Shown here: piece after piece, positions 1-64,000 of the stretch
Position numbering within the stretch: position 1 is the first letter of the stretch
Layout: each line of letters begins with the position of its first letter
Assembly (NCBI GenBank): GCA_051880555.1
Contig: JBJEOE010000022.1
Coordinates: forward strand, 10,784-74,783
DNA from: Acutalibacteraceae bacterium
GTDB taxonomy: Bacteria; Bacillota; Clostridia; Oscillospirales; Acutalibacteraceae
Direction: 5' to 3'
Length of the DNA: 64,000 nt
Program-made: the position numbers and the translations under genes
Notes under the pieces: generated by a model
Told to the model about the DNA's origin: nothing
Databases searched by the model: none
The model's input: only the letters and a program-made list of their open reading frames with translations

Positions 1-897
1 GGCTTTTAAAAGTCCCATTGAGGCGGTGACGGTGCTTATCGCCTCGGAAAGCACCCCGCCCGCAACAGGCACCGAGGAGCCTATTATAAATTTCACGGTT
101 TTAGAGACTAAAGTATCCGCCGAGGCGTTAACCGCGGTCTGTATACCCAAAATTCCGACAAAGACAGTAGAGATAAACGCCATTATCCAAAAGGCGAGCC
201 TTTTAACCGTTTCAGCTATGCCCGATTTTTTCATCATCGGCGACACCGCCCCGCTTAGCGCTATTGCAAGATAGCCGCCCATTAAGGGCAGAATCACAAA
301 GCCCGAGATATAGGAAACCGTTTCCGCCGCCGCCAGCAACAGCGCGCTCATTGAAGCCGAGGTCACCGCCGAACCGCAGGCGGCGACAATAACCGCGAAT
401 ACGGGAATAAAGGAAAGCATAAAGACGCTCGTTCCCTTAAGGGCGCTTACCGAGGCGTTTATCACCGAGGATACAGGGACTGCAATCACCGCGGCCGCGG
501 CGGCGCAGGAGGCGTAGACAGCCGCCGAAACGGCACTGCTTTTTATCTCCATAGAGCCGAGGGCGGCGGCGATAAGGATTATCGCGATTATGCCCGCCCC
601 AGCCCTTATAGGAGCCCTTGCTCCCGATTTTACAAATTCCGCGATATGACCGAACACGCTCTCGGCAGTAAGCAAATTAACCCAGTTATAGTCCGAGGGG
701 TCTATACCGTTCCTTATTAAAAACTCCCTTGTTTCGTCGGGCAATGCGCCGTCGAGCTCTTGAGCGCCGCTGTTTTTATACTGCTCGGAATAAAATTCCT
801 CGGGAGTACCTGTTTCCTCCGCCCTGACCGCTCCCGAAAAAGCCGCCGCGAAAAGACAGAACAGAATTAAAAGCCTTATTATTTTTCTTTTCTTCAT
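1..897 (-). CDS. spoIIIAE: Stage III sporulation protein AE (N-terminus at 897; C-terminal part runs off the window)
   Basis: Minus-strand frame is open from the ATG at 895-897 to the window edge. It translates as MKKRKIIIRLLILFCLFAAAF... (signal peptide) followed by an Ala/Gly/Ser-rich multi-TM region. It lies directly after spoIIIAA-AD in the canonical operon order. Confidence 0.8.
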   Translation of the reverse strand, partial: MKKRKIIRLLILFCLFAAAFSGAVRAEETGTPEEFYSEQYKNSGAQELDGALPDETREFLIRNGIDPSDYNWVNLLTAESVFGHIAEFVKSGARAPIRAGAGIIAIILIAAALGSMEIKSSAVSAAVYASCAAAAAVIAVPVSSVINASVSALKGTSVFMLSFIPVFAVIVAACGSAVTSASMSALLLAAAETVSYISGFVILPLMGGYLAIALSGAVSPMMKKSGIAETVKRLAFWIMAFISTVFVGILGIQTAVNASADTLVSKTVKFIIGSSVPVAGGVLSEAISTVTASMGLLKA

Positions 898-920
898 TTT
901 TTCTCAGTTACGCTTTCTCT

Positions 921-1313
921 TTATTTCAAAAAACTGAGCGCCGTCTCCAAAACGGCGGTTATAAGGGGCAGGGATAAAATAAAAATCGCGCACTTGCCCG
1001 CAAGCTCCGCCTTGGCGGCAAGGGACGCCTGTCCGCTGTCTCGGCATACGTCGGCGATAAAGCCGGTCACATACCCAATGCCTAAAGCTTTAAGGGATAC
1101 CGCGAAATATTCAGTCTTAACACCGAAGCCGTCAAGCCTTGCGCTTATGTATTCAATCGGCGCCGCAACGCTTTTTAAAATATACAGCACGACTACCGTA
1201 CCGCCCGCCAGAGCGGTGAGCAGCGCGTACTCCCCCTTTTGCTGTTTTAAGACAACTGCTAAAACCGCGGCTATAAGGCATATCGCCAATACCTTAAAAA
1301 TCTCCATTTTCAC
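921..1313 (-). CDS. spoIIIAD: Stage III sporulation protein AD
   Basis: 130-aa small polytopic membrane protein (MEIFKVLAICLIAAVLAVVLKQQKGEYALL...). Its position in the operon is between spoIIIAC and spoIIIAE. Confidence 0.8.
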   Translation of the reverse strand: MKMEIFKVLAICLIAAVLAVVLKQQKGEYALLTALAGGTVVVLYILKSVAAPIEYISARLDGFGVKTEYFAVSLKALGIGYVTGFIADVCRDSGQASLAAKAELAGKCAIFILSLPLITAVLETALSFLK

Positions 1314-1513
1314 AGCCCGAAAATGCTTTTAACCGTTGTAAAAAGGTCGGCTATCGCGTTTACAATCATTAAAAGCACCACCACAAGCCCCGCAAGGGTG
1401 GTTAGCAGAGCCTGATCCTCTCTGCCCGACCGCACCAGTACAAGATTAAGCACAGTTACGATTATGCCTATCGCCGCTATTTTAAAAATAAAATCAACGT
1501 CCATTCGCTTCAC
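1310..1513 (-). CDS. spoIIIAC: Stage III sporulation protein AC
   Basis: 67-aa two-TM protein (MDVDFIFKIAAIGIIVTVLNLVLVRSGREDQALL...), typical of SpoIIIAC. It overlaps spoIIIAD by 4 nt. Confidence 0.85.
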   Translation of the reverse strand: MKRMDVDFIFKIAAIGIIVTVLNLVLVRSGREDQALLTTLAGLVVVLLMIVNAIADLFTTVKSIFGL

Positions 1514-1969
1514 CTACAACAAGAATATACAAATAAAAATTCCGCACAGTATTCCGAGGGCGTTATAAAGCCTGCACAGCTCGCCGCATTTTTGCTCCGC
1601 CTCTTCGCACTTTTTCTTAACAAGCCCCATATAAAGCCCTATACGCTCATATTCGGAATCAGAGTCCGACATACCGAGGTCGCGGAAAAATTCCTCTAAC
1701 AGAACCGCGTCCTCCCTTTCAATATATGCCCTATCAATTTGCGTTTTACCGTCCGAAAGAAAAACCGCGCCCTCCTCAAAGCATAAATCCACAAGCCGCT
1801 CTATCTCGCCCGCGCCCATTCGTATGCGTTCCCTTAGGTCCGACATAGAGCGGTAAAAGCCGCAAAGCCTTAAATGCCGCTTTTTAAGCGACATTGACTT
1901 AAAAAACCCGCCTAATGTGCAGACCGAAAAAACCGTCATAAGCCCCGCAAGCTTAAACAGCCACGCCAC
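1514..1969 (-). CDS. spoIIIAB: Stage III sporulation protein AB
   Basis: 151 aa with an N-terminal TM, a soluble helical part and a C-terminal TM. It lies between spoIIIAA and spoIIIAC. Confidence 0.75.
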   Translation of the reverse strand: MAWLFKLAGLMTVFSVCTLGGFFKSMSLKKRHLRLCGFYRSMSDLRERIRMGAGEIERLVDLCFEEGAVFLSDGKTQIDRAYIEREDAVLLEEFFRDLGMSDSDSEYERIGLYMGLVKKKCEEAEQKCGELCRLYNALGILCGIFICIFLL

Positions 1970-2888
1970 GGCAAAGCTCCTCTACCGAAACAAGCTTAAT
2001 TGTTCCTCCGTGAACAGCGGGCAATAAAGCGACCGCCGAAACCGCGCCGCCGCCTATCAGCTGTGAGGTTACCTTTCGCCGCATAATATCCTCCTTACAG
2101 CCTATATGCGCCGTAGTTATTACCGAAACCCCCGCGCAAAAGCTTTCGCTTACCCCTTTAAGCTCCTGCTCGGTTCCTATTTCGTCGAAAGCGACTATAT
2201 CGGGGAACATCGTCCTGACCGCCATTTCTATGCCCGCCGCCTTGTCCGAGGTTAAGAGAACATCGCTGTTAGCCCCTAAATCGTTACCCGCTTTACCGCC
2301 TATTCCGCCCGAGATTTCGCCGCGGCTGTCCACCACCGCAACGCGGTAGTGCTTACCGTTTAATCCGTTTGAAAGCTGTCTTACAAGGTCGCGGAGCACC
2401 GTGGTTTTTCCGCTACCGGGAGGGCCCGCTATAAGCAGTCCGCCGCCCTTGTAAGCACGCGCAATATCGTTTGCCGCGCCGAAAATCTCTCTGGCTATTC
2501 TTATATTAACCGAGGTTATATCCTTAATAACGCCCCCGTCCGAAAGAGTACCGCAGACCCCTGCGCGGTGTCCGTTTTCCATCATAATAAAGCCCTTTTT
2601 AAGCTCCCTTTCGTGGGCGTAAACCGAGCTTTTGCAAAGAAGCCTGAAGCTTTCCTCCAAGTCGGATCTTTCCGCCCTGAAAAGGTCGCGGGTTATTATA
2701 AAGGAGGTTTGTCCGTTCTCCCTTACAAACACTGTTTCGCCGCCGACCGTCAGCGCCACGGGAAGTCCTGCTCTCAGTCTTATTTCCTCGGTATTTGCTT
2801 TAACCGTAGCGGAGATTCCCTCAAGCACCCTTCTTATTCTCGGCGCGACTCCGTAAAGCACGCCTTCAAATCTTTCTGTTTTTTCCAA
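1953..2888 (-). CDS. spoIIIAA: Stage III sporulation protein AA (secretion-type ATPase)
   Basis: 311 aa with Walker A GPPGSGKTT and Walker B-like VAFDEIG. It is the first gene of the spoIIIA operon. Confidence 0.85.
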   Translation of the reverse strand: MEKTERFEGVLYGVAPRIRRVLEGISATVKANTEEIRLRAGLPVALTVGGETVFVRENGQTSFIITRDLFRAERSDLEESFRLLCKSSVYAHERELKKGFIMMENGHRAGVCGTLSDGGVIKDITSVNIRIAREIFGAANDIARAYKGGGLLIAGPPGSGKTTVLRDLVRQLSNGLNGKHYRVAVVDSRGEISGGIGGKAGNDLGANSDVLLTSDKAAGIEMAVRTMFPDIVAFDEIGTEQELKGVSESFCAGVSVITTAHIGCKEDIMRRKVTSQLIGGGAVSAVALLPAVHGGTIKLVSVEELCRGVAV

Positions 2889-3032
2889 AGCCTGTCACCT
2901 CTCAATAAATACTATGAAAGGGTTGTCCTTTATAGAACGCTTTAAAAATAAAAAATTGCTTTATTTTAAAGCTTTGGAATTTTTTAATAATTTTGCGGAA
3001 TGTTATTAAAAGAAATCTTTAGGAGGTATTTT

Positions 3033-4379
3033 ATGAAAAAACCGATCTCTTTATTATTATCAATTATCTGTTTGCTGTCCTGCGTATCACTTGCGGGCTG
3101 CGGCAAAAAGAAAGCAACGAACGGCGAGGTGTACTTCCTTAACTTCAAGCCCGAATCCGCCTCTGTTTACGAGGAACTTGCCAAAAAGTACGAGGCGGAA
3201 AAGGGCGTTAAGGTAAAGGTTGTAACCGCCGCCGCCAACACCTATGAGCAGACCTTAAAGTCCGAAATTGCAAAATCGGGCGCGCCCACTATTTTTCAGG
3301 TCAACGGTCCTGTCGGATATGACGAATGGGACGACTACTGCCTTAATATTAAGGACAGTAAGCTTTACGGTATGCTTTCCGACAAAAATTTAGCTATAAG
3401 AGACGACGGCGGAGTGTATGCTATTCCCTATGTTATCGAGGGCTACGGAATTATCTACAACAACGCGATAATGAAAAAATACTTCGCTCTCCCTGATAAG
3501 AAAAGCGAACTTAATTCCGCCGACGAAATCGACAGCTTTGAAAAACTAAAAACGGTTGTCGAGGATATGACGGCAAACCTCTCTAAGCTCGGAATTGAGG
3601 GAGTATTCGCCTCTACCTCCCTTTCAAGCGGCGAGGACTGGCGCTGGCAGACCCACCTTTTAAACATTCCGCTTTATTATGAGCTTTTTGAAAAGCACGG
3701 CGCCGAAGCCGACCTTTCCCTTGAAATGTATAAAGCAAAGGATATTAACTACAAATACGCCGAAAATTTTGAAAAGCTCTTTGACCTTTATATCAACAAT
3801 TCGATTACAAAGCCCACCCTTTTAGGCTCAAAATCAGTCGCCGACTCGATGGCGGAATTTGCTCTCGGAAAGGTTGCTATGGTACAGAACGGCACCTGGA
3901 GCTGGTCGCAGATTTCAGGCGTCAAGGGCAACACCGTTAAGGCGGAGGACATTAAAATTATGCCTATGTATACAGGTATAGAGGGCGAAAAGGGTCAAGG
4001 CATCTGCATAGGCACCGAAAATTACCTTGCAATCAACAAAAATGCCACAGAGGAGCAGCAGAAAAACTCCCTTGATTTTCTTGAATGGCTCTTTTCAAGC
4101 GACGAGGGCAAGGATTACGTTACGAACAAGCTGGACTTTATAACACCCTTTAATACCTTTAGTGAAAACGAGCTGCCTAATGACCCGCTCGCAAAGGAGC
4201 TTTCCCGCTATATGAAGGACGACTCGGTAAAGAACATTCCGTGGGTATTTACGGGCTTCCCGAGCGAAGCGTTTAAAAAACACGTCGGCAGCTCGTTGCT
4301 CGACTATGTTCAGGGCAACAAACAATGGAACGACATCCGAAAGAGCATAGCCGATAAATGGAAGAGTGAACGAGCTTAA
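3033..4379 (+). CDS. ABC transporter extracellular solute-binding lipoprotein (sugar / maltodextrin type)
   Basis: AGGAGG at 3021-3026 precedes the ATG at 3033. Lipoprotein signal MKKPISLLLSIICLLSCVSLAGC. It is followed by two MalF/MalG-type permeases and malQ. Confidence 0.85.
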   Translation: MKKPISLLLSIICLLSCVSLAGCGKKKATNGEVYFLNFKPESASVYEELAKKYEAEKGVKVKVVTAAANTYEQTLKSEIAKSGAPTIFQVNGPVGYDEWDDYCLNIKDSKLYGMLSDKNLAIRDDGGVYAIPYVIEGYGIIYNNAIMKKYFALPDKKSELNSADEIDSFEKLKTVVEDMTANLSKLGIEGVFASTSLSSGEDWRWQTHLLNIPLYYELFEKHGAEADLSLEMYKAKDINYKYAENFEKLFDLYINNSITKPTLLGSKSVADSMAEFALGKVAMVQNGTWSWSQISGVKGNTVKAEDIKIMPMYTGIEGEKGQGICIGTENYLAINKNATEEQQKNSLDFLEWLFSSDEGKDYVTNKLDFITPFNTFSENELPNDPLAKELSRYMKDDSVKNIPWVFTGFPSEAFKKHVGSSLLDYVQGNKQWNDIRKSIADKWKSERA

Positions 4380-5225
4380 ATGGAAAAAACGGTAAAGCGA
4401 TGGTTTCCGATATTCGTTCTTCCCTGTCTCGCGGCGTTTTTAATCGCCTTTGTAATTCCGTTTGTTATGGGCGTATTTCTTTCCTTCACCGAATTTCGCA
4501 CCGTGACCGACGCAACCTTTGTAGGCTTTTCGAACTATATCCGCGCCTTTACGGACGATAGGCTTTTTTTGCAGTCCCTTATATTTACGGTAAAATTCGC
4601 GGTGATTTCGGTTATCGGAATAAATGTTATCGCCTTTCTTTTGGCTATGCTTTTTACAAGAGGCCTGCCGGGAACAAACTTCTTCCGCACGGTATTTTTT
4701 ATGCCGAACCTGATAGGCGGTATAGTATTAGGTTATATCTGGCAGGTTATAATCAACGGCGTCCTTTACAGGTTCGGCTATTCGATAACCTCAAGCCCTG
4801 CCTACGGCTTTTGGGGACTGGTTATCCTTATGCACTGGCAGATGATAGGCTATATGATGATAATTTATATCGCGGGTATTCAGAATATACCTGACGATAT
4901 TTTAGAGGCGGCGCGGGTGGACGGCGCAAATGCCATTACCGTTCTCTTTAAAATCACAATTCCCTCGGTAATGCCGTCGATTACCATATGCCTGTTTTTA
5001 ACCATTACCAACTGCTTTAAGCTCTTTGACCAAAATTTAGCCCTTACCGCAGGCGCGCCCGCGAACCGCACCCAGATGGTGGCTCTTGATATTTACAACA
5101 CCTTTTACTCCCGCTCGGGGTATGAGGGGGTCGGTCAGGCAAAGGCGGTAATATTCTTTATAATCGTGGCGGTAATAGCCCTTGTTCAGCTTTACCTCAC
5201 ACGCAGAAAAGAGGTCGAAAGCTGA
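4380..5225 (+). CDS. Carbohydrate ABC transporter permease (MalF-like)
   Basis: 281-aa polytopic protein with an EAA-type loop (DDILEAARVDGANAITVLFKITIP). Confidence 0.9.
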   Translation: MEKTVKRWFPIFVLPCLAAFLIAFVIPFVMGVFLSFTEFRTVTDATFVGFSNYIRAFTDDRLFLQSLIFTVKFAVISVIGINVIAFLLAMLFTRGLPGTNFFRTVFFMPNLIGGIVLGYIWQVIINGVLYRFGYSITSSPAYGFWGLVILMHWQMIGYMMIIYIAGIQNIPDDILEAARVDGANAITVLFKITIPSVMPSITICLFLTITNCFKLFDQNLALTAGAPANRTQMVALDIYNTFYSRSGYEGVGQAKAVIFFIIVAVIALVQLYLTRRKEVES

Positions 5226-6055
5226 TGGCAAGAAAAGCGGCAGATATAGTATTATATGTTTTGCTTATTATCCTTGCCGCCGCCTTTGTTTTTCCCGTAG
5301 CGGTGGTATTGATAAACTCCTTTAAGGCAAAGTTTTCCATTAACGCAAGCCCCTTCACCTTGCCTATGGGGGACGATTTTGTCGGCTTCTCAAACTATTC
5401 CGAGGGCATTAAAACCACGGGCTTCCCCGCCGCCTTCGGCTGGTCGCTCTTTATAACCCTCTTTTCGGTCGCCGCAATAATAATATTTACCTCAATGTGC
5501 GCGTGGTATATAGTAAGGGTTAAAACCAAATTTACCTCGCTTTTATACTACGCGCTGGTATTTTCAATGATTGTTCCCTTTCAGATGGTAATGTTTACGA
5601 TGTCAAAAATCGCAAATGTCTTGCATCTTGACAATCCTTTTGGTATAATACTAATATATTTAGGCTTCGGCGCGGGGCTTTCGGTCTTTATGTTCACGGG
5701 ATTTATCAAAACGGTGCCGTTAGGTATTGAAGAAGCCGCCACTATCGACGGCTGTTCTCCCTTCCAGACCTACTGGCAGGTAGTTTTCCCGATTTTAAAG
5801 CCAACCGCTATAACCGTTGCTATTTTAAACACAATGTGGATTTGGAACGATTATCTTCTCCCGTATCTCGTAATCGGCAGGGATTATAAAACGATTCCCA
5901 TTGCCGTTCAGTATTTAAAGGGCGGCTACGGCTCGGTTGATATGGGGGCTATGATGGCAATGCTGGTGCTGTCCATTATTCCTGTAGTCGTTTTTTATCT
6001 ATTTGGTCAAAAATATATTATTAAAGGGGTTGCGGCGGGTGCTGTTAAAGGGTAA
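5225..6055 (+). CDS. Carbohydrate ABC transporter permease (MalG-like)
   Basis: 276-aa polytopic protein with an EAA loop (GIEEAATIDGCSPFQTYWQVVFP). Translationally coupled to the upstream permease. Confidence 0.9.
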   Translation: MARKAADIVLYVLLIILAAAFVFPVAVVLINSFKAKFSINASPFTLPMGDDFVGFSNYSEGIKTTGFPAAFGWSLFITLFSVAAIIIFTSMCAWYIVRVKTKFTSLLYYALVFSMIVPFQMVMFTMSKIANVLHLDNPFGIILIYLGFGAGLSVFMFTGFIKTVPLGIEEAATIDGCSPFQTYWQVVFPILKPTAITVAILNTMWIWNDYLLPYLVIGRDYKTIPIAVQYLKGGYGSVDMGAMMAMLVLSIIPVVVFYLFGQKYIIKGVAAGAVKG

Positions 6056-6089
6056 CGAGACAAAACACAAAAAGGAAAGCGGGGTGCTT

Positions 6090-7529
6090 ATGCACATTTC
6101 CTCGCTTCCCTCACGTCACGGAATCGGCGATTTAGGGAGCGAGGCGTACCGCTTTGTAGATTTTCTTAAAAGCAGCCGCCAGACCTACTGGCAGCTGCTG
6201 CCGCTTTGCCCTGTGGGAAAAGGCAACTCGCCCTACAGCTCAGTAAGCGCCTTCGCTGGCGAAATTTTATTTATCGACCTCGACTCTCTTGTAAGCGACG
6301 GGCTTTTAAGCCCTGACGAAATACCCGAAGCAGAGTTCCCTAAAAACACCGACTACAAAAAAGCGAGGGAGTTTAAACTGCCGCTTATTAAAAAAGCGGC
6401 TGATCGCTTCGACCCTAAATCCCGCGATTTCAAGGCTTTTTTAAACGATAACGCCCACTGGCTCTATGATTACGCCCTCTTTATGGCAATAAAATCGGCG
6501 TTCCCGAATAAAAGCTTTACCGAGCTTGAGGACGGTCTTAAGTACCGTCTTCCGGACGCGATAGAACGGTTTAAAAAGGTGCACGCCGAGCAGATTTTAT
6601 TTTATGAAATCACCCAATACCTTTTCTTCACACAGTATTTTAGGCTTAAAAAATACGCCGCGGACAACGGCATAAAGCTGATAGGGGATATTCCCTTTTA
6701 TGTTCAGCTTGAAAGTGCGGACGTCTGGAGCAATCCCGATATTTTCCGTTTAGGACGGGATATGACCCCCGTTTTGGTTGCGGGAGTACCGCCCGATTAT
6801 TTTTCCGAGGACGGTCAGCTGTGGGGCAACCCGATTTACGATTGGGAGTACCAAAAGGCAAACAATTATGACTGGTGGCGCAAGCGCCTTATTCATAATG
6901 CAAAGCTCTATGATGTAATAAGAATTGACCATTTCCGTGCCTTTGCGGATTATTATACCATTCCCTACGGTGCAGAAACCGCTAAAAGCGGCGTATGGGA
7001 AAAGGGCGTGGGGCTTCCTTTCTGGAATTTGATGAAGCAGTACGTAAACGCCGAAATTATCGCCGAGGATTTAGGCGGCAACACTCCCGAGGTCGAAAAG
7101 CTGGTGGAGGACACAGGCTTTCCGAATATGAAGGTGCTTCAGTTCGCCTTTGACTCGGATCTTAACAACCCCTTCCTGCCGAAGAACTACAACTCCAACT
7201 GTGTTTGCTACACAGGAACGCACGACAACAATACGACCCGCGGCTGGTTTGAGGGCTTGGGCGAAAGGGAGCAGGTTATGTTCTCCCACCTTGTTCCCTC
7301 GGATAAATCGGGTTCGGCGGTGCTAAGCCTTATTTCCTTTGCGATGAAGTCAAAGGCGAGAATGGTGATAATACCGATTCAGGACTATTTACAGCTTGAT
7401 TCCTGCGACCGCTTTAACACCCCCGGAATGCCCTTTGGCAACTGGGAATGGCGGCTTTCGGCAGACGATTTAACCGACGAGCTTGCAGGCGAGATAAAGC
7501 GCCTATCTGCCGGAAGAAACAGCGATTAG
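6090..7529 (+). CDS. malQ: 4-alpha-glucanotransferase (amylomaltase)
   Basis: GVLMHISSLPSRHGIGDLGSEAYRFVDFL..., RIDHFRAF and GTHDNNT motifs of GH77. The start was moved to the ATG at 6090 because the 6003 start overlaps the permease. Confidence 0.9.
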   Translation: MHISSLPSRHGIGDLGSEAYRFVDFLKSSRQTYWQLLPLCPVGKGNSPYSSVSAFAGEILFIDLDSLVSDGLLSPDEIPEAEFPKNTDYKKAREFKLPLIKKAADRFDPKSRDFKAFLNDNAHWLYDYALFMAIKSAFPNKSFTELEDGLKYRLPDAIERFKKVHAEQILFYEITQYLFFTQYFRLKKYAADNGIKLIGDIPFYVQLESADVWSNPDIFRLGRDMTPVLVAGVPPDYFSEDGQLWGNPIYDWEYQKANNYDWWRKRLIHNAKLYDVIRIDHFRAFADYYTIPYGAETAKSGVWEKGVGLPFWNLMKQYVNAEIIAEDLGGNTPEVEKLVEDTGFPNMKVLQFAFDSDLNNPFLPKNYNSNCVCYTGTHDNNTTRGWFEGLGEREQVMFSHLVPSDKSGSAVLSLISFAMKSKARMVIIPIQDYLQLDSCDRFNTPGMPFGNWEWRLSADDLTDELAGEIKRLSAGRNSD

Positions 7530-7657
7530 TTTTAATGTTTTTTTCCATTTATTCCGTCTCTGTAAAATTCGGAATTATTATATGATACCGCACATTTTTC
7601 TATCAAGCACAAGAGCGCTCTTATCGAGAAAGCAAGCTTTCCTGCATTGCAAGAAAT

Positions 7658-8219
7658 TTGGATGAAAAAGCAACCCTTAAAAAAGTGATTGAAAGACTTT
7701 CGAGAAATCTTAAATCGTTTGAAAGCGGTGGAAAACTTTTTGAAAATTATCTCAATACCGTAAAAGGCGTCATAGGGGATAAAAGCATTTTAGTTATAGA
7801 CGGCGGAGATATTACCAAAAATTGCGCAACAAAGATGGAAGGAATAGCTTCGGTGCGTGACGGCGGTACGGGCGAATATCGCAACGGCTACCATACATTA
7901 CTACAAATATCTTTTGTCACACAGGGAAAATTTCGTAATTCGGGCAAAAAAGAACAGAGATGTCCTCTACCACGGGGAGAAAATAAATATCCTAAAGCTC
8001 GCACAGAAATTCAAAGGGAAATACAGTCTTAAATTCACCCAAAAGAACGGTACAATCACCGATTGCAAGATTTCTGTAATACCGATAAAGCTGCCGTGCA
8101 GACCGCAGGATGATTTGAATTTAGTTACTGATTGCCTTTGTGTCGGTCTGTTTCCTTTGCTTTTATTCCAAACATCTAAAAATTCGTCGTATTCTTTATC
8201 TCTATCACGCATTGGATAA
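7658..8219 (+). pseudogene. Degraded DDE (IS4-like) transposase, split over two frames
   Basis: Two overlapping frames (7658-8032 and 7857-8219). They give ...ILVIDGGDITKNCATKMEGIASVRDGGTGEYRNGYH... and ...HRENFVIRAKKNRDVLYHGEKINILKLAQKF...LPCRPQDDLNLV. This is transposase-like but far too short and is frameshifted. Confidence 0.5.
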
Positions 8220-8322
8220 ACTCCTTGCTTTCCAAACTCTCTCCAAAACGGCAAATACGTTATTTGTCGCTTTGGAGAGAGGGCTATCCTACCGGAATAG
8301 CCTTTCTCTTTTATTTGCTTGA

Positions 8323-9120
8323 TCAGAATTTACCTCCGCCGCCTCCGTGCGTTCTGCCGGAGGAGGAAGTGTGTGTGCGGGAGCCGCCGGAGGTTGACTC
8401 TTTCGGCTTCGCATGACGGTCTATGTGCTTGTAAAGGAAAAAGTCACGGGACTGAGTAACTTTCATACTTCCGGTTTTCACGTAATCTGCAGCTTCCGCC
8501 TGTCGGCGTACCGTTTTTAGCTTGCCTTTCATTCTTCCGGTTATAATAAGTGCAACAGCCAAACCTATCCCTAATGATACGAGAAGACTTCTTATGTAAT
8601 TAAAATCTTCTTTTGGAAGATCATCTACATCAAATGGGTCACCGCTTCGAGCCATATTGATGAATTCATCGCAGAGGTCGGCATAGGTTACAAAAGCGTC
8701 GTAATAATCCCCATCGCCTAAATCATCCACAAACTGCTCTGCCATATATTCACGACCGGCATCGGTAACGGCTGTAATTCCGTAACCCGAAGTTGAGATA
8801 TACCAATCGGAATTTTCCATGCTTATGAGCAGTAAAACACCGTCCTCGGCATAGCAGTTAAAGTCATAAAAATCATCGGCATAATCTCTCGGTGTTTCGC
8901 CGTCCAAATCATTTACAGTGACGATCACAATATCCATCTGCTGATTGCTGCTTATGTTCGCAAGCTTTGACAGCAAGGCGCTTTCCTCTCTATCAGTAAG
9001 AAGATCTGCATTGTCAACGAGCAGGGGCATATTACCCTGTGCGAAGGCAGGCACAGACAGGCTCAGGCACAGGAGAACAGCAAACAGAATTCCAAATAAT
9101 CTTTTCTTCATTGCCTGCAC
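8323..9120 (-). CDS. TPM-domain protein (YgcG/YdjH-like), secreted domain + TM + Gly-rich tail
   Basis: Signal peptide, then LVDNADLLTDREESALLSKLANISSNQQMDIVIVTV...GVLLLISMENSDWYISTSGYG (TPM phosphatase-like fold signature). A TM segment and a C-terminal GGGGGKF follow. Confidence 0.8.
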   Translation of the reverse strand: MQAMKKRLFGILFAVLLCLSLSVPAFAQGNMPLLVDNADLLTDREESALLSKLANISSNQQMDIVIVTVNDLDGETPRDYADDFYDFNCYAEDGVLLLISMENSDWYISTSGYGITAVTDAGREYMAEQFVDDLGDGDYYDAFVTYADLCDEFINMARSGDPFDVDDLPKEDFNYIRSLLVSLGIGLAVALIITGRMKGKLKTVRRQAEAADYVKTGSMKVTQSRDFFLYKHIDRHAKPKESTSGGSRTHTSSSGRTHGGGGGKF

Positions 9121-9124
9121 CTCC

Positions 9125-10210
9125 TTATAGCAACCACAGCAAATAGAAAACTGCGAAAACGGCAGCCCCTATTAAGCCGGTTAAGCCGAACAGCCACTTT
9201 TTGTAAGCAGACTTGTCAAGCGGAAGATCTCCGACAAAATTGCCGGTTTGCCCGTTCATCGCGAAGGTGTATCTTTGTCCGTTCCATGTGGTATTCAGCA
9301 GCCAAACCGGATACAGAGCATATTTCGCTTTTCCGTTTTGCAGGCGGATACTTGTTGATTCCGGTATAACAGTGGAATAGCCTTGTACAGTAGAGGCAAA
9401 GGCGTTTTCTGTACTCTTTTTGATACGCTCGTTTGCCCGTTCAATGCTTTGCTCGGAATCAACATCATATTTGTCCGCCAGAAAACCTGCCAGATATGCC
9501 GTTTGGAAATCCACAGCACCGGTAAAGTCATATGGCTCAATGGATTCCATGAGTGCGTCATCCATTTTGGTTGAGCCATCCACCGGCACATGCTCAAAGC
9601 CTATTTTGCCGCCACGACTAATCGCATAAAAGCTGGTTTCTGTATAGTTGTAGTTGCTGTCGCTCCACGCACGGACTTTTGTTGCTTTGTAACGGATATT
9701 CGCGTCGGCATCTGCGTTGAACAGCCAAACCGGAACATAAATACCCTTAATTTCATCAATGTGGTTCTGATCCTTAAATACCTTCGGTAACAGCCGCTTG
9801 CCGCCATAATGCTGTTTTAATGCTGCTTTTGCCGCTTTTTTATCCACCTTAAACGGAATGACATAGTCCGGTTTCAAGCTGCCTGAAAACTGTCCCATCA
9901 TTACAACAGGATTTCCGCAAAACGGACAGGATGTGGCGGCAGTGGTTTTGTCACCGACAATTTCACCGCCGCAGGATTTACAGACATAGGATAGCAGTCC
10001 TTCTGTTTCACTATCTTGCCATTCGGCTCCGACGACATCGTTCCATGCCATATTTTCCGCAGGCTCATTTTTTAATTCATTATCATAGGAGGCCAGCGTT
10101 TCCATTTCAAATTCCGTATCACAATACGGACATTTCATCTTCTGTAATGAACTGTCAAAGGCAATGGCACCGCCACAGCACGGACATTTATATTCTTGCA
10201 GTACCGCCAT
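9125..10210 (-). CDS. Zinc-ribbon protein with C-terminal TM anchor (YdjG-like)
   Basis: Two CxxC...CxxC ribbons (CPCCGG...CPYCDT and CKSCGG...CPFCGN) and a C-terminal hydrophobic helix. It sits between the SPFH and TPM genes. Confidence 0.6.
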   Translation of the reverse strand: MAVLQEYKCPCCGGAIAFDSSLQKMKCPYCDTEFEMETLASYDNELKNEPAENMAWNDVVGAEWQDSETEGLLSYVCKSCGGEIVGDKTTAATSCPFCGNPVVMMGQFSGSLKPDYVIPFKVDKKAAKAALKQHYGGKRLLPKVFKDQNHIDEIKGIYVPVWLFNADADANIRYKATKVRAWSDSNYNYTETSFYAISRGGKIGFEHVPVDGSTKMDDALMESIEPYDFTGAVDFQTAYLAGFLADKYDVDSEQSIERANERIKKSTENAFASTVQGYSTVIPESTSIRLQNGKAKYALYPVWLLNTTWNGQRYTFAMNGQTGNFVGDLPLDKSAYKKWLFGLTGLIGAAVFAVFYLLWLL

Positions 10211-10224
10211 CTGTTTCTCCCCCT

Positions 10225-11622
10225 TTATTTTTTATCGTTATCATCGAACAAGTCGCCGCATTCGGGACAGAATTTTGGCGGATTGTGCGGATCTTCCGGC
10301 TCCCATCCGCATTTGTCACAGCGGTAAAGCGGCGCACCCTCCGGCTTTCTTGCTCCGCAGTTTTGGCAGAACTTACCCTTGTTCACTGCTCCGCAGGAAC
10401 AAGCCCATCCATCCTCGGCAGGCTTAGGGCTGCCGCACTCGGGGCAGAACTTGCCTGTTGCCGCTGCACCGCATTTGCATTTCCAAGCACCGGACTGTAC
10501 AGGTTCCGGTTTCTTTGCACCGCACTCGGGGCAGAATTTTCCCGTAGCCGTTGCGCCACAGGCGCATTTCCAGCCATCGGCGTCAGGAGCAGAAGACGCG
10601 GTCTGCTGTGTCTGCTGCTGACCCATCGCAAACAGATTTTGTGCGTTCATACCGCCTGCATTCATCGCCATACCCATTCCGATGAATCCATTCATGGCAC
10701 CGCCCTCGTTAGAGGCTGCCGCCTTCATCGCGTCGGCCTGCGCACCCACCAGCGTAGCCGCCGCCATCGTAGGATCACGCATAATCGCCGTGCGCTGTGC
10801 CTGCTTGATCATTTCCGCATCTTCTTCCGGTAGTGTAACCGAACCGAGAGCGATACTGACAACCTGCAAGCCACGCAGCTCACCCCACTTGGCGGAAAGA
10901 GCAGCGTTCATGGCTTCTTCCAGTTCTGTGTTGTGAGATATGATCTGATTGGGGCGAAGCTCCAAATCCGACAGTCTGCCAAATGCCGGTTGCAATGCGC
11001 TGATAAACTCTGTTTTTAATTGACTGTCAATCTCGTCACGGGTATATTCCTGTTCCACATTACCGCATACATTGGTGTAAAACAAAATGGGGTTGGCAAT
11101 CTTGTAGGAATATACACCGGAGCAGCGAACGGATACATCGATATCTAAGCCGATTTTAGAGTCAACAACTCGGAACGGGATCGGGTTAGGAGTTCCGAAT
11201 TTGTTGTCAATCAGCTCTTTCGTATTAAAATAGTAGACACGCTGGTCCTTGCCGGTATCACCGCCGTATGCAAAACGCTTTCCGATGGCCTTGAAGGTGT
11301 CAAGGATGCTCTGTCCAAGAGAACCTGCGAAAATCGACGGTTCGGTGGAAGCGTCATATGTAAATTCGCCGGGTTCGGCACATACTTCAACGACTCTTCC
11401 TTGATCGACAATGATCATACATTGACCGTCAGCTACGGCAATGCCGGAGCCGTTGGAAATGATGTTGTCACTGCCTTTGGTGTTTGAGGAACGTCCGCTG
11501 ATGCGCTTTTGTCCTTTTGTCACCATAACTTCTTTATCCATTGCCTCGCAATAGAAAAACTCTTTCCATTGATCTGCCAGAACGCCGCCTACGGCGCCCA
11601 GCCCTGCTTTAATAAGCCCCAT
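10225..11622 (-). CDS. SPFH/band-7-like protein (YdjI-like, 'virion core protein'-type) with tandem C-terminal zinc ribbons
   Basis: N-terminus MGLIKAGLGAVGGVLADQWKEFFYCEAMD...ISNGSGIAVADGQCMIIVDQGRVVE. The C-terminus has three W-x-C-x-CG-x5-KFC-x-x-CG repeats plus a fourth variant. Confidence 0.75.
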   Translation of the reverse strand: MGLIKAGLGAVGGVLADQWKEFFYCEAMDKEVMVTKGQKRISGRSSNTKGSDNIISNGSGIAVADGQCMIIVDQGRVVEVCAEPGEFTYDASTEPSIFAGSLGQSILDTFKAIGKRFAYGGDTGKDQRVYYFNTKELIDNKFGTPNPIPFRVVDSKIGLDIDVSVRCSGVYSYKIANPILFYTNVCGNVEQEYTRDEIDSQLKTEFISALQPAFGRLSDLELRPNQIISHNTELEEAMNAALSAKWGELRGLQVVSIALGSVTLPEEDAEMIKQAQRTAIMRDPTMAAATLVGAQADAMKAAASNEGGAMNGFIGMGMAMNAGGMNAQNLFAMGQQQTQQTASSAPDADGWKCACGATATGKFCPECGAKKPEPVQSGAWKCKCGAAATGKFCPECGSPKPAEDGWACSCGAVNKGKFCQNCGARKPEGAPLYRCDKCGWEPEDPHNPPKFCPECGDLFDDNDKK

Positions 11623-11637
11623 AACCTTTTCTCCTTT

Positions 11638-11892
11638 TCATTGGTTTAAGTATTTATTTGCTTGGCATGCCGTTATTTCCAACAGCAAATACCACTTTTT
11701 TGTGCCATTATCCCCATCGTCCAGAATTAACTTGCCCGGATCAGTCGGTACTATAAATCTGTTATCAGCAAGCCGGGATGGGCTGACATTTATCTTTCTG
11801 CAATATTTGGGTGCGAACACTATATGGTACTGACACCTATACTTTGAGTGTGATGTGCTTTTGATTTCATTATTTCCTGTTTTCTTTATCAT
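11638..11892 (-). pseudogene. IS200/IS605-family TnpA (Y1 transposase) N-terminal remnant
   Basis: ...STSHSKYRCQYHIVFAPKYCRK matches the conserved TnpA N-terminus. The remaining ~50 codons do not look like TnpA, and the HUH / catalytic Tyr regions are absent. Confidence 0.55.
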
Positions 11893-12077
11893 TGTTTTTA
11901 ACCTCCTTGTATTTTGGTAATGCGGCTGTCAAACCATTTCCATTATACTTGGAGGTTGAATTTTTCTCCACTACTTTTCGTGGCTTGCTTTTAGCTCGCC
12001 ACTTTTTCTTTTTACTAAAGCGTTCTTTTTCCCCCGGTAGAACCGGAGGTTTTCATCTATTGCCGGACAAAGGAAAA

Positions 12078-12104
12078 GGCGGCAGCGGAAGCTCCGCTAC
12101 CGCC
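12078..12104 (-). terminator. Rho-independent terminator hairpin (paralogue of 17502-17528)
   Basis: ggcggcagcgga-agc-tccgctaccgcc stem-loop, followed on the minus strand by a T-rich tract. It lies 24 nt after the stop of the anchor remnant. Confidence 0.6.
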
Positions 12105-12127
12105 ATCCTTAAATGGTTATCTATCTG

Positions 12128-12421
12128 TTATTTCACAGATTTTCTTTTTTTAGTATCAACAGTAGTTGTCACAATGCCGAAGCCGCTGACGAACAGCAGA
12201 GCGATCCACAGCCACATCATGCTGTTATCGCCGGTCTGCGGAGACTGAAGATCAGCGGAAGACTTGTTGGTATCGTCAGGATTCGTAGTGGTTGTACCAA
12301 CATTGTACTCGCAGGTATAGCACTTGCCATCGTTGTTAGCGTCTGCGTGAGCAGCCTTGCTGTTCTCGATGATAACGCCACAACCTGCTACGCGTTTTCT
12401 CTTGTGATTTTCCTCCTGATT
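12128..12421 (-). pseudogene. C-terminal remnant of a sortase-anchored Cys/His-repeat surface protein (paralogue of 17552-20008)
   Basis: The open frame has no start codon. It reads ...VAGCGVIIENSKAAHADANNDGKCYTCEYNV...SPQTGDNSMMWLWIALLFVSGFGIVTTTVDTKKRKSVK. It shows about 75-80% nt similarity by eye to 17552-17665, including the 3' flank and terminator. Confidence 0.65.
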
Positions 12422-12949
12422 TTATTTTGAAGATTCAAATTCAATATTGTTTAGGATATTTTGCACCTGCGGAGATTCATAGATTGAAAGGTAATTGCCA
12501 TTTGCGGCGATTTCGTCAAACGGATACACAGAGAACAACACAAAGACGTTAAAGGTCTCGTCGGAATCGTCCAGTAAAATATAGCCGTAAATGCCGTCGT
12601 CGTCAGAATAGTAGCCCGTGTATTTTCCGAAAGCGGTCTCTTTGTAGATCTCATTTTCAGTTTTAGCGCTTTCCTGGGATTGGGCGTAGGCATCTTTTGA
12701 CTCGATGTACAGTGTCAGATCTGCCACATAGTTTTTTGCCTCGTTTTCAATGCGGACGAAATTGGGCTCGTTCTCGTCAAATTCCGTCACCTCGTCATCC
12801 GTGCCAAGATTGATATGAGCTTGATATTTCTTGTCATTCATATGCGTGAAATCGTATTTCAAATCGATCCCCGCGCCATTGGCTCCGTTGCAGGCTGCAA
12901 GGGAGAGGAGCATCATTCCCGCGATCAAAATTGCTAAAAATTTTTTCAT
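12422..12949 (-). CDS. Hypothetical lipoprotein
   Basis: MKKFLAILIAGMMLLSLAAC lipobox, followed by an acidic Asp/Glu/Tyr-rich mature part. No family recognised. Confidence 0.7.
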   Translation of the reverse strand: MKKFLAILIAGMMLLSLAACNGANGAGIDLKYDFTHMNDKKYQAHINLGTDDEVTEFDENEPNFVRIENEAKNYVADLTLYIESKDAYAQSQESAKTENEIYKETAFGKYTGYYSDDDGIYGYILLDDSDETFNVFVLFSVYPFDEIAANGNYLSIYESPQVQNILNNIEFESSK

Positions 12950-12968
12950 TTTTACACCATCTCTTTCG

Positions 12969-13853
12969 TTATTTATTCCATGCTTTTACTTCCGCTTCGT
13001 CAGCGCGCCTTGTATAAACGGAAAGTCCTCCCGTTTGTGCGTCCTCCATAGCGTTCATATTCTGCTGAATTTCGGCTTTCTTCTCGTCCGTAAGGCTGTC
13101 CCCGCCGTCTTTTGCGACCTTTACAGCGTCCATAGCATTTTTTACACCGGCAACCGTTGCCATAAAGTCGCGCTTTTCTTTCTTATTCATACCAAAGCTG
13201 AACAAGCCGTTTTCGTCGTCATGTACGCCGAAAATGGCATTGAAATGCGCGATGGCGCCATTTGTGTAATCCGTTTCGCTCTCTGAGGTGTGAAAAACAA
13301 CCTTGATTTCGCGCTTGACATACGGATGCGCTCTAAGGCCCTTTTGAGCCTTTCCCGGATCATTTTCAATCTGATCCAGTAGCCCCACAAGGCGGATCTT
13401 CACGCCCGATTCCTTAAAAGTTTCAGGCTTTCCCGCCTCTGTGGGCTTTTCGGTCTCCACATATTTCTCGTAGCTAAGCACTTGGTCATAGCGGAATAGT
13501 TCATGGTATTCCTTGCGCTGTGAGGTATCCCGGTCCATGATCTCGAACATCCCCACCTCGTCCGCAAAGGAGATGGCCTGCTTTCTGAACGCTGAGGGAT
13601 AGGTGTCCCTCCTGGCATCCGCAAAGCAAGTCTGATACAGTTTCTCCTGCCGCTTCATGTACTCGATATGCTCGCTCACTTCCTCCTTTGTCATTTCGGA
13701 AAGGCGCACGAACATACTGCACTTGCGTTTGCAGTCATTGCATACGAACTCTCCGCCTTTGATTTTCGTACGGTGCATAACGCCGCATTCGTTGCCGCAA
13801 AGCGTACACACCTGTTTGCCGAAGGTTTTCTTAAAAAAATCTCCTAAGCCCAT
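12969..13853 (-). CDS. Hypothetical protein with N-terminal C4 zinc ribbon (DUF4428-like)
   Basis: MGLGDFFKKTFGKQVCTLCGNECG...FVCNDCKRKC at the N-terminus. The remainder is an uncharacterised soluble domain. Confidence 0.65.
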   Translation of the reverse strand: MGLGDFFKKTFGKQVCTLCGNECGVMHRTKIKGGEFVCNDCKRKCSMFVRLSEMTKEEVSEHIEYMKRQEKLYQTCFADARRDTYPSAFRKQAISFADEVGMFEIMDRDTSQRKEYHELFRYDQVLSYEKYVETEKPTEAGKPETFKESGVKIRLVGLLDQIENDPGKAQKGLRAHPYVKREIKVVFHTSESETDYTNGAIAHFNAIFGVHDDENGLFSFGMNKKEKRDFMATVAGVKNAMDAVKVAKDGGDSLTDEKKAEIQQNMNAMEDAQTGGLSVYTRRADEAEVKAWNK

Positions 13854-13895
13854 CTTCTTATTTCCTCCTTGTGATTTTTTATTTCATAATTCTTT

Positions 13896-14360
13896 CTATG
13901 TAACGTTTTCATCTCGCTTTTCCGATTTGATACTTTCAATAATCATGCAGACATCGGGATCATCCAAAGAAATTCTTTCTCCATTGTTTTCGAGTAAAAG
14001 CATCACTTGAAATACTGCTTTATCTTCATAAGCTTCAAGCATAATATAGGGATACCCCATACTTGTGCATGTGTAACCGTACCACACATATCTGCCCATC
14101 TCAAAAGGTTCTATATCATTAACATTATCATAGAAATCTCTCGCCTGAAGATAAATTATATCTTCACCGTAATAGCATATTGTAATACCTACCTTACGGA
14201 ATACATCTGTTTCAAGTTCTATGTTTTTATAAATATGCACCTTTTCGGAAGTCTCTTTTCCGCCTGAGTCAATTCCCCTAAACAGTTTCCATCCCGCTGG
14301 GACACAAACGCTGATTACACCGTTTTTATATATCTGACTTTTCATATCCGTCACGCCCAT
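13896..14360 (-). CDS. Hypothetical protein
   Basis: 154-aa ORF packed tightly in a co-directional array; the alternative start is the ATG at 14345. No recognisable motif. Confidence 0.6.
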   Translation of the reverse strand: MGVTDMKSQIYKNGVISVCVPAGWKLFRGIDSGGKETSEKVHIYKNIELETDVFRKVGITICYYGEDIIYLQARDFYDNVNDIEPFEMGRYVWYGYTCTSMGYPYIMLEAYEDKAVFQVMLLLENNGERISLDDPDVCMIIESIKSEKRDENVT

Positions 14361-14950
14361 GGATTTTCACTTGCGGGCACTCTTATATCAGAAAGGCATT
14401 GAATGTCGTTTAAAAACCATTGCCCTGTAGACGGCTTTTTGCGAAGCTTTATAGACCTCATATTATCACCGCCACCGCTTTTAACCCAAAGAGTTGCCCA
14501 ATTTTCATTGTCAAACGAGTATGGATTTTCGTATATGGCTATGATATATGGTGTTGATGGCTTATATCCGTTTTCGGGAGTTGCGCCGTTAAAAAATGAG
14601 AAAGGCTTATAGGATTTCCCTTCAAGCCGTTCTTTGATAAACTGCTTTTCATATGTACTTACATTTTCAGGACCTTTGAGAAAATCAAGCATTTCAAATG
14701 TTGCATCACAATCCTCTTTATATCTGCAAAGTACAGCAAGAGTTAAAGCTGCTGTTTTGAACGGAGAATCAAGCGTCGATTCGGGCAGAGCCTGCAGTTC
14801 GCTCAAGTTTGTCGGCAGAGAGGAAAAGGTAAAGCTTTCAGAACGATTTTTGCCTTTTCCTATGGATTGAGCTACATCGGTTACTGCTTTTGTAGTCTCT
14901 TTTTTAATAGTGTTTCCTGCTGCTTTCATTAGCGAATCAAAAAATCCCAT
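14351..14950 (-). CDS. Hypothetical protein
   Basis: GGAGG lies 7 nt upstream of the ATG at 14950 (MGFFDSLMKAAGN...). Soluble, with no recognisable motif. Confidence 0.65.
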   Translation of the reverse strand: MGFFDSLMKAAGNTIKKETTKAVTDVAQSIGKGKNRSESFTFSSLPTNLSELQALPESTLDSPFKTAALTLAVLCRYKEDCDATFEMLDFLKGPENVSTYEKQFIKERLEGKSYKPFSFFNGATPENGYKPSTPYIIAIYENPYSFDNENWATLWVKSGGGDNMRSIKLRKKPSTGQWFLNDIQCLSDIRVPASENPWA

Positions 14951-14963
14951 AACATAACCTCCG

Positions 14964-15401
14964 TTAATCAATCTTTTTAAATTTCATTGTCATAAATGTG
15001 AAAAAACCGTTTTCGTCTATAGCCTTTGTCCACGAATCGTCTCCTATACCGGTATCATACCAAAGTTCGCCGTCTTTTTCTTCCCAAGCTATTGCTTTAT
15101 CGGACAGCATATCGTCAATAAGCATAAACTCTCCCGTGTCTATCACTTTTTTAAGCTCTGCTTTTGACACTCCGTCAGGTATAGGCATAAGGAAATACAG
15201 TTTGCCGTCATCACAAATTTTTACCTGCATGCCGATCGCTTTCTTTCTTTCGTTTATTTCATCAGCAACTGCTTCTTCGTCAGTTTCATCAATATAGGGC
15301 ATAGGTGATGCAAGATATTCATCACCGTTTAAGTAAATCATACCTTTTTCATCATCTTGCGTTCCTATAGAATTAAAAACCCATTTTCCGATATAGTTCA
15401 T
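14964..15401 (-). CDS. Hypothetical small acidic protein
   Basis: AGGAGG lies 7 nt upstream of the ATG at 15401 (MNYIGKWVFNS...). About 145 aa and strongly acidic. Confidence 0.65.
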   Translation of the reverse strand: MNYIGKWVFNSIGTQDDEKGMIYLNGDEYLASPMPYIDETDEEAVADEINERKKAIGMQVKICDDGKLYFLMPIPDGVSKAELKKVIDTGEFMLIDDMLSDKAIAWEEKDGELWYDTGIGDDSWTKAIDENGFFTFMTMKFKKID

Positions 15402-15631
15402 AACTAAACCTCCTGTTTGATTTGTATAATTCACAAATAACTTTCTCCTTTTCAAAAGACTTATTTCTATTAAGAATCGGCGATCGGAAAGTCATCAGAA
15501 CACAGTGCTAAACAGCAGTTCGTCATCCGTCAGTCTTTACATTAAAGGCTCTCTACTCCAATAGAGGGTCTCGCTCTCAAAACACCGAATATACGTTTTT
15601 TCACAATGTGTTCTTCCTGAGGTGCTTTCGA

Positions 15632-16284
15632 TTAGAAATTGCCCGGCACCGCCGCACCTCGCTCAAAAAGATTTAATAGCTCTTTCATCGCCTCCAAGGG
15701 CAGGAAATTATCCTGATTGTCATTGGCATAGATGCTTTCGCGAGAGGCATACCGTACATCAAGCTGCGCACCGTACTCATTCGGAAGGCCCGCCACGGTA
15801 TAGTTGTGGCCGTTGTACTGTGCAAGGCTGTAGATCGCGACGAGAATCTGCACCTCGCCCAAAAATTTTGGCTTACCCGAAAGGAGTGCGTCTCTCCTGT
15901 GTCTCTCACCTGATACATTCCCCGGACAGCACCGTTCTCCAACTTCGCATGAAGTTGGTATATATGGTTTCCCAATTTCCCAGGCTCGGCGATATCCATC
16001 GTGGAAAACCGGCAGTCGAAGGAAATGATCTGAGTCGATTCAATGCTCTTGGGTGCGTTCAGGTCGCTGTTGTCCGTAACACCGCCATCAATGGGGTCGT
16101 CGTCCTCGCTGTGGGGCGGATTGCACAAGTGCGGTCCGCCTTGTGCCTGATACACCATGCCGTCCTTGTCATACACCAAGGCAAAGAACTTAAAGTACAC
16201 AAGAATCCCCAACGCAAGCACGGCCAGAACCGCCAGCGTGATCGATAGTGCCAATATCATAGATTTTTTCACTCCTTTTCCCAC
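15632..16284 (-). pseudogene. Membrane-anchored hypothetical protein interrupted by a 1-nt frameshift in a homopolymer
   Basis: The protein-like translation of frame 16284-15870 (...GETHSFRVSQNF) continues in the 15632-15862 frame (LGEVQILVAIYSLAQYNGHNY...). One extra T in the minus-strand T5 run (plus-strand A5 at 15861-15865) would fuse them into about 217 aa. Confidence 0.6.
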
Positions 16285-16293
16285 CTCGCTTAT

Positions 16294-16445
16294 TTATATG
16301 CTGTCCACAACAGCCGCAAGGTAACTTTCGGTGGCGGAAGTAAAGCGGAAAGCGTAGACAAGTCCGTCCTTTTTCGCATTGTCTCCCTCACGGGAAATTT
16401 CGGGTGCTGAGTTTTCATTGTGCAGCATTACGAGTTTACGCGGAG
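16294..16445 (-). pseudogene. 3' remnant of a receiver-like gene (paralogue of 23458-23844)
   Basis: Translates as KLVMLHNENSAPEISREGDNAKKDGLVYAFRFTSATESYLAAVVDSI*. The intact copy reads KLVMLCDENSAPDIAREVANAKKDGLIDAFFYSSVTEKYLTAALASL*. No 5' part and no start codon. Confidence 0.65.
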
Positions 16446-16459
16446 AACTTCCTTACAAA

Positions 16460-17107
16460 TTATCTTTCGGGATAGAACAGCTCGCAAAATATTTCTTTGA
16501 TGTAACTGACAGATATTTCTTTTTTGATACTGTATATCTTAAATCCCAAGAGACCTCTGCCGGAAGGGATACCGTTGCTTGTATCGTCAAATTCAAATCC
16601 GACAAAACATGCCTCGTAAGTCTCCTTTTCATTTGTTTTTTTATATGTGCTTTTAATGCGCTTTACGGGTTTATTCATATATGTAACACCAAGATCCGTT
16701 ACCTCCTGACGAAAACATTCAAGCTTTTCACCGGAATTGCTCAGTTCTCCTTTATAGTAATACTCTACGAAATCTTCGCTTTGTACTCTATTCTCAAAAC
16801 ATACTACGCCAAAAACCTCTGCACTCCAAGACGAATCATCCGCCCGAAGCCATACTCTATCTCTCGCATTAAGTGCAGTCCCGGGCGCAACGGTAAAATA
16901 AGCGTCAACCGGTCTGTAAAGCGTTATCGGACATTTGTCTGTACCATACACCATATTAACTTTTTCAACAGTCTTCTGCCTGCGAACAAACTCCGGATCA
17001 GGCATACCTGTATATCTCGGATTTTCCTTTGCCTTGCAACATGTAAAGCGAAAAACGGCAATACTCGCCAGCATTAAAAAAACTGATGACAAAAAGATAA
17101 TTTTCAT
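16460..17107 (-). CDS. Hypothetical secreted/anchored protein
   Basis: 215 aa with an N-terminal hydrophobic signal/anchor MKIIFLSSVFLMLASIAVF. No family recognised. Confidence 0.65.
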   Translation of the reverse strand: MKIIFLSSVFLMLASIAVFRFTCCKAKENPRYTGMPDPEFVRRQKTVEKVNMVYGTDKCPITLYRPVDAYFTVAPGTALNARDRVWLRADDSSWSAEVFGVVCFENRVQSEDFVEYYYKGELSNSGEKLECFRQEVTDLGVTYMNKPVKRIKSTYKKTNEKETYEACFVGFEFDDTSNGIPSGRGLLGFKIYSIKKEISVSYIKEIFCELFYPER

Positions 17108-17327
17108 TCAAAGTCACCCGAACAATTATTTCACCGGTTATCTGCAAAACACTTATTGTTTTATAGGCTTCTTATCTAAGGAAACACCGATTGATTCAAT
17201 TTACAAATCCTGTTTGCATATTTTTCGCACTCGCCCTTGCAAAAAGCACGGGTCTTTTTTCGAAAGAGTTATGAAAGGAACCGCCCAATCCTATAAATTC
17301 TGTCTCCTTGCGATAACTTTACATATT

Positions 17328-17374
17328 TTATTACACGGATTTAAATCGTCCGGCACATCGTACTTTAGTGCAAA
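17328..17374 (-). promoter_or_regulatory. Putative activator-dependent promoter: conserved 22-nt motif + extended -10 (copy A)
   Basis: Minus strand reads TTTGCACTAAAGTACGATGTGC (17353-17374), then 17 nt, then TGTAATAA (17328-17335). The same motif and architecture recur at 23881-23925. Confidence 0.4.
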
Positions 17375-17456
17375 TTTTTCAGCTTCAAAGAAAAAAGTCC
17401 GCCTTTTCAGTTAGCACTTACTGTGCGAATTTTGGTTTATTTATTGTTTATTATGG
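17351..17456. repeat. Copy of the response-regulator 3' end / terminator / operator segment (paralogue of 23902-24003)
   Basis: About 85% identity by eye to 23902-24003. It includes ...tttatttattgtttatta, which corresponds to the last codons (INNK*) of the LuxR-type regulator gene. Confidence 0.75.
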
Positions 17457-17501
17457 TATCTCATCAAATTCTTTCCAAAGAAATCCTTTTCATAAGGGAA
17501 A

Positions 17502-17528
17502 GGCGGCAGCGGAAGCTCCGCCACCGCC
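17502..17528 (-). terminator. Rho-independent terminator of the cohesin-protein gene
   Basis: ggcggcagcgga-agc-tccgccaccgcc hairpin, 24 nt after the stop at 17552. The minus strand is T-rich downstream. Confidence 0.65.
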
Positions 17529-17551
17529 CACCTTAAATGGTCAGTTATCCG

Positions 17552-20008
17552 TTATTTCACAGATTTTCTCTTTTTACCGTAAACGGCAGTTGTTACAACG
17601 CCGAAGCCGGAAACAAAGAGTAAAGCAATCCAAAGAGACATCATACTGTTATCGCCGGTCTGAGGAGAATCAGGTGATCCTGTGTTCGGGTTGTTTTCCG
17701 TCGGCTTACTCGAATCTCCAGGGTTTGAAGGTTCTGTCGGTGTTCCGGTCGCCGGAATTTCAACAGCAGTCTTCTTGTAGCCACAAACCTTACATTCTTC
17801 GTGCTTGGAACCCTTTTCGGTCGCCGTAGCATCCTTGTCAATCTTCCACTCAAATTCATGAGCTGAAACGTTCTGCTTCTCGCTGCAGCCGGAGCAGGTA
17901 TTCCAATGATTTGTTTCGTCAGATTCAAACTTCGTAGTGTCTACATCGTGGGTATGATCGAGAGCAGGGGTAATCACATATCCGCATACTGAGCACTTAA
18001 CCGCATCGGTTTCGGTTTCCTCTGCACGGTCAGGGGTATGAGCCGCCTTGCTGCTGTCAATTACAACACCACAGCCTGCTACAGTACAAATGTGCCAATG
18101 ATTATCCTTGTCAGACTTCCATTCGGTGCCTTCGGTATGCCCGAGAGGATCGCCTTCGGTTGCATGACATACGGAGCAGGTTTTAGGAGCAGTACAGGTA
18201 GCAGGCGTCCAGTTGTGCGCACCAAGTTCGCCGTACTCAAAGGTTGCCGTGTCCTTTTCACCGCAAGCGCAGGACTTGTAATAAGTAGCCTTTGCTGTGC
18301 AGGTGGCAACAGATGCCTTGTAAGCATCTGTTGCTACTTCCTTGTTAAACACATGGGTATGACCGAGCTGTGCTTCAATGACATATCCGCACTCGGTACA
18401 CTTAATAGCGTATTCCTCAGTTGCGTTACCTGTATGGTCGGGAGTATGACTTGCAAAATCGCATTTCTCTGTGCAGTTTGCAGTCTTGCAAGCATGCCAG
18501 TGACCGCTTGCATCACTTGACCACCCGGAAGCCGGATTATGCGCTGCCAGTCCACCGTACTCTACATTACATACATCGCAGACAGCCTTGTGCTGGCAAG
18601 TTGCAACATTCGCACCGGTAGAGCTATGTGCAACCTTGCTGCCGTCAATTACAACGCCACAACCCATAGTCGTACACTCTTTCCAGTGATAAGTGCCGTC
18701 ATTGTTCCAGGTAGAAGAGGGTGTGTGTGCGCCGGCAGGAATAGATGTACCGGCTGCAGTGATTTCATTACAGCCAAGGCACTTGGTGTCGCCGGTATAG
18801 CCGTCAATCTGATTCTTGTGGTCGGGTTCGCTGGCGTTAACGGTTGATGTTCCGCCTACATGGACGCTTGCATTCTTGTCACCCAAGAAAGTGTGAGCAT
18901 CGTTGTTTTCCACCTTTCCGCAGACAGAGCAGGAATAGTAGTACACCGCTTTGTCACGGCAGTTTCCGGCAGTTTTCAGCGCTTGTGCTTTCTTCGTTGC
19001 AGCAGTATAGCTGTGAGCAGCATAATTGCCGTAAGGCTGCTGACACACAGAACAAACGGCTTTAGCCGTACAGGTTGCTGTTCCTCCGGTGTGGTATGCA
19101 AGGTTACGAAACGGAGCCTCATTGATTTCTACATCGGATGTGTTGAAAAGCTGTCCGCAATCGTCACATTTCTTGTGCTCGTCCCAACCTTTTACCGTAC
19201 AGGTAGAGTCCTGTGCAGATACGGTGGACTTGTTTGTGTGAGCACAGGATACCGTTACCGTACAGGTATCGGTAAAGTTTCCGTCAGCAGTTTTGACGGT
19301 GATGGTGGCGGTGCCTTTCTTAACACCGGTTACTGCTCCGGTTGTCGCGTTTACAGTGGCAACGGAAGTATCGCTGGATGTAAACGAAACAGTTTTGTTT
19401 GTTGCTTCTGCAGGTGCAACAGTGAAAGACGGGGTCTTTGTTTGACCGATATTGACGGACAGCGTCTCGTCAATTGTTACGCCTGTAACCGCTACAGGTG
19501 CGGCAGTCACTGTGACAGCAGCAGGAATGACAGAATAATCAGAGGTATGATCTTCCCACGTCTGGCAAGAATAAAACTCCAGATTGTCAAGACCAACTTC
19601 GAGTGTTCCGCCTGCGCCATTGTTTACTGTGCACTGGAAAGTAGCTATCACAGTATCTGTGTTGCTACTGTAATCAGCGGCGGATGCAACACCGTTAATT
19701 CGTTTTGTGACTTCCGTCCAGTCTGCTGTATCAAAGCCTAAAGTCTCTTTTAGACCGACTGCCAGCTTACCGGAGTTTGCCACATAGGTTAATCCTTCGG
19801 GAATAACCAGGTCCATCTGCATGGTACCCATATCTGAAACGGGACCCAGCGTAATGGTATAGGTGATGGTATCACCCGGAGATGCTTCTGTTTTGTCGGC
19901 AGTTACTTTTAGATAAACCGGACCGGCAGCCATTACGGGTACTGCAGTTACCAGCAATGACAGAACCATAACAAAACAAAGCAATAGGGATGTGATTCGC
20001 TTGTTCAT
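17552..20008 (-). CDS. Sortase-anchored surface protein: signal peptide - cohesin-like module - Big_2 Ig-like domain - ~490-aa Cys/His-rich repeat stalk - SPQTG sorting signal
   Basis: GGAGG lies 9 nt upstream of the ATG at 20008. Cohesin-like VYLKVTADKTEASPGDTITYTITLGPVSDMGTMQMDLVIPEGLTYV...TLEVGLDNLEFYS. Big_2-like VTGVTIDETLSVNIGQTKTPSFTVAPAEATNKTVSFTSSDTSVATVNATTGAVTGVKKGTATITV. C-terminus SPQTGDN + hydrophobic helix + KKRKSVK. Confidence 0.8.
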   Translation of the reverse strand: MNKRITSLLLCFVMVLSLLVTAVPVMAAGPVYLKVTADKTEASPGDTITYTITLGPVSDMGTMQMDLVIPEGLTYVANSGKLAVGLKETLGFDTADWTEVTKRINGVASAADYSSNTDTVIATFQCTVNNGAGGTLEVGLDNLEFYSCQTWEDHTSDYSVIPAAVTVTAAPVAVTGVTIDETLSVNIGQTKTPSFTVAPAEATNKTVSFTSSDTSVATVNATTGAVTGVKKGTATITVKTADGNFTDTCTVTVSCAHTNKSTVSAQDSTCTVKGWDEHKKCDDCGQLFNTSDVEINEAPFRNLAYHTGGTATCTAKAVCSVCQQPYGNYAAHSYTAATKKAQALKTAGNCRDKAVYYYSCSVCGKVENNDAHTFLGDKNASVHVGGTSTVNASEPDHKNQIDGYTGDTKCLGCNEITAAGTSIPAGAHTPSSTWNNDGTYHWKECTTMGCGVVIDGSKVAHSSTGANVATCQHKAVCDVCNVEYGGLAAHNPASGWSSDASGHWHACKTANCTEKCDFASHTPDHTGNATEEYAIKCTECGYVIEAQLGHTHVFNKEVATDAYKASVATCTAKATYYKSCACGEKDTATFEYGELGAHNWTPATCTAPKTCSVCHATEGDPLGHTEGTEWKSDKDNHWHICTVAGCGVVIDSSKAAHTPDRAEETETDAVKCSVCGYVITPALDHTHDVDTTKFESDETNHWNTCSGCSEKQNVSAHEFEWKIDKDATATEKGSKHEECKVCGYKKTAVEIPATGTPTEPSNPGDSSKPTENNPNTGSPDSPQTGDNSMMSLWIALLFVSGFGVVTTAVYGKKRKSVK

Positions 20009-20185
20009 GATCAAGCTCCTCCTTTAATAATATATTTGCGGGACGTCCCTTTACACACCAATTTTGAGGTCTCGCTTAGTCTCAAAACGGCGGCACAGAT
20101 TTCTCTGCGATTTATATATTCTTAAACCTCCGTTTCTTCCCCATATGGCGTATGGAGAAGATACTTTGGTGTTAAGACAATTGAA

Positions 20186-23100
20186 TTACCAAAGAAGTGA
20201 TGTACCTCTTGCATGGGCATTGAGCCTTCCGGCGTCAGCCGTTGTCACAAGTCCGTCCTGTTTCACAGTATCGGCACATAGAAGCTCATAACCTGTGAGT
20301 ATTGCGACGCCTCTTGCGTGAGAGTTTGCACGACCAAAATCAATTGTAGTTACTTTGCCGTCACCGTTGATGTCGCCCAATAGATGTATCTTTACATCCT
20401 GAATAACGGAGCTGTTACCGACAACTACGGTGTACTCACGGGTGACGTGGTTGTTTTTACTTACCTTCAAGGTATAGGTACCGGCGGAAACGCCTTCGAT
20501 GGAATACTCAGCGATTTTGCCCTTGACGAAAACCTCATAGTCTGCCTCGGAGTTGCCCTCGGCAATCAACTGAAGAGTGACGTCATCGGTATTGCTGGCG
20601 AAGCTGGTGGCTGTGCCGGAAACGGTAATATCGCTGGTAGCGGGTCGCGGTGTGGGCTTAAAGGTGTAGCACAGGTTTATAGGTTTGTTAGCACCAGTAT
20701 AATATGCATGGTTAAAATATTCTTCTAAATCTTCTTTATTGGCATCCTTCGAGTTAATCATTTCAAGCTCTACGCCGTTTAACGATGTTTTACCTGTAAA
20801 GCAATCGAAATAAGCAACCCGATAGTCTATGTTATTATCCACAACAATGTTTGTTTCAATTTGCACATCTACCCTATAAACCATACCGGCGATAAAGGTT
20901 GTATTGGCAGGTAGTTCTTCGCCTAATGCATCATACCAGGTTATTTTAGTAACTTCGTAAAGATGAGGTGCAAGGGTGGTGGCAACATAATCGGGTGTGC
21001 CGCCTGCTATTGGTTGAGAAAGCTCTATAACACCAACTTTACTTAACGTTTGCTCTGAACAATTGAATACATATTTAACCTCTTGTTCAAAGTTAAGGCC
21101 TGAACCATATAGGGTAGTATAGTCACCGGGATTTCCGTTTACTATAACAGAAGGCACGGTTGGAGGATCTGTTTTCGTATTCATTAAAAACTCATACCCT
21201 TGATCCGTCTTAACATAAACCTCACACTGATACTTATGGTCGGGTAAAAATACATCTTTGTCATAAACATATTCATAACCGCCGTCGGTTACATCCCACC
21301 AGGAAACACCGTTTTTAACATAGTACCACTTTTGATTTGCCGAATAAGAATAATAATAACTGTTTTTGCTTGTATTAATACTGTATCCTGTGCCGAGAAC
21401 TCTTGCAGTATAGTCAGGGTGTTCGCCTGCTTTTGGCGGTGTTACCTCAATTCTAATATTCCTAATAATAGTTGCATTACATTCGCCAAAGAGCATAGAT
21501 ACTCGTATTTTAGAGGTTGAAGCCTCCTCAACACCATAAACATAAGCAGGTTTGCCGTTAACTGTAGCAGTAACGCAGGAATCAAATTCATAAGGATTAA
21601 CTAATTCAACAGGGAAACCGTAACCGTTATTAGCAACAACATCAAAGGAAACTTTATAATGCCTTGCGCCTATAAATGTAGAGGTTACCATGGGGGTATA
21701 GGTTTGAATGTCAGAACTGAATACTTCCCATTTAACACTGTTAGTGGGTACATAATATGCACTGCTTGAAGCAGTAACTGCTGTTGAAGGCTTTTTGTTT
21801 TCAACAGGGGCGGCGATATTTAAAGCTACCTCTTCAACTGCTTTGGGGCAGGTACCAAAGTTAGGTCTTAGGTGGATTGTCGTATTATGATTGGAAAGAC
21901 CTGTGCCTACTTTTTTTCCGTTAACCTTTCCCATATAACCACTGGGGAAACATAAATAATTTGTAGTGTATATTACAACCTCGGCACGGTATTCTTTTCC
22001 TGCTGTGAAAACCATACCCTCTGTCATACGGTTATCGTTTTCGTACCATTTAATTTCTGATAATCTACAGTTACTCGGCAAGGGAAAAGCACCAATAAGC
22101 ACTCTGATATCACTGACGGGCTTCATTCCTGCAACAGGCTTATGCATTTCAATTTCCATTGAATCCATAATGCCGTAAATTTCTACCTCTTTTGCGGGAT
22201 TGCCGTTACTGTCATATATACCCTCCGAATCATAAGTAGCTCCTTGAGGGGTATGAACCGATAATCCTTCATCAATTATCAGTTCTATACATTTAACTGC
22301 TGAATAGTCCCCTTTAGGTCCTGACATTTTAAAATATCCGCTATAAAAGTGACTATCACCCAGTCGTCCAAATACACCGTGACCGCCGTTGGTTTTAATA
22401 TCATAAACACCGCCAAGATAGGTTGAATTACCTTTAATAGCAGGCTCATCTTTTCCTGTTGCAGTAATTTTAGCATCAGCGCAACGTAAATTAATTATAC
22501 CTACGGCTGATATTGGTTCATCGGCAGTAATATGAAGCTGCTCCAAGGCGGGAAGCTTCCTTGCATCACCGCTTGCTGAGCCTTTTGAATAAATACTGCC
22601 ATTTTGGGTACTTAAACCAAATCTTTCAGCGTTTATGATTATTCTTCCGCCAAGGTAGATATGATTATCCGTAAGACGAGAATCTGATGTAGCGATACCG
22701 TCCACATTGGAATTAATTATGCAGTATTTTGAAACTATAACGGTTACACAATTTCGTGAACGTATAGCAGTATTTTCGGAATAAATTTCCAAAGTTTCAC
22801 AGTTAATATAAGTGTCATAAAAACCAGTCATTCCGCATTCTTTAAGTGCCCTTATGTTAACGGTTTTTGAATTTATAGTTATATTAGTGGCACTAAGAGG
22901 ATAATTACCGTAAATCACGAGCTCAGAACAGTATACAGCAAATTTCCAAACTTCAATTGTTGGTTCATCATATTTTTCAGATGTAGAAGTAACAATTAGC
23001 GGAGCATAGCAGATGAAATCATGAACCTCAATAGTTCGCTCAGCGTTTGTAATATTCAGGGGCTCGCTACCGGTTATTGTAAGGTTGTATTCTCCCGTAA

Positions 23101-23308
23101 TGGATTTAAGGTAAAGCTCCTTATCCATTATAAGCTCAGTATCCGAGTTAAGGGTAAGGTGTGTGTTATTTGAGATTTGACTCGCATACAAAACGGGCAC
23201 TTTAGCACCCTCAGCAAGCACGGAAATACAGCTAAAAGGAATTGTGGCTAAAATCAGCGTTGCCGTCAAAATAATGCTTAAAAGCTTTTTGTAAAAATTA
23301 TTTTTCAT
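20186..23308 (-). CDS. Large secreted dockerin-bearing protein of unknown function
   Basis: Signal peptide MKNNFYKKLLSIILTATLILATIPFSCISVLAEG. It has four internal repeats of ~110-140 aa. The C-terminal dockerin has loops GDINGDGKVTTIDF and a degenerate second loop DTVKQDGLVTTAD. No catalytic motif recognised. Confidence 0.8.
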   Translation of the reverse strand: MKNNFYKKLLSIILTATLILATIPFSCISVLAEGAKVPVLYASQISNNTHLTLNSDTELIMDKELYLKSITGEYNLTITGSEPLNITNAERTIEVHDFICYAPLIVTSTSEKYDEPTIEVWKFAVYCSELVIYGNYPLSATNITINSKTVNIRALKECGMTGFYDTYINCETLEIYSENTAIRSRNCVTVIVSKYCIINSNVDGIATSDSRLTDNHIYLGGRIIINAERFGLSTQNGSIYSKGSASGDARKLPALEQLHITADEPISAVGIINLRCADAKITATGKDEPAIKGNSTYLGGVYDIKTNGGHGVFGRLGDSHFYSGYFKMSGPKGDYSAVKCIELIIDEGLSVHTPQGATYDSEGIYDSNGNPAKEVEIYGIMDSMEIEMHKPVAGMKPVSDIRVLIGAFPLPSNCRLSEIKWYENDNRMTEGMVFTAGKEYRAEVVIYTTNYLCFPSGYMGKVNGKKVGTGLSNHNTTIHLRPNFGTCPKAVEEVALNIAAPVENKKPSTAVTASSSAYYVPTNSVKWEVFSSDIQTYTPMVTSTFIGARHYKVSFDVVANNGYGFPVELVNPYEFDSCVTATVNGKPAYVYGVEEASTSKIRVSMLFGECNATIIRNIRIEVTPPKAGEHPDYTARVLGTGYSINTSKNSYYYSYSANQKWYYVKNGVSWWDVTDGGYEYVYDKDVFLPDHKYQCEVYVKTDQGYEFLMNTKTDPPTVPSVIVNGNPGDYTTLYGSGLNFEQEVKYVFNCSEQTLSKVGVIELSQPIAGGTPDYVATTLAPHLYEVTKITWYDALGEELPANTTFIAGMVYRVDVQIETNIVVDNNIDYRVAYFDCFTGKTSLNGVELEMINSKDANKEDLEEYFNHAYYTGANKPINLCYTFKPTPRPATSDITVSGTATSFASNTDDVTLQLIAEGNSEADYEVFVKGKIAEYSIEGVSAGTYTLKVSKNNHVTREYTVVVGNSSVIQDVKIHLLGDINGDGKVTTIDFGRANSHARGVAILTGYELLCADTVKQDGLVTTADAGRLNAHARGTSLLW

Positions 23309-23457
23309 AAATATTCCCCTTCACTAAGATATAAGGCGATACCGCACAGAGCAAATAGGTAGAAAAGTTTACAAAGAAGTGGTCTAATAGAGATATCTTG
23401 TCAATATATACCACCGCCTCTTAATAAAACCATTGTGACAGCCGTTCGTTTTACTCG

Positions 23458-23844
23458 TTAAAGGGAAGCGAGCGCTGCCGTCAAGTATTTTTCGGTTACA
23501 GATGAATAAAAGAAGGCGTCGATCAGCCCGTCCTTTTTCGCATTGGCTACCTCACGGGCAATGTCGGGTGCTGAGTTTTCATCGCACAGCATTACGAGTT
23601 TACAGGACGGAATTTTTTCCCTTACTTGTTTTACTTCTTTTAATCGTGTCTCCATAGTCGTGCCGGAAGCATAAGATACATCCAACAAGAGGATGTCGGC
23701 AGATAGAGCTTCACAGTCATTTGCGATATTGCTCTTTTTCTGAATCAGAACACGAAAAGGCTTAAACTCGCCACTGTTTTTGAGCATTTTAATAATTGCT
23801 TCGGATAGCAGACCGTTTCCGATGCAGACAACGATATTTTTCAC
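23458..23844 (-). CDS. Stand-alone receiver-like (pseudo-receiver) protein
   Basis: 128 aa with a CheY-like alternation pattern and a candidate phospho-Asp in ILLLDVS. The N-terminal acidic pair is replaced (VVCIGNG). Confidence 0.65.
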   Translation of the reverse strand: MKNIVVCIGNGLLSEAIIKMLKNSGEFKPFRVLIQKKSNIANDCEALSADILLLDVSYASGTTMETRLKEVKQVREKIPSCKLVMLCDENSAPDIAREVANAKKDGLIDAFFYSSVTEKYLTAALASL

Positions 23845-23880
23845 CTCAGTTTATCTCCTTCCAATACCTATACACTCTAC

Positions 23881-23925
23881 ATTATACAGATTCGTATTGC
23901 TCCGCACATCGTACTTTAGTGCAAA
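23881..23925 (-). promoter_or_regulatory. Putative activator-dependent promoter: conserved 22-nt motif + extended -10 (copy B)
   Basis: Minus strand reads TTTGCACTAAAGTACGATGTGC (23904-23925), then 15 nt, then TGTATAAT (23881-23888). It lies 37 nt upstream of the receiver-like gene. There is no good -35 hexamer. Confidence 0.45.
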
Positions 23926-23940
23926 CTTTTCGAGAAAAAG

Positions 23941-23967
23941 AAAAAAAGTGCCGCCTTTAGACGACAC
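23941..23967 (-). terminator. Terminator of the two-component operon
   Basis: Minus strand reads gtgtcgtc-taaa-ggcggcac (with G-U pairs) followed by a T7 run. It lies 19 nt after the regulator stop. Confidence 0.5.
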
Positions 23968-23985
23968 TTAATGTGTGATTTTTGA

Positions 23986-24609
23986 TTATTTATTGTTTAT
24001 TACCAAGCCGCTTTCTCTTGCTCGGACAGCAAGCTCGGTGCGGTTTCTGAACCCTGTTTTTTCCCTCATACTCTGAATATGACTTTTTACTGTCCTCAAA
24101 GACATAAACAATTTTTCCGCAATGGCGGCGTCCGACTCACCTGCGACCAATTCCCGAAGAACCTCAAGCTCACGGTCTGTAAGGTTTTCGCTGAAGGTGT
24201 CTCCCAGTTTAAGGGAAGGGGTGAATTCGGGAAAAACTGTTTCTCCCGCCATTGTCCGATCCAAAACGGACAGGATTTGCTCTGCTTCGGAGCTCTTGTA
24301 CCAAAAGCTGTCCACACCGACTTCGTGCGCCCTTTCGATAAAACTACACTCAGGCTGACTGGTAATAATAATTATCTTTGTGTCAGGAAAGCTCTTTTTG
24401 ATTTTTTCGGCGGCGTCCAAGCCGCTTGCGTTCATGGCCGTACAAACATCCATCAAAATGACATCCACTTTATTGGTACGACAGCAGAACTCAGCCAGCA
24501 CCGCACTTTCTACGGACTGAATATGGTTATACTTTTCGCTGGCGTTTATGTATATTTCAAGAAGCTGTCTTGCCATAGGATCATCTTCAACAATCAGAAC
24601 ATTTATCAC
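23986..24609 (-). CDS. LuxR/NarL-family response regulator
   Basis: Receiver (LIVEDDP...VILMDV) plus a C-terminal HTH (LTDRELEVLRELVAGESDAAIAEKLFMSLRTVKSHIQSMREK). Confidence 0.9.
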   Translation of the reverse strand: MINVLIVEDDPMARQLLEIYINASEKYNHIQSVESAVLAEFCCRTNKVDVILMDVCTAMNASGLDAAEKIKKSFPDTKIIIITSQPECSFIERAHEVGVDSFWYKSSEAEQILSVLDRTMAGETVFPEFTPSLKLGDTFSENLTDRELEVLRELVAGESDAAIAEKLFMSLRTVKSHIQSMREKTGFRNRTELAVRARESGLVINNK

Positions 24610-25889
24610 AGGATGTCACCTCTTTTCTTCAGAACGGTTAGCTTGAGAACAAATTCCGGCTGATACACCACTTCCATAGTCCCTCCGATTTGTTCTGTTT
24701 TCAGCCTGAGAGAGCCAAGACCGCCGCCCTCAACCGGTTTTTTCTGCGGATTGGCGCCGTCATTCGTAAAGCAAACGGAATATGCTGTGTTATCTTCCGA
24801 GAACGCAATACGCAGCGTTTTTGCATCGGCGTGCCGTACTGCATTGGTGAGTGCTTCTGTGGCAGCTTCAAAAAACAGCCGATTCGCATCTTCCTGCTTT
24901 GGCATCTGTCCGGTGATAAGCACTTCAATTCCGGCAGAGTGTGCAGCCTTCATAAGCATATCCAAAGGCTCATCATTTTTCGGGCTTTCCGATTCCAAGC
25001 GAAGCATCGCTATATTACGCTTCAAAACATTAAGCAATTCTTGAGTGTTTTCACTCTCACCCTGTAAATAGCGGCGTGTCAAAAGCAATGCCTGCCCAAG
25101 CTCACTGTGAATACGGGCTTTTGTTTCCAGACGCTCTTTTTCGCGCGTCAGCTCATCAACATTTTCGCCGTACTTACGCAGACGTTCATTCATAACAGAA
25201 AGCTCTGCATTCTTTTCTTTCAGTTTTTCCGTCAGCTTGTTCAGCCGTGTTGTTTCCGCTGCCGTGAGCTGGGTAATACCGCCTAACACCTCACGGGCGA
25301 AAGTCCACACCGTCTGATCGGGCAAACGGAGGGTTGGGGTTTCACCCATAAAAATCCTTGCCACGCCCGTCTGTATTTCTCCGTCATTCAGGTTGTCCCA
25401 AAACGCATTGGCGTTCTGTAAATCTCTGCCGAATATTGTGTGGCTCAAATTGTCCATTCGGTGATTGATAAGCATTACCATACCGTTTTTGTAAGCAAAG
25501 CAAAGACCTGTGTTAAGCCAGTCAAGACTTTCCTTTACCGACGAGCGAGTGATGGCGTTCTTTTCAAAATTTCTTTCCTTAATCACAATCGTCAAAAGTG
25601 TAGCAATGATAGCAAGCAGCAGTAAAATCGGAATTATTACCGGCAATGCTGTAACACTCTCAATAATCGGAGTTATATGCCAAGACGGATGAGCCGATTT
25701 TACCTGAGCTGCAAACAAAATCAGAATTGCTCCGCTGAGCAAAAAGCAAAGGGGAACAAGCAACTTCGGCATCAGCTTTTTCCTGCTGAAAACACGAGGC
25801 AAAAGGCAGACGCTCGAACAAACCGCAACAAAGGTTACGACAAGAAAGAATGACTTTACTGCATAATGCAAATCACAAAAGCCTATCAT
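24606..25889 (-). CDS. Sensor histidine kinase (HisKA_3 / NarL-partner type)
   Basis: N-terminal TM helices, a coiled coil, an H-box RIHSELGQALL, an N-box EALTNAVRHA and a G-box GGGLGSLRL. Overlaps the regulator gene by 4 nt. Confidence 0.85.
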   Translation of the reverse strand: MIGFCDLHYAVKSFFLVVTFVAVCSSVCLLPRVFSRKKLMPKLLVPLCFLLSGAILILFAAQVKSAHPSWHITPIIESVTALPVIIPILLLLAIIATLLTIVIKERNFEKNAITRSSVKESLDWLNTGLCFAYKNGMVMLINHRMDNLSHTIFGRDLQNANAFWDNLNDGEIQTGVARIFMGETPTLRLPDQTVWTFAREVLGGITQLTAAETTRLNKLTEKLKEKNAELSVMNERLRKYGENVDELTREKERLETKARIHSELGQALLLTRRYLQGESENTQELLNVLKRNIAMLRLESESPKNDEPLDMLMKAAHSAGIEVLITGQMPKQEDANRLFFEAATEALTNAVRHADAKTLRIAFSEDNTAYSVCFTNDGANPQKKPVEGGGLGSLRLKTEQIGGTMEVVYQPEFVLKLTVLKKRGDIL

Positions 25890-27547
25890 TTGCCGTCGCC
25901 TCCCTCTGAAAGAAGCAAAGTAACGGTAACATCCTCATCCTGAATGTCCCATTCAAACGTTCCGCAAGGAATAGACAACTCTGACAATGTATGCTCGGCA
26001 ATATCTTGACTACAGCCTATCTGCAACCGCATTTTTATGAAGCCGTCTTTGCAGTCAAGATGTATCAGCATAGCGGTGGCATCGTCAAGCAGTCTTTCGA
26101 CGATATTTTCATAAAAATCGAAAGCAACGACTGCGTGTTCCAATTTGAGTGTACCGTCGCATTTGCTGTCAAATGATGTGAAAACATCCCCAAGCCGCAA
26201 ATTGTCAAGGGACTCTCTGATACAGTATTCAAGTTCTATCGCAGGTATGATATTGCCTTCCTCTCCCAGCATCAGGAGATTGCCACGCCTTTTGATATAC
26301 GCACAAATCACGGATACCTTTGCAATCGCTCTTTTTGTTTGCTCCGGATCGGTCTGGGCAAGCTTCAATAGTTCCTCTGCTTTTGCAAGCTGAACGGCGA
26401 CTTCCTTGGCAATCCGGTCATACAAACGGCTCTTTTCCTGCGTCCGAGCACGGTTTTCCTTCAGCTCCAGCTCGGCTTTCAGCAATTCGTTGCTTTCTCC
26501 GAGCCTTTCCTGCGTATCACGGAGTTCTTCTATCAGGTCGTTAATCTGTTTTACATCGTCCTGCCAAAGAACATGACCGCCGGTAATTGCTTTGCTGTGC
26601 AGTATGGTATCTCCCAAGTCAACCGGTTCGGCTTCGGCACTTCTCATTACATCCTCGGTCAGTGGTGCCAATGTGCCTGAAACCATACAGGGCTGATAAT
26701 CGACATCAACAATCTGTGCAGATACCGTTGAATTTCGGAACAGTTCGTAATAATTTGTATTAGACGGGATAAGACCGCTTTGGATTGCGCTTTCCAAAAG
26801 GGCAATAATCATTATGCAGTCAATCGCCGCCAAATCACCGCCAACTATATGCATACAATACATAATCCAAAAGATTATGGAAATAACCAAAATGACTGCG
26901 GGGAGCTTTTGAAAGCTCTTGCTTCCGGGTACACGGCTCTTTTTAATCAGCATTACCACGAAATATATGCCCAAGAGGATAAACCACGCCATCGTAATAT
27001 AATACAGAATATAGTATATGCAATCCGACTCGCAGTTTTCAAGTCCATTCGGGAATGAAAAAACAAGCTGATGAAGATCGTTTGTAAAAACCGCTGTTAC
27101 AAGAAATGTCGCAGGTATGTACATATATTTTAAGCTATTTGGTGTTTTATAGTTTTCCGCTTTACCGATATGGTCAATAATGAACACACCCAAAAGAGGG
27201 ACAAACACCATCGGAATATAATAGGAATACCACAGGTAACGCCCTAAATGTGTTCCGTTTTGGGCAATAAACTCCCATTTGCAGGTTCTCAAAATAAGCC
27301 AAAATGCCAGCAGTATTCCCACTGCAATGAGATAATGGCGCACCTGTATATTGATAATTCTTGTTCTGAAAGACGAACACCACGCAATGACAAGGGAAAT
27401 TTGAATAACGCTTCGGGTCATAACCAAAAGCATTTTAAGAATAGGGTTATCAACTTCAGTATGGAACGCCCGGGAATAATATGCGATTACAAGCAAAATA
27501 GCGACACCAATTGTGTATAATATCGTCTTTTTGTTCGTTTTTTCCAT
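25886..27547 (-). CDS. Polytopic membrane sensor with degenerate histidine-kinase-like C-terminus (pseudo-kinase)
   Basis: GAGGTG lies 6 nt upstream of the ATG at 27547. It has about 7-8 TM helices. The dimerisation-like helix reads EKSRLYDRIAKEV, with Tyr where the phospho-His of HisKA_3 is expected. No N or G boxes were seen. Overlaps the kinase gene by 4 nt. Confidence 0.65.
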   Translation of the reverse strand: MEKTNKKTILYTIGVAILLVIAYYSRAFHTEVDNPILKMLLVMTRSVIQISLVIAWCSSFRTRIINIQVRHYLIAVGILLAFWLILRTCKWEFIAQNGTHLGRYLWYSYYIPMVFVPLLGVFIIDHIGKAENYKTPNSLKYMYIPATFLVTAVFTNDLHQLVFSFPNGLENCESDCIYYILYYITMAWFILLGIYFVVMLIKKSRVPGSKSFQKLPAVILVISIIFWIMYCMHIVGGDLAAIDCIMIIALLESAIQSGLIPSNTNYYELFRNSTVSAQIVDVDYQPCMVSGTLAPLTEDVMRSAEAEPVDLGDTILHSKAITGGHVLWQDDVKQINDLIEELRDTQERLGESNELLKAELELKENRARTQEKSRLYDRIAKEVAVQLAKAEELLKLAQTDPEQTKRAIAKVSVICAYIKRRGNLLMLGEEGNIIPAIELEYCIRESLDNLRLGDVFTSFDSKCDGTLKLEHAVVAFDFYENIVERLLDDATAMLIHLDCKDGFIKMRLQIGCSQDIAEHTLSELSIPCGTFEWDIQDEDVTVTLLLSEGGDGK

Positions 27548-27792
27548 CGCGTTCACCTCGCTTTTTCTTAAAAATGTACTGCATTTCCGCACAAATTCCG
27601 TACGGATACAAAAACCTATTTTGTATTATATCATATTTTCCGACAAATTTCAATCCGTCCCTTGTATTGGTGATCTTCAATCGCAAAATGTTGTCATCCC
27701 ACCTGCTAAGTTGATAATCTGTTTATTCTGTTTTTTTGCGTACAGGACTGTCTGATATGCTCCTCCACTTTTACGTTCAATATATCACAACA

Positions 27793-28040
27793 CTAAATCG
27801 GCTCTGTCAACCATCTCACGATTGCGAATCTGCATTGCGGCTTTGAAATGCGCCGCCGAGGAACTTTGGCATATCTCCACTTCGTCGTAATACTCTTGAA
27901 AAGCTCCTTCATTCTTTTCATACTCAGCCGACAGATATGGACTCCCAGTGCATTTAGAGTTGCCAGTGCACCCATAGTTTTGTAGGTCAGTGTTTTGACG
28001 TGCTGCTAGTGCAATGAGTCCTGTCAGTGCATAAAAAAAG
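27793..28040 (-). pseudogene. Possible remnant of a SLOG/DUF1273 (YpsA/YoqJ-like) gene
   Basis: Start-less open frame ...ALTGLIALAARQNTDLQNYGCTGNSKCTGSPYLSAEYEKNEGAFQEYYDEVEICQSSSAAHFKAAMQIRNREMVDRADLVL*. The ...M-x-x-RN-x-x-MVD-x-x-D-L-V tail resembles that family from memory only. Confidence 0.3.
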
Positions 28041-28170
28041 ACCCTGCGTACCTAAAAGGTACACAAGGTCTTTTTTCTCATTATTCTCTTGTTTTTTCTT
28101 TTTTCTCTCACGCTAAAAAAGTTTGTCCTTTTTTGGCGGGTTGAGATTAAAAAGGGTTATACAAGAACAA
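27945..28170. repeat. Direct repeat R1 (226 bp), near-identical to R2
   Basis: Matches 30250-30484 base for base, apart from one ~9-bp indel (cccatag/ttttgtagg vs cccaaaagttctgcagttttgtcgg) and a few substitutions. Confidence 0.9.
28033..28076. terminator. Bidirectional terminator-like hairpin inside R1
   Basis: A7 - gaccctgcgtacc - taaaa - ggtacacaaggtc - T6. Confidence 0.55.
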
Positions 28171-28174
28171 TAAC

Positions 28175-28343
28175 TGTTACAGGACAAACCTTTTTAGCGT
28201 CAAAGGGACAAATTTTTTTATCCTCGTTTTTCTCTTTTTTCTCTCGTTTTGACCCGCCCTTTTTCTTTCTCTTTTTCTCCAATTTTCTCTCCGTTTTTCT
28301 CATCATTGGGTCAAGCCTAATGAGAATTGCGGAGTGCAATTTA
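28175..28343. repeat. Repeat S1 (169 bp), about 85% identical to S2, with a long polypyrimidine tract
   Basis: tgttacaggacaaacctttttagcgtcaaagggacaaattttttta...gacccgcccttttt...gcggagtgcaattt aligns with 29828-29994. Confidence 0.85.
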
Positions 28344-28991
28344 TGAATTACTGCGTTTTTTAGAATCTTCTTTATTGTATAATGTGTATTGAGATAATTC
28401 AAGATTAGTGGTATCTATATCAGTGTCATAATAAGTTTCACTATAAACAAATATTATATCATCAATATATTTTAGTGCTTTTCTATGGCACATAAGAGAT
28501 GATATAGTGGGGCGTGGGTCTTTTTTGCGTTCTATGTACCTTTTAACAGACATTTCTGCGATAATCAATATATGGTTTTTCTTTGCAATTTCTTGTAGCA
28601 TTTTTACGATTTTTGTGTTGATTTTTTTAATGGGCTCTGATATAGCGTTAATAAATATAACATTTGGCTTTTTGTGTATTATAATATCTTGAATAAATTC
28701 TTCCCAACCAATCTCATTATATAACAATGCAACGTCTTCTATAACAAAAGAAATATTGGGACAAATTTTTATCGCTTTTTGTAATTCAGAAGGGCGAAAA
28801 GTTGTTTTGCCGTTTAAATAATTTGCATACGGATATGCTTTTTTGCCGTCAGTCATTAGCAGTAAACATTTTTTGTTTTTTTCTTGGAAGACCTTTGCCA
28901 TATTCATAGCTACATTTGATTTCCCCATTGCGGGGCGTCCCGCAACAAAAACCAACCCACTGTCAGGTAAATTAAAATTTAAAACTTCCAT
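28341..28991 (-). CDS. Stand-alone DnaB-family C-terminal (RecA-like) ATPase domain protein
   Basis: 216 aa. VFVAGRPAMGKSNVAMNMA compares with DnaB ARPSMGKT, and ILIIAEMSVKRYIERKKDPRPTISSL...IDDIIFVYSETYY with DnaB LSQLNR..RADKRP..SDL...AD.I.F.YRD..Y. No N-terminal DnaB domain. Very AT-rich codon usage. Confidence 0.7.
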   Translation of the reverse strand: MEVLNFNLPDSGLVFVAGRPAMGKSNVAMNMAKVFQEKNKKCLLLMTDGKKAYPYANYLNGKTTFRPSELQKAIKICPNISFVIEDVALLYNEIGWEEFIQDIIIHKKPNVIFINAISEPIKKINTKIVKMLQEIAKKNHILIIAEMSVKRYIERKKDPRPTISSLMCHRKALKYIDDIIFVYSETYYDTDIDTTNLELSQYTLYNKEDSKKRSNS

Positions 28992-29009
28992 ATTTTTCTC
29001 CTATAATCT

Positions 29010-29609
29010 TTAATTTTCTATTCTGCATTTTAAAATAATATCTTCAGACTCATAAATTTGTTTTTTCACCAACTCAAAATCAAAAGGTCTATTTGATTTT
29101 GGCTTAATTTTTCTATCTTCCCATTTTAAAATTCGACAAACGTAAATATTACTAAGTACTTTTTCAACACTTTGATAAGATAATTCTTCCAAATTTATTA
29201 AGTTTTCAATTATTATTCTTATTGGAATAATATGTTCATCATGAAATATATCTCTAAAAATAAAATTTTGTCCTTTTATTATTTCTGCCTTGGTTGCTGT
29301 TTTTTCATTATTTTTATATTTTTCTACACATATAGGAACTTCAGATGTACATGTAATCGAATCTCTATAAACAAAATCCCAAATATTTTCATTTGATAAT
29401 TCTTTCCACTTGTTTTCGGCGGCAACTGAAATATAATAATGGTCTTCAGGTATATTATATTGGCGCACGATTTGTCCTAATAAATATCCTGCCGCTTTTA
29501 TCTTGTATTCTTTTCCATTAATAATAGATACTACTTCTTTTTCCTTTTTTGCACTTTTAACCGCTTTTACAAATTCTATTATTATATCTAAAACTACATT
29601 ATTTCCCAT
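29010..29609 (-). CDS. Hypothetical protein with possible His-Me finger (HNH/DUF1524-like) motif
   Basis: 199-aa AT-rich ORF 18 nt upstream of the ATPase gene. The motif is FHDEHIIPIRIIIENL...NIYVCRILKWEDRKIK. The fold assignment is unverified. Confidence 0.5.
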   Translation of the reverse strand: MGNNVVLDIIIEFVKAVKSAKKEKEVVSIINGKEYKIKAAGYLLGQIVRQYNIPEDHYYISVAAENKWKELSNENIWDFVYRDSITCTSEVPICVEKYKNNEKTATKAEIIKGQNFIFRDIFHDEHIIPIRIIIENLINLEELSYQSVEKVLSNIYVCRILKWEDRKIKPKSNRPFDFELVKKQIYESEDIILKCRIEN

Positions 29610-29827
29610 GAAAATCCCTCACATAAATTTATTTGTTTTTTACATAATAACACAATTGGTGTCTAATTAAAAGGACTTTGCAAAGAAAAATCCACCCGAA
29701 GAAATTCGGGCGGATAATTTTAGTTTTTGTAGGGAATAAAAGTGGTTTTATTTTAGGTGTCCACGCTAAAAAGTTTTGTCCTTTTTAAGTATTTTCACGC
29801 TAAAACACTTTGTCCCATAACAAAACA

Positions 29828-29994
29828 TGTTACAGGACAAACCTTTTTAGCGTCAAAGGGACAAATTTTTTTATCCTCATTCCATCCAATTTTTTCCTAT
29901 TTTGACCCGCCCTTTTTCTTCCTCTTTTTCTCCAACTCTTTCTCCGTTTTTCTCATCAGCGGGTCAACTTTCATGAGACTTGCGGAGTGCAATT
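29828..29994. repeat. Repeat S2 (167 bp), paralogue of S1
   Basis: See S1. It is preceded at 29763-29815 by two more copies of the ACGCTAAAA..TTTGTCC motif. Confidence 0.85.
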
Positions 29995-30249
29995 TGGAAA
30001 TTAAGAGGCTCCTTTTTTATCCCGTTTTTTCACCCTCCGTCCGAGACAAAGGGAATTAAAAGGAAAGAAAGGGTTAACAAAGATAAAGTTAGAAAGAAAT
30101 GGAATTACGCTGATGTTAGCGTAGCTTTCTCAGCGCAAAAATGCCCATTTTATGCGGTTTCATTGAGGTTTGCCAGTGCATTAGCAAAGGTTAACGTGCA
30201 ACAGGAAAAAGAAGATAAAGAAGGAAAGAAAAGGATTTCTTATGGATTT

Positions 30250-30484
30250 CCAGTGCATTTAGAGTTGCCAGTGCACCCAAAAGTTCTGCAGTTTTGTCGG
30301 TCAGTGTTTTGACGTGCTGCTAGTGCAATGAGTCCTGTCAGTGCATAAAAAAAGACCCTGCGTACCTAAAAGGTACACAAGGTCTTTTTTCTCATTATTC
30401 TCTTGTTTTTTCTTTTTTCTCTCACGCTAAAAAAGTTTGTCCTTTTTTGGCGGGTTGAGATTAAAAAGGGTTATACAAGAACAA
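30250..30484. repeat. Direct repeat R2 (235 bp), ends 5 nt from the ppdK stop
   Basis: Near-identical to 27945-28170. Confidence 0.9.
30347..30390. terminator. Probable ppdK terminator (bidirectional hairpin) inside R2
   Basis: Same hairpin as 28033-28076, about 100 nt downstream of the ppdK stop. The minus strand has a T7 run after the stem. Confidence 0.6.
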
Positions 30485-30489
30485 AACAA

Positions 30490-33126
30490 TTATTTGTTTC
30501 CCTGTTCTTTAATAGCAGCCTGTGCAGCGGCAAGGCGTGCAATCGGAACGCGGAAGGGTGAGCAGGATACGTAGTCAAGACCGATCTTATGGCAGAACTC
30601 AACCGAAACGGGGTCGCCGCCGTGCTCGCCGCAGATGCCGCAGTGCATTTCGGGACGTACCTTCTTACCAAGCGAAACAGCCATCTCCATAAGCTTGCCT
30701 ACGCCGTTCTGGTCGAGCTTAGCAAACGGATCGTTCTCGTAAATCTTGTTATCGTAGTAAGCGCCGAGGAACTTGCCCGCGTCGTCACGGCTGAAGCCGA
30801 AGGTCATCTGGGTAAGGTCGTTGGTGCCGAAGCAGAAGAACTCAGCTTCCTTGGCAATTTCGTCAGCGGTGAGGCAGGCTCTCGGGATTTCCATCATAGT
30901 GCCTACTTCATACTTAAGTTCAACACCGGCAGCCGCGATTTCAGCGTCAGCGGTAGCAACAACGATGTCCTTAACGAACTTCATTTCCTTAACTTCACCG
31001 GTCAAGGGAATCATAATCTCGGGAACGATATTCCAATCGGGATGATTTTTCTTAACATTGATAGCCGCACGGATAACGGCAGAGGTCTGCATCTTAGCGA
31101 TTTCAGGATAGGTAACCGCAAGACGGCAGCCGCGGTGACCCATCATCGGGTTGAACTCGTGAAGACCTGTAATGATATTCTTGATAGCCTCAACCGACTT
31201 GCCCTGTGCCTTAGCGAGAGCCTCAATATCGGCTTCCTCGGTAGGAACAAACTCGTGAAGCGGAGGATCGAGGAAACGAATGGTAACCGGGTTGCCCTCA
31301 AGCGCCTCGTAAAGCTTTTCAAAGTCGCCCTGCTGATAGGGAAGAATTTTAGCAAGAGCGGCTTCTCTCTCTTCAACTGTATCGGAGCAGATCATCTCGC
31401 GGAAAGCGGCGATTCTGTCAGCCTCGAAGAACATATGCTCGGTACGGCAAAGACCGATACCCTCAGCACCTAACTCGCGAGCCTTCTTAGCGTCGGCGGG
31501 AGTGTCGGCATTGGTGCGAACCTTCAGGGTTCTGAACTCGTCAGCCCAAGCCATAATTCTGCCGAACTCGCCTGCGATTTCAGCGTCAACGGTCGGGATG
31601 ATACCGTCATAAATATTACCTGTTGAACCGTCGATAGAGATATAGTCGCCCTCATGATAGGTCTTGCCTGCAAGGGTGAACTTCTTATTTTCTTCATCCA
31701 TAATGATGTCGCCGCAGCCGGATACGCAGCAGGTACCCATACCACGGGCAACAACGGCAGCGTGAGAGGTCATACCGCCGCGAACGGTAAGTATACCCTG
31801 AGAAGCCTTCATACCTGTAATATCCTCAGGAGAGGTCTCAAGACGAACGAGAACTACCTTTTCGCCGCGAGCGTTCCAAGTTTCAGCGTCTTCAGCGGTG
31901 AATACAACCTTACCGCAAGCGGCTCCGGGAGAAGCGCCCAAGCCCTTGCCTGCGGGTGTAGCCGCCTTAAGAGCCTTAGCGTCGAACTGCGGATGGAGAA
32001 GTGTATCAAGGTTACGGGGATCGATCATAGCAACGGCCTGCTTCTTATCGATCATACCTTCATCAACGAGGTCGCATGCAATCTTAAGCGCCGCCTTAGC
32101 GGTACGCTTACCGTTACGGGTCTGGAGCATATAAAGCTTGCCCGCCTGAACGGTGAATTCCATATCCTGCATATCACGGTAGTGATCCTCAAGGATAGCG
32201 CAAACCTCTTTGAACTGAGCGAAAGCCTCGGGGAACTTGTCCGCCATTTCGGCAATCGGCATAGGAGTACGAACACCTGCAACAACGTCCTCGCCCTGTG
32301 CATTGGTGAGGAACTCGCCCATAAGACCGCGCTCACCTGTAGCGGGGTCGCGGGTGAAGGCAACGCCTGTACCGCAATCGTCGCCCATATTACCGAACGC
32401 CATCATCTGTACGTTAACAGCGGTACCCCAAGAATAAGGAATATCGTTGTCGCGGCGGTAAACGTTAGCACGGGGGTTGTCCCAAGAACGGAAAACGGCT
32501 TCAACAGCGCCCATTAACTGCTCCTTAGGATCGGAGGGGAAGTCCTTGCCGATTTTGTTCTTGTATTCAGCCTTAAACTGACCTGCAAGCACCTTAAGGT
32601 CCTCAGCGGTGAGCTCGATATCCTGAGTAACGCCCTTCTCGGCCTTCATCTCGTCGATGAGCTGCTCAAAATACTTCTTGCCGACCTCCATAACAACGTC
32701 GGAATACATCTGAATAAATCTTCTGTAGCAGTCCCAAGCCCAGCGGGGGTTGCCTGATTTAGCGGACATAACCTCAACAACCTCTTCGTTAAGACCGAGG
32801 TTAAGAATGGTGTCCATCATACCGGGCATTGAAGCGCGGGCACCCGAACGAACCGAAACGAGAAGGGGATTTTCCTTATCACCGAACTTCATACCGGTGA
32901 TGCCTTCCATTTTGTCGATGTACTCCATAATCTGTGCCTGGATTTCATCGTTAATTTTTCTGCCGTCCTCGTAATACTGTGTGCAGGCCTCGGTGGTTAC
33001 GGTGAAGCCCTGCGGAACGGGAAGACCGATATTGGTCATTTCCGCGAGGTTAGCACCCTTACCGCCTAAAAGCTCGCGCATGTTTGCGTTGCCTTCGCTG
33101 AAAAGGTAGACGTACTTGTGACTCAT
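30490..33126 (-). CDS. ppdK: Pyruvate, phosphate dikinase
   Basis: 878 aa with MSHKYVYLFSEGNANMRELLGGKGANLAEM..., the phospho-His region GGMTSHAAVVARG, and a PEP-utilising C-terminal TIM-barrel motif. Confidence 0.95.
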   Translation of the reverse strand: MSHKYVYLFSEGNANMRELLGGKGANLAEMTNIGLPVPQGFTVTTEACTQYYEDGRKINDEIQAQIMEYIDKMEGITGMKFGDKENPLLVSVRSGARASMPGMMDTILNLGLNEEVVEVMSAKSGNPRWAWDCYRRFIQMYSDVVMEVGKKYFEQLIDEMKAEKGVTQDIELTAEDLKVLAGQFKAEYKNKIGKDFPSDPKEQLMGAVEAVFRSWDNPRANVYRRDNDIPYSWGTAVNVQMMAFGNMGDDCGTGVAFTRDPATGERGLMGEFLTNAQGEDVVAGVRTPMPIAEMADKFPEAFAQFKEVCAILEDHYRDMQDMEFTVQAGKLYMLQTRNGKRTAKAALKIACDLVDEGMIDKKQAVAMIDPRNLDTLLHPQFDAKALKAATPAGKGLGASPGAACGKVVFTAEDAETWNARGEKVVLVRLETSPEDITGMKASQGILTVRGGMTSHAAVVARGMGTCCVSGCGDIIMDEENKKFTLAGKTYHEGDYISIDGSTGNIYDGIIPTVDAEIAGEFGRIMAWADEFRTLKVRTNADTPADAKKARELGAEGIGLCRTEHMFFEADRIAAFREMICSDTVEEREAALAKILPYQQGDFEKLYEALEGNPVTIRFLDPPLHEFVPTEEADIEALAKAQGKSVEAIKNIITGLHEFNPMMGHRGCRLAVTYPEIAKMQTSAVIRAAINVKKNHPDWNIVPEIMIPLTGEVKEMKFVKDIVVATADAEIAAAGVELKYEVGTMMEIPRACLTADEIAKEAEFFCFGTNDLTQMTFGFSRDDAGKFLGAYYDNKIYENDPFAKLDQNGVGKLMEMAVSLGKKVRPEMHCGICGEHGGDPVSVEFCHKIGLDYVSCSPFRVPIARLAAAQAAIKEQGNK

Positions 33127-33334
33127 TGAGAATCAACCTCCTAATTTTTTTATGGATATTATCCAATTTTAACTTTTTAAGACATTACATTGCGTAACTA
33201 TCCAATTCATTATAACAATTTTTAATAGAAAAATAAAGGTTTTTTTTCAAAAAAAGCATTATTTTTTTTAATTCTAATATTCAGCATTAAATTAAACAGT
33301 TTTGAAGCCGAATATTTATATAGAATAACAGTTT

Positions 33335-35650
33335 TTAGGCGAACTCGGGAGTGATTTTGATTTCGGGGTCGGCGGTGACCGAAAGCCCCTTTAAATTTCC
33401 CTCGCCGCTTTCGACTATTATATCGACCGCCTTATTTTCAATTTCACGGCGGATAAGGTTGCGAAGCTCCCGCGCTCCGCGCTTGCCGCCGCCGCATTTG
33501 AAGGCGAGATATTTGCAAACGCTTTGGTCGTAGGAAAATTTGATAAGCCTTTCTGCAAGGGACTCCTTTAGCTCGTCAAGCATTATAGCCGCGATTTTTG
33601 AGAGCGACTCCTCATCAAGCGGACTGAATACCACTATTTCATCAACTCGGGCGATAAACTCAGGACGTAAGAAGCCCTCAAGCGCTTTAAGCGCCTTTTC
33701 CTTTGACGCGTCCGCTTGGGTTCTGCCGAAGCCCAAAAGGTTTTCGGTTTTATCACTGCCCGCGTTTGAGGTCATAACGATTACGGTGTTTTCAAAGTTA
33801 ACGGTTCTCCCTTGGGCGTCGGTAATTCTGCCCTCGTCTAAAATCTGCAAAAGCAGGTTTAAAACGTCGGGGTGCGCCTTTTCAATCTCGTCAAAAAGCA
33901 CTACCGAATAGGGCTTTCTGCGCACCTTTTCGGTAAGCTGACCCGCCTCGTCATAGCCGACATATCCGGGAGGCGCGCCGATAATGCGGGAGACCGAGTG
34001 CTTCTCCATAAACTCCGACATATCAAGTCGTATTAGGGTCTCGGGAGTGTCGAAAAGCTGTTCCGAAAGCACCTTTACAAGGGCGGTTTTGCCGACGCCC
34101 GTAGGGCCGACGAATATAAAGGAGGCGGGACGGCGGAGATTGCTTGTATGCACCCTTGAGCGCTTTACCGCCGCGGCGACAAGCCGTGTCGCCTCCTCCT
34201 GACCGATTATACGCTTATTAAGCGCTTCTTCAAGCCCCGCAAGCTTTTTAAGGTCGCTTTCCTGCACCTTTGAGGCGGGAATACCCGTCCAAAGCTCTAT
34301 TACCTTTGCAATATCCGCGTCGGTCACGGTATTGTGGGAGGCGGGTTCATACAGCCCCTCGGCGATATTCTTATACTTTTCAAGCTCCGCCTTAACCATA
34401 GCCTGCTTTTCGTAGTCAGGGTTTTCAACCTCGCTTTCAAGATTTTCAAGCTCTACAGAGTACTCGGCTATTTTTTTATTGGCGAGATAAAGCTCGTCAA
34501 CCGCCTTGTTAGCAAGGCTTGCACAGGCGCACGCCTCGTCCAAAAGGTCAATAGCCTTATCGGGCAGATAGCGATCGGTAACATAGCGTTCCGAAAGCAG
34601 AACCGCCTTTTTAACGATACTGTCGGGCACCGTAACACCGTGGAAGCCCTCATAATAGCCCTTAACGCCCATAAGCACCTCTTCTGCCTCGGCAAGGGAC
34701 GGCTCCTCGACGGTAACAGGCTGGAAGCGGCGTTCAAGCGCCGCGTCCTTCTCGATATACTTGCGGTACTCCTTAAAGGTGGTAGCGCCGATAACCTGAA
34801 TTTCACCGCGGGAAAGGGCGGGCTTTAGAATATTAGCCGCATTCATAGACCCCTCCGCGGAATCGCCAGCGCCGACAAGATTGTGAATCTCGTCGATAAA
34901 GAGGATAATATTCCCCGCGCTCTTGACCTCCTCAACCAGACCCTTAACTCGGCTTTCAAACTGACCGCGGAACTGGGTTCCCGCAACAAGCCCTGTAAGG
35001 TCAAGGAGGTGAATTTCCTTATCAAGCAGTCTGGCGGGCGCGTCGCCGCTCGCTATTTTAAGCGCCAAGCCCTCGGCTATGGCGGTTTTGCCTACACCCG
35101 GCTCGCCGATAAGGCATGGGTTATTTTTAGTGCGGCGGGAGAGAATCTGGATAGTCCTGTAAAGCTCCTTTTCCCTACCGATTATAACGTCAATCTGTCC
35201 GGTTCTCGCCTTTTCGGTGAGGTTGGTGCAATACTGCTCCATAAAACGGCGGCGTTTTTTCTTCTGCTTTTTATCCCCGCCGTCCTTAACGTCGGATTTA
35301 TTTTCTTTTTCCTTTTCGGAATTGCCTGTACCCGTAAGACTGCCGAAAAGCTTATTAAACATAGGTATCGCGGGGGCGGTTCCTAAGTCAAAGGTCTCGT
35401 CGTTAAGCTCCGCGTCGTCGGGCTCTCCGTCAAGCGACATCAAATCCATAAATTGGTCGCTCATCTGCTCGATATCCTCGTCCGAAATATTCATTTTCTT
35501 AAGCATATCGTCGATAGGCTTGATGCCTAATTCCTTAGCGCATACAAGGCAAAGCCCGTTAGGCTCGGCATTAGGGTTCATAGCGTCCGAGAGGAAAACC
35601 ACCGCGGGACGTTTTTTACATTTTGAGCAAAGTTTCATAGCTGTCTCCAT
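33335..35650 (-). CDS. clpE: ATP-dependent Clp protease ATP-binding subunit, ClpE-type (N-terminal C4 zinc ribbon + two AAA+ modules)
   Basis: CSKCKK...CLVCAKE zinc ribbon. D1 Walker A GEPGVGKT and D2 Walker A GPTGVGKT. Confidence 0.75.
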
Positions 35651-35726
35651 TCCGCCGCCTTAAAGCCTGTGGGCAGTAAACGCCGAGCGGCGGCGGCACG
35701 GCGTTATTTTATATTAAGAAGTTCGA

Positions 35727-36425
35727 TTAAAGGAATTTGAACTCCGAAACATATGAGAAAATTAAAGATTTTTCCATAGCCTCATCGGTGAAGATTAAGA
35801 ATCCGTTTGAGGTGAAGGAGGTTATAAGAATAATCACAAGGCAGAACGCCAGAGCAATTATTATTCCCTTGGGAATACCGACAATGCCGCCCAAAACACG
35901 GTTTGCCGTTCCTATTATACTGAAAGAGAAAAGCTTGTTCACGAATTTCGCAATCGGCTTTACAAGCAAAAGCAGTATAATAAGTGAAATAACCATATAA
36001 ACAAGAGCAAGCGAGCGCGCAACGACCGGCTTAATTACGTCCTGAGAAACCTTGGTAACCGTACCTTCAAGACCGTTTCCTACATTCTCAGTTATGCTTT
36101 TATCAATGCTTTCCTTTGAAATTCCCAGCTTTTCGGCGCTGTTCTGCATCCAACCGGGAATCTTGTTCCACATTTCGTCGGAGGCTTTTGAAGCGGTATC
36201 CGCCGTAATAGAATCCACCGAGGAGGTGACCGACGATACAATCGGCGGCTCAATTATTTTATCATATGTAGTGTTACCAAGTGGTGTACTTATTGTAAAC
36301 GATATAATAACAGCGGCGATAAAGCCCACCAATTCAATAACCGTTCTTACAAAGCCGCGCCTTGCCGAAAGGATAACCGTTAAAACGATAATTGCCAATA
36401 CTATTAAGTCAAGAATTAATCCCAT
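35727..36425 (-). CDS. cvpA: CvpA-family membrane protein
   Basis: AGGAG lies 7 nt upstream of the ATG at 36425. MGLILDLIVLAIIVLTVILSARRGFVRTVIELVGFIAAVI is the typical CvpA N-terminus. Confidence 0.8.
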   Translation of the reverse strand: MGLILDLIVLAIIVLTVILSARRGFVRTVIELVGFIAAVIISFTISTPLGNTTYDKIIEPPIVSSVTSSVDSITADTASKASDEMWNKIPGWMQNSAEKLGISKESIDKSITENVGNGLEGTVTKVSQDVIKPVVARSLALVYMVISLIILLLLVKPIAKFVNKLFSFSIIGTANRVLGGIVGIPKGIIIALAFCLVIILITSFTSNGFLIFTDEAMEKSLIFSYVSEFKFL

Positions 36426-36435
36426 AATGCTTCTC

Positions 36436-37746
36436 CTATTCCTGTTCAAGCTTAATTTGATAAATTTGATTGTCGGTTATAACCGCAACCGAATTAGAGC
36501 CAATAACCGAAAGTCTTTTAGCGCCGAAGCCGCATTCGGCTTTTCTTAAAACCGCGCCGTCCTCCGAGAGAAGCAAAACCTCGGTATCGCTAATACAATA
36601 GATATGCCCGCCCGAAATTTCAATATCACCTATAATGCCCTTAAATTCAAATTCGCTTTTAAGCTTTCCCTTTGAATTAAAGATTACCACGCGGTTATCC
36701 GTCCTGTCGCTTGCTCGGTTAAAGACCGCAACGCTGCCGCTCGAGCCCGCCCTGAACATAGCCGCGGTATAGGCGTTTTCATAATCGTTTTTTTTGTAAT
36801 CCGACCATCCAATAAACCGCACGCCGTTTTTCAATACAACCGAAAAGCCCGCGCTGTGAGTAGTATCCAGATTATATACGGTCGCGTCGCCGCAGATCTC
36901 GGTATATTCGGGACTTGCCGAATCAAAGCCGAAAACGCATACCTTTGATGTGTAAACCCCTGACGAAGCGTTAAAGAGGGAAACCGCTATTTTTTTACCG
37001 TTGGGCGAAATCGCCACGTTATTGACCACATCCTCCGCGGAGTACCACTCGTAAACCGGCTTATCATATTTATCGTAAACGCTTACCACCGAGGCGTAGG
37101 AATCCGACTGGGTGACAAGGGCATAGGTTCCCGAATCGGAAATATTCGCCGTGATCATCGGGTTTTTGGTGTTAACCGTACTTTTAAGCGAAGTAAGATT
37201 GTATATAAAAGCCTGATTTTGCCCCTGTGAAAAGACCAGAGCGCGGGTTTTCGAGGTCTTCATAATAGGACTTTCAAAGCCGTGTGAATATGAAAAAACC
37301 TCCCTGCCCGAGTTTGAGTAGGCGCTTATTCTCGTATCGGTAAGTAAATAGTAATACATACCCCGCGAAGCGGAATTTAAGGTCTCGGTGCTGTTAAGCT
37401 CTACAGGATAGCCGCCCGAGCCCACAAGCGCGGTAAGATTTTGTATGTTTTCAAGTATCCCGACAGGCAGAATCAAGTGAAGTATAAGGCAAATTACGGT
37501 GACTGCCGCGGCAATGGAAAGCAAAGCCTTGGTTTTCCTCTGCCTTTCAAGCTTTTTACCCTTAACCACCCGCATATCGGGGACGGTTTTTGGGGGCTTT
37601 GGGGGCTTTTCCGGCTTTTTCGCCCGTTTTCCGCCCGAGGGCGACATTATAATATCATCGGACTCTTCCTTTTGTACCCGCGCCGCCTTTTTTGGCTTTG
37701 GCGCGGCTTTAAAGCGATTCACCCGTTTCTTTTTATATTCAGGCAT
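36436..37746 (-). CDS. Membrane-anchored protein with beta-propeller-like repeats (DUF5711-like)
   Basis: Lys-rich cytoplasmic N-terminus, one TM, then a Ser/Tyr/Gly-rich repeat region. The start is set at 37746 (or 37755) because the 37881 start overlaps truA. Confidence 0.6.
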   Translation of the reverse strand: MPEYKKKRVNRFKAAPKPKKAARVQKEESDDIIMSPSGGKRAKKPEKPPKPPKTVPDMRVVKGKKLERQRKTKALLSIAAAVTVICLILHLILPVGILENIQNLTALVGSGGYPVELNSTETLNSASRGMYYYLLTDTRISAYSNSGREVFSYSHGFESPIMKTSKTRALVFSQGQNQAFIYNLTSLKSTVNTKNPMITANISDSGTYALVTQSDSYASVVSVYDKYDKPVYEWYSAEDVVNNVAISPNGKKIAVSLFNASSGVYTSKVCVFGFDSASPEYTEICGDATVYNLDTTHSAGFSVVLKNGVRFIGWSDYKKNDYENAYTAAMFRAGSSGSVAVFNRASDRTDNRVVIFNSKGKLKSEFEFKGIIGDIEISGGHIYCISDTEVLLLSEDGAVLRKAECGFGAKRLSVIGSNSVAVITDNQIYQIKLEQE

Positions 37747-37756
37747 TTTCACCATC

Positions 37757-38500
37757 CTAATACAATACTTTTTCCAAAAACAGCCCCTGGGGCGGAGCGG
37801 TCTGCCCCGCAAGAGCGCGTTTTTTTGAAGATATAATTTCTTTAGTAAACGACGGCTCGATTTTCCCGTCGGATACGGCAACCGCCGTACCTACTATAAT
37901 ACGCACCATATTATATAGGAAGCCGTCGGCGGTGATTTTTAAAATCACTCGGTCGCCCTCCCGCACGGCGTTAAATTCGCTCACGGTTCTTACGGTATCC
38001 TCCACCGTTCTGCCCGATGAGGAAAAGGCGTAAAAATCGTGTCTGCCGATAATTTCCTTACAAAAGGCGTTAATCCGCTCTAAATCAAGCTGTCTCTCAA
38101 TTCTCCAAGTATATCTCGATAAAAAAGGGTCGCGCACCGAGCTGTTTAAAATGTAATAGGCGTAGGTCTTGCCCCTTGCGTTATACCGCGCGTGAAAATC
38201 GGGCGAGACCTCTCTTGCCGCCTTTACCGAAATATCGCCCGGCAATAAAGAGTCAAGCCCCCTTAAAAAGGCGCTTTCGGGGAATTTTTCGTCACAGTCC
38301 AAGTGACAGCAAAATTCCCTTGCGTGGACCCCCGCGTCGGTGCGACTGCACCCCGTTAAAGCGGGTCTTTCGCCTAACAGCTTATAAAGCGCGTTCTGCA
38401 CCGTTTCCTGCACGGTTATTCCGTTGGGCTGTACCTGCCAGCCGTGATAGGCGGTGCCGTCATATGAAATTGTAAGTAAAATTCTTTTCATTCGCGGCAC
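37757..38500 (-). CDS. truA: tRNA pseudouridine(38-40) synthase
   Basis: MKRILLTISYDGTAYHGWQVQPNG...GCSRTDAGVHA. Follows ecfT as in Bacillus. Confidence 0.9.
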   Translation of the reverse strand: MPRMKRILLTISYDGTAYHGWQVQPNGITVQETVQNALYKLLGERPALTGCSRTDAGVHAREFCCHLDCDEKFPESAFLRGLDSLLPGDISVKAAREVSPDFHARYNARGKTYAYYILNSSVRDPFLSRYTWRIERQLDLERINAFCKEIIGRHDFYAFSSSGRTVEDTVRTVSEFNAVREGDRVILKITADGFLYNMVRIIVGTAVAVSDGKIEPSFTKEIISSKKRALAGQTAPPQGLFLEKVLY

Positions 38501-38507
38501 CCGTCTT

Positions 38508-39326
38508 TTAAAGAAGTATATTTAAAGCGATAATTCCACCGCAGATAACAACAGCCGCGCCTAAAACCGCAAAATCGCGCCCCGCCATATGCATCTGCTT
38601 CATACGGGTTCTGCCCTCGCCGCCGTTATAACAGCGGCACTCCATAGCCTCGGCAAGCTCGTACGCCCGCCGTACAGAGGATATAAGCAGAGGTATTAAT
38701 ATAGGTATAAGCGCCTTTACCCGCTCGGTAAGCTTGCCGTTTTCAAGGTCGGCGCCCCTCGCCTTTTGGGCGTTCATAATCTTTTCCGCCTCCTCAATAA
38801 GGGTCGGGATAAACCTTAAGGCTATCGTCATCATCATAGCAAGGGTATGCACCGCGTTTTTAAGCCCTACATATTTAAGCGGACTTAAGAGCCTTTCAAT
38901 CGCGTCGGTTAAGTCGTTGGGGGTGGTGGTGTAGGTAAGGGCGGAGCTTATAAATATAAGGAGCGTTATTCTCACCGCCATAAATATCGCGCGGCTTACG
39001 CCGTCTGTGGTGATTTGAAGCTTCCAAAAGGATAAAAGCACCTTACCGCTCTCGCCGTAAAAGAGGTTTAACACTGCGGTAAAAATAAGCACGGGCAAAA
39101 TTGCCTTCATATTTTTTAAATACAGCTTAAACGGAATTTTGGTGATAAGCATTATTATTAGCACCGAAGCCGCCGCAAAGCCCAACGCAAAGCCGTTTTG
39201 TGCGAGGAAAATAAAAACTATCAGCAGAAAAAGCAGTACTATTTTAACCCGCGGGTCGGTTTTGTGAATAAGGGAGTGGCTCTCGTAATACTGACCGAAG
39301 GTAATATCTCTAAGCATTGCCGCCAC
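38508..39326 (-). CDS. ecfT: ECF transporter transmembrane (T) component
   Basis: 272-aa polytopic protein with an ARG...R motif region (AQKARGADLENG). Last gene of ecfA-ecfA'-ecfT. Confidence 0.9.
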   Translation of the reverse strand: MAAMLRDITFGQYYESHSLIHKTDPRVKIVLLFLLIVFIFLAQNGFALGFAAASVLIIMLITKIPFKLYLKNMKAILPVLIFTAVLNLFYGESGKVLLSFWKLQITTDGVSRAIFMAVRITLLIFISSALTYTTTPNDLTDAIERLLSPLKYVGLKNAVHTLAMMMTIALRFIPTLIEEAEKIMNAQKARGADLENGKLTERVKALIPILIPLLISSVRRAYELAEAMECRCYNGGEGRTRMKQMHMAGRDFAVLGAAVVICGGIIALNILL

Positions 39327-40173
39327 CTGCCTTTATCCGCTTTAATACCTCTACCGCGCGGCTTACGGTAAACACGTTGTCGGGAACGGGTATTCCCGCC
39401 GCTTTAAGCTCGTAAAACACCCTTGTCACTATAGGCACGTTAAGGCCGATTGCCCTTAGTCTGTCCCCGTTTTTAAAGACGTTTTCTGTCGTGTCGAACA
39501 TTTCGAGCTTACCCTTGTTCATCACAATAAGCCTGTCCGCGATAAGCGCCATATCCTCCATACTGTGGGAGATTATTATGACGGTGGCTCCGGTTGCTAA
39601 GCGGTATTCGTTAATAATTTGGGTCACATTTTCCCTGCCCTTAGGGTCAAGACCCGCCGTCGGCTCGTCAAAAACGATAACCTCAGGTCTCATAGCCATA
39701 ACCCCCGCGATAGCGACCCTGCGCTTTTCGCCGCCCGACAAATCAAAGGGGGATTTTTCCAGATACTCGTCCATAACCCCTATTATTTTACAGGTTTCAA
39801 GCACCCTTTGCTTTAATTCCTCCCCTGAAAGCCCCATATTTTTAGGACCGAAGGCTATATCGGCAAAAACCGTTTCCTCAAAAAGCTGATATTCGGGATA
39901 CTGGAAAACAAGCCCCACCTTAGAGCGGATTTTCCTTATTTCCTTGGGGTTGTCCCAAATGTTTTCGCCGTCAATAAAAACCTCGCCGCCCGTAGGCTTT
40001 AAAAGCCCGTTCAGGTGCTGAACAAGGGTTGACTTACCCGAACCCGTATGCCCGATAATACCTATTATTTCGCCCTTTTCGGCGGTAAAGCTAACGCCGC
40101 TTACCGCGTCGTTGACAAACGGTGTATTTCCGCTGTAGGTGTGGGTAAGATTTTTTACCTCTAATACTGACAA
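39310..40173 (-). CDS. ecfA2: ECF transporter ATPase component A'
   Basis: Walker A GHTGSGKST, signature LSGGEKRR and Walker B VIVFDEP. Confidence 0.9.
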   Translation of the reverse strand: MSVLEVKNLTHTYSGNTPFVNDAVSGVSFTAEKGEIIGIIGHTGSGKSTLVQHLNGLLKPTGGEVFIDGENIWDNPKEIRKIRSKVGLVFQYPEYQLFEETVFADIAFGPKNMGLSGEELKQRVLETCKIIGVMDEYLEKSPFDLSGGEKRRVAIAGVMAMRPEVIVFDEPTAGLDPKGRENVTQIINEYRLATGATVIIISHSMEDMALIADRLIVMNKGKLEMFDTTENVFKNGDRLRAIGLNVPIVTRVFYELKAAGIPVPDNVFTVSRAVEVLKRIKAGGGNA

Positions 40174-40177
40174 ATTC

Positions 40178-41026
40178 CTATCCCTCCAAATGAAGCGCCT
40201 TAATTATCTCGTCGGCTGCTTCTTTGATAGAAAGCGCGTGGGTATCCACGTTAAAACCGTTTTTCTTTAAATTATACAAAAGCTCGGCGGTCTGCGGAAC
40301 GTCAAGACCTACCTTTTTAAGCCTTTCCACGTCCGAAAAAATCACCTTGGGCTTGTCGTCGGCAATAATCTCCCCGTCGTTCATCACAAGCACTCGGTCG
40401 GCGTTCTGCGCCTCCTCCATATAGTGGGTGATAAGCACTACGGTTATGCCCTTTTCCTTGTTAAGCCGCAAAAGGGTTTCGATTATCTCCGCCCTGCCTT
40501 TAGGGTCTAACATAGCCGTCGGCTCGTCAAGCACTAAGCATTCGGGTTGCATAGCGATAATTCCTGCTATGGCAATTCTCTGCTTCTGCCCGCCCGAAAG
40601 CCTGTGTGGGGTCGATTCCTTAAATTCGAGCATATCGACCGCCCTTAGCGCGTCGTCAACACGCTCCTTAATTTCCTCGGGGGGCACGCCTAAATTTTCA
40701 GGGCCGAACGCCACGTCCTCCTCAACGATAGACGCGATTATCTGATTATCGGGGTTTTGGAAAACCATTCCCACCTTGCGCTTGACCTCAATCTCGTTCT
40801 CCTCGTCCTTTGTGTTTATTCCGTCCACAAAAATATCTCCCGAGGTAGGCTTATTAAGTCCGTTTAACATCTTTGCAAGGGTGGATTTGCCCGAGCCGTT
40901 ATGACCGAGGATTACCGTAAAGCTGCCCCGCTCGATTTCAAGGCTTAAAGACTTTACCGCGGCAACCGTCGTTTCCTCGTCCTTATATTCATATGTTACA
41001 TTTTTTACACTAATTATGCTGTCCAT
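40178..41026 (-). CDS. ecfA1: ECF transporter ATPase component A
   Basis: Walker A GHNGSGKST, signature LSGGQKQR and Walker B CLVLDEP. Confidence 0.9.
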   Translation of the reverse strand: MDSIISVKNVTYEYKDEETTVAAVKSLSLEIERGSFTVILGHNGSGKSTLAKMLNGLNKPTSGDIFVDGINTKDEENEIEVKRKVGMVFQNPDNQIIASIVEEDVAFGPENLGVPPEEIKERVDDALRAVDMLEFKESTPHRLSGGQKQRIAIAGIIAMQPECLVLDEPTAMLDPKGRAEIIETLLRLNKEKGITVVLITHYMEEAQNADRVLVMNDGEIIADDKPKVIFSDVERLKKVGLDVPQTAELLYNLKKNGFNVDTHALSIKEAADEIIKALHLEG

Positions 41027-41027
41027 T

Positions 41028-41891
41028 TTACCTTGTCCAAACCGTAGTATTTCCCGCGGGCAGGCTTATGCCCTTATCCGAAACATGAAGCCCGATTTCA
41101 TCTGTAAAAATCTCTCCCCCGCGGTTTTTTACAACATACCGCTTTACCATATAGTTTAGTATTGTCGGCGAAAGCCCGCCCGTATAGGAATTAAGGAAGA
41201 AAAACACCGCGTTATCGGATAGCAGCTTTCCTGTCTCACCTAACAGCTCCGCCAACTGCTGTTCAAGCTTCCAAACCTCGCCGTCGGGTCCTCTGCCGTA
41301 GGAGGGCGGGTCCATTATCACAGCGTCATACTTATTGCCGCGCCTTATTTCCCGCTTTACAAACTTTAGGCAATCGTCCACAAGCCAGCGCACGGGCGCG
41401 TCGGCAAGACCGCTCGCCGCGGCGTTTTCCTTTGCCCACTGCACCATACCCTTTGACGCGTCAACGTGGGTGACCTTAGCCCCCGCCTTTAAGCAGGCAA
41501 GGGTCGCCGCTCCCGTGTAGGCGAAAAGGTTAAGTACGGAAAGCTGACGGTTTTCCTTTTCAATAAGCTGTCTTGCAAGGGTCCAGTTAACCGCCTGTTC
41601 GGGGAAAAGCCCCGTGTGCTTAAAGCCCATTGGTTTTAATCTAAAGGTAAGTCCCTCGTAGTTAACGCTCCAGACGTCGGGAACAGGTTTTAATACCTCC
41701 CAATGCCCGCCGCCGCTCTGGGAACGGTGATAGACCGCGTTGGCGGTTTTCCAACGGCTGTCCTTTCTCTCCCCCGACCAGATAATCTGCGGGTCGGGGC
41801 GGATAAGCACAATATTTTTCCAGCGTTCAAGCCTCTCGCCCGAATCGGCGTCTATAAGCTCGTAATCGTCAAAGCCCGTGACGGTTCTCAT
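41028..41891 (-). CDS. Class I SAM-dependent (rRNA-type) methyltransferase
   Basis: LNLFAYTGAATLACLKAGAKVTHVDAS...VIMDPPSYGRG motifs, typical of RlmI/RlmK-like methyltransferases. Confidence 0.75.
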   Translation of the reverse strand: MRTVTGFDDYELIDADSGERLERWKNIVLIRPDPQIIWSGERKDSRWKTANAVYHRSQSGGGHWEVLKPVPDVWSVNYEGLTFRLKPMGFKHTGLFPEQAVNWTLARQLIEKENRQLSVLNLFAYTGAATLACLKAGAKVTHVDASKGMVQWAKENAAASGLADAPVRWLVDDCLKFVKREIRRGNKYDAVIMDPPSYGRGPDGEVWKLEQQLAELLGETGKLLSDNAVFFFLNSYTGGLSPTILNYMVKRYVVKNRGGEIFTDEIGLHVSDKGISLPAGNTTVWTR

Positions 41892-43238
41892 TTAAGCCTT
41901 CCCCTCGATAACCGCCGCGACTTCCTTTGCAAGGCGTTTAATCTCGGCGATGTTTTCTCCCTCAAGCATTACGCGGATAAGCGGCTCTGTTCCCGAAGCC
42001 CTTACCAAAATTCTGCCGCGGTTGCCGAGGGTGTTTTTAACCTTTTCGATAGCGTTTATAATATCCTCGTCCGTGTTAAGCTTAGCCTTAAGCTCGGCGG
42101 GAGCCTTGATATTAACAAGGGTCTGGGGCAGAACGGTCATAACCGAGGCAATTTCAGAAGCGGACTTTCCGTTTCTTTTAAGAATAGCCGCAAGCATCGC
42201 GCCCGAAAGCTGACCGTCGCCGGTTGTTGCAAAGCTCTTAAATATAATATGCCCCGACTGCTCGCCGCCTATCTGATAATCGTTTTTCACCATTTCCTCA
42301 AGGACGTAACGGTCGCCTACCTTGGTTTCGCGCACGGCAATTCCGTTGTGCTCGGCAAAATGCTTAAAGCCTAAGTTGGTCATAACCGTGACAACGGCGG
42401 TTTCGTCCTTTAAAACGCCGCGATTCTTCATATCAAGTGCGAAAACGGCTATCATACGGTCGCCGTCTATAAGCTTGCCGTTCTCGTCAACAGCAAGACA
42501 GCGGTCGGAGTCGCCGTCGAACGCCAGTCCCAAATCAACCTCGTGACCGTTTACATAATCAATAAGGTCGTCCATATGGGTAGAGCCGCAGCGGGCGTTA
42601 ATATTTACGCCGTTCGGGTTATCGTGCATCATATGTACCTTTGCGCCAAGCCTTGTAAAGAGCTTTTCGGCGGTGTAGGAGGCACACCCGTTCGCGCAGT
42701 CGATAGCTAATTTAAGCCCCGAAAGGTCGGCGTTTACCGACTCAACAAGGTGGTCGATATACAAATCGACATAGTCATAGCGCATAAACACGCTGCCCAC
42801 GTCGCCGCCCACAGGGAACTCGATAGGGCTCATATCGTCAAGCACCAACGCCTCGATTTTCTCCTCCAAAGCGTCGGGCAGCTTAAAGCCGTTGGAATCG
42901 AATATTTTTATACCGTTATATTCGCAGGGGTTGTGTGAAGCGGAAATCATAATTCCCGCGTCTGCCTCCCTGTCCTTTACCAAAAAGGCGATAGCGGGGG
43001 TCGGCACAAAGCCTACAAGCACAACGTCCGCGCCGACCGAGCAAAGCCCCGCCGCAAGCGCCATTTCAAGCATATTTGAAGATACGCGGGTGTCCTTACC
43101 GATAAGCACCTTAGGTTTTTCGGTGGTTTTCTCTGTAAGCACATACGCCGCGGCTCTGCCTATATTTGTCGCAAGCTCGCAGGTAAGCTCCTTATTTGCG
43201 ATTCCTCTTGCACCGTCTGTTCCGAATAATCTTCCCAT
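41892..43238 (-). CDS. glmM: Phosphoglucosamine mutase
   Basis: MGRLFGTDGARG..., active-site SASHNP and GEQSGH motifs. Confidence 0.95.
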   Translation of the reverse strand: MGRLFGTDGARGIANKELTCELATNIGRAAAYVLTEKTTEKPKVLIGKDTRVSSNMLEMALAAGLCSVGADVVLVGFVPTPAIAFLVKDREADAGIMISASHNPCEYNGIKIFDSNGFKLPDALEEKIEALVLDDMSPIEFPVGGDVGSVFMRYDYVDLYIDHLVESVNADLSGLKLAIDCANGCASYTAEKLFTRLGAKVHMMHDNPNGVNINARCGSTHMDDLIDYVNGHEVDLGLAFDGDSDRCLAVDENGKLIDGDRMIAVFALDMKNRGVLKDETAVVTVMTNLGFKHFAEHNGIAVRETKVGDRYVLEEMVKNDYQIGGEQSGHIIFKSFATTGDGQLSGAMLAAILKRNGKSASEIASVMTVLPQTLVNIKAPAELKAKLNTDEDIINAIEKVKNTLGNRGRILVRASGTEPLIRVMLEGENIAEIKRLAKEVAAVIEGKA

Positions 43239-43259
43239 TTTTATCTCTCCTAAAATTTT

Positions 43260-44306
43260 TTAAAATATAGATTGCTGAGCGGAGTTTTGTCCGCCGAGCG
43301 GAATACCTAAATGATCGTAGGCAAGTTTAGTAACACAGCGACCGCGCGCCGTCCTTGTTAAAAAGCCTATCTGCATTAAATACGGCTCGTAAACGTCCTC
43401 GATTGTGACCGATTCCTCGCCGACCGCCGCCGCAAGGGTATCAAGCCCAACAGGACCGCCCTGATAGTTGTTTATAATGGTAGTAAGCATTTTGCGGTCA
43501 AAATCGTCAAGCCCCAATTCGTCAATTTCAAACCTTGCCAAAGCGGCGCGGGCTACCTTTTCTGTAATCTCGCCGTCATACTCGACCTCGGCAATATCCC
43601 GCACCCGCTTTAAAAGTCGGTTTGCGATTCGCGGCGTTCCCCGCGAGCGGGAGGCTATCTCCAATGCGCCGTCCCTTTCAATCCCGATTCCCAAAATCCC
43701 CGCCGAGCGGGTTATTATTTTCGCCAAATCCTCGGGCGAGTAAAGCTCCAGCCGCAAAAGCACGCCGAAGCGGTCGCGCAATGGGGCTGTAAGCTGACCC
43801 GAACGTGTGGTAGCCCCCACAAGGGTGAAATGGGGCACGTCAAGCCTTATAGACCGCGCCGACGGACCCTTACCCAGAATAATATCGAGCGAAAAATCCT
43901 CCATAGCGGGGTACAAAATTTCCTCAACATTGCGGGAAAGGCGGTGTATCTCGTCGATAAACAGCACGTCCCCCTCGTTAAGGGAGGTAAGTATCGCCAC
44001 CAAATCCCCCTGCTTTTCGATAGCGGGACCCGAGGTCACGCGGAGGTTTACCCCCATTTCCTTTGCTATTATGCCTGAAAGGGTGGTTTTTCCAAGCCCC
44101 GGAGGGCCGTAAAGTAAAACGTGGTCTAACGATTCGTGACGGCCGAGCGCCGCTTTTATATATATACTTAAATTTTCCTTAACCTTGTCCTGCCCGATAT
44201 ACTCGTTAAGAGACTTAGGTCTAAGGCTTAGCTCCGCCTCGTCCTCGGTGTAGTTATACTCGGGCGAGACTATGCGGTTTTCAAAATCCATTTCCTGCTC
44301 AATCAA
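43260..44306 (-). CDS. ruvB: Holliday junction branch migration ATPase RuvB
   Basis: [19 protein letters not shown]..., GPPGLGKTT and DEIHRL. Confidence 0.95.
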
Positions 44307-44309
44307 GAA

Positions 44310-44912
44310 TTATATCCTCCTTGCAAGGGTTTTAAGCGCCTGCTTTATCAGCTCCTCGGCGGACAGCGTCTGGTCAAGTCTGCCGACAGCCAAAGAAGCC
44401 TCCGACTTTGAGTAGCCGAGGGAGACAAGCGCCGCCACCGCCTCTGCGGAACTTCCGTTTACCGTCGCGTTGCCGACCGCCCTTAAATCTATACCGTTAT
44501 CGGTTAGGGGGGAACCCACCTTGTCCTTTAACTCAAGCACAATCCTCTGCGCAAGCTTAATCCCCACGCCCGCCGCGGCGGTAAGCGCCTTAGCGTCGCC
44601 GCTTGCGATATAGACCGTAAGCTGTGAAGCGGTAAACTCCGAAAGCATTGCTATTCCGATTTTCGCCCCCACGCCGTTTACCGAGGTTATGAGCTTAAAG
44701 GCATTAAGCTCGTCCTCGTCCGAAAAGCCGTACAAATCAAGCGCGTCTTCTCGCACAGAGAGATGGGTATACAAAAAAACCTCTTCGCCCTTTTGCGGGA
44801 GCTTATAAAGGGTGTTTTTGGTAACGGTACAGCGAAGACCGACGCCTCCGCACTCAACCACAGCGGAGGTATTGTCGGTATATATAAGTCTTCCTCTTAA
44901 AGATGCAATCAT
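44310..44912 (-). CDS. ruvA: Holliday junction DNA helicase RuvA
   Basis: MIASLRGRL... followed by HhH motifs (LITSVNGVGAKIGIAML and LTAAAGVGIKLAQRIVLELK). Confidence 0.9.
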   Translation of the reverse strand: MIASLRGRLIYTDNTSAVVECGGVGLRCTVTKNTLYKLPQKGEEVFLYTHLSVREDALDLYGFSDEDELNAFKLITSVNGVGAKIGIAMLSEFTASQLTVYIASGDAKALTAAAGVGIKLAQRIVLELKDKVGSPLTDNGIDLRAVGNATVNGSSAEAVAALVSLGYSKSEASLAVGRLDQTLSAEELIKQALKTLARRI

Positions 44913-45412
44913 TTGTTTTCACTCCAAAGTCTTGAATAAGCCGTACCCGAATAATGCCCGTGGCAAATTGCAAGCGCCAGCGCGTCGGCGGTATCGTCGG
45001 GCTTAGGCACCCTTTCCAAACTCAAAAAGCTTTTTACCATTTCCATAACCTGCCGCTTTTCCGCCCTGCCGTAGCCCGTTATCGCCTGCTTAACCTGAAG
45101 CGGCGTGTATTCAAAGACGGGTACGCCGCTGTTTTCCGCGGCAAGGACTATTACTCCCCTCGCCTGCGCGACGTCAATCGCGGTGGTGGTGTTGGTATTG
45201 AAATAAAGCTTTTCGACCGACATTTCATCAGGCTTATATTTTTCGATAACGGTCGCCATATCGTTATATATGTCCCGAAGTCTTTTCGGAAAGGGCAGTC
45301 CCGCCTTGGTGGTTATCGCCCCGAAACCAACGGTCTTAAAACGGTTTTTATCGTAATCCACAATGCCGTAGCCTATCGTGGCATAGCCGGGGTCTATACC
45401 CAAAATTCTCAA
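44909..45412 (-). CDS. ruvC: Crossover junction endodeoxyribonuclease RuvC
   Basis: TTG start at 45412 preceded by GGAGG, giving (M)RILGIDPGYATIGYG..., the canonical RuvC N-terminus. Confidence 0.9.
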   Translation of the reverse strand: MRILGIDPGYATIGYGIVDYDKNRFKTVGFGAITTKAGLPFPKRLRDIYNDMATVIEKYKPDEMSVEKLYFNTNTTTAIDVAQARGVIVLAAENSGVPVFEYTPLQVKQAITGYGRAEKRQVMEMVKSFLSLERVPKPDDTADALALAICHGHYSGTAYSRLWSENK

Positions 45413-45628
45413 AGCCCTGCCTCCAAAGCATAATATCACATTTTATTTTTTTATTATAACACATCTTATTTAATACATCAACAATTTCTTGATTTAGGCG
45501 CATAAATTTCATTATTTTGCAAAAAGCGAGTATTTGCGAGAAAAAGCGAGAAAAAACGAGCATTTAAGAGTTTTTCAAAATAGAGCCCTAAAACAATTAG
45601 AAAACTGTAGAAAAAACGCAAATTTTAC

Positions 45629-45657
45629 TTGACATTTAAGGGTTTTCATTGTATAGT
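45629..45657 (+). promoter_or_regulatory. Sigma-A-type promoter upstream of potABCD
   Basis: TTGACA (45629-45634), 17 nt, TATAGT (45652-45657). It leaves a leader of about 250 nt. Confidence 0.55.
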
Positions 45658-45912
45658 CATTATTTAGTTGAACATAAAAACTTAATATGTTTAATGAAGG
45701 CATCTGTGTAGAGAGCGGTTTCAGATTTTATGCCGTAGTTTCGGGGCTTTTAAAAAACCTCAGAAAACTATGAAAAACCCTTTGTTCAGGGCATATTACG
45801 AAGAAACTGCGGGTATCGCACAGGGTAGATTTTGCGGCACGCACTTTGCCGTAAAAATCGGATTATTATTCTTGTGTCGACATTTTAGTGTTGAACAAAG
45901 GGGGATGCTTTT

Positions 45913-47031
45913 ATGGAAAAGGAAAATATTGTAGAGCTTAAAAACATTTCGGTCGCCTTTGACGGGGAGCAGGTTCTGGACGGACTTAACCTTACGATAA
46001 GGGATAAGGAGTTTATCACCCTGTTAGGACCGTCGGGCTGCGGAAAAACCACAACCTTACGACTGATAGCGGGCTTTTTGGAGCCTGATTCGGGCGACGT
46101 TTTGTTTGAGGGCGAAAAAATTAATGGTGTTCCCGCCTACAAACGTCAGGTGAACACCATTTTTCAGCGTTATGCGCTCTTTCCGCACCTTAATGTGTAT
46201 GAAAATATCGCCTTCGGTCTGCGGGTGAAAAAACGCCCCGAAAAGGAGATAAAGGAAAAGGTTGCGGAAATGCTGAAGCTCGTTAATTTAACGGGGCTTG
46301 AAAAGCGGCATATCGATACCCTTTCGGGCGGTCAGCAGCAGAGAGTAGCAATAGCTAGGGCTATCGCCAATCACCCAAAGGTACTGCTTCTTGACGAGCC
46401 GCTCGCCGCCCTTGATTTGAAGCTCCGCAAGGATATGCAAAAGGAGCTTAAAAAGATTCAACAGCAGTTGGGTATTACCTTTATATTCGTAACCCACGAC
46501 CAGGAGGAGGCCCTTACTATGTCCGACCGCGTGGTGGTAATGGACGGCGGCAAAATCCAGCAGGTAGGCACTCCGCAGGATATATATAACGAACCCCGAA
46601 ACGCCTTTGTTGCCGACTTTATCGGCGAGTCGAATATTGTTGACGGAAAGATGCTCCGCGATTATTATGTCGAATTTTCGGGGCAGAAATTTGACTGCCT
46701 TGACAAGGGTTTTGCGGAAAACGAGCAGGTTGACGTTGTGGTTCGCCCCGAGGACGTGGACATTGTCGCCCCCGAAAAGGGTATGCTGAAAGGACAGGTT
46801 ACCTCTGTAGCCTTTTTGGGCGTACATTATGAGATTATTGTTGACATCGGCGGCTTTAAGTGGATGATTCAGACCACGGACGAGCATTTTACGGGTGACA
46901 ACGTGGGGCTTTACATTGAGCCCGACGCCATTCATATAATGAAGAAGTCCGAATATTCGGGACTTTACGGCGACTATTCCTCCTACAGTGAGGAAATCGA
47001 CCACCTCTCCGACGTAGAAGAGGAGGAGTAG
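45913..47031 (+). CDS. potA: Spermidine/putrescine ABC transporter ATP-binding protein
   Basis: [23 protein letters not shown] and a C-terminal TOBE-like domain. Followed by potB, potC and potD. Confidence 0.9.
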
Positions 47032-47033
47032 CC

Positions 47034-47861
47034 GTGAACAAAAAAACCTTTGGTAATAAGCTGGTTGCCTCGCCCTATATTGTCTGGTCGGCAATATTTA
47101 TCGTGGTTCCGCTTATAATAATGGTGTACTTTGCCCTTACAGATTCTTCAGGTGCCTTTACCCTCGCTAATCTGTCGGGGCTGGGGCAGTACAAAAAAGC
47201 CTTTGCAATCTCTATAATTTACGCCGCCGCCGCAACCGTTATTACCCTTATACTAGCATATCCAATGGCGTATTTTATGACTAAGCTTAACGTTTCCTCA
47301 CAGCGAATGTTATTTATGATAGTAATGATACCTATGTGGATGAACTTTTTAATCCGCACCTATTCATGGATAACGATACTCGCAAACACAGGACTTATCA
47401 ACACCTTTTTAACAAACATAGGGTTAAAGCCGCTAAAGCTTATCAACACCCCGGGCGCGGTAATTCTCGGTATGGTCTACGACTTTATACCTTATATGAT
47501 ACTTCCGATTTACTCGGTTATGTCAAAGCTTGATAAATCCCTGCTCGAAGCGGCGGAGGACTTAGGCTCAAACTCGGTAACAAAGTTTAAAAAGGTTATA
47601 TTTCCCCTCTCCCGCCCGGGAGTTATTTCGGGGATAACGATGGTTTTCGTGCCGTCGGTCAGCACCTTTTATATTTCCCAAAAGCTCGGCGGAAACAAGA
47701 CGATGCTTATCGGCGATACAATCGAATACTTCTTCAACTTAGGACCTTCATATTATAATATCGCGTCGGCGATTTCGCTGGTGCTTATGGTTATGATATT
47801 AATCTGTCTATTTATAATGAACAGATTTACCGACAGCGAGGACGGAGGTGTGTTAATGTGA
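47034..47861 (+). CDS. potB: Spermidine/putrescine ABC transporter permease
   Basis: 275-aa polytopic protein with an EAA loop (LLEAAEDLGSNSVTKFKKVIFP). Confidence 0.9.
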   Translation: MNKKTFGNKLVASPYIVWSAIFIVVPLIIMVYFALTDSSGAFTLANLSGLGQYKKAFAISIIYAAAATVITLILAYPMAYFMTKLNVSSQRMLFMIVMIPMWMNFLIRTYSWITILANTGLINTFLTNIGLKPLKLINTPGAVILGMVYDFIPYMILPIYSVMSKLDKSLLEAAEDLGSNSVTKFKKVIFPLSRPGVISGITMVFVPSVSTFYISQKLGGNKTMLIGDTIEYFFNLGPSYYNIASAISLVLMVMILICLFIMNRFTDSEDGGVLM

Positions 47862-48667
47862 AAATACTCTCCCGAATTTATATCGCGCTCATTATTCTGT
47901 TCCTTTACGCGCCCGTCGCGGTAATGATAGTCTTTTCCTTTAACTCGTCCTCGAGCGTTTGGGTTATGGGCGGCTTTTCTACCCGCTGGTACGAGGGACT
48001 GGCTAACGACACGTCAATGCTCACCGCCCTTGAACACACCCTTATAATCGCTGTTTCCTCGGCGGTAATTTCAACCGTTTTAGGCACTGCCGCCGCTGTG
48101 GGAATAACCGCGATTCGCCGAAAAATGTCCCAAAAAATCGTTATGTCGGTCACCCAGATTCCTATGATGAACGCCGATATTGTAACCGGTATTTCCTTAA
48201 TGCTTCTTTTCATATTTTTCGGCAAGCTTATAGGGCTTAACGAATCGTTGGGGCTTGCTACCGTGCTTATCGCCCATATCACCTTTAACCTGCCCTATGT
48301 GATTTTATCGGTAATACCAAAATTAAGGCAGACCGACTCCCATTTAGCTGAGGCGGCTCTCGACCTCGGCTGTACCCCCCTTAAAGCCTTTTTCAAGGTG
48401 ATACTTCCCTCGATTTCAACGGGAATCGTCACGGGCTTTATAATGGCGTTTACCTTATCGCTGGACGATTTTGTTATAAGCTATTTTACCTGCGGTCATT
48501 ATCAGACCCTACCAATAGTAATCTACAATATGACAAAGAAGTCGGTCACACCCGACACATATGCGCTTTCAACACTTATATTTATATCGGTTTTTGTGCT
48601 GATGGTGCTTTATAACGTATTGCAGACAAAAAGTGATAAAAAGCGTACCACCACGGTACGAGTATAA
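47858..48667 (+). CDS. potC: Spermidine/putrescine ABC transporter permease
   Basis: 269-aa polytopic protein with an EAA loop (LAEAALDLGCTPLKAFFKVILP). Confidence 0.9.
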   Translation: MKILSRIYIALIILFLYAPVAVMIVFSFNSSSSVWVMGGFSTRWYEGLANDTSMLTALEHTLIIAVSSAVISTVLGTAAAVGITAIRRKMSQKIVMSVTQIPMMNADIVTGISLMLLFIFFGKLIGLNESLGLATVLIAHITFNLPYVILSVIPKLRQTDSHLAEAALDLGCTPLKAFFKVILPSISTGIVTGFIMAFTLSLDDFVISYFTCGHYQTLPIVIYNMTKKSVTPDTYALSTLIFISVFVLMVLYNVLQTKSDKKRTTTVRV

Positions 48668-48687
48668 AAAAGAAAGGATTTTGATAA

Positions 48688-49794
48688 ATGAAAAAATATC
48701 TGGCTCTCATACTTGCATTAACATTAACACTCTCCGCCCTTCTTACGGGCTGCGGCTATGAATACAAGGAGCTGAACCTGCGCGGAACCTATGATAAAAG
48801 CCTTGAGGGTACAACCCTTACGGTCTACAACTGGGGCGAATATATTTCGGACGGAGCCGATGATTCCATTGACGTAAACAAGGAATTTGAAAAGCTTACG
48901 GGAATTAAGGTTAAATACCTCACCTTTGAAAGCAACGAGACTATGTACTCCCAAATCAAGAGCGGCGGCATAAGCTACGATATAATAATCCCCTCGGATT
49001 ATATGATAGAACGCCTTAAGAGCGAGGATATGCTCGAAAAAATCGACACCTCTAAGATTTCCAACTACGATTTGATTGAGGACAAGTACAAAAATCTCTT
49101 CTTTGACGAAAATAACGAGTACAGCGTCCCCTACAACGTCGGCTTGGTCGGTATTATTTACAATGAAAAGCTTACGGGAAGCGACATTGCACATTCATGG
49201 AAGGTGCTGTGGGACGAAAAATACAAGGATATGGCGCTTAACTTCAACAATCCGCGGGACGCCTTTATGACCGCCCAGATGATTTTGGGACAGGACTTAA
49301 ACACCCTAAACAAGGCGGATTGGGACGCCGCCGCCGACCTTTTAAAGCAGGGCAAGGCAAATCTTCAGTCCTATGTAATGGACGAGATTTACGCTAAAAT
49401 GGAGACGGGCGAGGCTTCTGTAGCCCCCTACTACGCGGGCGATTACCTTACAATGCTTGAATCCAACGAGGATCTGCGCTTTTTCTACCCCGAGGAGGGT
49501 ACAAACATTTTCGTTGATTCGGTCTGCATACCGAAAAACGCTAAAAACTATGAAGCGGCGCTTATGTATATCAACTTCCTCTTAGAGCCCGATATTTCGA
49601 CCGCCAACGCCGAGTATATCGGTTATGCCTCCCCCAACACCGCAGTTATAAACAACGAGGACTACTGCTACTATCAGAACGAGATTCTCTATCCCGACGA
49701 AAGCGCACTTCCCAAGGTACAGTATTATCACGATATAGACAGCGAAATACGCACCTATTACGAGACCCTCTGGAGCGAGGTAAAGCTGTACTAA
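48688..49794 (+). CDS. potD: Spermidine/putrescine-binding lipoprotein
   Basis: Lipobox LLTGC. PotD-like body (LTVYNWGEYISD..., YDIIIPSDYMIERL). Confidence 0.9.
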   Translation: MKKYLALILALTLTLSALLTGCGYEYKELNLRGTYDKSLEGTTLTVYNWGEYISDGADDSIDVNKEFEKLTGIKVKYLTFESNETMYSQIKSGGISYDIIIPSDYMIERLKSEDMLEKIDTSKISNYDLIEDKYKNLFFDENNEYSVPYNVGLVGIIYNEKLTGSDIAHSWKVLWDEKYKDMALNFNNPRDAFMTAQMILGQDLNTLNKADWDAAADLLKQGKANLQSYVMDEIYAKMETGEASVAPYYAGDYLTMLESNEDLRFFYPEEGTNIFVDSVCIPKNAKNYEAALMYINFLLEPDISTANAEYIGYASPNTAVINNEDYCYYQNEILYPDESALPKVQYYHDIDSEIRTYYETLWSEVKLY

Positions 49795-49801
49795 TAGCCT
49801 A

Positions 49802-49832
49802 AACGGTCAGGCGTTTGCCCGACCGTTTTTTT
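49802..49832. terminator. Bidirectional terminator between potD and the sigma-factor gene
   Basis: aacggtcagg-cgtttgc-ccgaccgtt followed by a T7 run. Confidence 0.6.
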
Positions 49833-50352
49833 ATCCCATAAAATACTCCCGCAGTGATTTAAGTCCCCTTCTTTCAAGCCTGTTGACCGCCTGTCTTGTA
49901 ATACCGAGCCGCTCTGCTATCTGAGAATCCGAAAAGCCGTATATGTACCTTAGAATTATCGCCTCTCTCTGTCGCTTAGAAAGTCGACTCATACCCTCCT
50001 TAAGGGCAATGCTGTTTTCAAAATTCACGCAAAAGCCGACGTTTTCACGAAGCTCGTTTTCCTCCAAAGTACTTTTACCGCACTTTTTAGAAATTAGAAT
50101 ATAGCGGTTGCGAATACAAACCGCAATGTATTTGTTAAGCTCCTCAGATTCGTCGGATAAAAAGCAGTCGGTATTAATAGAGCAAACAAGCTCAAGCAAA
50201 AATACCGTCAGCTCCTGCGCCGCATCATCAAAGCCGAGCCTGCCTGCAAAATAGCCTATCAGCCCCTCAAACGAGCCTAAAAGCTCCTCGAAACGCGACA
50301 TATTATTATTTTTAACCTCTTTTACAATAGACAAAAGCTCCCTGTTACACAT
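49831..50352 (-). CDS. Sigma-70-family (ECF-like/small) RNA polymerase sigma factor
   Basis: The region-4 HTH reads LSKRQREAIILRYIYGFSDSQIAERLGITRQAVNRLERRGLKSLRE. Confidence 0.75.
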   Translation of the reverse strand: MCNRELLSIVKEVKNNNMSRFEELLGSFEGLIGYFAGRLGFDDAAQELTVFLLELVCSINTDCFLSDESEELNKYIAVCIRNRYILISKKCGKSTLEENELRENVGFCVNFENSIALKEGMSRLSKRQREAIILRYIYGFSDSQIAERLGITRQAVNRLERRGLKSLREYFMG

Positions 50353-50553
50353 CCTAAATTCTTCCTTTCATATTAAAGAAAGAAAAAAGCGGCGGTTTTG
50401 TAAACCTCATTTAGTAAACTTTTTCGTCCGCTTTTATCTTTGAAAAAATTTTACTAAATTTGCATTATTAATTTACATTATCTGGAGCGAACGGAGGTTT
50501 TTCGAGAGCGAAAAACGTATATTTTGTTTTTTAGGGTATACAAAAGTTATATA

Positions 50554-50582
50554 TTGACATTTAATATCATATATTATATAAT
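50554..50582 (+). promoter_or_regulatory. Consensus sigma-A promoter for the LytTR regulator gene
   Basis: TTGACA (50554-50559), 17 nt, TATAAT (50577-50582). Confidence 0.65.
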
Positions 50583-50638
50583 ATTGTCGAAATAAGTCGA
50601 AAAGTTACTTTCTCAAACATTCTGGAGGAGGCAATACA

Positions 50639-51340
50639 ATGAGAATAGCTTTATGCGACGGCAACGCGCTAAGTATTAAAAATACCAAAAAAATGATTTA
50701 TGAATACGCAAACCTAAGAGGGATTGAGCTTTTGGCGGAGGAGTACTGTACAGGTGCAAAGCTTTTGGAAAACGCCGCAGAATACCCGCTTATAATACTG
50801 GATTACAATCTGCGAGGGGTTAACGGACTTGAAACAGCAAGACAGCTCCGTAAAAAGAATCCCGCCTGCGCCATTATTTTTTTAAGCGCCTACACGGGCT
50901 TTATTCTCGATTCCTTTGAGGTGGCTCCCTACCGTTTTTTGTTAAAGCCGCTTGACAGGGAAATCCTCTTTGCCGCCCTCGACGATTATTTTAAAGCCTA
51001 CGCCGAAAACCGGACGCTTTGGGTCAAGGACGGCGACGACACCTTTTGTCTTAAAACGGGAGAAATACTTTACCTTGAGGCGGACAATAAAAACTGCTTT
51101 ATAAGTCTCAGGGATAAAAAAATCCGCTGTCACAAAACTATGGCGCGGGTATACGGCGCGTTGCCCAAAAGGAATTTCGGGAGGATAAACCGCGCCTATG
51201 TGGTTAATTTTAAATATATTTCCTCCTACAACAGCGATAACGTACTGCTCAGAAACGGCGAGCGCCTGCACGTGGGGAGAAGCTATTTTAAAAGCTTCAG
51301 GGAGGAATATAAAAGCTTTTCGGGTGCAAAAGAGCTGTAA
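50639..51340 (+). CDS. LytTR-family response regulator (no adjacent kinase)
   Basis: Receiver (MRIALCDGN...LIILDYNL) plus a LytTR domain (ILYLEADNKNCFISLRDKKIRCHKTMARVYGAL...FGRINRAYVVNFKYI). Confidence 0.85.
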   Translation: MRIALCDGNALSIKNTKKMIYEYANLRGIELLAEEYCTGAKLLENAAEYPLIILDYNLRGVNGLETARQLRKKNPACAIIFLSAYTGFILDSFEVAPYRFLLKPLDREILFAALDDYFKAYAENRTLWVKDGDDTFCLKTGEILYLEADNKNCFISLRDKKIRCHKTMARVYGALPKRNFGRINRAYVVNFKYISSYNSDNVLLRNGERLHVGRSYFKSFREEYKSFSGAKEL

Positions 51341-51433
51341 AAAAATAAAATTTACGTTTTTTGGCTTAAAGTTGTTGATTTTATTCTCAAAAAAAGGTAT
51401 CATATAAAGGAGAATATATACTCGGAGGAAAAA

Positions 51434-52171
51434 ATGTTAGAATTAAAAAATATTTCCTTCAGCGCCGAAAACGAGACGGGCGAAAAGGAAATTCTTAAAA
51501 ACATCAATTTAAAAATCGACGACAGCTTTGTTGTCATAACAGGACCTAACGGCGGCGGAAAGTCCACCCTGGCAAAAATTATCGCGGGCATAATCACACC
51601 TGTTTCGGGGCAAATTCTGCTCGACGGTGAGGATATTACAAACCTTTCGATAACAGAGAGAGCTAAAAAGGGTATAAGCTTCGCCTTTCAACAGCCCGTA
51701 CATTTTAAGGGGCTTACGGTTTATGACCTTATTGGTCTTGCCGCGGGCAAGGAAATCGGAATAAACGATGCATGCGACTATCTTTCTCAGGTGGGACTTT
51801 GCGCGAGGGATTATATAAACCGCGAGGTCAATTCCTCCCTTTCGGGCGGCGAGCTTAAGCGTATCGAAATCGCCACGGTATTAGCCCGCTCCTCCAAGGT
51901 CTCGATTTTTGACGAGCCCGAGGCGGGTATCGACCTTTGGAGCTTCGGCAATTTGATTCAGGTGTTTGAGAAAATGCACAAAAGCTCGGGCGGTACGATT
52001 ATTATCATATCGCATCAGGAGCGTATTCTTAATATTGCGGACAGGATTGTTGTTTTAGGCGGCGGCGAGCTGCGCGCCACGGGCACTAAGGAAGAAATTT
52101 TGCCCGAGCTTTTAGGCACGGTGGACAGCGGCTGTAAAATCCTTGCCGACAGCGCAAAGGAGGCAAAATAA
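51434..52171 (+). CDS. sufC: Fe-S cluster assembly ATPase SufC
   Basis: GPNGGGKST, LSGGELKR and IFDEPEAGIDL. Followed by a SufB/D-family gene. Confidence 0.85.
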   Translation: MLELKNISFSAENETGEKEILKNINLKIDDSFVVITGPNGGGKSTLAKIIAGIITPVSGQILLDGEDITNLSITERAKKGISFAFQQPVHFKGLTVYDLIGLAAGKEIGINDACDYLSQVGLCARDYINREVNSSLSGGELKRIEIATVLARSSKVSIFDEPEAGIDLWSFGNLIQVFEKMHKSSGGTIIIISHQERILNIADRIVVLGGGELRATGTKEEILPELLGTVDSGCKILADSAKEAK

Positions 52172-53088
52172 TGAACAGTACCGAGCTTGAGCTTTTACAG
52201 ATTATTGCAGATATGAACGCCTCCACCGAGGGCGCGTACAATATAAGGGCAAACGGTCAGCTTGCCGACCGTCACGTTACCGAAAATATCGATATAAGAA
52301 CCAAAACCGACTCACCGGGAATCGACATAATAATAAAGCCCGAAACCAAAGGCGAAACCGTACACATTCCCGTAATCATAAGCGAAACGGGACTAAACGA
52401 CCTTGTTTATAACGACTTTATTATAGGCGAAAACGCCGACGTTACGATAGTCGCGGGTTGCGGTATTCACAACTGCGGTGAAAAGGAATCCCGCCACGAC
52501 GGTATTCACACCTTTTTTGTGGGCAAAAACGCTAAGGTAAAGTATATTGAAAAACACTACGGCGAGGGTGACGGAAACGGCGAGAACAATATGAGCCCAA
52601 CTACCGTAATCAATATCGCCGAGGGCGGTTATATGGAAATGGATACCTCTCAGATAAAGGGTATAGACTCGACAAAGCGGGTCACAAAAGCCCGCCTTTC
52701 GGACGATGCCACCCTTGTAATACGCGAAAGAATTATGACCCACGGCAAGCAAACCGCCGAAACCGACTTCACGGTTGACTTAGACGGTAAAAATTCAGGC
52801 GCAAACGTCATTTCGCGCTCGGTCGCAAAGGATAATTCCTTCCAGCGCTTTTTCTCAAAGATAAACGGAAACAACGTATGTAGCGGTCACACCGAGTGCG
52901 ACGCGATTATTATGGATAACGCAAAGGTAAGCGCAATCCCCGAAATCACCGCCAACAGCATCGACGCTTCGCTTATTCACGAGGCGGCAATAGGCAAAAT
53001 AGCGGGCGACCAGCTTATCAAGCTTATGACTTTAGGACTTACCGAAAAACAGGCGGAAGAACAGATTATAAACGGCTTCTTAAAGTAA
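52171..53088 (+). CDS. SufB/SufD-family Fe-S assembly protein
   Basis: 305 aa with a beta-helix-type repeat region and the C-terminal motif HEAAIGKIAGDQLIKLMTLGLTEKQAEEQII. Confidence 0.75.
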   Translation: MNSTELELLQIIADMNASTEGAYNIRANGQLADRHVTENIDIRTKTDSPGIDIIIKPETKGETVHIPVIISETGLNDLVYNDFIIGENADVTIVAGCGIHNCGEKESRHDGIHTFFVGKNAKVKYIEKHYGEGDGNGENNMSPTTVINIAEGGYMEMDTSQIKGIDSTKRVTKARLSDDATLVIRERIMTHGKQTAETDFTVDLDGKNSGANVISRSVAKDNSFQRFFSKINGNNVCSGHTECDAIIMDNAKVSAIPEITANSIDASLIHEAAIGKIAGDQLIKLMTLGLTEKQAEEQIINGFLK

Positions 53089-53211
53089 TAACGCCTCCCT
53101 TGCCTAAAGGGAGGGGGACCGCCGAACGGCGGTGGAGGGATTCAATCGTCCTTCATCAAACCAAATATCCCCCGGTAACTCCTTGGTCGTGACGGCCCCG
53201 CCGGTACAGGC

Positions 53212-53613
53212 TTAAAACAGCCCCGCTTTATTCATATCGTTATCGTGAATAACAGTGATGTATTTTATTGAAGAGGCGTCGCAAATCATTGTACTGCACC
53301 CTCTGTAGAGCTTTAGCACAATATAATCCGCTCCCACCTCGAGCAGTATCCCCACCCGACTTTCAAGACAGCCGCCTATAAGCGATTCAACCCTTACAAG
53401 CTTTCCCGTCATCGTCTTTAAATACGCAGGCAGAAAAGCTTCCTCCGAAAGGCGAGTATAGCTCTTTATTTGGCGCGAGGGGCTGTTTTCAACCGTCATT
53501 TTACAGCTTTTCTCCGTTCGTTCGGTATCACAGCTTTTCAAATAATCCTCATAATAATTCAAATCCTTGTCGCTCCTTATAGGACAGGGAAAATTATGTT
53601 CCATAATCCACAC
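53212..53613 (-). CDS. Hypothetical protein, possibly spore coat protein GerQ-like
   Basis: The C-terminal half GKLVRVESLIGGCLESRVGILLEVGADYIVLKL...IKYITV resembles the GerQ/YwdL core from memory. This is a weak call. Confidence 0.4.
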   Translation of the reverse strand: MWIMEHNFPCPIRSDKDLNYYEDYLKSCDTERTEKSCKMTVENSPSRQIKSYTRLSEEAFLPAYLKTMTGKLVRVESLIGGCLESRVGILLEVGADYIVLKLYRGCSTMICDASSIKYITVIHDNDMNKAGLF

Positions 53614-53682
53614 TCCCGATTAACTTTTTGTAACAGTATATGAGACAAACCGTAAAATTGCTAAAGGAAAGGCGGAATCAGT

Positions 53683-54411
53683 ATGTCAACACCGCATATA
53701 GCGGCTAATAAGGGCGACTTTGCCGATACCGTGCTTATGCCGGGCGACCCCTACCGTTCACAGCTTATAGCCGAGAACTTCCTCAGCGACGCAAGGCTTG
53801 TAAACGACGTTCGCGGCGTAAAGGGCTACACGGGGCTTTACAAGGGTAAAAAAATCTCGGTAATGGCAAGCGGAATGGGTATGCCCTCCATTGGAATCTA
53901 TTCTTATGAGCTCTTTAATTTTTTCGGCGTGGAAAAAATAATACGCGTCGGCTCCGCAGGCTCCTACAGAGAGGACGTTAAGCTTCGCGACATAGTTTTG
54001 GGACAGGCGGCGTGTACCGACTCGGCATTTGTTAGACAGTTCGGTCTGCCCGGGGACTTTGCCCCCATAGCCGATTTCGGACTGCTCACAAAAGCGGTCT
54101 TGGAGGCTAATAAGCTGGGGCTTACCTATCATGTCGGAAATATTCTTTCAAGCGACCGTTTCTACGGCGACGGCGAGGGACTTCCCGATTGGAAACAGCC
54201 CGTAGCCCTTTGGTCAAAGATGGGAGTGCTTGCGGTAGAAATGGAGGCGGCGGCGCTTTATATGAACGCCGCGAGAGCGGGCAAACGCGCCCTCTGCATT
54301 TGCACCGTTTCCGACTCGCTTGTAACGGGCGAAGCGACAACCGCCGAGGAGCGGCAAAATTCCTTTACCGATATGATAAGGCTTGCGCTTGAAACTGCGG
54401 CGGAGGAATAA
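53683..54411 (+). CDS. deoD: Purine nucleoside phosphorylase, DeoD type
   Basis: MSTPHIAANKGDFADTVLMPGDPYRSQLIAENFL...GMGMPSIGIYSYEL closely parallels E. coli DeoD. Confidence 0.9.
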   Translation: MSTPHIAANKGDFADTVLMPGDPYRSQLIAENFLSDARLVNDVRGVKGYTGLYKGKKISVMASGMGMPSIGIYSYELFNFFGVEKIIRVGSAGSYREDVKLRDIVLGQAACTDSAFVRQFGLPGDFAPIADFGLLTKAVLEANKLGLTYHVGNILSSDRFYGDGEGLPDWKQPVALWSKMGVLAVEMEAAALYMNAARAGKRALCICTVSDSLVTGEATTAEERQNSFTDMIRLALETAAEE

Positions 54412-54421
54412 TTATCAGTCT

Positions 54422-55423
54422 ATGAAAGAAGGAAAAATATTGTCCGTTAGGGAACGCTTATTGCCCTTGCTTCGCGAACACGGCGACTATCTTTCGGGCG
54501 AGGAGGCGGCAAGGCTTTTAGGGGTCAGCCGCAACGCCGTTTGGAAGGCGGTCTCCGCGCTTAAGGCAGACGGTTACCGAATTGAAGCCGTCACAAACCG
54601 CGGTTATAAATTAATTGACAGCGGCGACGTTTTATCCGCCGCCGAAATTGAAAAGCATTTAGGCGCTTTATCCGAAAGACTTAATATCGAGGTCAAATCC
54701 ACCGTTACCTCAACCAACATTCTAATGAAGGAAAAAGCCGCTTCGGGCGCCCCCGAGGGTACGGTTTTAGCCGCAACCGAGCAAACCGCAGGCAGAGGCC
54801 GCTTTACAAGGCGATTTTTTTCACCGTCGGATAGCGGCGTGTACTTCAGCGTTCTGCTTCGTCCCAAGCTTTCCGCAGAAAATGCGGCGCTTATAACAAC
54901 CGCCGCGGCGGTCGCCGTCGCAGAGGCGGCGGAGGAGCTTTGCGGCAGGAAGACGGGAATAAAATGGGTAAACGATGTTCTTATTGAGGGCAGAAAAATC
55001 TGCGGCATATTAACCGAAGCGTCCTTAAACCTTGAAAGCGGAGAGCTTGATTACGCAATTTTAGGCATTGGGCTTAATGTATACGAGCCTGTCGGCGGCT
55101 TTCCGCAGGAAATCGCAAATATCGCGGGTTCGATATTCAAGGAGCGCGGCACGGGGCTTCGCAGTAAAATTACCGCCGCGGTGCTTGAACGGTTTTTTAA
55201 GTACTACGATTCCCTTGGCGAACGCTTATTTCTTAAATCCTACCGCGAGCGGTGCATAGTTATCGGAAAGCAAATCACGGTGCTGTCGGGCAGCGGCTCA
55301 CGTCCCGCTCTTGCGCTCGGCGTAGATGACAACTGCCGCTTAATTGTAAAATATCCCGACGGCAGTGAGGACTGTCTCTCATCGGGCGAAATCAGCGTGC
55401 GCCTGTCAAAAAACAATAATTAG
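54422..55423 (+). CDS. birA: Bifunctional biotin-[acetyl-CoA-carboxylase] ligase / biotin operon repressor
   Basis: N-terminal wHTH (GEEAARLLGVSRNAVWKAVSALKADGY) and ligase motif QTAGRGRFTRRF. The start is set at the ATG at 54422. Confidence 0.9.
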   Translation: MKEGKILSVRERLLPLLREHGDYLSGEEAARLLGVSRNAVWKAVSALKADGYRIEAVTNRGYKLIDSGDVLSAAEIEKHLGALSERLNIEVKSTVTSTNILMKEKAASGAPEGTVLAATEQTAGRGRFTRRFFSPSDSGVYFSVLLRPKLSAENAALITTAAAVAVAEAAEELCGRKTGIKWVNDVLIEGRKICGILTEASLNLESGELDYAILGIGLNVYEPVGGFPQEIANIAGSIFKERGTGLRSKITAAVLERFFKYYDSLGERLFLKSYRERCIVIGKQITVLSGSGSRPALALGVDDNCRLIVKYPDGSEDCLSSGEISVRLSKNNN

Positions 55424-55517
55424 CAAAAAATTCAACGAAAATTCAATAAATACTTGCTTGAATAATATAATTCGCTATGCTATAATAAATTGATATCAAA
55501 AAAAATATTATTTTAGT

Positions 55518-56234
55518 ATGTCGGAGAAAAAAATGTCGAATAATGATGCTAAAAAAATCAATAAACTAAACGTAAAAGATTTTACTCTAATTGCTCTCGG
55601 AAAATGGTACATATTATGCATTATGCTTGCTGCCTGCGTAATCGTTTCAATAATTTACAGCTATCTCATAGTAACCCCGCTTTACGATTCAACAGGCAAG
55701 CTTTATGTTACAAATAAAAACTCTCAAACCATAAATACGGGTGATTTGTCGGTTTCCTTATTTCTTACAAACGATTATGTTAACCTTATCGTTGATAGAG
55801 CCGTGCTGGACGAGGTTTCACGCGACCTTGATTATAAGTATTCTTACTCTCAATTGAGGTCCGCCATAAGGGTATCAAATCCCGAAGACACAAGATTTCT
55901 TGAAATAATCGCCAGAACTCCAAGCGCTGAAGACTCCAAAAAAATCGTTGATTCGGTTTGCAAGGTGTCCCAAGAAAAGCTTATCGAACTGCTTGGCATT
56001 GACCGCGTTGTAATTATCCGAGGCGGTAACCTAAGTAATACCCCGTCGGTACCAAAAGTTTCAAAAAACATTATCGGCTCTATTGTTATAGCCGTCATTA
56101 TGTACTCCGCATTGATATGCGCGCTATACTTCTTGGACGATAAAATCAACAAACCTGAGGACATTGAAAAAATCCTCGGAATGAGCGTTCTCGGAAATAT
56201 CCCGTATAATCAGAGTAAATCCAAGGCAAAATAG
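55518..56234 (+). CDS. Polysaccharide chain-length determinant (Wzz/CpsC/YveK-like)
   Basis: An N-terminal TM, a periplasmic-type domain and a C-terminal TM. Followed by a CpsD-like kinase. Confidence 0.8.
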   Translation: MSEKKMSNNDAKKINKLNVKDFTLIALGKWYILCIMLAACVIVSIIYSYLIVTPLYDSTGKLYVTNKNSQTINTGDLSVSLFLTNDYVNLIVDRAVLDEVSRDLDYKYSYSQLRSAIRVSNPEDTRFLEIIARTPSAEDSKKIVDSVCKVSQEKLIELLGIDRVVIIRGGNLSNTPSVPKVSKNIIGSIVIAVIMYSALICALYFLDDKINKPEDIEKILGMSVLGNIPYNQSKSKAK

Positions 56235-56310
56235 TTTCTTCTCTCTCAATGACAGAGAAATTTTAAAAAAGATATTTCAAGGCAATCATTATTGTCGGAA
56301 AGGCAGTTAT

Positions 56311-57060
56311 ATGTTTATTGACGCTGACTTGATGAACAATACTAATCTATTCTCCGCCGGTAAAAGTGCGGGTAAGGTAAATTTTAACACCTCTTCATCA
56401 AACGATTATTTAACCAGCGAAAGCTTTAAAACACTGCGTACCAATGTTTTATTTTGCGGTGCAGATATAAAGACTATTGTCATTACAAGTTCAAGAGAGA
56501 ACGAGGGTAAAAGCACGATTTCCGCCGAGCTTGCAAAAAGCCTTGCCGAAACGGAAAAGAAAACCCTCTTAATCGACGCAGATATGCGCAAATCCGTTCT
56601 TTTGAGACGTAACAACGCGTCTCAAAACTTTTGTGGTCTTTCCGAGTTTCTTTCGGGGCAGACAAATCTTGACAAAGCCCTTTACAATACGCAAAGTCCG
56701 GATTTTGACGTTATTTTCAGCGGTCATTTTCCACCCAACCCTGTTGAGCTTTTAGGCTCAAAGCTTTTTAAACAGCTTCTTCTCGATGCAAAAGCCGTTT
56801 ATGACTATGTTATTATCGACGCTCCCCCGCTCGGAAGCGTTATCGATGCGGCGGTTATCGCCTCCGCCTGTGACGGCGCCGCAATAGTTATTACTCCGGG
56901 CAGGATAACCGTAAGTGAATGTGCTGAGGTAAAGGAGCAATTAGAAAAGAGCGGCTGCAAAATTTTAGGTGCTATTCTCAATGATGTGGACGCTAAACGC
57001 ACCAAGTATCATAGGAAGTATTATAATAAAAATTACGAATACTCCTCCGCTAAAAAGTAA
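56311..57060 (+). CDS. Capsular/exopolysaccharide tyrosine-protein kinase (CpsD/YveL-like)
   Basis: Walker A-like SSRENEGKST, Walker A' LLIDADMR and Walker B VIIDAPP. The C-terminus is Tyr-rich (KYHRKYYNKNYEYSS). Confidence 0.85.
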   Translation: MFIDADLMNNTNLFSAGKSAGKVNFNTSSSNDYLTSESFKTLRTNVLFCGADIKTIVITSSRENEGKSTISAELAKSLAETEKKTLLIDADMRKSVLLRRNNASQNFCGLSEFLSGQTNLDKALYNTQSPDFDVIFSGHFPPNPVELLGSKLFKQLLLDAKAVYDYVIIDAPPLGSVIDAAVIASACDGAAIVITPGRITVSECAEVKEQLEKSGCKILGAILNDVDAKRTKYHRKYYNKNYEYSSAKK

Positions 57061-57083
57061 ATAAAATAAACGCTTTATTCATT

Positions 57084-57123
57084 AACCCGCCCCGCGCTGT
57101 AAAGGCTGTCGGGGCGGGTTTTA
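57084..57123 (+). terminator. Rho-independent terminator after the tyrosine-kinase gene
   Basis: aacccgccccg-(15 nt)-cggggcgggtt followed by ttta. Confidence 0.7.
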
Positions 57124-57421
57124 TGCTAATATATAATATATCTGAAATCAAACAAACCGACAATCGAGGACGCCTACCGTTTTAGATGTTAGACGATAGA
57201 CATTAGAGGTTAGACAAAGAGACAACCAATGGTCGCCCCTACAAAATTCAAATGGTCTACTTAGGGACTAGCGTCCCCGACCGTCCGATTGTCTAATATC
57301 CGGCTTCTAAATTACGGAACGGATAAATCCGTTCCCTACGTTATATATTAAACATCTTAACACACAATTAAGCCTTCAAACAAAAAACCGCTCCGCTTTT
57401 TAATCAGCAGAACGGTTTTTG

Positions 57422-58339
57422 TTATTTAATTTCGTTTATATCATATGGAGTGGTCTGGTATACAAAGTAGTTAAGCCAGTTTGAATAAAGCAGATTCGCA
57501 TGTGCGCGCCAGGTTACAATCGGCGGGTTTTCAGGATTATCGTCGGGGAAATAGTTTTTCGGAATTTCTATCGGCTTGCCCTCGCTCTTATCGCGGAAAT
57601 ACTCGGCGGCAAGGGTGCCCGCGTCGTATTCGGAATGACCTGTAATAAAAATCTGTCTTCCCTTTTCGGTCATTGCGGCGTAGACCCCCGTTTCCTCGGA
57701 GGAGGCTAAAATCCTAAGGGCAGATACCGCCTTAATATCCTCGGTTTTAACTGTGGTGTGGCGGGATTGCGGCACCATAAAGGTATCGTCAAAGCCGCGA
57801 AGCAGTATAGACCGCTTGTAATCCGCTGTGGTCGGGAAAACCCCGAACAGCTTTTTATCAAGGGTGTGTTTCTTTATTCCGAAATGGTAGTAAAGCCCTG
57901 CCTGCGCGCCCCAACAGATGTGAAAGGTGCTGTGAACATGGGTCTTGCTCCACTCCATTATCTCGCACAGCTCCTCCCAGTACTCGACCTCCTCAAATTC
58001 CAGCAGCTCAACAGGCGCACCTGTAATTATCATACCGTCAAAGGTGCGGCTTTTAACGTCCTCAAAGGTCTTGTAAAAGGTGAAAAGATGCTCCGCCGAG
58101 GTGTTTTTGGAGCGGTGGCTCTTGGTGTGGATAAGCTCTAAATCCACCTGTAAGGGGGAGTTTCCGAGCAAGCGTGACAGCTGGGTTTCGGTCTCGATTT
58201 TTTTGGGCATAAGATTTAAAAGCAGTATCTTAAGCGGACGAATATCCTGAGTTATAGCCCGCGTTTCGGTCATAACAAAGATATTTTCGTCGTTAAGTGT
58301 TTTTACTGCGGGTAAATCATTTGGTATTCTAATAGGCAT
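57422..58339 (-). CDS. metA: Homoserine O-acyltransferase (MetA type)
   Basis: [23 protein letters not shown]...[10 protein letters not shown]...GAPVE. The start is set at the ATG at 58339. Confidence 0.9.
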
Positions 58340-58352
58340 AGCAAAACCTACC

Positions 58353-59642
58353 TTATTTACCAATGCAGTCGAGCGCCTGCTTGATATCGGCGATTAAATC
58401 CTCGGCGCTTTCAAGTCCGCAGGAAAGCCTTACAAGGTCGGAGGGAACGCCCGCCGCCGTTAACTCCTCCTCGGTCATTTGACGGTGGGTAGAGCTTGCG
58501 GGGTGCAGACAGCAGGTGCGCGCGTCGGCAACGTGGGTTTCGATAGCGGCGATTCTGAGATTTTTCATAAAGGTCTCCGCCGCTTTTCTGCCGCCCTTTA
58601 AGCCGAAGCTTACAACCCCCGTAGTGCCGTTCGGCATATATTTTTTTGCGTTTTCGTAGTATTTATCGCCCTTAAGACCGGGGTAAACGACATAAGCAAT
58701 CCTATCGTCATTATTAAGCGCGCTTGCAACCGCTAACGCATTTTCGCAGTGTCTCGCCATTCTTACGTGGAGACTTTCAAGCCCTAAATTTAGAATAAAG
58801 GCGCTCTGCGGCGACTGAACCGAGCCGAAATCACGCATAAGCTGAACGGTGGCTTTGGTAATGTAAGCGCCCTCTATGCCGAAACGCTCGGTATAGGTTA
58901 CGCCGTGGTAGCTGTCGTCGGGGGTGCAGAGCCCGGGGTATTTTTCAGGGTACTTTGTCCAGTCAAATTTGCCCGAATCTACAATACAGCCGCCAACCGC
59001 CGCGCCGTGACCGTCCATATACTTGGTGGTAGAGTGGGTTACTATGTCCGCTCCCCACTCAAAGGGGCGGCAGTTAACAGGCGTAGCAAAGGTATTGTCC
59101 ACAATAAGCGGAACGCCGTGGGCGTGGGCGGCATTAGCAAACTTTTCAAAATCAAGCACCGTAAGGGCGGGGTTGGCAATAGTCTCCCCGAAAACTGCCT
59201 TGGTGTTGGGTCTGAAGGCGGCGTCAAGCTCCTCGGCTGTGCAATCGGGCGAAACAAAGGTAAAATCAATACCCATTCGCTTCATTGTAACCGCAAAGAG
59301 GTTGTATGTACCGCCGTAAATGGTGGAAGAAGAAACTATATGGTCGCCGCAGGAGGCAATGTTGAATATCGCGTAAAAGGATGCCGCCTGACCTGAAGAA
59401 GTAAGCATAGCGGCGGTGCCGCCCTCTAACTCGCAGATTTTAGCCGCCACGGTGTCACAAGTAGGGTTTTGCAGGCGGGAGTAAAAATATCCGCTCGCCT
59501 CCAAATCAAAAAGCTTGCCCATATCCTCGCTTGTGGCGTATTTAAAGGTGGTGCTTTGGATTATCGGTATCTGTCTCGGCTCACCGTTACCGGGGGTATA
59601 TCCGCCCTGAACGCAAACGGTGTCCCTGTTCCAATTATTCAT
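58353..59642 (-). CDS. metY: O-acetylhomoserine (thiol)-lyase / sulfhydrylase, PLP-dependent
   Basis: Cys/Met-metabolism PLP enzyme pattern, with PLP-Lys context [11 protein letters not shown]. Confidence 0.85.
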
Positions 59643-59663
59643 ATATAAATCACTCCGTAAATA

Positions 59664-61448
59664 TTATTCGTCTTTTGCCGTCACGGCGATAGAAAGCTCG
59701 CACAGCTGTTTTTCGTCAACCTGTGACGGTGCGCCCGACATAAGCTCCGAGGAATTGGAGACCTTCGGGAAGGCGACCACGTCGCGCAGATTGTCACAAC
59801 CGCACATAAGCATTGTAAGGCGGTCAAGACCTATTCCCATTCCTCCGTGGGGCGGTGCGCCGAACCTGAACGCGTCGGTCAAGAAGCCGAACTTCTGATA
59901 TGCCTCCTCGTCCGAAAGTCCCAAAGCCTTAAACATATGCTTTTGAAGCTCGGGGTCGGTGATACGGATAGAGCCTGACGACAGCTCTATACCGTTAAGC
60001 ACAAGGTCATAAGCGTCGGCAAAGACCTTTTCGGGCGCGTTGTCGAGGTACTGTATGCACTCGTCAAGCGGCTTTGTAAAGGGGTGGTGCATAGCGTCCC
60101 AGTTGCCCGTTTCCTCGTTGTATTCAAAGAACGGGAACTCGGTTATCCAAAGGAAGTTGAACTGTTCGGGGATAATATCAAGCCGCTTTGCGACGGTAAG
60201 GCGTAAAGCCCCCAAAACCGAAAGCACGGTCTTTTTACGGTCGGCTACAATAAGGACAACGTCCCCCTTTTCAGCCCCTGTGCGCTCATAAATTGCCTTT
60301 AATTCGTCCTCGGTCATAAACTTTGCAAAGGAGCAGGACGGAGACTCGTCCACCCAGCGGATAAAGGCAAGACCCTTTGCGCCTATGCCCTTTGCCTCAT
60401 CGGTAAGCTTGTCAATTTCCTTTCTGGTATAAACGCTCGCGGCATTTTTGGCGGTAATTGCCCTTACCGTTCCGCCGTTTTTAACCGTGTCGGCAAATAC
60501 GCCGAAGCCACAGTTTTCGACAATATCCGACAAATCCTTTATCTTCATATCAAATCGGGTGTCCGGTTTATCCGAGCCGTAATTCTCCATAGCCTCGGTG
60601 TAGGTAAGGCGAGTAAGCGGGGTGGGAATATCCACGTCCAAAACCTCCTTGAACAGGCGCTTTATATACCCCTCGGCAATCTTGAAAACGTCTTCCTTTT
60701 CTACAAAGGACATCTCAAGGTCAATCTGTGTAAACTCAGGCTGACGGTCGGCACGCAAATCCTCGTCACGGTAGCAACGGGCAATCTGCATATAGCGGTC
60801 AAAGCCCGACAGCATAAGCAGCTGCTTATAAAGCTGGGGTGACTGCGGCAGGGCGAAAAAGCTGCCCTTATGAACGCGTGAGGGCACAAGATAGTCCCGC
60901 GCACCCTCGGGAGTAGACTTAATAAGGGTCGGGGTTTCAATCTCGATAAATCCGTTCTCGTCAAAGTAATCTCGGGTGACCTTTGCTATCTTATGGCGCA
61001 TTAAAATATTGCGCTGAAGCGGAGCACGGCGAAGGTCTAAGTAGCGGTATTTAAGCCGTAATTCCTCCTTAGCCGCCGAATCGGGAAGAATCTCAAAGGG
61101 CGGGGTTTCCGACTCGCCTAAAATTTTAAGCTCGGTTACCTCGATTTCAATTTCACCCGTGGGAATTTCGGTATTGAGAGAGGAGCGCATACGCACCTTG
61201 CCCTTTGCCATAACCACAAATTCACTGCGAAGCGTACCCGCCTTGTTGAAAATATCACGGTCGGTGGTATCGTCAAAGGCAAGCTGAATTATTCCCGTGC
61301 GGTCGCGCAGATCCACGAAAATAAGACCGCCCAAATCGCGCTGTCTCTGTACCCAGCCCGCGACCACTACCTCCGCTCCGATTTTCTCCTTAGTAAGCTC
61401 ACCGCAATAGTCGGTGCGCTTCAATCCGTTCATTCTGTCAAGCTTCAA
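59664..61448 (-). CDS. aspS: Aspartate--tRNA ligase
   Basis: 594-aa class IIb protein with an OB fold (VVVAGWVQRQRDLGGLIFVDLRDRTG), a QSPQLYKQ motif and motif 3 GGMGIGLDRL. Confidence 0.95.
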   Translation of the reverse strand: MKLDRMNGLKRTDYCGELTKEKIGAEVVVAGWVQRQRDLGGLIFVDLRDRTGIIQLAFDDTTDRDIFNKAGTLRSEFVVMAKGKVRMRSSLNTEIPTGEIEIEVTELKILGESETPPFEILPDSAAKEELRLKYRYLDLRRAPLQRNILMRHKIAKVTRDYFDENGFIEIETPTLIKSTPEGARDYLVPSRVHKGSFFALPQSPQLYKQLLMLSGFDRYMQIARCYRDEDLRADRQPEFTQIDLEMSFVEKEDVFKIAEGYIKRLFKEVLDVDIPTPLTRLTYTEAMENYGSDKPDTRFDMKIKDLSDIVENCGFGVFADTVKNGGTVRAITAKNAASVYTRKEIDKLTDEAKGIGAKGLAFIRWVDESPSCSFAKFMTEDELKAIYERTGAEKGDVVLIVADRKKTVLSVLGALRLTVAKRLDIIPEQFNFLWITEFPFFEYNEETGNWDAMHHPFTKPLDECIQYLDNAPEKVFADAYDLVLNGIELSSGSIRITDPELQKHMFKALGLSDEEAYQKFGFLTDAFRFGAPPHGGMGIGLDRLTMLMCGCDNLRDVVAFPKVSNSSELMSGAPSQVDEKQLCELSIAVTAKDE

Positions 61449-61505
61449 AATAGAACACCTCTTAAAAAATTCAAACAGGCGGCCGTCAAGACCGCCGATT
61501 GCAGT

Positions 61506-62813
61506 TTATTTTAATACAGAATCCGCAAGCTCCTCTAAGGCTGAGGAATTAATCGCCTTAAAAAGCGCGTCGGACAGGTCGGCTAAAGCGATTTCGCTTT
61601 TCTGACCGTTCTTCATATTTTTAAGCACCGCTCTGCCGGTTTCTAACTCGTTATCGCCCAAAACCACAGAAAACGCCGCGCCGATTTTATCCGCAAACTT
61701 CATTTGCGCCTTTAGTCCCCTGCCGCAAATATCGGTCTGAACCTTAAAGCCGTCCCTGCGGAGATTAGACACAAGCTCGGTCGCCTTAAGCGAAGCCTCC
61801 TTGCCCATCGCCGCGATATAAAGGTCGCAGGCGTTATTTTGCGGGAGGCTTGTCCCTTGAGCTTCAAGCAGAAGCATAATGCGCTCGATACCCATTGCAA
61901 AGCCGAGGGACGGAACCGACGGCCCGCCCATTTGAGCGATAAGCCCGTCATATCTTCCGCCGCCGCAGACGGTGGACTGTGCGCCTATATCCCCCGAAAC
62001 AAACTCGAAAACCGTGCGGGTGTAATAGTCAAGACCCCTTACGATATGGGGATTTACGGTGAATTTAATCCCAGCGGCGGTAAGATGCTTCTGCACCTCA
62101 TTAAAATGCTCGCGGCAGTCGTCGCAGAGATAATCGGTCACAACCGGCGCGCCCGCGGCAATTTTACTGCAAACGGGAGATTTGCAGTCGAGTATTCGCA
62201 TAGGGTTGCGATCAAGCCTGTCCTTACAGGTGTCGCAAAGCTCGTCAATATGCGCCTTAAAATATTCCTTAAGCGCCGCGACATAGTCCTTGCGGCACTC
62301 GGGACAGCCGATAGAATTGATTTCAAGGGAAATTTTTTCAATACCGACCGACTCTAAGACCTGACCCGCAAGGGCGATAACCTCCGCGTCGGCGTTAGGC
62401 TCAGCCGCGCCGATACACTCAACGCCGAACTGGTGGAACTCGCGCAGTCTCCCCGCTTGGGGCTTTTCGTAGCGGTAACAGCCGCCGACATACGCCGCCT
62501 TAACGGGCAAAGCGCCGTTTACAAGTCCCTTTTCAATAGCACAGCGGATAACTCCCGCCGTAAACTCAGGGCGAAGCGTAATTGAACGCCCGCCCTTATC
62601 GTCAAAGGTATACATTTCCTTTTGCACAACATCGGTTGTGTCCCCCACGCTACGCAAAAATACCTCCGTATGCTCGAATACGGGTATACGGATTTCATTA
62701 AAGCCGAAAAGGCGGGCGGTTTCAAGCATTTTTCCCTCGACAAACTGCCATTTACAGCTGTCGGCGGGCAAAACGTCGCCTGTACCCTTTACGGCGCGGT
62801 TAATTTCAGACAT
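61506..62813 (-). CDS. hisS: Histidine--tRNA ligase
   Basis: GTGDVLP..., RPEFTAGV, YRYEKPQAGRLREFHQ and GGGRYDGL motifs. Confidence 0.95.
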   Translation of the reverse strand: MSEINRAVKGTGDVLPADSCKWQFVEGKMLETARLFGFNEIRIPVFEHTEVFLRSVGDTTDVVQKEMYTFDDKGGRSITLRPEFTAGVIRCAIEKGLVNGALPVKAAYVGGCYRYEKPQAGRLREFHQFGVECIGAAEPNADAEVIALAGQVLESVGIEKISLEINSIGCPECRKDYVAALKEYFKAHIDELCDTCKDRLDRNPMRILDCKSPVCSKIAAGAPVVTDYLCDDCREHFNEVQKHLTAAGIKFTVNPHIVRGLDYYTRTVFEFVSGDIGAQSTVCGGGRYDGLIAQMGGPSVPSLGFAMGIERIMLLLEAQGTSLPQNNACDLYIAAMGKEASLKATELVSNLRRDGFKVQTDICGRGLKAQMKFADKIGAAFSVVLGDNELETGRAVLKNMKNGQKSEIALADLSDALFKAINSSALEELADSVLK

Positions 62814-62832
62814 AAAGAAAACTCCGAGAAAA

Positions 62833-63237
62833 TTATTTATTATTTTTTACAATCTCGCGCCAGTCAAGATCGCCGCGTTCAAGACCGTGGATAAGCATTT
62901 CAGCCGTCGCAATATTGGTCGCAACAGGGATATTGTGAACATCGCAAAGGCGAAGCAGAGCGCGCTCGTCAGGCTCGCTGGGTTTGGGATTTAAGGGGTC
63001 GCGGAAAAGAAGAAGTAAATCGATTTCATCACAGCCTATGCGGGAGGCAATCTGCTGTGCGCCGCCCTGAGAGCCGCCTAAAAATCTGATTATTTCAAGA
63101 CCCGTTGCTTCCGCCACTGTTTTTCCCGTGGCGCCCGTGGCAACGAGATTATACCTGCTTAAAATTCCGCAGTATGCTATGCAAAACTGCACCATAAGTT
63201 CTTTTTTTGCGTCATGAGCGATTAAAGCAATAGTCAT
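62833..63237 (-). CDS. mgsA: Methylglyoxal synthase
   Basis: [16 protein letters not shown]...LVATGATG...[11 protein letters not shown]...[13 protein letters not shown]. Confidence 0.9.
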
Positions 63238-63250
63238 TTTAAAAATCCTT

Positions 63251-63982
63251 TCATATTTTTTTCAGATTCGGAAGTAGTATATTTTCATTCAAGAGCCGCC
63301 GCGCAATTCTTAAAAACGCCGCCATAGCCTTGCCGCGCGGTTTAACCCGATGATTCACAGACAGGAGCGCCAGTTCCTCGCTGTGCGGAATAACGCCCAA
63401 TAACTGTAGTCCCGAGCCGTCGATAATATCGTCGATATTACGGAAAATCCGTCTTTTTATCAGGCTGTAAACAAAATTGTTGATAATAAGACGCGACGGG
63501 CAGTTTATTCCGTTAAGCTTTCGGCTTACCGCGGCGGCGTCTCGCACCGAAACAGGGTCGGGAACGGCGACCGTTAAAAACAGCGTACCCTTTGGCAGAC
63601 AGGTATAAAGCGAAAAGTCCATTCCCGCAGGGAAATCAAAGATTACAACGTCAAATTCCTCCGCCGCCCGCTTTGCAAAGGCGGTAAATGAAAAGGCGTC
63701 AATCATTCCCGTATCGGCAGGAGCGGGAACAAGATAAAGCCCCTTTATATGCTCCGCCTCGTAGACAGCGTCGCCCATCTCCTTGCCCAAAAGAATATCG
63801 GACAAATCGAAGACCGCCGACTTATCGGCACCGAGCATTAAATCAAGACACCTGAGCCCCTCGTCCATATCAACAAGCAGAGTTTTCTTATTAAGCTTTG
63901 TAAAAGCGAACGCCAAGCCCACCGCTACGGTAGACTTACCAACGCCGCCCTTGCCGGACGTTACGGCATAGACCTGACCCAT
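63251..63982 (-). CDS. MinD/ParA-family P-loop ATPase
   Basis: Deviant Walker [11 protein letters not shown] and LLVDMD. 243 aa, shorter than canonical MinD. Confidence 0.75.
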
Positions 63983-64000
63983 ACCCTATACTACCTCATT

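Follow-up and report, generated by a model that had tools for sequence, protein, structure and literature searches.

The locus, from an uncultured gut bacterium of the Oscillospiraceae, lies within the window, by which we mean the whole 64-kb stretch of DNA that was analysed, and comprises two adjacent co-directional genes on the minus strand, one for a 1040-aa protein that ends in a dockerin (DocP) and one for a protein with an N-terminal cohesin (CohP), just as a preliminary description of this DNA had reported. The gene order is pREC128, DocP, CohP, and the block is bounded by terminator-like hairpins on both sides, with none inside it and none listed between DocP and CohP. Coordinates of all features are collected in Table 1.

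Table 1. Features of the DocP/CohP locus, in the direction of transcription
Feature	Position in window	Strand	Basis or remark
Sensor protein, 568 aa, N-terminal 7TM region of histidine-kinase type	25886..27592	-	HisKA_7TM 26.6 bits vs cut-off 28.6
Histidine-kinase-like protein, 427 aa	24606..25889	-	Pfam HATPase_c_2 18.7 bits, below cut-off
Response regulator, NarL/LuxR type, 207 aa	23986..24609	-	Pfam Response_reg 5.6e-18, GerE 3.5e-16
Terminator-like hairpin 3' of regulator gene	23946..23969	-	10-bp stem, then T run
20-bp box TTTGCACTAAAGTACGATGT, upstream of TATAAT	23906..23925	-	Conserved; alignment
pREC128, receiver-like single-domain protein, 128 aa	23458..23844	-	hhalign to neighbouring receiver domain
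DocP gene	20186-23308	-	1040 aa
DocP predicted signal peptide, aa 1-32, MKNNFYKKLLSIILTATLILATIPFSCISVLA	23213..23308	-	Sequence reading
DocP N-terminal beta-rich domain, aa 33-377	22178..23212	-	AF2 pLDDT about 90, many short strands
DocP four divergent repeats	20651..22177	-	Motif P-x-AG-x-x-P...W...F-x-x-G-x-x-Y...VNG
DocP X module, aa 887-972, beta-sandwich	20393..20650	-	Pfam CarboxypepD_reg 18.5 bits; Foldseek; AF2 pLDDT about 88
DocP dockerin, aa 973-1040	20189..20392	-	Loop 1 DINGDGKVTTID; loop 2 DTVKQDGLVTTAD; C-terminal LLW
CohP gene	17552-20008	-	818 aa counted from likely ATG
CohP start (ATG 20008, AAGGAGGAG ahead) and signal peptide MNKRITSLLLCFVMVLSLLVTAVPVMA	19928..20008	-	Sequence reading, homologues
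CohP cohesin module	19490..19927	-	Pfam, profile search, AF2, Foldseek; hypervariable
CohP Big_2 Ig-like domain	19256..19489	-	Pfam Big_2 8.1e-14; PDB 7quz E 1.4e-13
CohP Cys/His-rich stalk	17729..19252	-	Homologous to T. ramosa IgAse ZBD1/ZBD2; PDB 9qa6_A E 1.5e-34
CohP Pro/Ser/Thr linker, SPQTG, transmembrane helix, KKRK tail	17555..17728	-	Sequence and weak HMM matches
Terminator-like hairpin 3' of CohP	17502..17525	-	Hairpin listing
Second 20-bp box copy, upstream of next operon (215-aa ORF at 16460-17107)	17355..17374	-	Exact copy

In DocP, a signal peptide is followed by a beta-rich N-domain and four divergent repeats, and an X-module-dockerin dyad makes up the C-terminus. The N-domain had been called Asn/Ile/Thr-rich, but the enrichment is mild (Ile 10.7%, Thr 8.4%, Asn 6.7%). 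We found no PDB sequence relative for it; Pfam Cthe_2159 scores 14.7 bits on the window protein and matches 13 of 28 DocP orthologues (best 1.1e-7). The domain is probably a beta-solenoid of Cthe_2159 type, and these matches link it weakly to that carbohydrate-binding family, a caveat to the earlier statement that no carbohydrate-active module is present; at E<=0.01, Pfam does agree that neither DocP nor CohP contains a GH, CBM, protease, or SLH motif. The repeats (R1, aa 378-490; R2, 491-612; R3, 613-753; R4, 754-886) are without Pfam families and are poorly modelled by AF2 (pLDDT 45-80). Sequence reading finds the motif in all four units, as had been described, and hhalign links R2 with R3 (91.6%), R3 with R4 (78%), and R1 with R3 (49%), while the remaining pairs are weak.

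The beta-sandwich-like segment noticed earlier is the X module: Foldseek matches DocP to the type II XDoc dyads 5k39_B, 4u3s_B, 4wi0_B, 5m0y_B, 2b59_B, and 5g5d_B with probability 1.00, and at the sequence level the X module has a weak match to 4u3s_B. Pfam Dockerin_1 scores 16.5 bits on DocP against a cut-off of 22.9, all 28 members of the DocP family reach E<=0.01 against it (best 5.5e-13), and the AF2 model of the dockerin has three helices; by the matches of the orthologues and the Foldseek matches to type II dyads, the C-terminal module is confirmed as a real dockerin. Its second loop has 13 residues, one more than the first, as originally described. The same description took loop 2 to be degenerate, but the longer loop recurs at three related loci (L100, L101, and L102) and in the proteins P0281 and P0283, which are cargo other than DocP with the window dockerin subtype, and takes the form DVVGTDGTVTTMD at L008 and L016; judged from this recurrence, it is a conserved dockerin subtype, not decay.

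The CohP ORF opens with a TTG at 20014; because CohP homologues begin MNKRITS and AAGGAGGAG lies 5' of the ATG at 20008, that ATG is the likely start. The ribosome-binding site ahead of CohP is strong. In the encoded protein, the signal peptide leads into a single cohesin and a Big_2 domain; a Cys/His zinc-binding stalk of ~500 aa (36 Cys, 29 His within 508 aa) comes next, and an SPQTG sortase signal (17654-17668, minus strand) stands near the C-terminus. In the window protein the cohesin falls just below the Pfam threshold (24.0 bits vs a cut-off of 24.1). A profile built from the module matches PDB cohesins (3l8q, E 8e-6), its AF2 model has a pLDDT of 96.4, and cohesins make up 49 of the 50 PDB matches listed by Foldseek, headed by 5n5p_A (E 1.9e-9), the other one being a CLIPPER adhesin domain. 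Identity to the known cohesins among those matches is 11-23%, and identity among CohP homologues is hypervariable, from 31 to 99%. The predicted structure confirms that the N-terminal module has a cohesin fold. It is not the only recognisable module of CohP, given the Big_2 domain and the zinc-binding repeats (Table 1), both of which the preliminary description had missed. The latter correspond to the domains ZBD1/ZBD2 described for IgAse, which also has the SPQTG motif (PMC12237041). HMM scores at the C-terminus are weak (srtB_target 17.2 bits, Gram_pos_anchor 15.5 bits), and no sortase gene is visible within the 64-kb window.

The preliminary description also gave the pair its own pseudo-receiver and two-component system. 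The response regulator is clear; the sensor and the kinase-like protein fall below Pfam cut-offs (Table 1). The 427-aa kinase-like gene overlaps each neighbour by 4 nt and is kept in all DocP loci, and the 568-aa sensor is kept in L001-L003, L007, L010, and L013. The receiver-like pREC128, without a Pfam or PDB sequence match, was recognised when hhalign aligned it with the neighbouring receiver domain (probability 99.95%, with little diversity in the alignments); GN stands in for the acidic pair DD, an Asp still occupies the phospho-acceptor position (LLLDV), and pREC128 lies directly upstream of DocP wherever that stretch is covered. The 20-bp box occurs in two exact copies in the window vs 0.01 expected, and most related DocP loci examined have its 16-nt core ahead of the pREC gene, which makes the box a candidate operator of the response regulator. 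Elsewhere the window contains GH77 and a sugar-binding protein, and there is an alpha-amylase gene near L010.

Cohesin identity tracks that of the adjacent dockerin with a Mantel r of 0.94 across 10 loci (0/20000 permutations; a version with 7 loci was also run), as compared to control values of -0.11 for cohesin with X module, 0.20 for Big_2 with dockerin, and -0.08 for X module with dockerin. Pairing predicts a window-type dockerin beside any window-like cohesin, and at L100, L101, and L102, selected solely by window-like cohesins (84-99%), flanking proteins at all three bear the window-type dockerin (93-100%), 13-residue loop included. All three dockerins of L010 are identical, and those within L019 and within L100 are nearly so; L016 has a second neighbour with a mismatched dockerin. 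DNA homology of the window to L001, L005, and L007 stops at the first dockerin codon, about 20388, while that to L008 runs from the X module onward through CohP. These DNA alignments show that cohesin and dockerin modules move together from locus to locus and that the breakpoints coincide with module borders. The CohP cohesin and the DocP dockerin are very probably cognate partners, judging from co-variation and adjacency.

The pair had been described as self-contained, which does not hold: two or three dockerin proteins accompany each anchor at L010, L019, and L100, and P0281 and P0283 carry the same subtype. Conservation as neighbours is likewise partial. Some DocP orthologues have dockerins of classical type, and in the examined flanks of orthologues with four other dockerin types there is no CohP-like sequence, and DocP can therefore use other anchors; in these, a 158-aa ORF comes next wherever the sequence extends beyond DocP, and then, if the flank is long enough, a serine recombinase. 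Our cargo census agrees with the earlier proposal that the system displays a non-enzymatic protein at the surface and is not part of a cellulosome. Domains among the 57 XDoc-bearing representatives are Flg_new (12), Flg_new_2 (9), LRR, Big_2, transglutaminase-like, Laminin_G_3, malectin, SH3_3, and Cthe_2159, with no GH, PL, CE, or peptidase family, and Pfam finds no enzyme in any cargo gene observed beside a CohP-type anchor. On domain content, then, the cargo of DocP's XDoc family looks adhesin-like (Listeria-Bacteroides repeats, LRR, Ig-like).

Adjacency and co-variation might instead be by-products of cassette recombination, with the DocP dockerin binding a different cohesin or the CohP cohesin-like domain binding a non-dockerin ligand, an explanation to which we give very little probability. 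About 300 bp of DNA separate the 3' end of the dockerin from the 5' end of the cohesin, and part of the correlation could therefore come from linkage within a single recombination tract; the mismatched dockerin at L016 fits this, and the CLIPPER domain (9ifr) among the fold matches means that the fold also occurs outside dockerin-binding proteins. However, dockerin-binding cohesins are 49/50 of the Foldseek matches listed, breakpoints fall exactly at module borders, the equally linked X module and Big_2 do not co-vary, and dockerins several kb from the cohesin (first and second cargo at L010, downstream cargo at L019 and L100) still match the adjacent type.

Two other alternatives concern what is displayed. 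That the pair belongs, as one small component, to a more extensive network of cellulosome or amylosome type, with CohP a general anchoring scaffoldin like Ruminococcus bromii Sca2 that also holds enzymes encoded elsewhere and DocP an accessory substrate-binding subunit, we consider rather unlikely. Our view of the genome is 64 kb only, the GH77, sugar-binding protein, and alpha-amylase genes mentioned above would suit such a network, the annotation of Cthe_2159 as carbohydrate-binding would suit DocP, the classical dockerin types of DocP orthologues must bind cohesins elsewhere, and amylases, peptidases, and LRR proteins have dockerins that bind Sca2 (PMC4611034). Yet a scan of the window with family-specific HMMs gives no further cohesin or dockerin, and the cargo census is enzyme-free both among the XDoc representatives and beside CohP-type anchors. 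It is quite improbable that DocP is not an adhesin but itself a displayed enzyme, for instance a beta-helix polysaccharide lyase or a hydrolase from a family not yet described. The N-domain is confidently beta-rich and weakly linked to Cthe_2159, a family that we take to resemble polysaccharide lyases, and fn3_3 (PL4 domain II) has weak matches in 6/28 orthologues; but no catalytic family was detected, the N-domain has no PDB sequence relative, Foldseek gives no lyase or hydrolase match for DocP, and sister cargo is made up of binding-type repeats.

We favour, with a probability of roughly 0.7, a regulated, non-cellulosomal surface-display module of the ScaE/CttA type. Transcription of pREC128, DocP, and CohP as a single unit would start from the promoter with the conserved box, and position and the shared box suggest that it is probably activated by the neighbouring 7TM sensor, kinase, and NarL-type regulator. 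Both proteins would be exported by Sec, sortase would join CohP to peptidoglycan, and the DocP dyad would bind the CohP cohesin with calcium, thus holding the DocP N-domain and four Ig-like repeats tens of nanometres off the wall, where they may bind a ligand, of which a glycan or another surface is the likeliest kind. CohP may serve as a general docking post that accepts one or several adhesin-like cargo proteins, all with the same dockerin subtype.

Surface docking of this kind is known, but at DocP/CohP the matching cohesin and dockerin swap together between strains. The nearest described counterparts are CttA-ScaE of R. flavefaciens and Sca2 of R. bromii. The scaE gene is directly preceded by cttA, just as CohP is by DocP. 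In the R. flavefaciens CttA-ScaE system, a type III XDoc-cohesin attachment to the cell surface, as here, a non-catalytic substrate-binding secreted protein with a terminal X-module-dockerin dyad docks on a single-cohesin protein that is attached to the wall via a C-terminal sortase signal (PMC4266597), and the best fold match of the CohP cohesin (5n5p_A) is an R. flavefaciens cohesin. Unlike CttA-ScaE, our locus has no adjoining scaC-scaA-scaB scaffoldin genes and no detected CBMs, its dyad resembles type II dyads in Foldseek, the CohP stalk, instead of a simple linker, is Big_2 plus zinc-binding repeats, SPQTG serves as the sortase motif, the cohesin has low identity to known ones (11-23%), a dedicated two-component system lies upstream, and the subtypes differ between strains. 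Sca2, a 534-aa human-gut amylosome scaffoldin that, like CohP, combines a single cohesin with a C-terminal sortase signal, has been proposed as a general surface-anchoring device that also binds non-amylase dockerins, including those of LRR proteins (PMC4611034). Whereas Sca2 binds amylase dockerins, no enzyme-borne dockerin was found for the CohP subtype among the 57 XDoc representatives, and CohP cargo genes adjoin the anchor and co-vary with it.

The strongest structural matches of DocP are the type II systems CipA-SdbA of C. thermocellum and ScaA-ScaB of Acetivibrio cellulolyticus, in which an X module packed on the dockerin likewise forms the unit that binds the anchoring cohesin. Their anchors have SLH domains and hold a multi-enzyme scaffoldin, whereas CohP uses a sortase signal and the docked DocP is itself the terminal cargo. 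The C-terminal region of Thomasclavelia ramosa IgAse (ZBD1-BB8-ZBD2-SPQTG; 9qa6, PMC12237041) shares with CohP the homologous zinc-binding stalk, SPQTG, transmembrane helix, and charged tail. IgAse has its metallopeptidase on the same polypeptide, while CohP carries a cohesin alone, so its functional head would be supplied in trans. Cohesin-dockerin pairs outside plant cell-wall degradation occur, as here, in C. perfringens toxin/glycosidase complexes and with archaeal cohesins (2xdh). Those pairs join enzymes or toxins with one another and are not known to tether an adhesin-like protein to a wall anchor. The listed fold matches of the CohP cohesin include an archaeal non-cellulosomal cohesin.

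The preliminary description had placed two adjacent, co-directional genes at 17552-23308, and both are found there on the minus strand: one for DocP, a secreted protein that ends in a dockerin, and one for CohP, a cell-wall-anchored cohesin protein. Exact-sequence look-ups with DocP and CohP returned no match. The CohP product is probably 818 aa, counted from the ATG at 20008, because its homologues begin with MNKRITS and AAGGAGGAG lies just 5' of that ATG. The gene directly upstream of DocP encodes pREC128, a 128-aa receiver-like single-domain protein. Terminator-like hairpins lie outside this block and none is listed in the 177-nt gap between DocP and CohP, which suggests that the genes for pREC128, DocP and CohP form one transcription unit.

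Positions of features in the window, with genes upstream of the DocP block
Feature	Position	Strand	Remark
Sugar ABC transporter solute-binding protein, two further ORFs, GH77 4-alpha-glucanotransferase	3000-7529	plus	
Gene set of unknown function	8323-17107	minus	
TPM domain	8323-9120	minus	member of recurring set
SPFH/Band_7 with double zinc ribbon	10225-11622	minus	member of recurring set
3' relic of second CohP-type gene	12131-12418	minus	about 95 codons, without start, without cohesin
DUF4428	12969-13853	minus	member of recurring set
DUF6935	14351-14971	minus	member of recurring set
Partial pREC128 copy	16313-16439		80% identical to 23477-23603, without intact ORF
20-bp box TTTGCACTAAAGTACGATGT	17355-17374	minus	exact copy, upstream of next operon
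Terminator-like hairpin	17502-17525		after CohP
CohP ORF	opens with TTG at 20014	minus	co-directional with DocP
DocP gene	20186-23308	minus	1040 aa
20-bp box TTTGCACTAAAGTACGATGT	23906-23925	minus	exact copy, upstream of pREC128
Terminator-like hairpin	23946-23969		after upstream regulator gene
7TM sensor gene	upstream		HisKA_7TM below cut-off
Kinase-like protein gene	upstream		weak HATPase match
NarL/LuxR-type response regulator gene	upstream		clear
Low-GC segment	28001-30000		GC 0.31 vs ~0.46 elsewhere
ORF with DnaB_C-like P-loop match	28341-28991	minus	

In Pfam, the N-terminal module of CohP (residues 36-137) reaches 24.0 bits with Cohesin (PF00963; gathering cut-off 24.1), and a precomputed PF00963 match is present in some CohP homologues. 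When 24 homologous N-terminal modules were made into a profile, its first matches among PDB sequences were cohesins (3l8q, E 8e-6; 1qzn, E 0.004; then 1zv9, 3f2l, 3bwz, and 3kcp). The AlphaFold2 (AF2) model built from the same alignment (pLDDT 96.4, pTM 0.90) has the flattened beta-sandwich (jelly-roll) fold of cohesins, and Foldseek gave 136 PDB matches to it at E<=1e-3; cohesins of types I, II, and III make up 49 of the 50 matches listed (TM 0.50-0.68 normalised to the query), the best of those listed being Coh5 of Ruminococcus flavefaciens ScaB (5n5p_A, E 1.9e-9, TM 0.68). The possibility that the module has some other fold, which would have removed the basis for a cohesin-dockerin pair, is thereby set aside. 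Pfam and family-specific HMMs find a single cohesin in CohP. The remainder of the protein consists of a strong Big_2 domain (E 8e-14) and 508 aa rich in Cys (36) and His (29) that match the C-terminal region, with its zinc-binding domains, of the Thomasclavelia ramosa IgAse (9qa6, E 1.5e-34). The C-terminus, SPQTGDNSMMSLWIALLFVSGFGVVTTAVYGKKRKSVK, is built like that of the IgAse and has SPQTG, a hydrophobic helix, and, in CohP, KKRK; SPQTG is annotated as the sortase site in that IgAse (PMC12237041). Sorting-signal HMMs score under their cut-offs (srtB_target, 17.2 vs 18.15; Gram_pos_anchor, 15.5 vs 20), and a motif search for TLxTC found no sortase gene in the window. Taken together, the single cohesin, Big_2, zinc-type stretch, and SPQTG-type end make CohP a predicted wall-anchored stalk with one distal cohesin; a single cohesin with a C-terminal sortase sorting signal is the layout of ScaE/Sca2-type anchoring scaffoldins.

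DocP itself falls below the gathering cut-off of Dockerin_1 (PF00404; 16.5 vs 22.9 bits), and its dockerin assignment therefore rests on homology: relatives reach the family (P0003, 29.9; P0035, 39.4; the L008 protein, 23.7 bits), and each of the 28 proteins in the family alignment has a match at E<=0.01 (best 5.5e-13). The two loops are as first described, loop 1 being canonical for a 12-residue EF-hand-like calcium loop (D1 N3 D5 D12) and loop 2 one residue longer, at 13 residues, and without N3 and D5; this longer loop 2 is kept as a subtype feature among dockerins of related loci. The full-length AF2 model (pLDDT 72 overall) comprises a confident beta-rich N-domain (residues 40-375), a poorly modelled repeat region (380-890), and a confident beta-sandwich (895-975) followed by three dockerin helices (988-998, 1006-1012, and 1023-1033). 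With Foldseek, the C-terminal ~160 residues match type II X-module-dockerin dyads (XDoc; six chains, probability 1.00), and DocP likewise has its beta-sandwich X module directly N-terminal to, and packed with, the dockerin. The motif attributed to the four divergent repeats (R1-R4) can be read in all of them; BLASTP self-comparison found no internal repeats, and profile comparison by hhalign was needed to link them, most clearly R2 with R3 (91.6%) and R3 with R4 (78%). Pfam detected no glycoside hydrolase (GH), CBM, peptidase, or SLH family in DocP, and the earlier statement that such motifs are lacking thus holds for Pfam families. The N-domain scores 14.7 bits (E 0.019) with the carbohydrate-binding family Cthe_2159 (PF14262; gathering cut-off 25.8), a family that P0035 reaches with 31.9 bits and that 13 of the 28 family members match at E<=0.01; we treat this weak sequence link as a lead rather than as membership. 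The N-domain profile had no match among PDB sequences, and when the full DocP model was compared with PDB and BFVD by Foldseek, only the XDoc dyad was identified; the N-domain and repeats gave non-specific matches to multi-domain beta-sandwich arrays.

All CohP-type genes retrieved with their surroundings (loci L008, L009, L010-L012, L016-L018, L019, L020, L100, L101, and L102, on other contigs) have a neighbour with a C-terminal XDoc dyad; LLW is the usual end of the dockerin, with SLW(E/S) instead in L010, L020, and one neighbour in L016. A metagenome scan with the CohP alignment keyed on generic Big_2 peptides and returned mostly unrelated Big_2 proteins, L020 being the sole useful locus. 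Across 10 loci, identity between cohesin modules tracks identity between the adjacent dockerins (Mantel r 0.94, reached by none of 20 000 permutations), while the X module and Big_2 in the same 10 loci do not co-vary with the partner (r -0.11, 0.20, and -0.08). Cargo proteins, as we call the XDoc-bearing proteins presumed to dock on CohP-type anchors, still bear the dockerin subtype of their locus when encoded several kb from the cohesin (L010, L019, and L100). In a prospective test, three loci were chosen solely for window-like cohesins (84-99%), and all three carry the window dockerin subtype (93-100% identity). Physical linkage could add to the correlation, but it accounts neither for matching dockerins at a distance nor for the missing co-variation of modules that are just as closely linked. 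The co-variation and the successful prediction indirectly support binding of the cohesin to its neighbouring dockerin. Conservation of the two genes as neighbours, the other element of the proposed pairing, stands in one direction: the CohP-type genes retrieved adjoin an XDoc gene, whereas the available flanks of DocP orthologues with other dockerin types contain no CohP-like sequence.

These orthologues belong to a narrow DocP family of 39 proteins, each of which comes from a gut metagenome or from an Oscillospiraceae/'Ruminococcus' MAG. Orthologue bodies are 75-91% identical, yet carry at least six unrelated dockerins, and DNA homology to several of them ends at the first dockerin codon (window ~20388). 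Where loci continue past DocP (L001, L003, L005, L007, and L013-L015), a 158-aa ORF lies 3' of it. Where the flank is long enough, in DocP orthologues with non-LLW dockerins, the place of CohP is taken by this conserved ORF together with a serine recombinase of large size, which has Resolvase, Recombinase, and Zn_ribbon_recom domains (L001 13167-16663, L003 13163-16055, L013, and L015). We considered whether the locus originated as a mobile element, as these recombinase genes and the T4SS or integrase genes near L016 and L019 would favour; the window locus, however, is flanked by housekeeping genes (PPDK, Clp ATPase, RuvB, GlmM, and AspRS). The window also holds the relic of a second CohP-type gene, ending ...SPQTGDNSMMWLWIALLFVSGFGIVTTTVDTKKRKSVK, whose DNA is 89.7% identical to the 3' end of the L008 homologue, as compared to 83% for the window CohP; judged by its sequence, it appears to be a trace of past cassette turnover.

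A more far-reaching reading, which we hold to be less likely than not (probability about 0.3), is that of a widespread adhesin-display platform of gut Oscillospiraceae, in which LLW-type XDoc cargo would dock on a zinc-stalk, sortase-anchored single cohesin in many mutually exclusive, strain-specific lock-and-key subtypes. Matched cassettes would be moved by recombination at module borders, so that one adhesin body is re-plugged onto other anchors, under selection that might, for example, keep cargo private to its producer strain or allow escape from phage or IgA targeting the most distal surface module.

Contrary to what had been supposed, the pair is not self-contained: in related loci, the anchor is accompanied by two or three cargo proteins, and the window dockerin subtype also occurs on other cargo (P0281, 710 aa; P0283, 1291 aa). 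A word-index search for the XDoc dyad gave little but short fragment ORFs, and an exhaustive search of a library clustered at 50% identity was used instead; it gave 1270 XDoc/X module representatives at E<=1e-10, with the dyad C-terminal in all 150 of those listed. A Pfam census of 57 XDoc representatives found Flg_new (12) and Flg_new_2 (9), together with LRR_5, LRR_8, Big_2, transglutaminase-like, Laminin_G_3, malectin, and SH3_3 modules and one strong Cthe_2159 match, and no GH, PL, or peptidase family. No GH family was found among the neighbours of CohP-type genes, and family-specific HMMs found no further cohesin or dockerin in the 64-kb window. Dockerin-bearing GHs on multi-cohesin scaffoldins, the mark of a cellulosome or amylosome, are thus not seen in the window or in the XDoc relatives examined.

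The closest analogue is CttA-ScaE of R. flavefaciens, in which a non-catalytic XDoc binding protein docks on a sortase-anchored single cohesin (PMC4266597); for R. bromii Sca2, the role suggested is that of an anchoring device of general use at the cell surface, which binds dockerins of LRR proteins and peptidases as well (PMC4611034). Unlike these systems, the present one has a stalk of Big_2 and zinc-binding type, cargo that is enzyme-free in all cases examined, a dedicated regulatory unit, no scaffoldin genes near the locus, and matched cohesin-dockerin cassettes swapped at strain level. Among the papers searched, none was found to describe this architecture or such swapping, and a term search of a 2026 AlphaFold survey of ruminococcal cohesins (PMC13463774) found no mention of the architecture. 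A cohesin-dockerin pair is commonly taken as the sign of a fibre-degrading cellulosome; in these uncultured Oscillospiraceae from the human and pig gut, it seems to display enzyme-free, adhesin-like proteins. Routine annotation probably misses it, because both modules score under standard Pfam cut-offs. The naturally matched, mutually divergent subtypes, of which there are at least five, are candidates for use as orthogonal, high-affinity connectors in synthetic biology and, should binding be subtype-specific, would provide a natural test of the way in which interface specificity diversifies in a single lineage. Should the cargo proteins be adhesins that recognise glycans of the host or the diet, the locus would be relevant to how individual strains adapt to gut niches.

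A pREC128 gene directly precedes DocP in all DocP loci covering that stretch. The protein has no Pfam or PDB sequence match; hhalign aligns it to the adjacent receiver domain at 99.95% over 119 columns (low alignment diversity), and in this alignment GN replaces the acidic pair while the phospho-acceptor Asp of LLLDV is kept. In L016, the gene for a further dockerin protein is immediately preceded by a pREC-like 127-aa gene (12944-13378); the regulatory context there is unrelated, with a GerE-type 542-aa regulator and a solute-binding protein, and the receiver-like protein may therefore accompany the cargo genes instead of the two-component system. The partial copy of an internal piece of pREC128 sits between 215-aa and 199-aa ORFs. 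The 20-bp box occurs twice in the window (0.01 copies expected); both copies come after a terminator-like hairpin, and some 20 nt downstream of each there is a -10-like hexamer, TATAAT in the case of pREC128. The 16-nt core of the box recurs in most related DocP loci examined. From its placement we consider the box a candidate operator of the response regulator, and the two copies might mark out a small regulon under the neighbouring two-component system, with the 215-aa ORF operon as a further member.

Elsewhere in the window, the minus-strand gene set of unknown function recurs beside DocP/CohP-type loci (L013 and L016). No family was found for a 199-aa ORF that adjoins the ORF with the DnaB_C-like match. 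The solute-binding protein and GH77 genes suggest a maltodextrin- or starch-using organism.

Follow-up and report, generated by a model that had tools for sequence, protein, structure and literature searches.

A probable array of Tn7-like mini-transposons behind ppdK in a gut Acutalibacteraceae bacterium, with a putative defence gene pair as cargo

Introduction

Defence genes are abundant in the cargo of Tn7-like transposons (PMC8649781), and target immunity in the Tn7 family is expected to work against like-ended elements in tandem (PMC11014353). The 3' end of ppdK is known as an integration site from the PvCTn-like conjugative transposons of Bacteroidota (PMC11005914). In the literature that we searched, no paper names Tn7-like elements and ppdK together.

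Here we analyse an AT-rich stretch downstream of ppdK in an Acutalibacteraceae bacterium (GCA_051880555.1, JBJEOE010000022.1:10784-74783), within a 64,000-nt segment that we call the window. An earlier note had described this stretch as a two-gene insert between direct repeats, either a small circle integrated by a single crossover or a new defence module. Our data suggest that it is, in all likelihood, a head-to-tail row of three transposase-less Tn7-like mini-transposons placed directly after the ppdK stop codon (Table 1), and that the region is probably an attTn7-style attachment site directly behind ppdK. The account as a whole, in which such an array carries a defence pair as cargo, seems to us reasonably probable.

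Results

Between about 28150 and 29800 the GC fraction falls to 0.23-0.33; the sensor operon has about 0.44-0.51, and ppdK 0.50-0.56. This bears out the abrupt drop described in the earlier note. Its near-identical direct repeats, R1 and R2, are also present: they match at 99% over 195 nt (27976-28170 and 30290-30484) and at 95% in a second block (27936-27974 and 30241-30279), separated from the first by one 9-nt indel. A 46-nt core of R occurs exactly twice in the window, with no copy expected. The repeats do not, however, bracket a single insert. Each is the ppdK-side end of a separate element, R1 of the third and R2 of the first in the row, and the two chance to flank the middle element, B. 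With the boundaries redrawn (Table 1), R2 ends 6 nt from the ppdK stop codon (30490-30492). A second repeat, called S by the earlier reader, pairs 28109-28350 with 29762-30003 at 80% identity, and the GGACAAANNTTTTTAGCGT motif has six copies within 2.4 kb and none elsewhere in the window (0.14 expected). Both minus-strand genes were confirmed as ORFs, and the motifs previously quoted for the two proteins are present and conserved. As also claimed, there is no integrase, Rep, relaxase or phage structural gene among the ORFs of 27593-30489. The stretch next to the sensor operon, 27593-27935, is similar to none of the loci L001-L082.

Table 1. Features of the locus, in window coordinates; assignments to elements follow the array reading.
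Feature	Position	Strand	Description
Unique 343 nt	27593..27935	.	between truncated R1 and sensor operon; outside every recognised element
R1, ppdK-side end of the third element (R-type, truncated)	27936..28169	-	tip 28169, motif 28110-28128, terminator 28034-28076; 99% identical to R2
5-nt B/third-element spacer	28170..28174	.	ATAAC; unlike the other flank of B
S1, far end of B	28175..28350	-	motif copy 28182-28200, tip 28175
Element B	28175..29822	-	1,648 bp, cargo-carrying; tips TGTTATGG... (29822) and ...TGTTACAG (28175 on +)
Cargo gene 2, 216 aa	28341..28991	-	stand-alone DnaB C-terminal (RecA-like) ATPase domain
Cargo gene 1, 199 aa	29010..29609	-	uncharacterised family; candidate DNA-targeting effector
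Hairpin terminator inside the ppdK-side end of B	29690..29715	-	ATCCGCCCGAATTTCTTCGGGTGGAT, then T run
ppdK-side end of B	29757..29822	-	8-bp tip and two 19-nt motif copies (29797-29815, 29763-29781)
5-nt C/B spacer	29823..29827	.	AAACA, second copy of the target duplication of C
Element C	29828..30483	-	gene-less, 656 bp: R2 30241-30483, X 30004-30240, S2 29828-30003
Target-site duplication of C, ppdK-side copy	30484..30488	.	AAACA on +, TGTTT in ppdK direction
ppdK	30490..33126	-	878-aa ORF; 3' end marks the attachment site
Conserved motif CAGGCTGCTAT	30512..30522	-	ppdK codons Q-A-A-I; candidate landmark for target selection

The R-X-S unit of element C is sharp-ended in 13 other loci, with its first 60 nt and last 45 nt conserved at about 100%. 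Element C has a terminator hairpin at 30348-30390. The R-X-S unit stands alone behind ppdK, and also elsewhere, in many genomes. Element B matches positions 3838-5491 of L001 at 88% identity over its full length, and the unit conserved between the two is exactly 28175-29827. In the third element, similarity to R2 ends at 27936 and neither X nor S lies beyond. At the junction between C and B (29793-29857), a 30-nt inverted repeat surrounds a 5-nt spacer, and the structure resembles a recombination site.

All ends have 5'-TGT...ACA-3' tips (TGTTATGG, TGTTCTTG and TGTTACAG in the window), and an 8-bp tip is followed by 19-nt sites of GACAAA type that are repeated near both ends. This layout agrees with real Tn7 ends as read in plasmid R721. 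The 19-nt arrays, which had been taken for the iterons of a replicon origin, thus look like putative transposase-binding sites in transposon ends. Across about 40 loci in Acutalibacteraceae and other Clostridia, these ends have sharp borders, and members of an array lie exactly 5 nt from the tip of the neighbouring element.

Empty sites are found in three related metagenome contigs (L112, L144 and L150); they hold neither an R nor an S block, and comparison with occupied sites reveals an exact 5-bp duplication in the latter. Element B has a perfect ACTCT/ACTCT duplication behind ppdK in L214, L215, L216 and L218, and further exact 5-bp duplications are ACTTT (L042), TTATA (L079) and the TGTTT of C in the window. 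The earlier view that the stretch is foreign and mobile is supported. Copies of B are present at further offsets and in further tandem arrays, insertion offsets of the same elements shift by 1-2 nt, and elements with these ends are present in non-ppdK contexts (L008, L019, L025, L026 and L063).

Matching flanks are absent for B in the window and for several other copies. The window copy lies between TGTTT and GTTAT (ppdK direction) and is not the product of one simple insertion. Such mismatches, seen in many elements, could mean that the ends are conserved intergenic blocks around a variable hotspot and that strains exchange cargo only by homologous recombination. No transposase with matching ends was found, and R and S are 92-100% conserved where the ppdK 3' coding sequence is 80-86% conserved, as whole-block exchange predicts. 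We nevertheless consider this explanation improbable, as it is at odds with empty sites that lack both blocks and differ from occupied ones by exactly 5 bp, with the sliding offsets and the non-ppdK contexts, with the 5-nt spacing inside arrays, and with inverted tips that adjoin Tn7-like site arrays.

Alternatively, a site-specific recombinase (integron-like, Xer-dependent or serine) could act on the palindromic junction between abutting elements. Some copies have a large serine recombinase nearby (L001, L006), and other mobile elements do integrate site-specifically in the ppdK 3' end (PMC11005914). Yet the duplications vary (ACTCT, ACTTT, TTATA, TGTTT) and share no fixed core, the insertion point slides by 1-2 nt, and no recombinase is consistently linked to the elements; the serine recombinase of L001 belongs to a different element, one that cut into ppdK upstream. 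We judge this mechanism very unlikely and favour Tn7-like transposition.

The earlier note had also suggested that R1-insert-R2 could be the Campbell-type integrant of a small circle. On this model, a mini-replicon or satellite of about 2.3 kb with an R homologue, the two genes and iteron-like repeats would have entered behind ppdK by a single crossover in R, and the ATPase would serve its replication. Direct repeats of 99% identity around the genes and the kinship of the ATPase to DnaB would fit such a circle. So would the frequent occurrence of homologues on contigs of 1.4-2.3 kb, although these sizes are explained by assembly breaks at repeated element ends. However, R is part of a separate, gene-less element, and the two-gene element is found without R, behind ppdK and with its own ACTCT duplication. 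The note had expected a single R at empty sites; they were found, but contain none, so R is not native ppdK-downstream sequence that a crossover could use. It had also named dispersal of R independently of the insert as evidence against itself, and the solitary R-X-S elements behind ppdK and elsewhere show that dispersal. Moreover, neither a Rep gene nor an origin is present, the element DNA has no match in the plasmid and phage collections, and the N-terminal domain of DnaB is missing from the ATPase, as are key catalytic residues. A Campbell-type mini-replicon is hardly credible on this evidence, and we reject it in favour of the transposon array.

A protein identical to the ppdK product of the window is annotated as pyruvate, phosphate dikinase in a MAG of the Acutalibacteraceae. 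For 29 of 30 insertions, the tip is 26-28 nt past the ppdK motif CAGGCNGCNAT, with the distance from tip to stop codon ranging from 6 to 17 nt; CAGGCTGCTAT could be a binding site for target selection. Orientation is constant, the same element end always facing ppdK. The insertion point lies between the ppdK stop codon and the native terminator, and every element supplies a terminator of its own. At empty sites, ppdK is followed by the same type of hairpin as in the ppdK-side end of B. The ppdK motif is also where other mobile elements cut in related Acutalibacteraceae loci, displacing a ppdK tail of about 40 nt.

No TnsA, TnsB, TnsC or TniQ ORF is present in B, C or R1, and tblastn of TnsA and TnsB from L007 gives no match in the window. 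The three elements can thus only be non-autonomous derivatives. In another genome, the same array includes a complete TnsA/B/C/TniQ transposon (L050), whose Tn7-like core of TnsB, TnsC (TniB, 1.2e-13) and TniQ/TnsD (9.6e-22) lies right after an S tip; L007 holds a truncated copy of such a core, which matches Tn7 TnsB (PDB 7pik, 4e-25). A single autonomous Tn7-like element was seen at the site, and its end repeats are of another kind (CCCAAAAAT type). No element with the ends described here contains tns genes, so the cognate transposase was not found. The mini-elements would be mobilised in trans by TnsA/B/C and TniQ machinery encoded elsewhere. Tandem arrays of like-ended elements occur at the ppdK site, contrary to what target immunity would lead one to expect.

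The first of the two cargo proteins to be considered, of 216 aa, matches Pfam DnaB_C (3.3e-12, residues 9-191) and has no N-terminal domain, in agreement with its earlier description as the RecA-like C-terminal domain of the DnaB family. PDB DnaB helicases match at 2e-13 through their C-terminal domains alone, and the best Foldseek match is the ATPase domain of G40P. In DnaB, the Walker B aspartate and the arginine finger count as catalytic residues. The Walker A motif GRPxMGKS is invariant in the ATPase family. At the Walker B position (hhhhD in DnaB), an invariant N115 follows the strand VIFI, and M166 aligns to the Arg of SDLRESG in DnaB, a position occupied by Met or Lys. These alignments point to a DnaB C-terminal domain with degenerate catalytic motifs, in which Walker B Asp and arginine finger appear to be lost.

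The 199-aa protein has no match in Pfam (E<=1), PADLOC, NCBIfam or PDB profile searches. Its AlphaFold2 model has a pLDDT of 94, and Foldseek finds no match to it, the best E values being 2 (PDB) and 0.29 (BFVD). The family comprises 396 clusters; among 100 members searched at Pfam E<=1, there is neither HNH nor DUF1524, nor any other consistent family. The earlier assignment to His-Me-finger, HNH or DUF1524 nucleases is thus unsupported and reduces to a local motif resemblance. R49, H126, K162 and E164 are invariant in the family, H126 throughout 100 sequences, but H123 and P129 are lost in fused relatives (FTDEHIVTV) and N136 of the 'ENL' motif is not conserved. In the model, the FHDEH motif sits on a strand-strand-helix at residues 115-138, which may be a buried minimal beta-beta-alpha-metal motif. 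In one relative, P0068 (430 aa), the 199-aa domain is N-terminal and an SRA domain (1.5e-10) C-terminal; another is fused to a PDC-S26 C-terminal domain (5.8e-18). One relative is part of a defence island whose other genes include WYL, PDDEXK_4, SRA-NUDIX and type I restriction-modification genes.

The ATPase gene adjoins the 199-aa gene in two different gene orders. The ATPase partner is missing beside several 199-aa homologues, and distant ATPase relatives are paired with a PDDEXK_4 protein instead. Phage and plasmid collections contain no match to the 199-aa protein or the element DNA, and only phage DnaB genes of about 25% identity to the ATPase, which argues against a prophage replication module. 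The earlier note had held that its proposal would fall if the genes were an ordinary part of such a module; none was found in these collections. Our data support a linked pair.

Sister elements differ from B in their cargo. One carries two C5 methyltransferase-like ORFs, recognised by motifs alone, and a 501-aa ORF without a Pfam match, which we read as a putative restriction-modification system. Mrr_cat, RES and SPFH/SHOCT proteins are encoded in others with these ends, and the L013 element holds metabolic rather than defence genes.

For the cargo of B, an anti-phage or anti-plasmid module is the best reading; defence is plausible, and the assignment putative. The transposon reading could hold with cargo of another kind: a toxin-antitoxin-like addiction module, a DNA repair or replication accessory, or a helper of the element in target choice or immunity. 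No model of a named defence system in PADLOC-DB v2 matches either protein beyond a weak mad8 match to the ATPase (5.2e-6, 24 bits), the ATPase is nearest to replicative helicases, and the sister elements include one with metabolic genes and others with RES-domain and other toxin-like cargo. Elements with identical ends, however, travel with unrelated genes or with no cargo at all, so mobility does not depend on the pair, and the helicase N-terminal domain is missing from the ATPase. The 199-aa family, through its fusions to SRA and PDC-S26 domains and its setting in a defence island, points instead to DNA-targeted immunity. We therefore regard a role outside defence as rather unlikely and retain the defence module as our working interpretation.

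Discussion

In a defence module of this kind, the 199-aa protein would be a DNA-directed effector, probably a nuclease built around R49, H126, K162 and E164. The DnaB-C-type ATPase, whose Walker B aspartate and arginine finger seem to be lost, would serve as a nucleotide-dependent sensor or switch rather than a helicase. One could envision a bolder and quite doubtful scenario in which the 199-aa family is a new DNA-targeting enzyme fold, for instance a nuclease, and the effector in a new immune system of two genes, the catalytically degenerate ATPase is a decoy or sensor for phage replication proteins rather than a helicase, and natural mini-Tn7 'hitchhikers' spread the pair. If so, the targets sensed would be helicase loaders or single-stranded DNA intermediates, and the pair would travel through gut Clostridia via a new attachment site at ppdK.

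The ATPase shares with the DnaB helicases of SPP1 (G40P), Geobacillus and E. coli the RecA-like C-terminal fold, Walker A and the block ...KDPRPTxSxL...D-x-IIFVY-x-x-x-YY. Unlike them, it has no N-terminal primase-binding domain or linker, has Asn for the Walker B Asp, and is transposon cargo beside an uncharacterised partner. As a small operon that encodes a P-loop NTPase together with a small putative DNA-targeting effector, the pair resembles Septu (PtuA/PtuB), PARIS (AriA/AriB) and Gabija, and the likeness extends to foreign composition, residence on a mobile element and restriction-type cargo beside it. It differs from these systems in that its ATPase is a RecA-like DnaB C-terminal domain, rather than of ABC/AAA15-21 or OLD type, and its putative effector bears no HNH, Toprim or PD-(D/E)xK signature or known fold. 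P0068 shares the layout of modification-dependent (type IV) restriction enzymes (PvuRts1I/AbaSI-like), an effector joined to a modified-base reader (SRA), whereas the 199-aa protein of the window has no SRA domain, and sequence and fold searches relate the N-terminal domain to no known restriction nuclease domain.

At the level of the site, PvCTn-like elements use the same conserved ppdK codons, the published attB being GYSGCNCARGCKGCHRTHGA and the landmark here CAGGCNGCNAT (PMC11005914). Their integration is site-specific, falls within the coding sequence and regenerates the stop codon. Insertion of the elements described here takes place outside the gene, 26-28 nt further downstream, and produces 5-bp duplications.

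The closest likeness is to Tn7 and Tn7-like transposons (attTn7, TnsABC with TnsD/TniQ), including laboratory mini-Tn7 elements. Common to both are TGT/ACA tips, an 8-bp tip and GACAAA-type sites in both ends, a 5-bp target duplication, a single orientation, and an insertion point that keeps a fixed distance to a conserved coding motif and lies just past an essential-type gene, which stays intact. Defence-rich cargo and the autonomous TnsA/B/C/TniQ element at the same site in a related genome add to the resemblance. The window elements depart from Tn7 in having zero transposition genes, as natural mini-elements of 0.66-4 kb, in using ppdK as the attachment gene, and in standing in tandem with like ends despite the expected immunity.

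An array of transposase-less elements behind ppdK

The DNA behind ppdK in the window is an array of three small elements, C, B and a truncated third called R1, that stand head to tail and carry no transposase. The earlier note had reported an abrupt drop in composition, a pair of near-identical direct repeats (R1 and R2) and two minus-strand open reading frames (ORFs), and our analysis bears these out. GC content is 0.23-0.33 at ~28150-29800, against 0.44-0.56 on either side. The repeats share a 195-nt block (99% identical) and a 39-nt block (95% identical) separated by a 9-nt indel, and the 46-nt core of this R sequence is present in exactly two copies in the window, with none expected. A second direct repeat has 80% identity. 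Both ORFs are present. The window belongs to an Acutalibacteraceae metagenome-assembled genome (MAG), and its annotators gave the genes here the names 'hypothetical protein', 'DnaB-like helicase C-terminal domain-containing protein' and 'pyruvate, phosphate dikinase'. What does not hold is the reading of R1 and R2 as the borders of a single insert: one type of element is present in two copies, and R1 and R2 are the corresponding end of each.

Read in the ppdK direction, the order is ppdK stop, T, TGTTT, C, TGTTT, B, GTTAT, R1, 343 nt of unique sequence and the sensor operon, with TGTTT thus on either flank of C. Each element has one terminator near its ppdK side. A related contig, L001, matches the window at 88% identity across precisely 28175-29827. 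R1 ends abruptly at 27936, and nothing in loci L001-L082 is related to the 343 nt that follow. The remainder of the third element is absent, as is the flank with the native ppdK terminator, which suggests a deletion beside the sensor operon.

Features of the array and its surroundings in the window
Feature	Position	Length	Remarks
Element C (R2 + X + S2)	30483 down to 29828	656 bp	no genes
Terminator of C	30348-30390
Element B	29822 down to 28175	1,648 bp	two genes
Terminator of B	29690-29715
ORF of the 199-aa protein	29010-29609 (-)	199 aa	in B
ORF of the ATPase	28341-28991 (-)	216 aa	in B
R1	28169 down to 27936	234 nt	tip-proximal part of a third R-type element
Terminator of R1	28034-28076
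Near-identical direct repeats	27936-28170 and 30241-30484
Second direct repeat	28109-28350 and 29762-30003
Alignment with L001	28175-29827
Sequence beyond R1	27593-27935	343 nt	no relative in L001-L082
Small ORF	27793-27975 (-)	60 aa	begins within R1
CAGTGCA copies	27944-28031, 30172-30180, 30249-30345
AT-rich dip	33100-33400		GC 0.29
Clp-type ATPase gene	33335-35650		upstream of ppdK

Two further sequence features lie in and near the array. The heptamer CAGTGCA (TGCACTG in the ppdK direction) has four copies in each R and one in X; the copies form two pairs, with 18 nt within each pair, and are distinct from the end motif described below. Between the start of ppdK and the Clp-type ATPase gene that lies upstream of it there is a sharp AT-rich dip, probably the promoter region of ppdK. 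A tRNA/tmRNA scan found none.

Insertion between the ppdK stop codon and its terminator

At the loci found through the 19-nt end motif described below, one of two arrangements follows ppdK, either a complete R-X-S, the gene-less element type, or variable cargo between a B-type end and an S end, and every boundary is sharp. A metagenome scan for the ppdK tail joined directly to its downstream flank recovered three empty sites (L112, L144, L150). Comparison with these revealed true duplications, ACTTT around the element in L042 and TTATA around that in L079, and placed the native ppdK terminator just past the insertion point. The elements are thus inserted between the ppdK stop and its terminator, with 5-bp duplications. 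Element B stands directly behind ppdK with ACTCT on both flanks in L214, L215, L216 and L218, where its genes are ~98% identical to those of the window; it lies at other offsets in L220 and L221, and exactly 5 nt beyond the tip of another element in L217 and L219. The element tip falls 26-28 nt after a conserved ppdK codon motif, CAGGCNGCNAT, in 29 of 30 insertions, the distance from tip to stop codon varies between 6 and 17 nt across the 30, and orientation is constant. Such fixed spacing and orientation match how TnsD/TniQ-directed Tn7 inserts at attTn7.

These comparisons bear on other accounts of how the DNA arrived. The earlier note had offered, as one possible origin of the repeats, a Campbell-type integration, in which a small circular replicon enters by a single crossover and leaves its insert between two copies of R. 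This reading is contradicted on four counts: copies of B exist without R, R-X-S occurs by itself, the empty sites are free of R, and the region lacks both a Rep gene and any relative among plasmids or phages. Neither the DNA of element B nor, by tblastn, the 199-aa protein matched plasmids or phages. An exchange of blocks purely by homologous recombination, and site-specific recombination, are both contradicted by 5-bp duplications of variable sequence and by the sliding insertion point. We also considered sequential insertions as the source of B's flanks in the window. The 5-nt spacers agree with neither order, which means that one junction or more must stem from recombination between elements.

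Most metagenomic copies of the gene pair lie on contigs of 1.4-1.7 kb (e.g. L218-L221) that end inside element ends. Assembly evidently breaks off at these repeats, so that the elements are multi-copy or variable in those communities, and short-read assemblies will under-report cargo of this kind. In L214, where B alone stands behind ppdK, mobile DNA is rich on both sides of the gene (727-2866 and 7676-12220): phage capsid-like genes lie just upstream of ppdK, and large zinc-ribbon proteins, a small serine resolvase and a PemK toxin are encoded downstream of B.

Other mobile elements use the ppdK tail as well. A ~40-nt ppdK tail (CACAGGCTGCTAT...stop) precedes the module in non-ppdK contexts in L001 (3799-3838) and in the left flanks of L007, L009, L011, L018, L054, L056, L057, L064 and L076. 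Such displaced tails indicate that other elements integrate at these codons within the ppdK 3' end and push the native tail, with the module attached, away from the gene. The element that cuts into ppdK in L001 carries ParB and a large serine recombinase. This locus raised a link to Tn4451-type elements (TnpX, TnpV, TnpY), which we rejected because the recombinase belongs to a different element upstream of the module. In Bacteroidota, PvCTn-like conjugative transposons have their published attB at the same codons of ppdK (PMC11005914).

Some R-X-S copies have no ppdK tail, and their ppdK-side tip meets a different recurring sequence (...AAGGTCTTCGTCTT/A in L008, L019 and L063; ...AAGGTCTTCGTCCC in L025). 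These flanks represent either a second type of target or a further element whose insertion point is exactly the R tip. The neighbouring DNA in L008 resembles a mobile element, with a putative PemK-like toxin and signal peptidase I identified by eye from ORF translations. In a different taxon, a box, TTTATAAAG(T/C)AAA, and a GC-rich hairpin follow a GC-richer ppdK tail (L099, L111, L116, L142, L146, L154, L165), so the conservation of this short box behind ppdK extends far outside the clade in which the elements occur.

Element ends and the 19-nt motif

The B unit begins with TGTTACAGGACAAACCTTTTTAGCGT and closes with the reverse complement of TGTTATGGGACAAAGTGTTTTAGCGT; its terminal inverted repeats are thus imperfect and ~26 nt long. 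Immediately inward of each tip are repeats of a 19-nt motif, GGACAAANNTTTTTAGCGT. The array has six copies of this motif and the rest of the 64 kb has none, with 0.14 copies expected. The layout is that of Tn7 ends, which in plasmid R721 read TGTGGGCG, then GACAAAATAGTTGGGAACTGGGA, then more GACAAAATAG sites; here the ends are TGTTACAG + GACAAACC... and TGTTATGG + GACAAAGTG... A scan of 185,579 species genomes found the 19-nt motif at 76 loci, a total near chance expectation; ~40 of these are from Acutalibacteraceae and other gut Clostridia, many with the motif in inverted pairs. Viral contigs gave no matches to the end motif.

The S end was also considered as a hammerhead-like or other RNA. 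This was set aside: there is no Rfam support, and conservation peaks at the tips, as transposon ends should. A relaxed-threshold Rfam search of 27400-30700 returned only sub-threshold noise (PyrR, sRNAs), caused by the terminator.

Sister cargo and a Tn7-like neighbour

Sister elements with the same ends carry diverse cargo. L082 and L076 hold a putative restriction-modification system, comprising two C5 methyltransferase-like ORFs called from motifs and a 501-aa ORF without a Pfam match. L027 carries an Mrr_cat-FtsK_gamma protein, L077 a RES-domain protein, L045 XRE, zinc-ribbon, SPFH/SHOCT and membrane proteins, and L013 metabolic genes. We found no transposase or recombinase in the larger sister elements and flanks of L011, L013, L038, L045, L054, L055, L076, L078, L080 and L082. 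Defence-rich cargo is typical of Tn7-like elements (PMC8649781).

Directly behind an S tip, L050 (142-7659) encodes a complete Tn7-like core: a TnsA-like ORF, a 650-aa TnsB, TnsC (TniB, 1.2e-13) and TniQ/TnsD (9.6e-22). L007 (1713-3469) holds a truncated copy of the same type of element, with a match to Tn7 TnsB (PDB 7pik, 4e-25). The L050 element has its own CCCAAAAAT-type end repeats, unlike the ends of B, C and R1, and the tns genes of both loci belong to a neighbouring element. L050 thus proves that Tn7-like transposons use the ppdK site, with end repeats that differ from those of the window elements. One AGTGTTTTAGCGTG stretch in the L050 element end matches the B-type end motif, and the first cargo gene of L050 encodes a PIF1-like helicase with an HTH domain.

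The cargo gene pair of element B

The 199-aa protein had no matches in Pfam, PADLOC, NCBIfam, PHROGs or PDB sequences, and a PDB profile search with its family found none. Its AlphaFold2 model, built from a 29-sequence alignment, is confident (pLDDT 94, pTM 0.86). Foldseek returned nothing significant for this model, with best E-values of 2 against PDB and 0.29 against BFVD; the best match, non-significant, is an uncharacterised phage protein (TM 0.43, E 0.39). A profile search of 1.84 billion representatives collected 396 clusters. Across 100 diverse members R49, F122, H126, K162 and E164 are invariant, and the same members gave no consistent match to Pfam at E<=1.

Some relatives of the 199-aa protein are informative. 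In P0068 the domain is fused to a C-terminal SRA domain (1.5e-10), a reader of modified cytosine, and in P0099 to the C-terminal portion of PDC-S26, a PADLOC candidate (5.8e-18) on which the searched literature offered nothing useful. P0021 lies in a typical defence island, where it overlaps a WYL gene and adjoins PDDEXK_4, SRA-NUDIX and type I restriction-modification genes. In the closest subfamily the ATPase stays adjacent in two different gene orders; more distant homologues have other partners or none.

The ATPase is a DnaB C-terminal RecA-like domain without an N-terminal domain (Pfam, 3.3e-12; PDB DnaB helicases, down to 2e-13); PHROGs gave only weak DnaB-type matches. Its AlphaFold2 model (pLDDT 83) has the G40P ATPase domain as top Foldseek match (TM 0.56-0.62). 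Walker A is invariant, the Walker B position is an invariant Asn (VIFIN), and the residue aligned to the Arg of DnaB SDLRESG is Met, or Lys in distant relatives. We infer that the protein is a nucleotide-binding switch and not a processive helicase. Distant ATPase homologues are paired with a PDDEXK_4 protein.

From domain-fusion logic and genomic association, we propose that the pair may be an effector-plus-switch defence module. The 199-aa protein would attack DNA via an H126/K162/E164/R49 centre, and the DnaB-like ATPase would control it. A role for this cargo other than defence is a serious possibility. The pair credibly points towards a new defence module and, possibly, an effector with a new fold.

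Discussion

Our data point to Tn7-type targeted transposition behind ppdK in gut Clostridia that are abundant and uncultured. The copies at this site are mostly mini-elements without a transposase, which shuttle small cargo (such as restriction systems, toxins and this pair) and make the site a compact, easily recognisable cargo hotspot. A TniQ/TnsD-type protein may read the conserved ppdK tail, and TnsC and TnsB, supplied in trans, would insert the mini-elements. Arrays would then grow at the ppdK side and be reshuffled by recombination between shared ends, a history that would account for the differing flanks of the window's B. Tandem arrays sit uneasily with the target immunity reported for Tn7-family elements (PMC11014353).

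The two conserved ends offer a rule for harvesting candidate defence genes from metagenomes: take everything between them. A natural pair of short ends and an insertion site defined to ~2 nt could also become a genetic tool for bacteria that are hard to engineer. With ~400 clusters, a confident model, no known structural relative and fusions to SRA and PDC-S26, the 199-aa family offers a concrete starting point towards a new effector fold. The degenerate DnaB-like ATPase with which it is paired suggests a logic of sensing so far undescribed.

The likeness of the gene pair to ATPase-plus-nuclease systems, Septu and PARIS among them, is one of logic only, and the pair belongs to no named system. 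We found nothing on Tn7-like elements at ppdK in the searched literature. The window elements share three of the four testable defining features of Tn7 and differ in gene content, and for this reason we file them as non-autonomous Tn7-like derivatives. The feature is real and partly new: a known kind of mobile element in a new form, with an uncharacterised gene pair.
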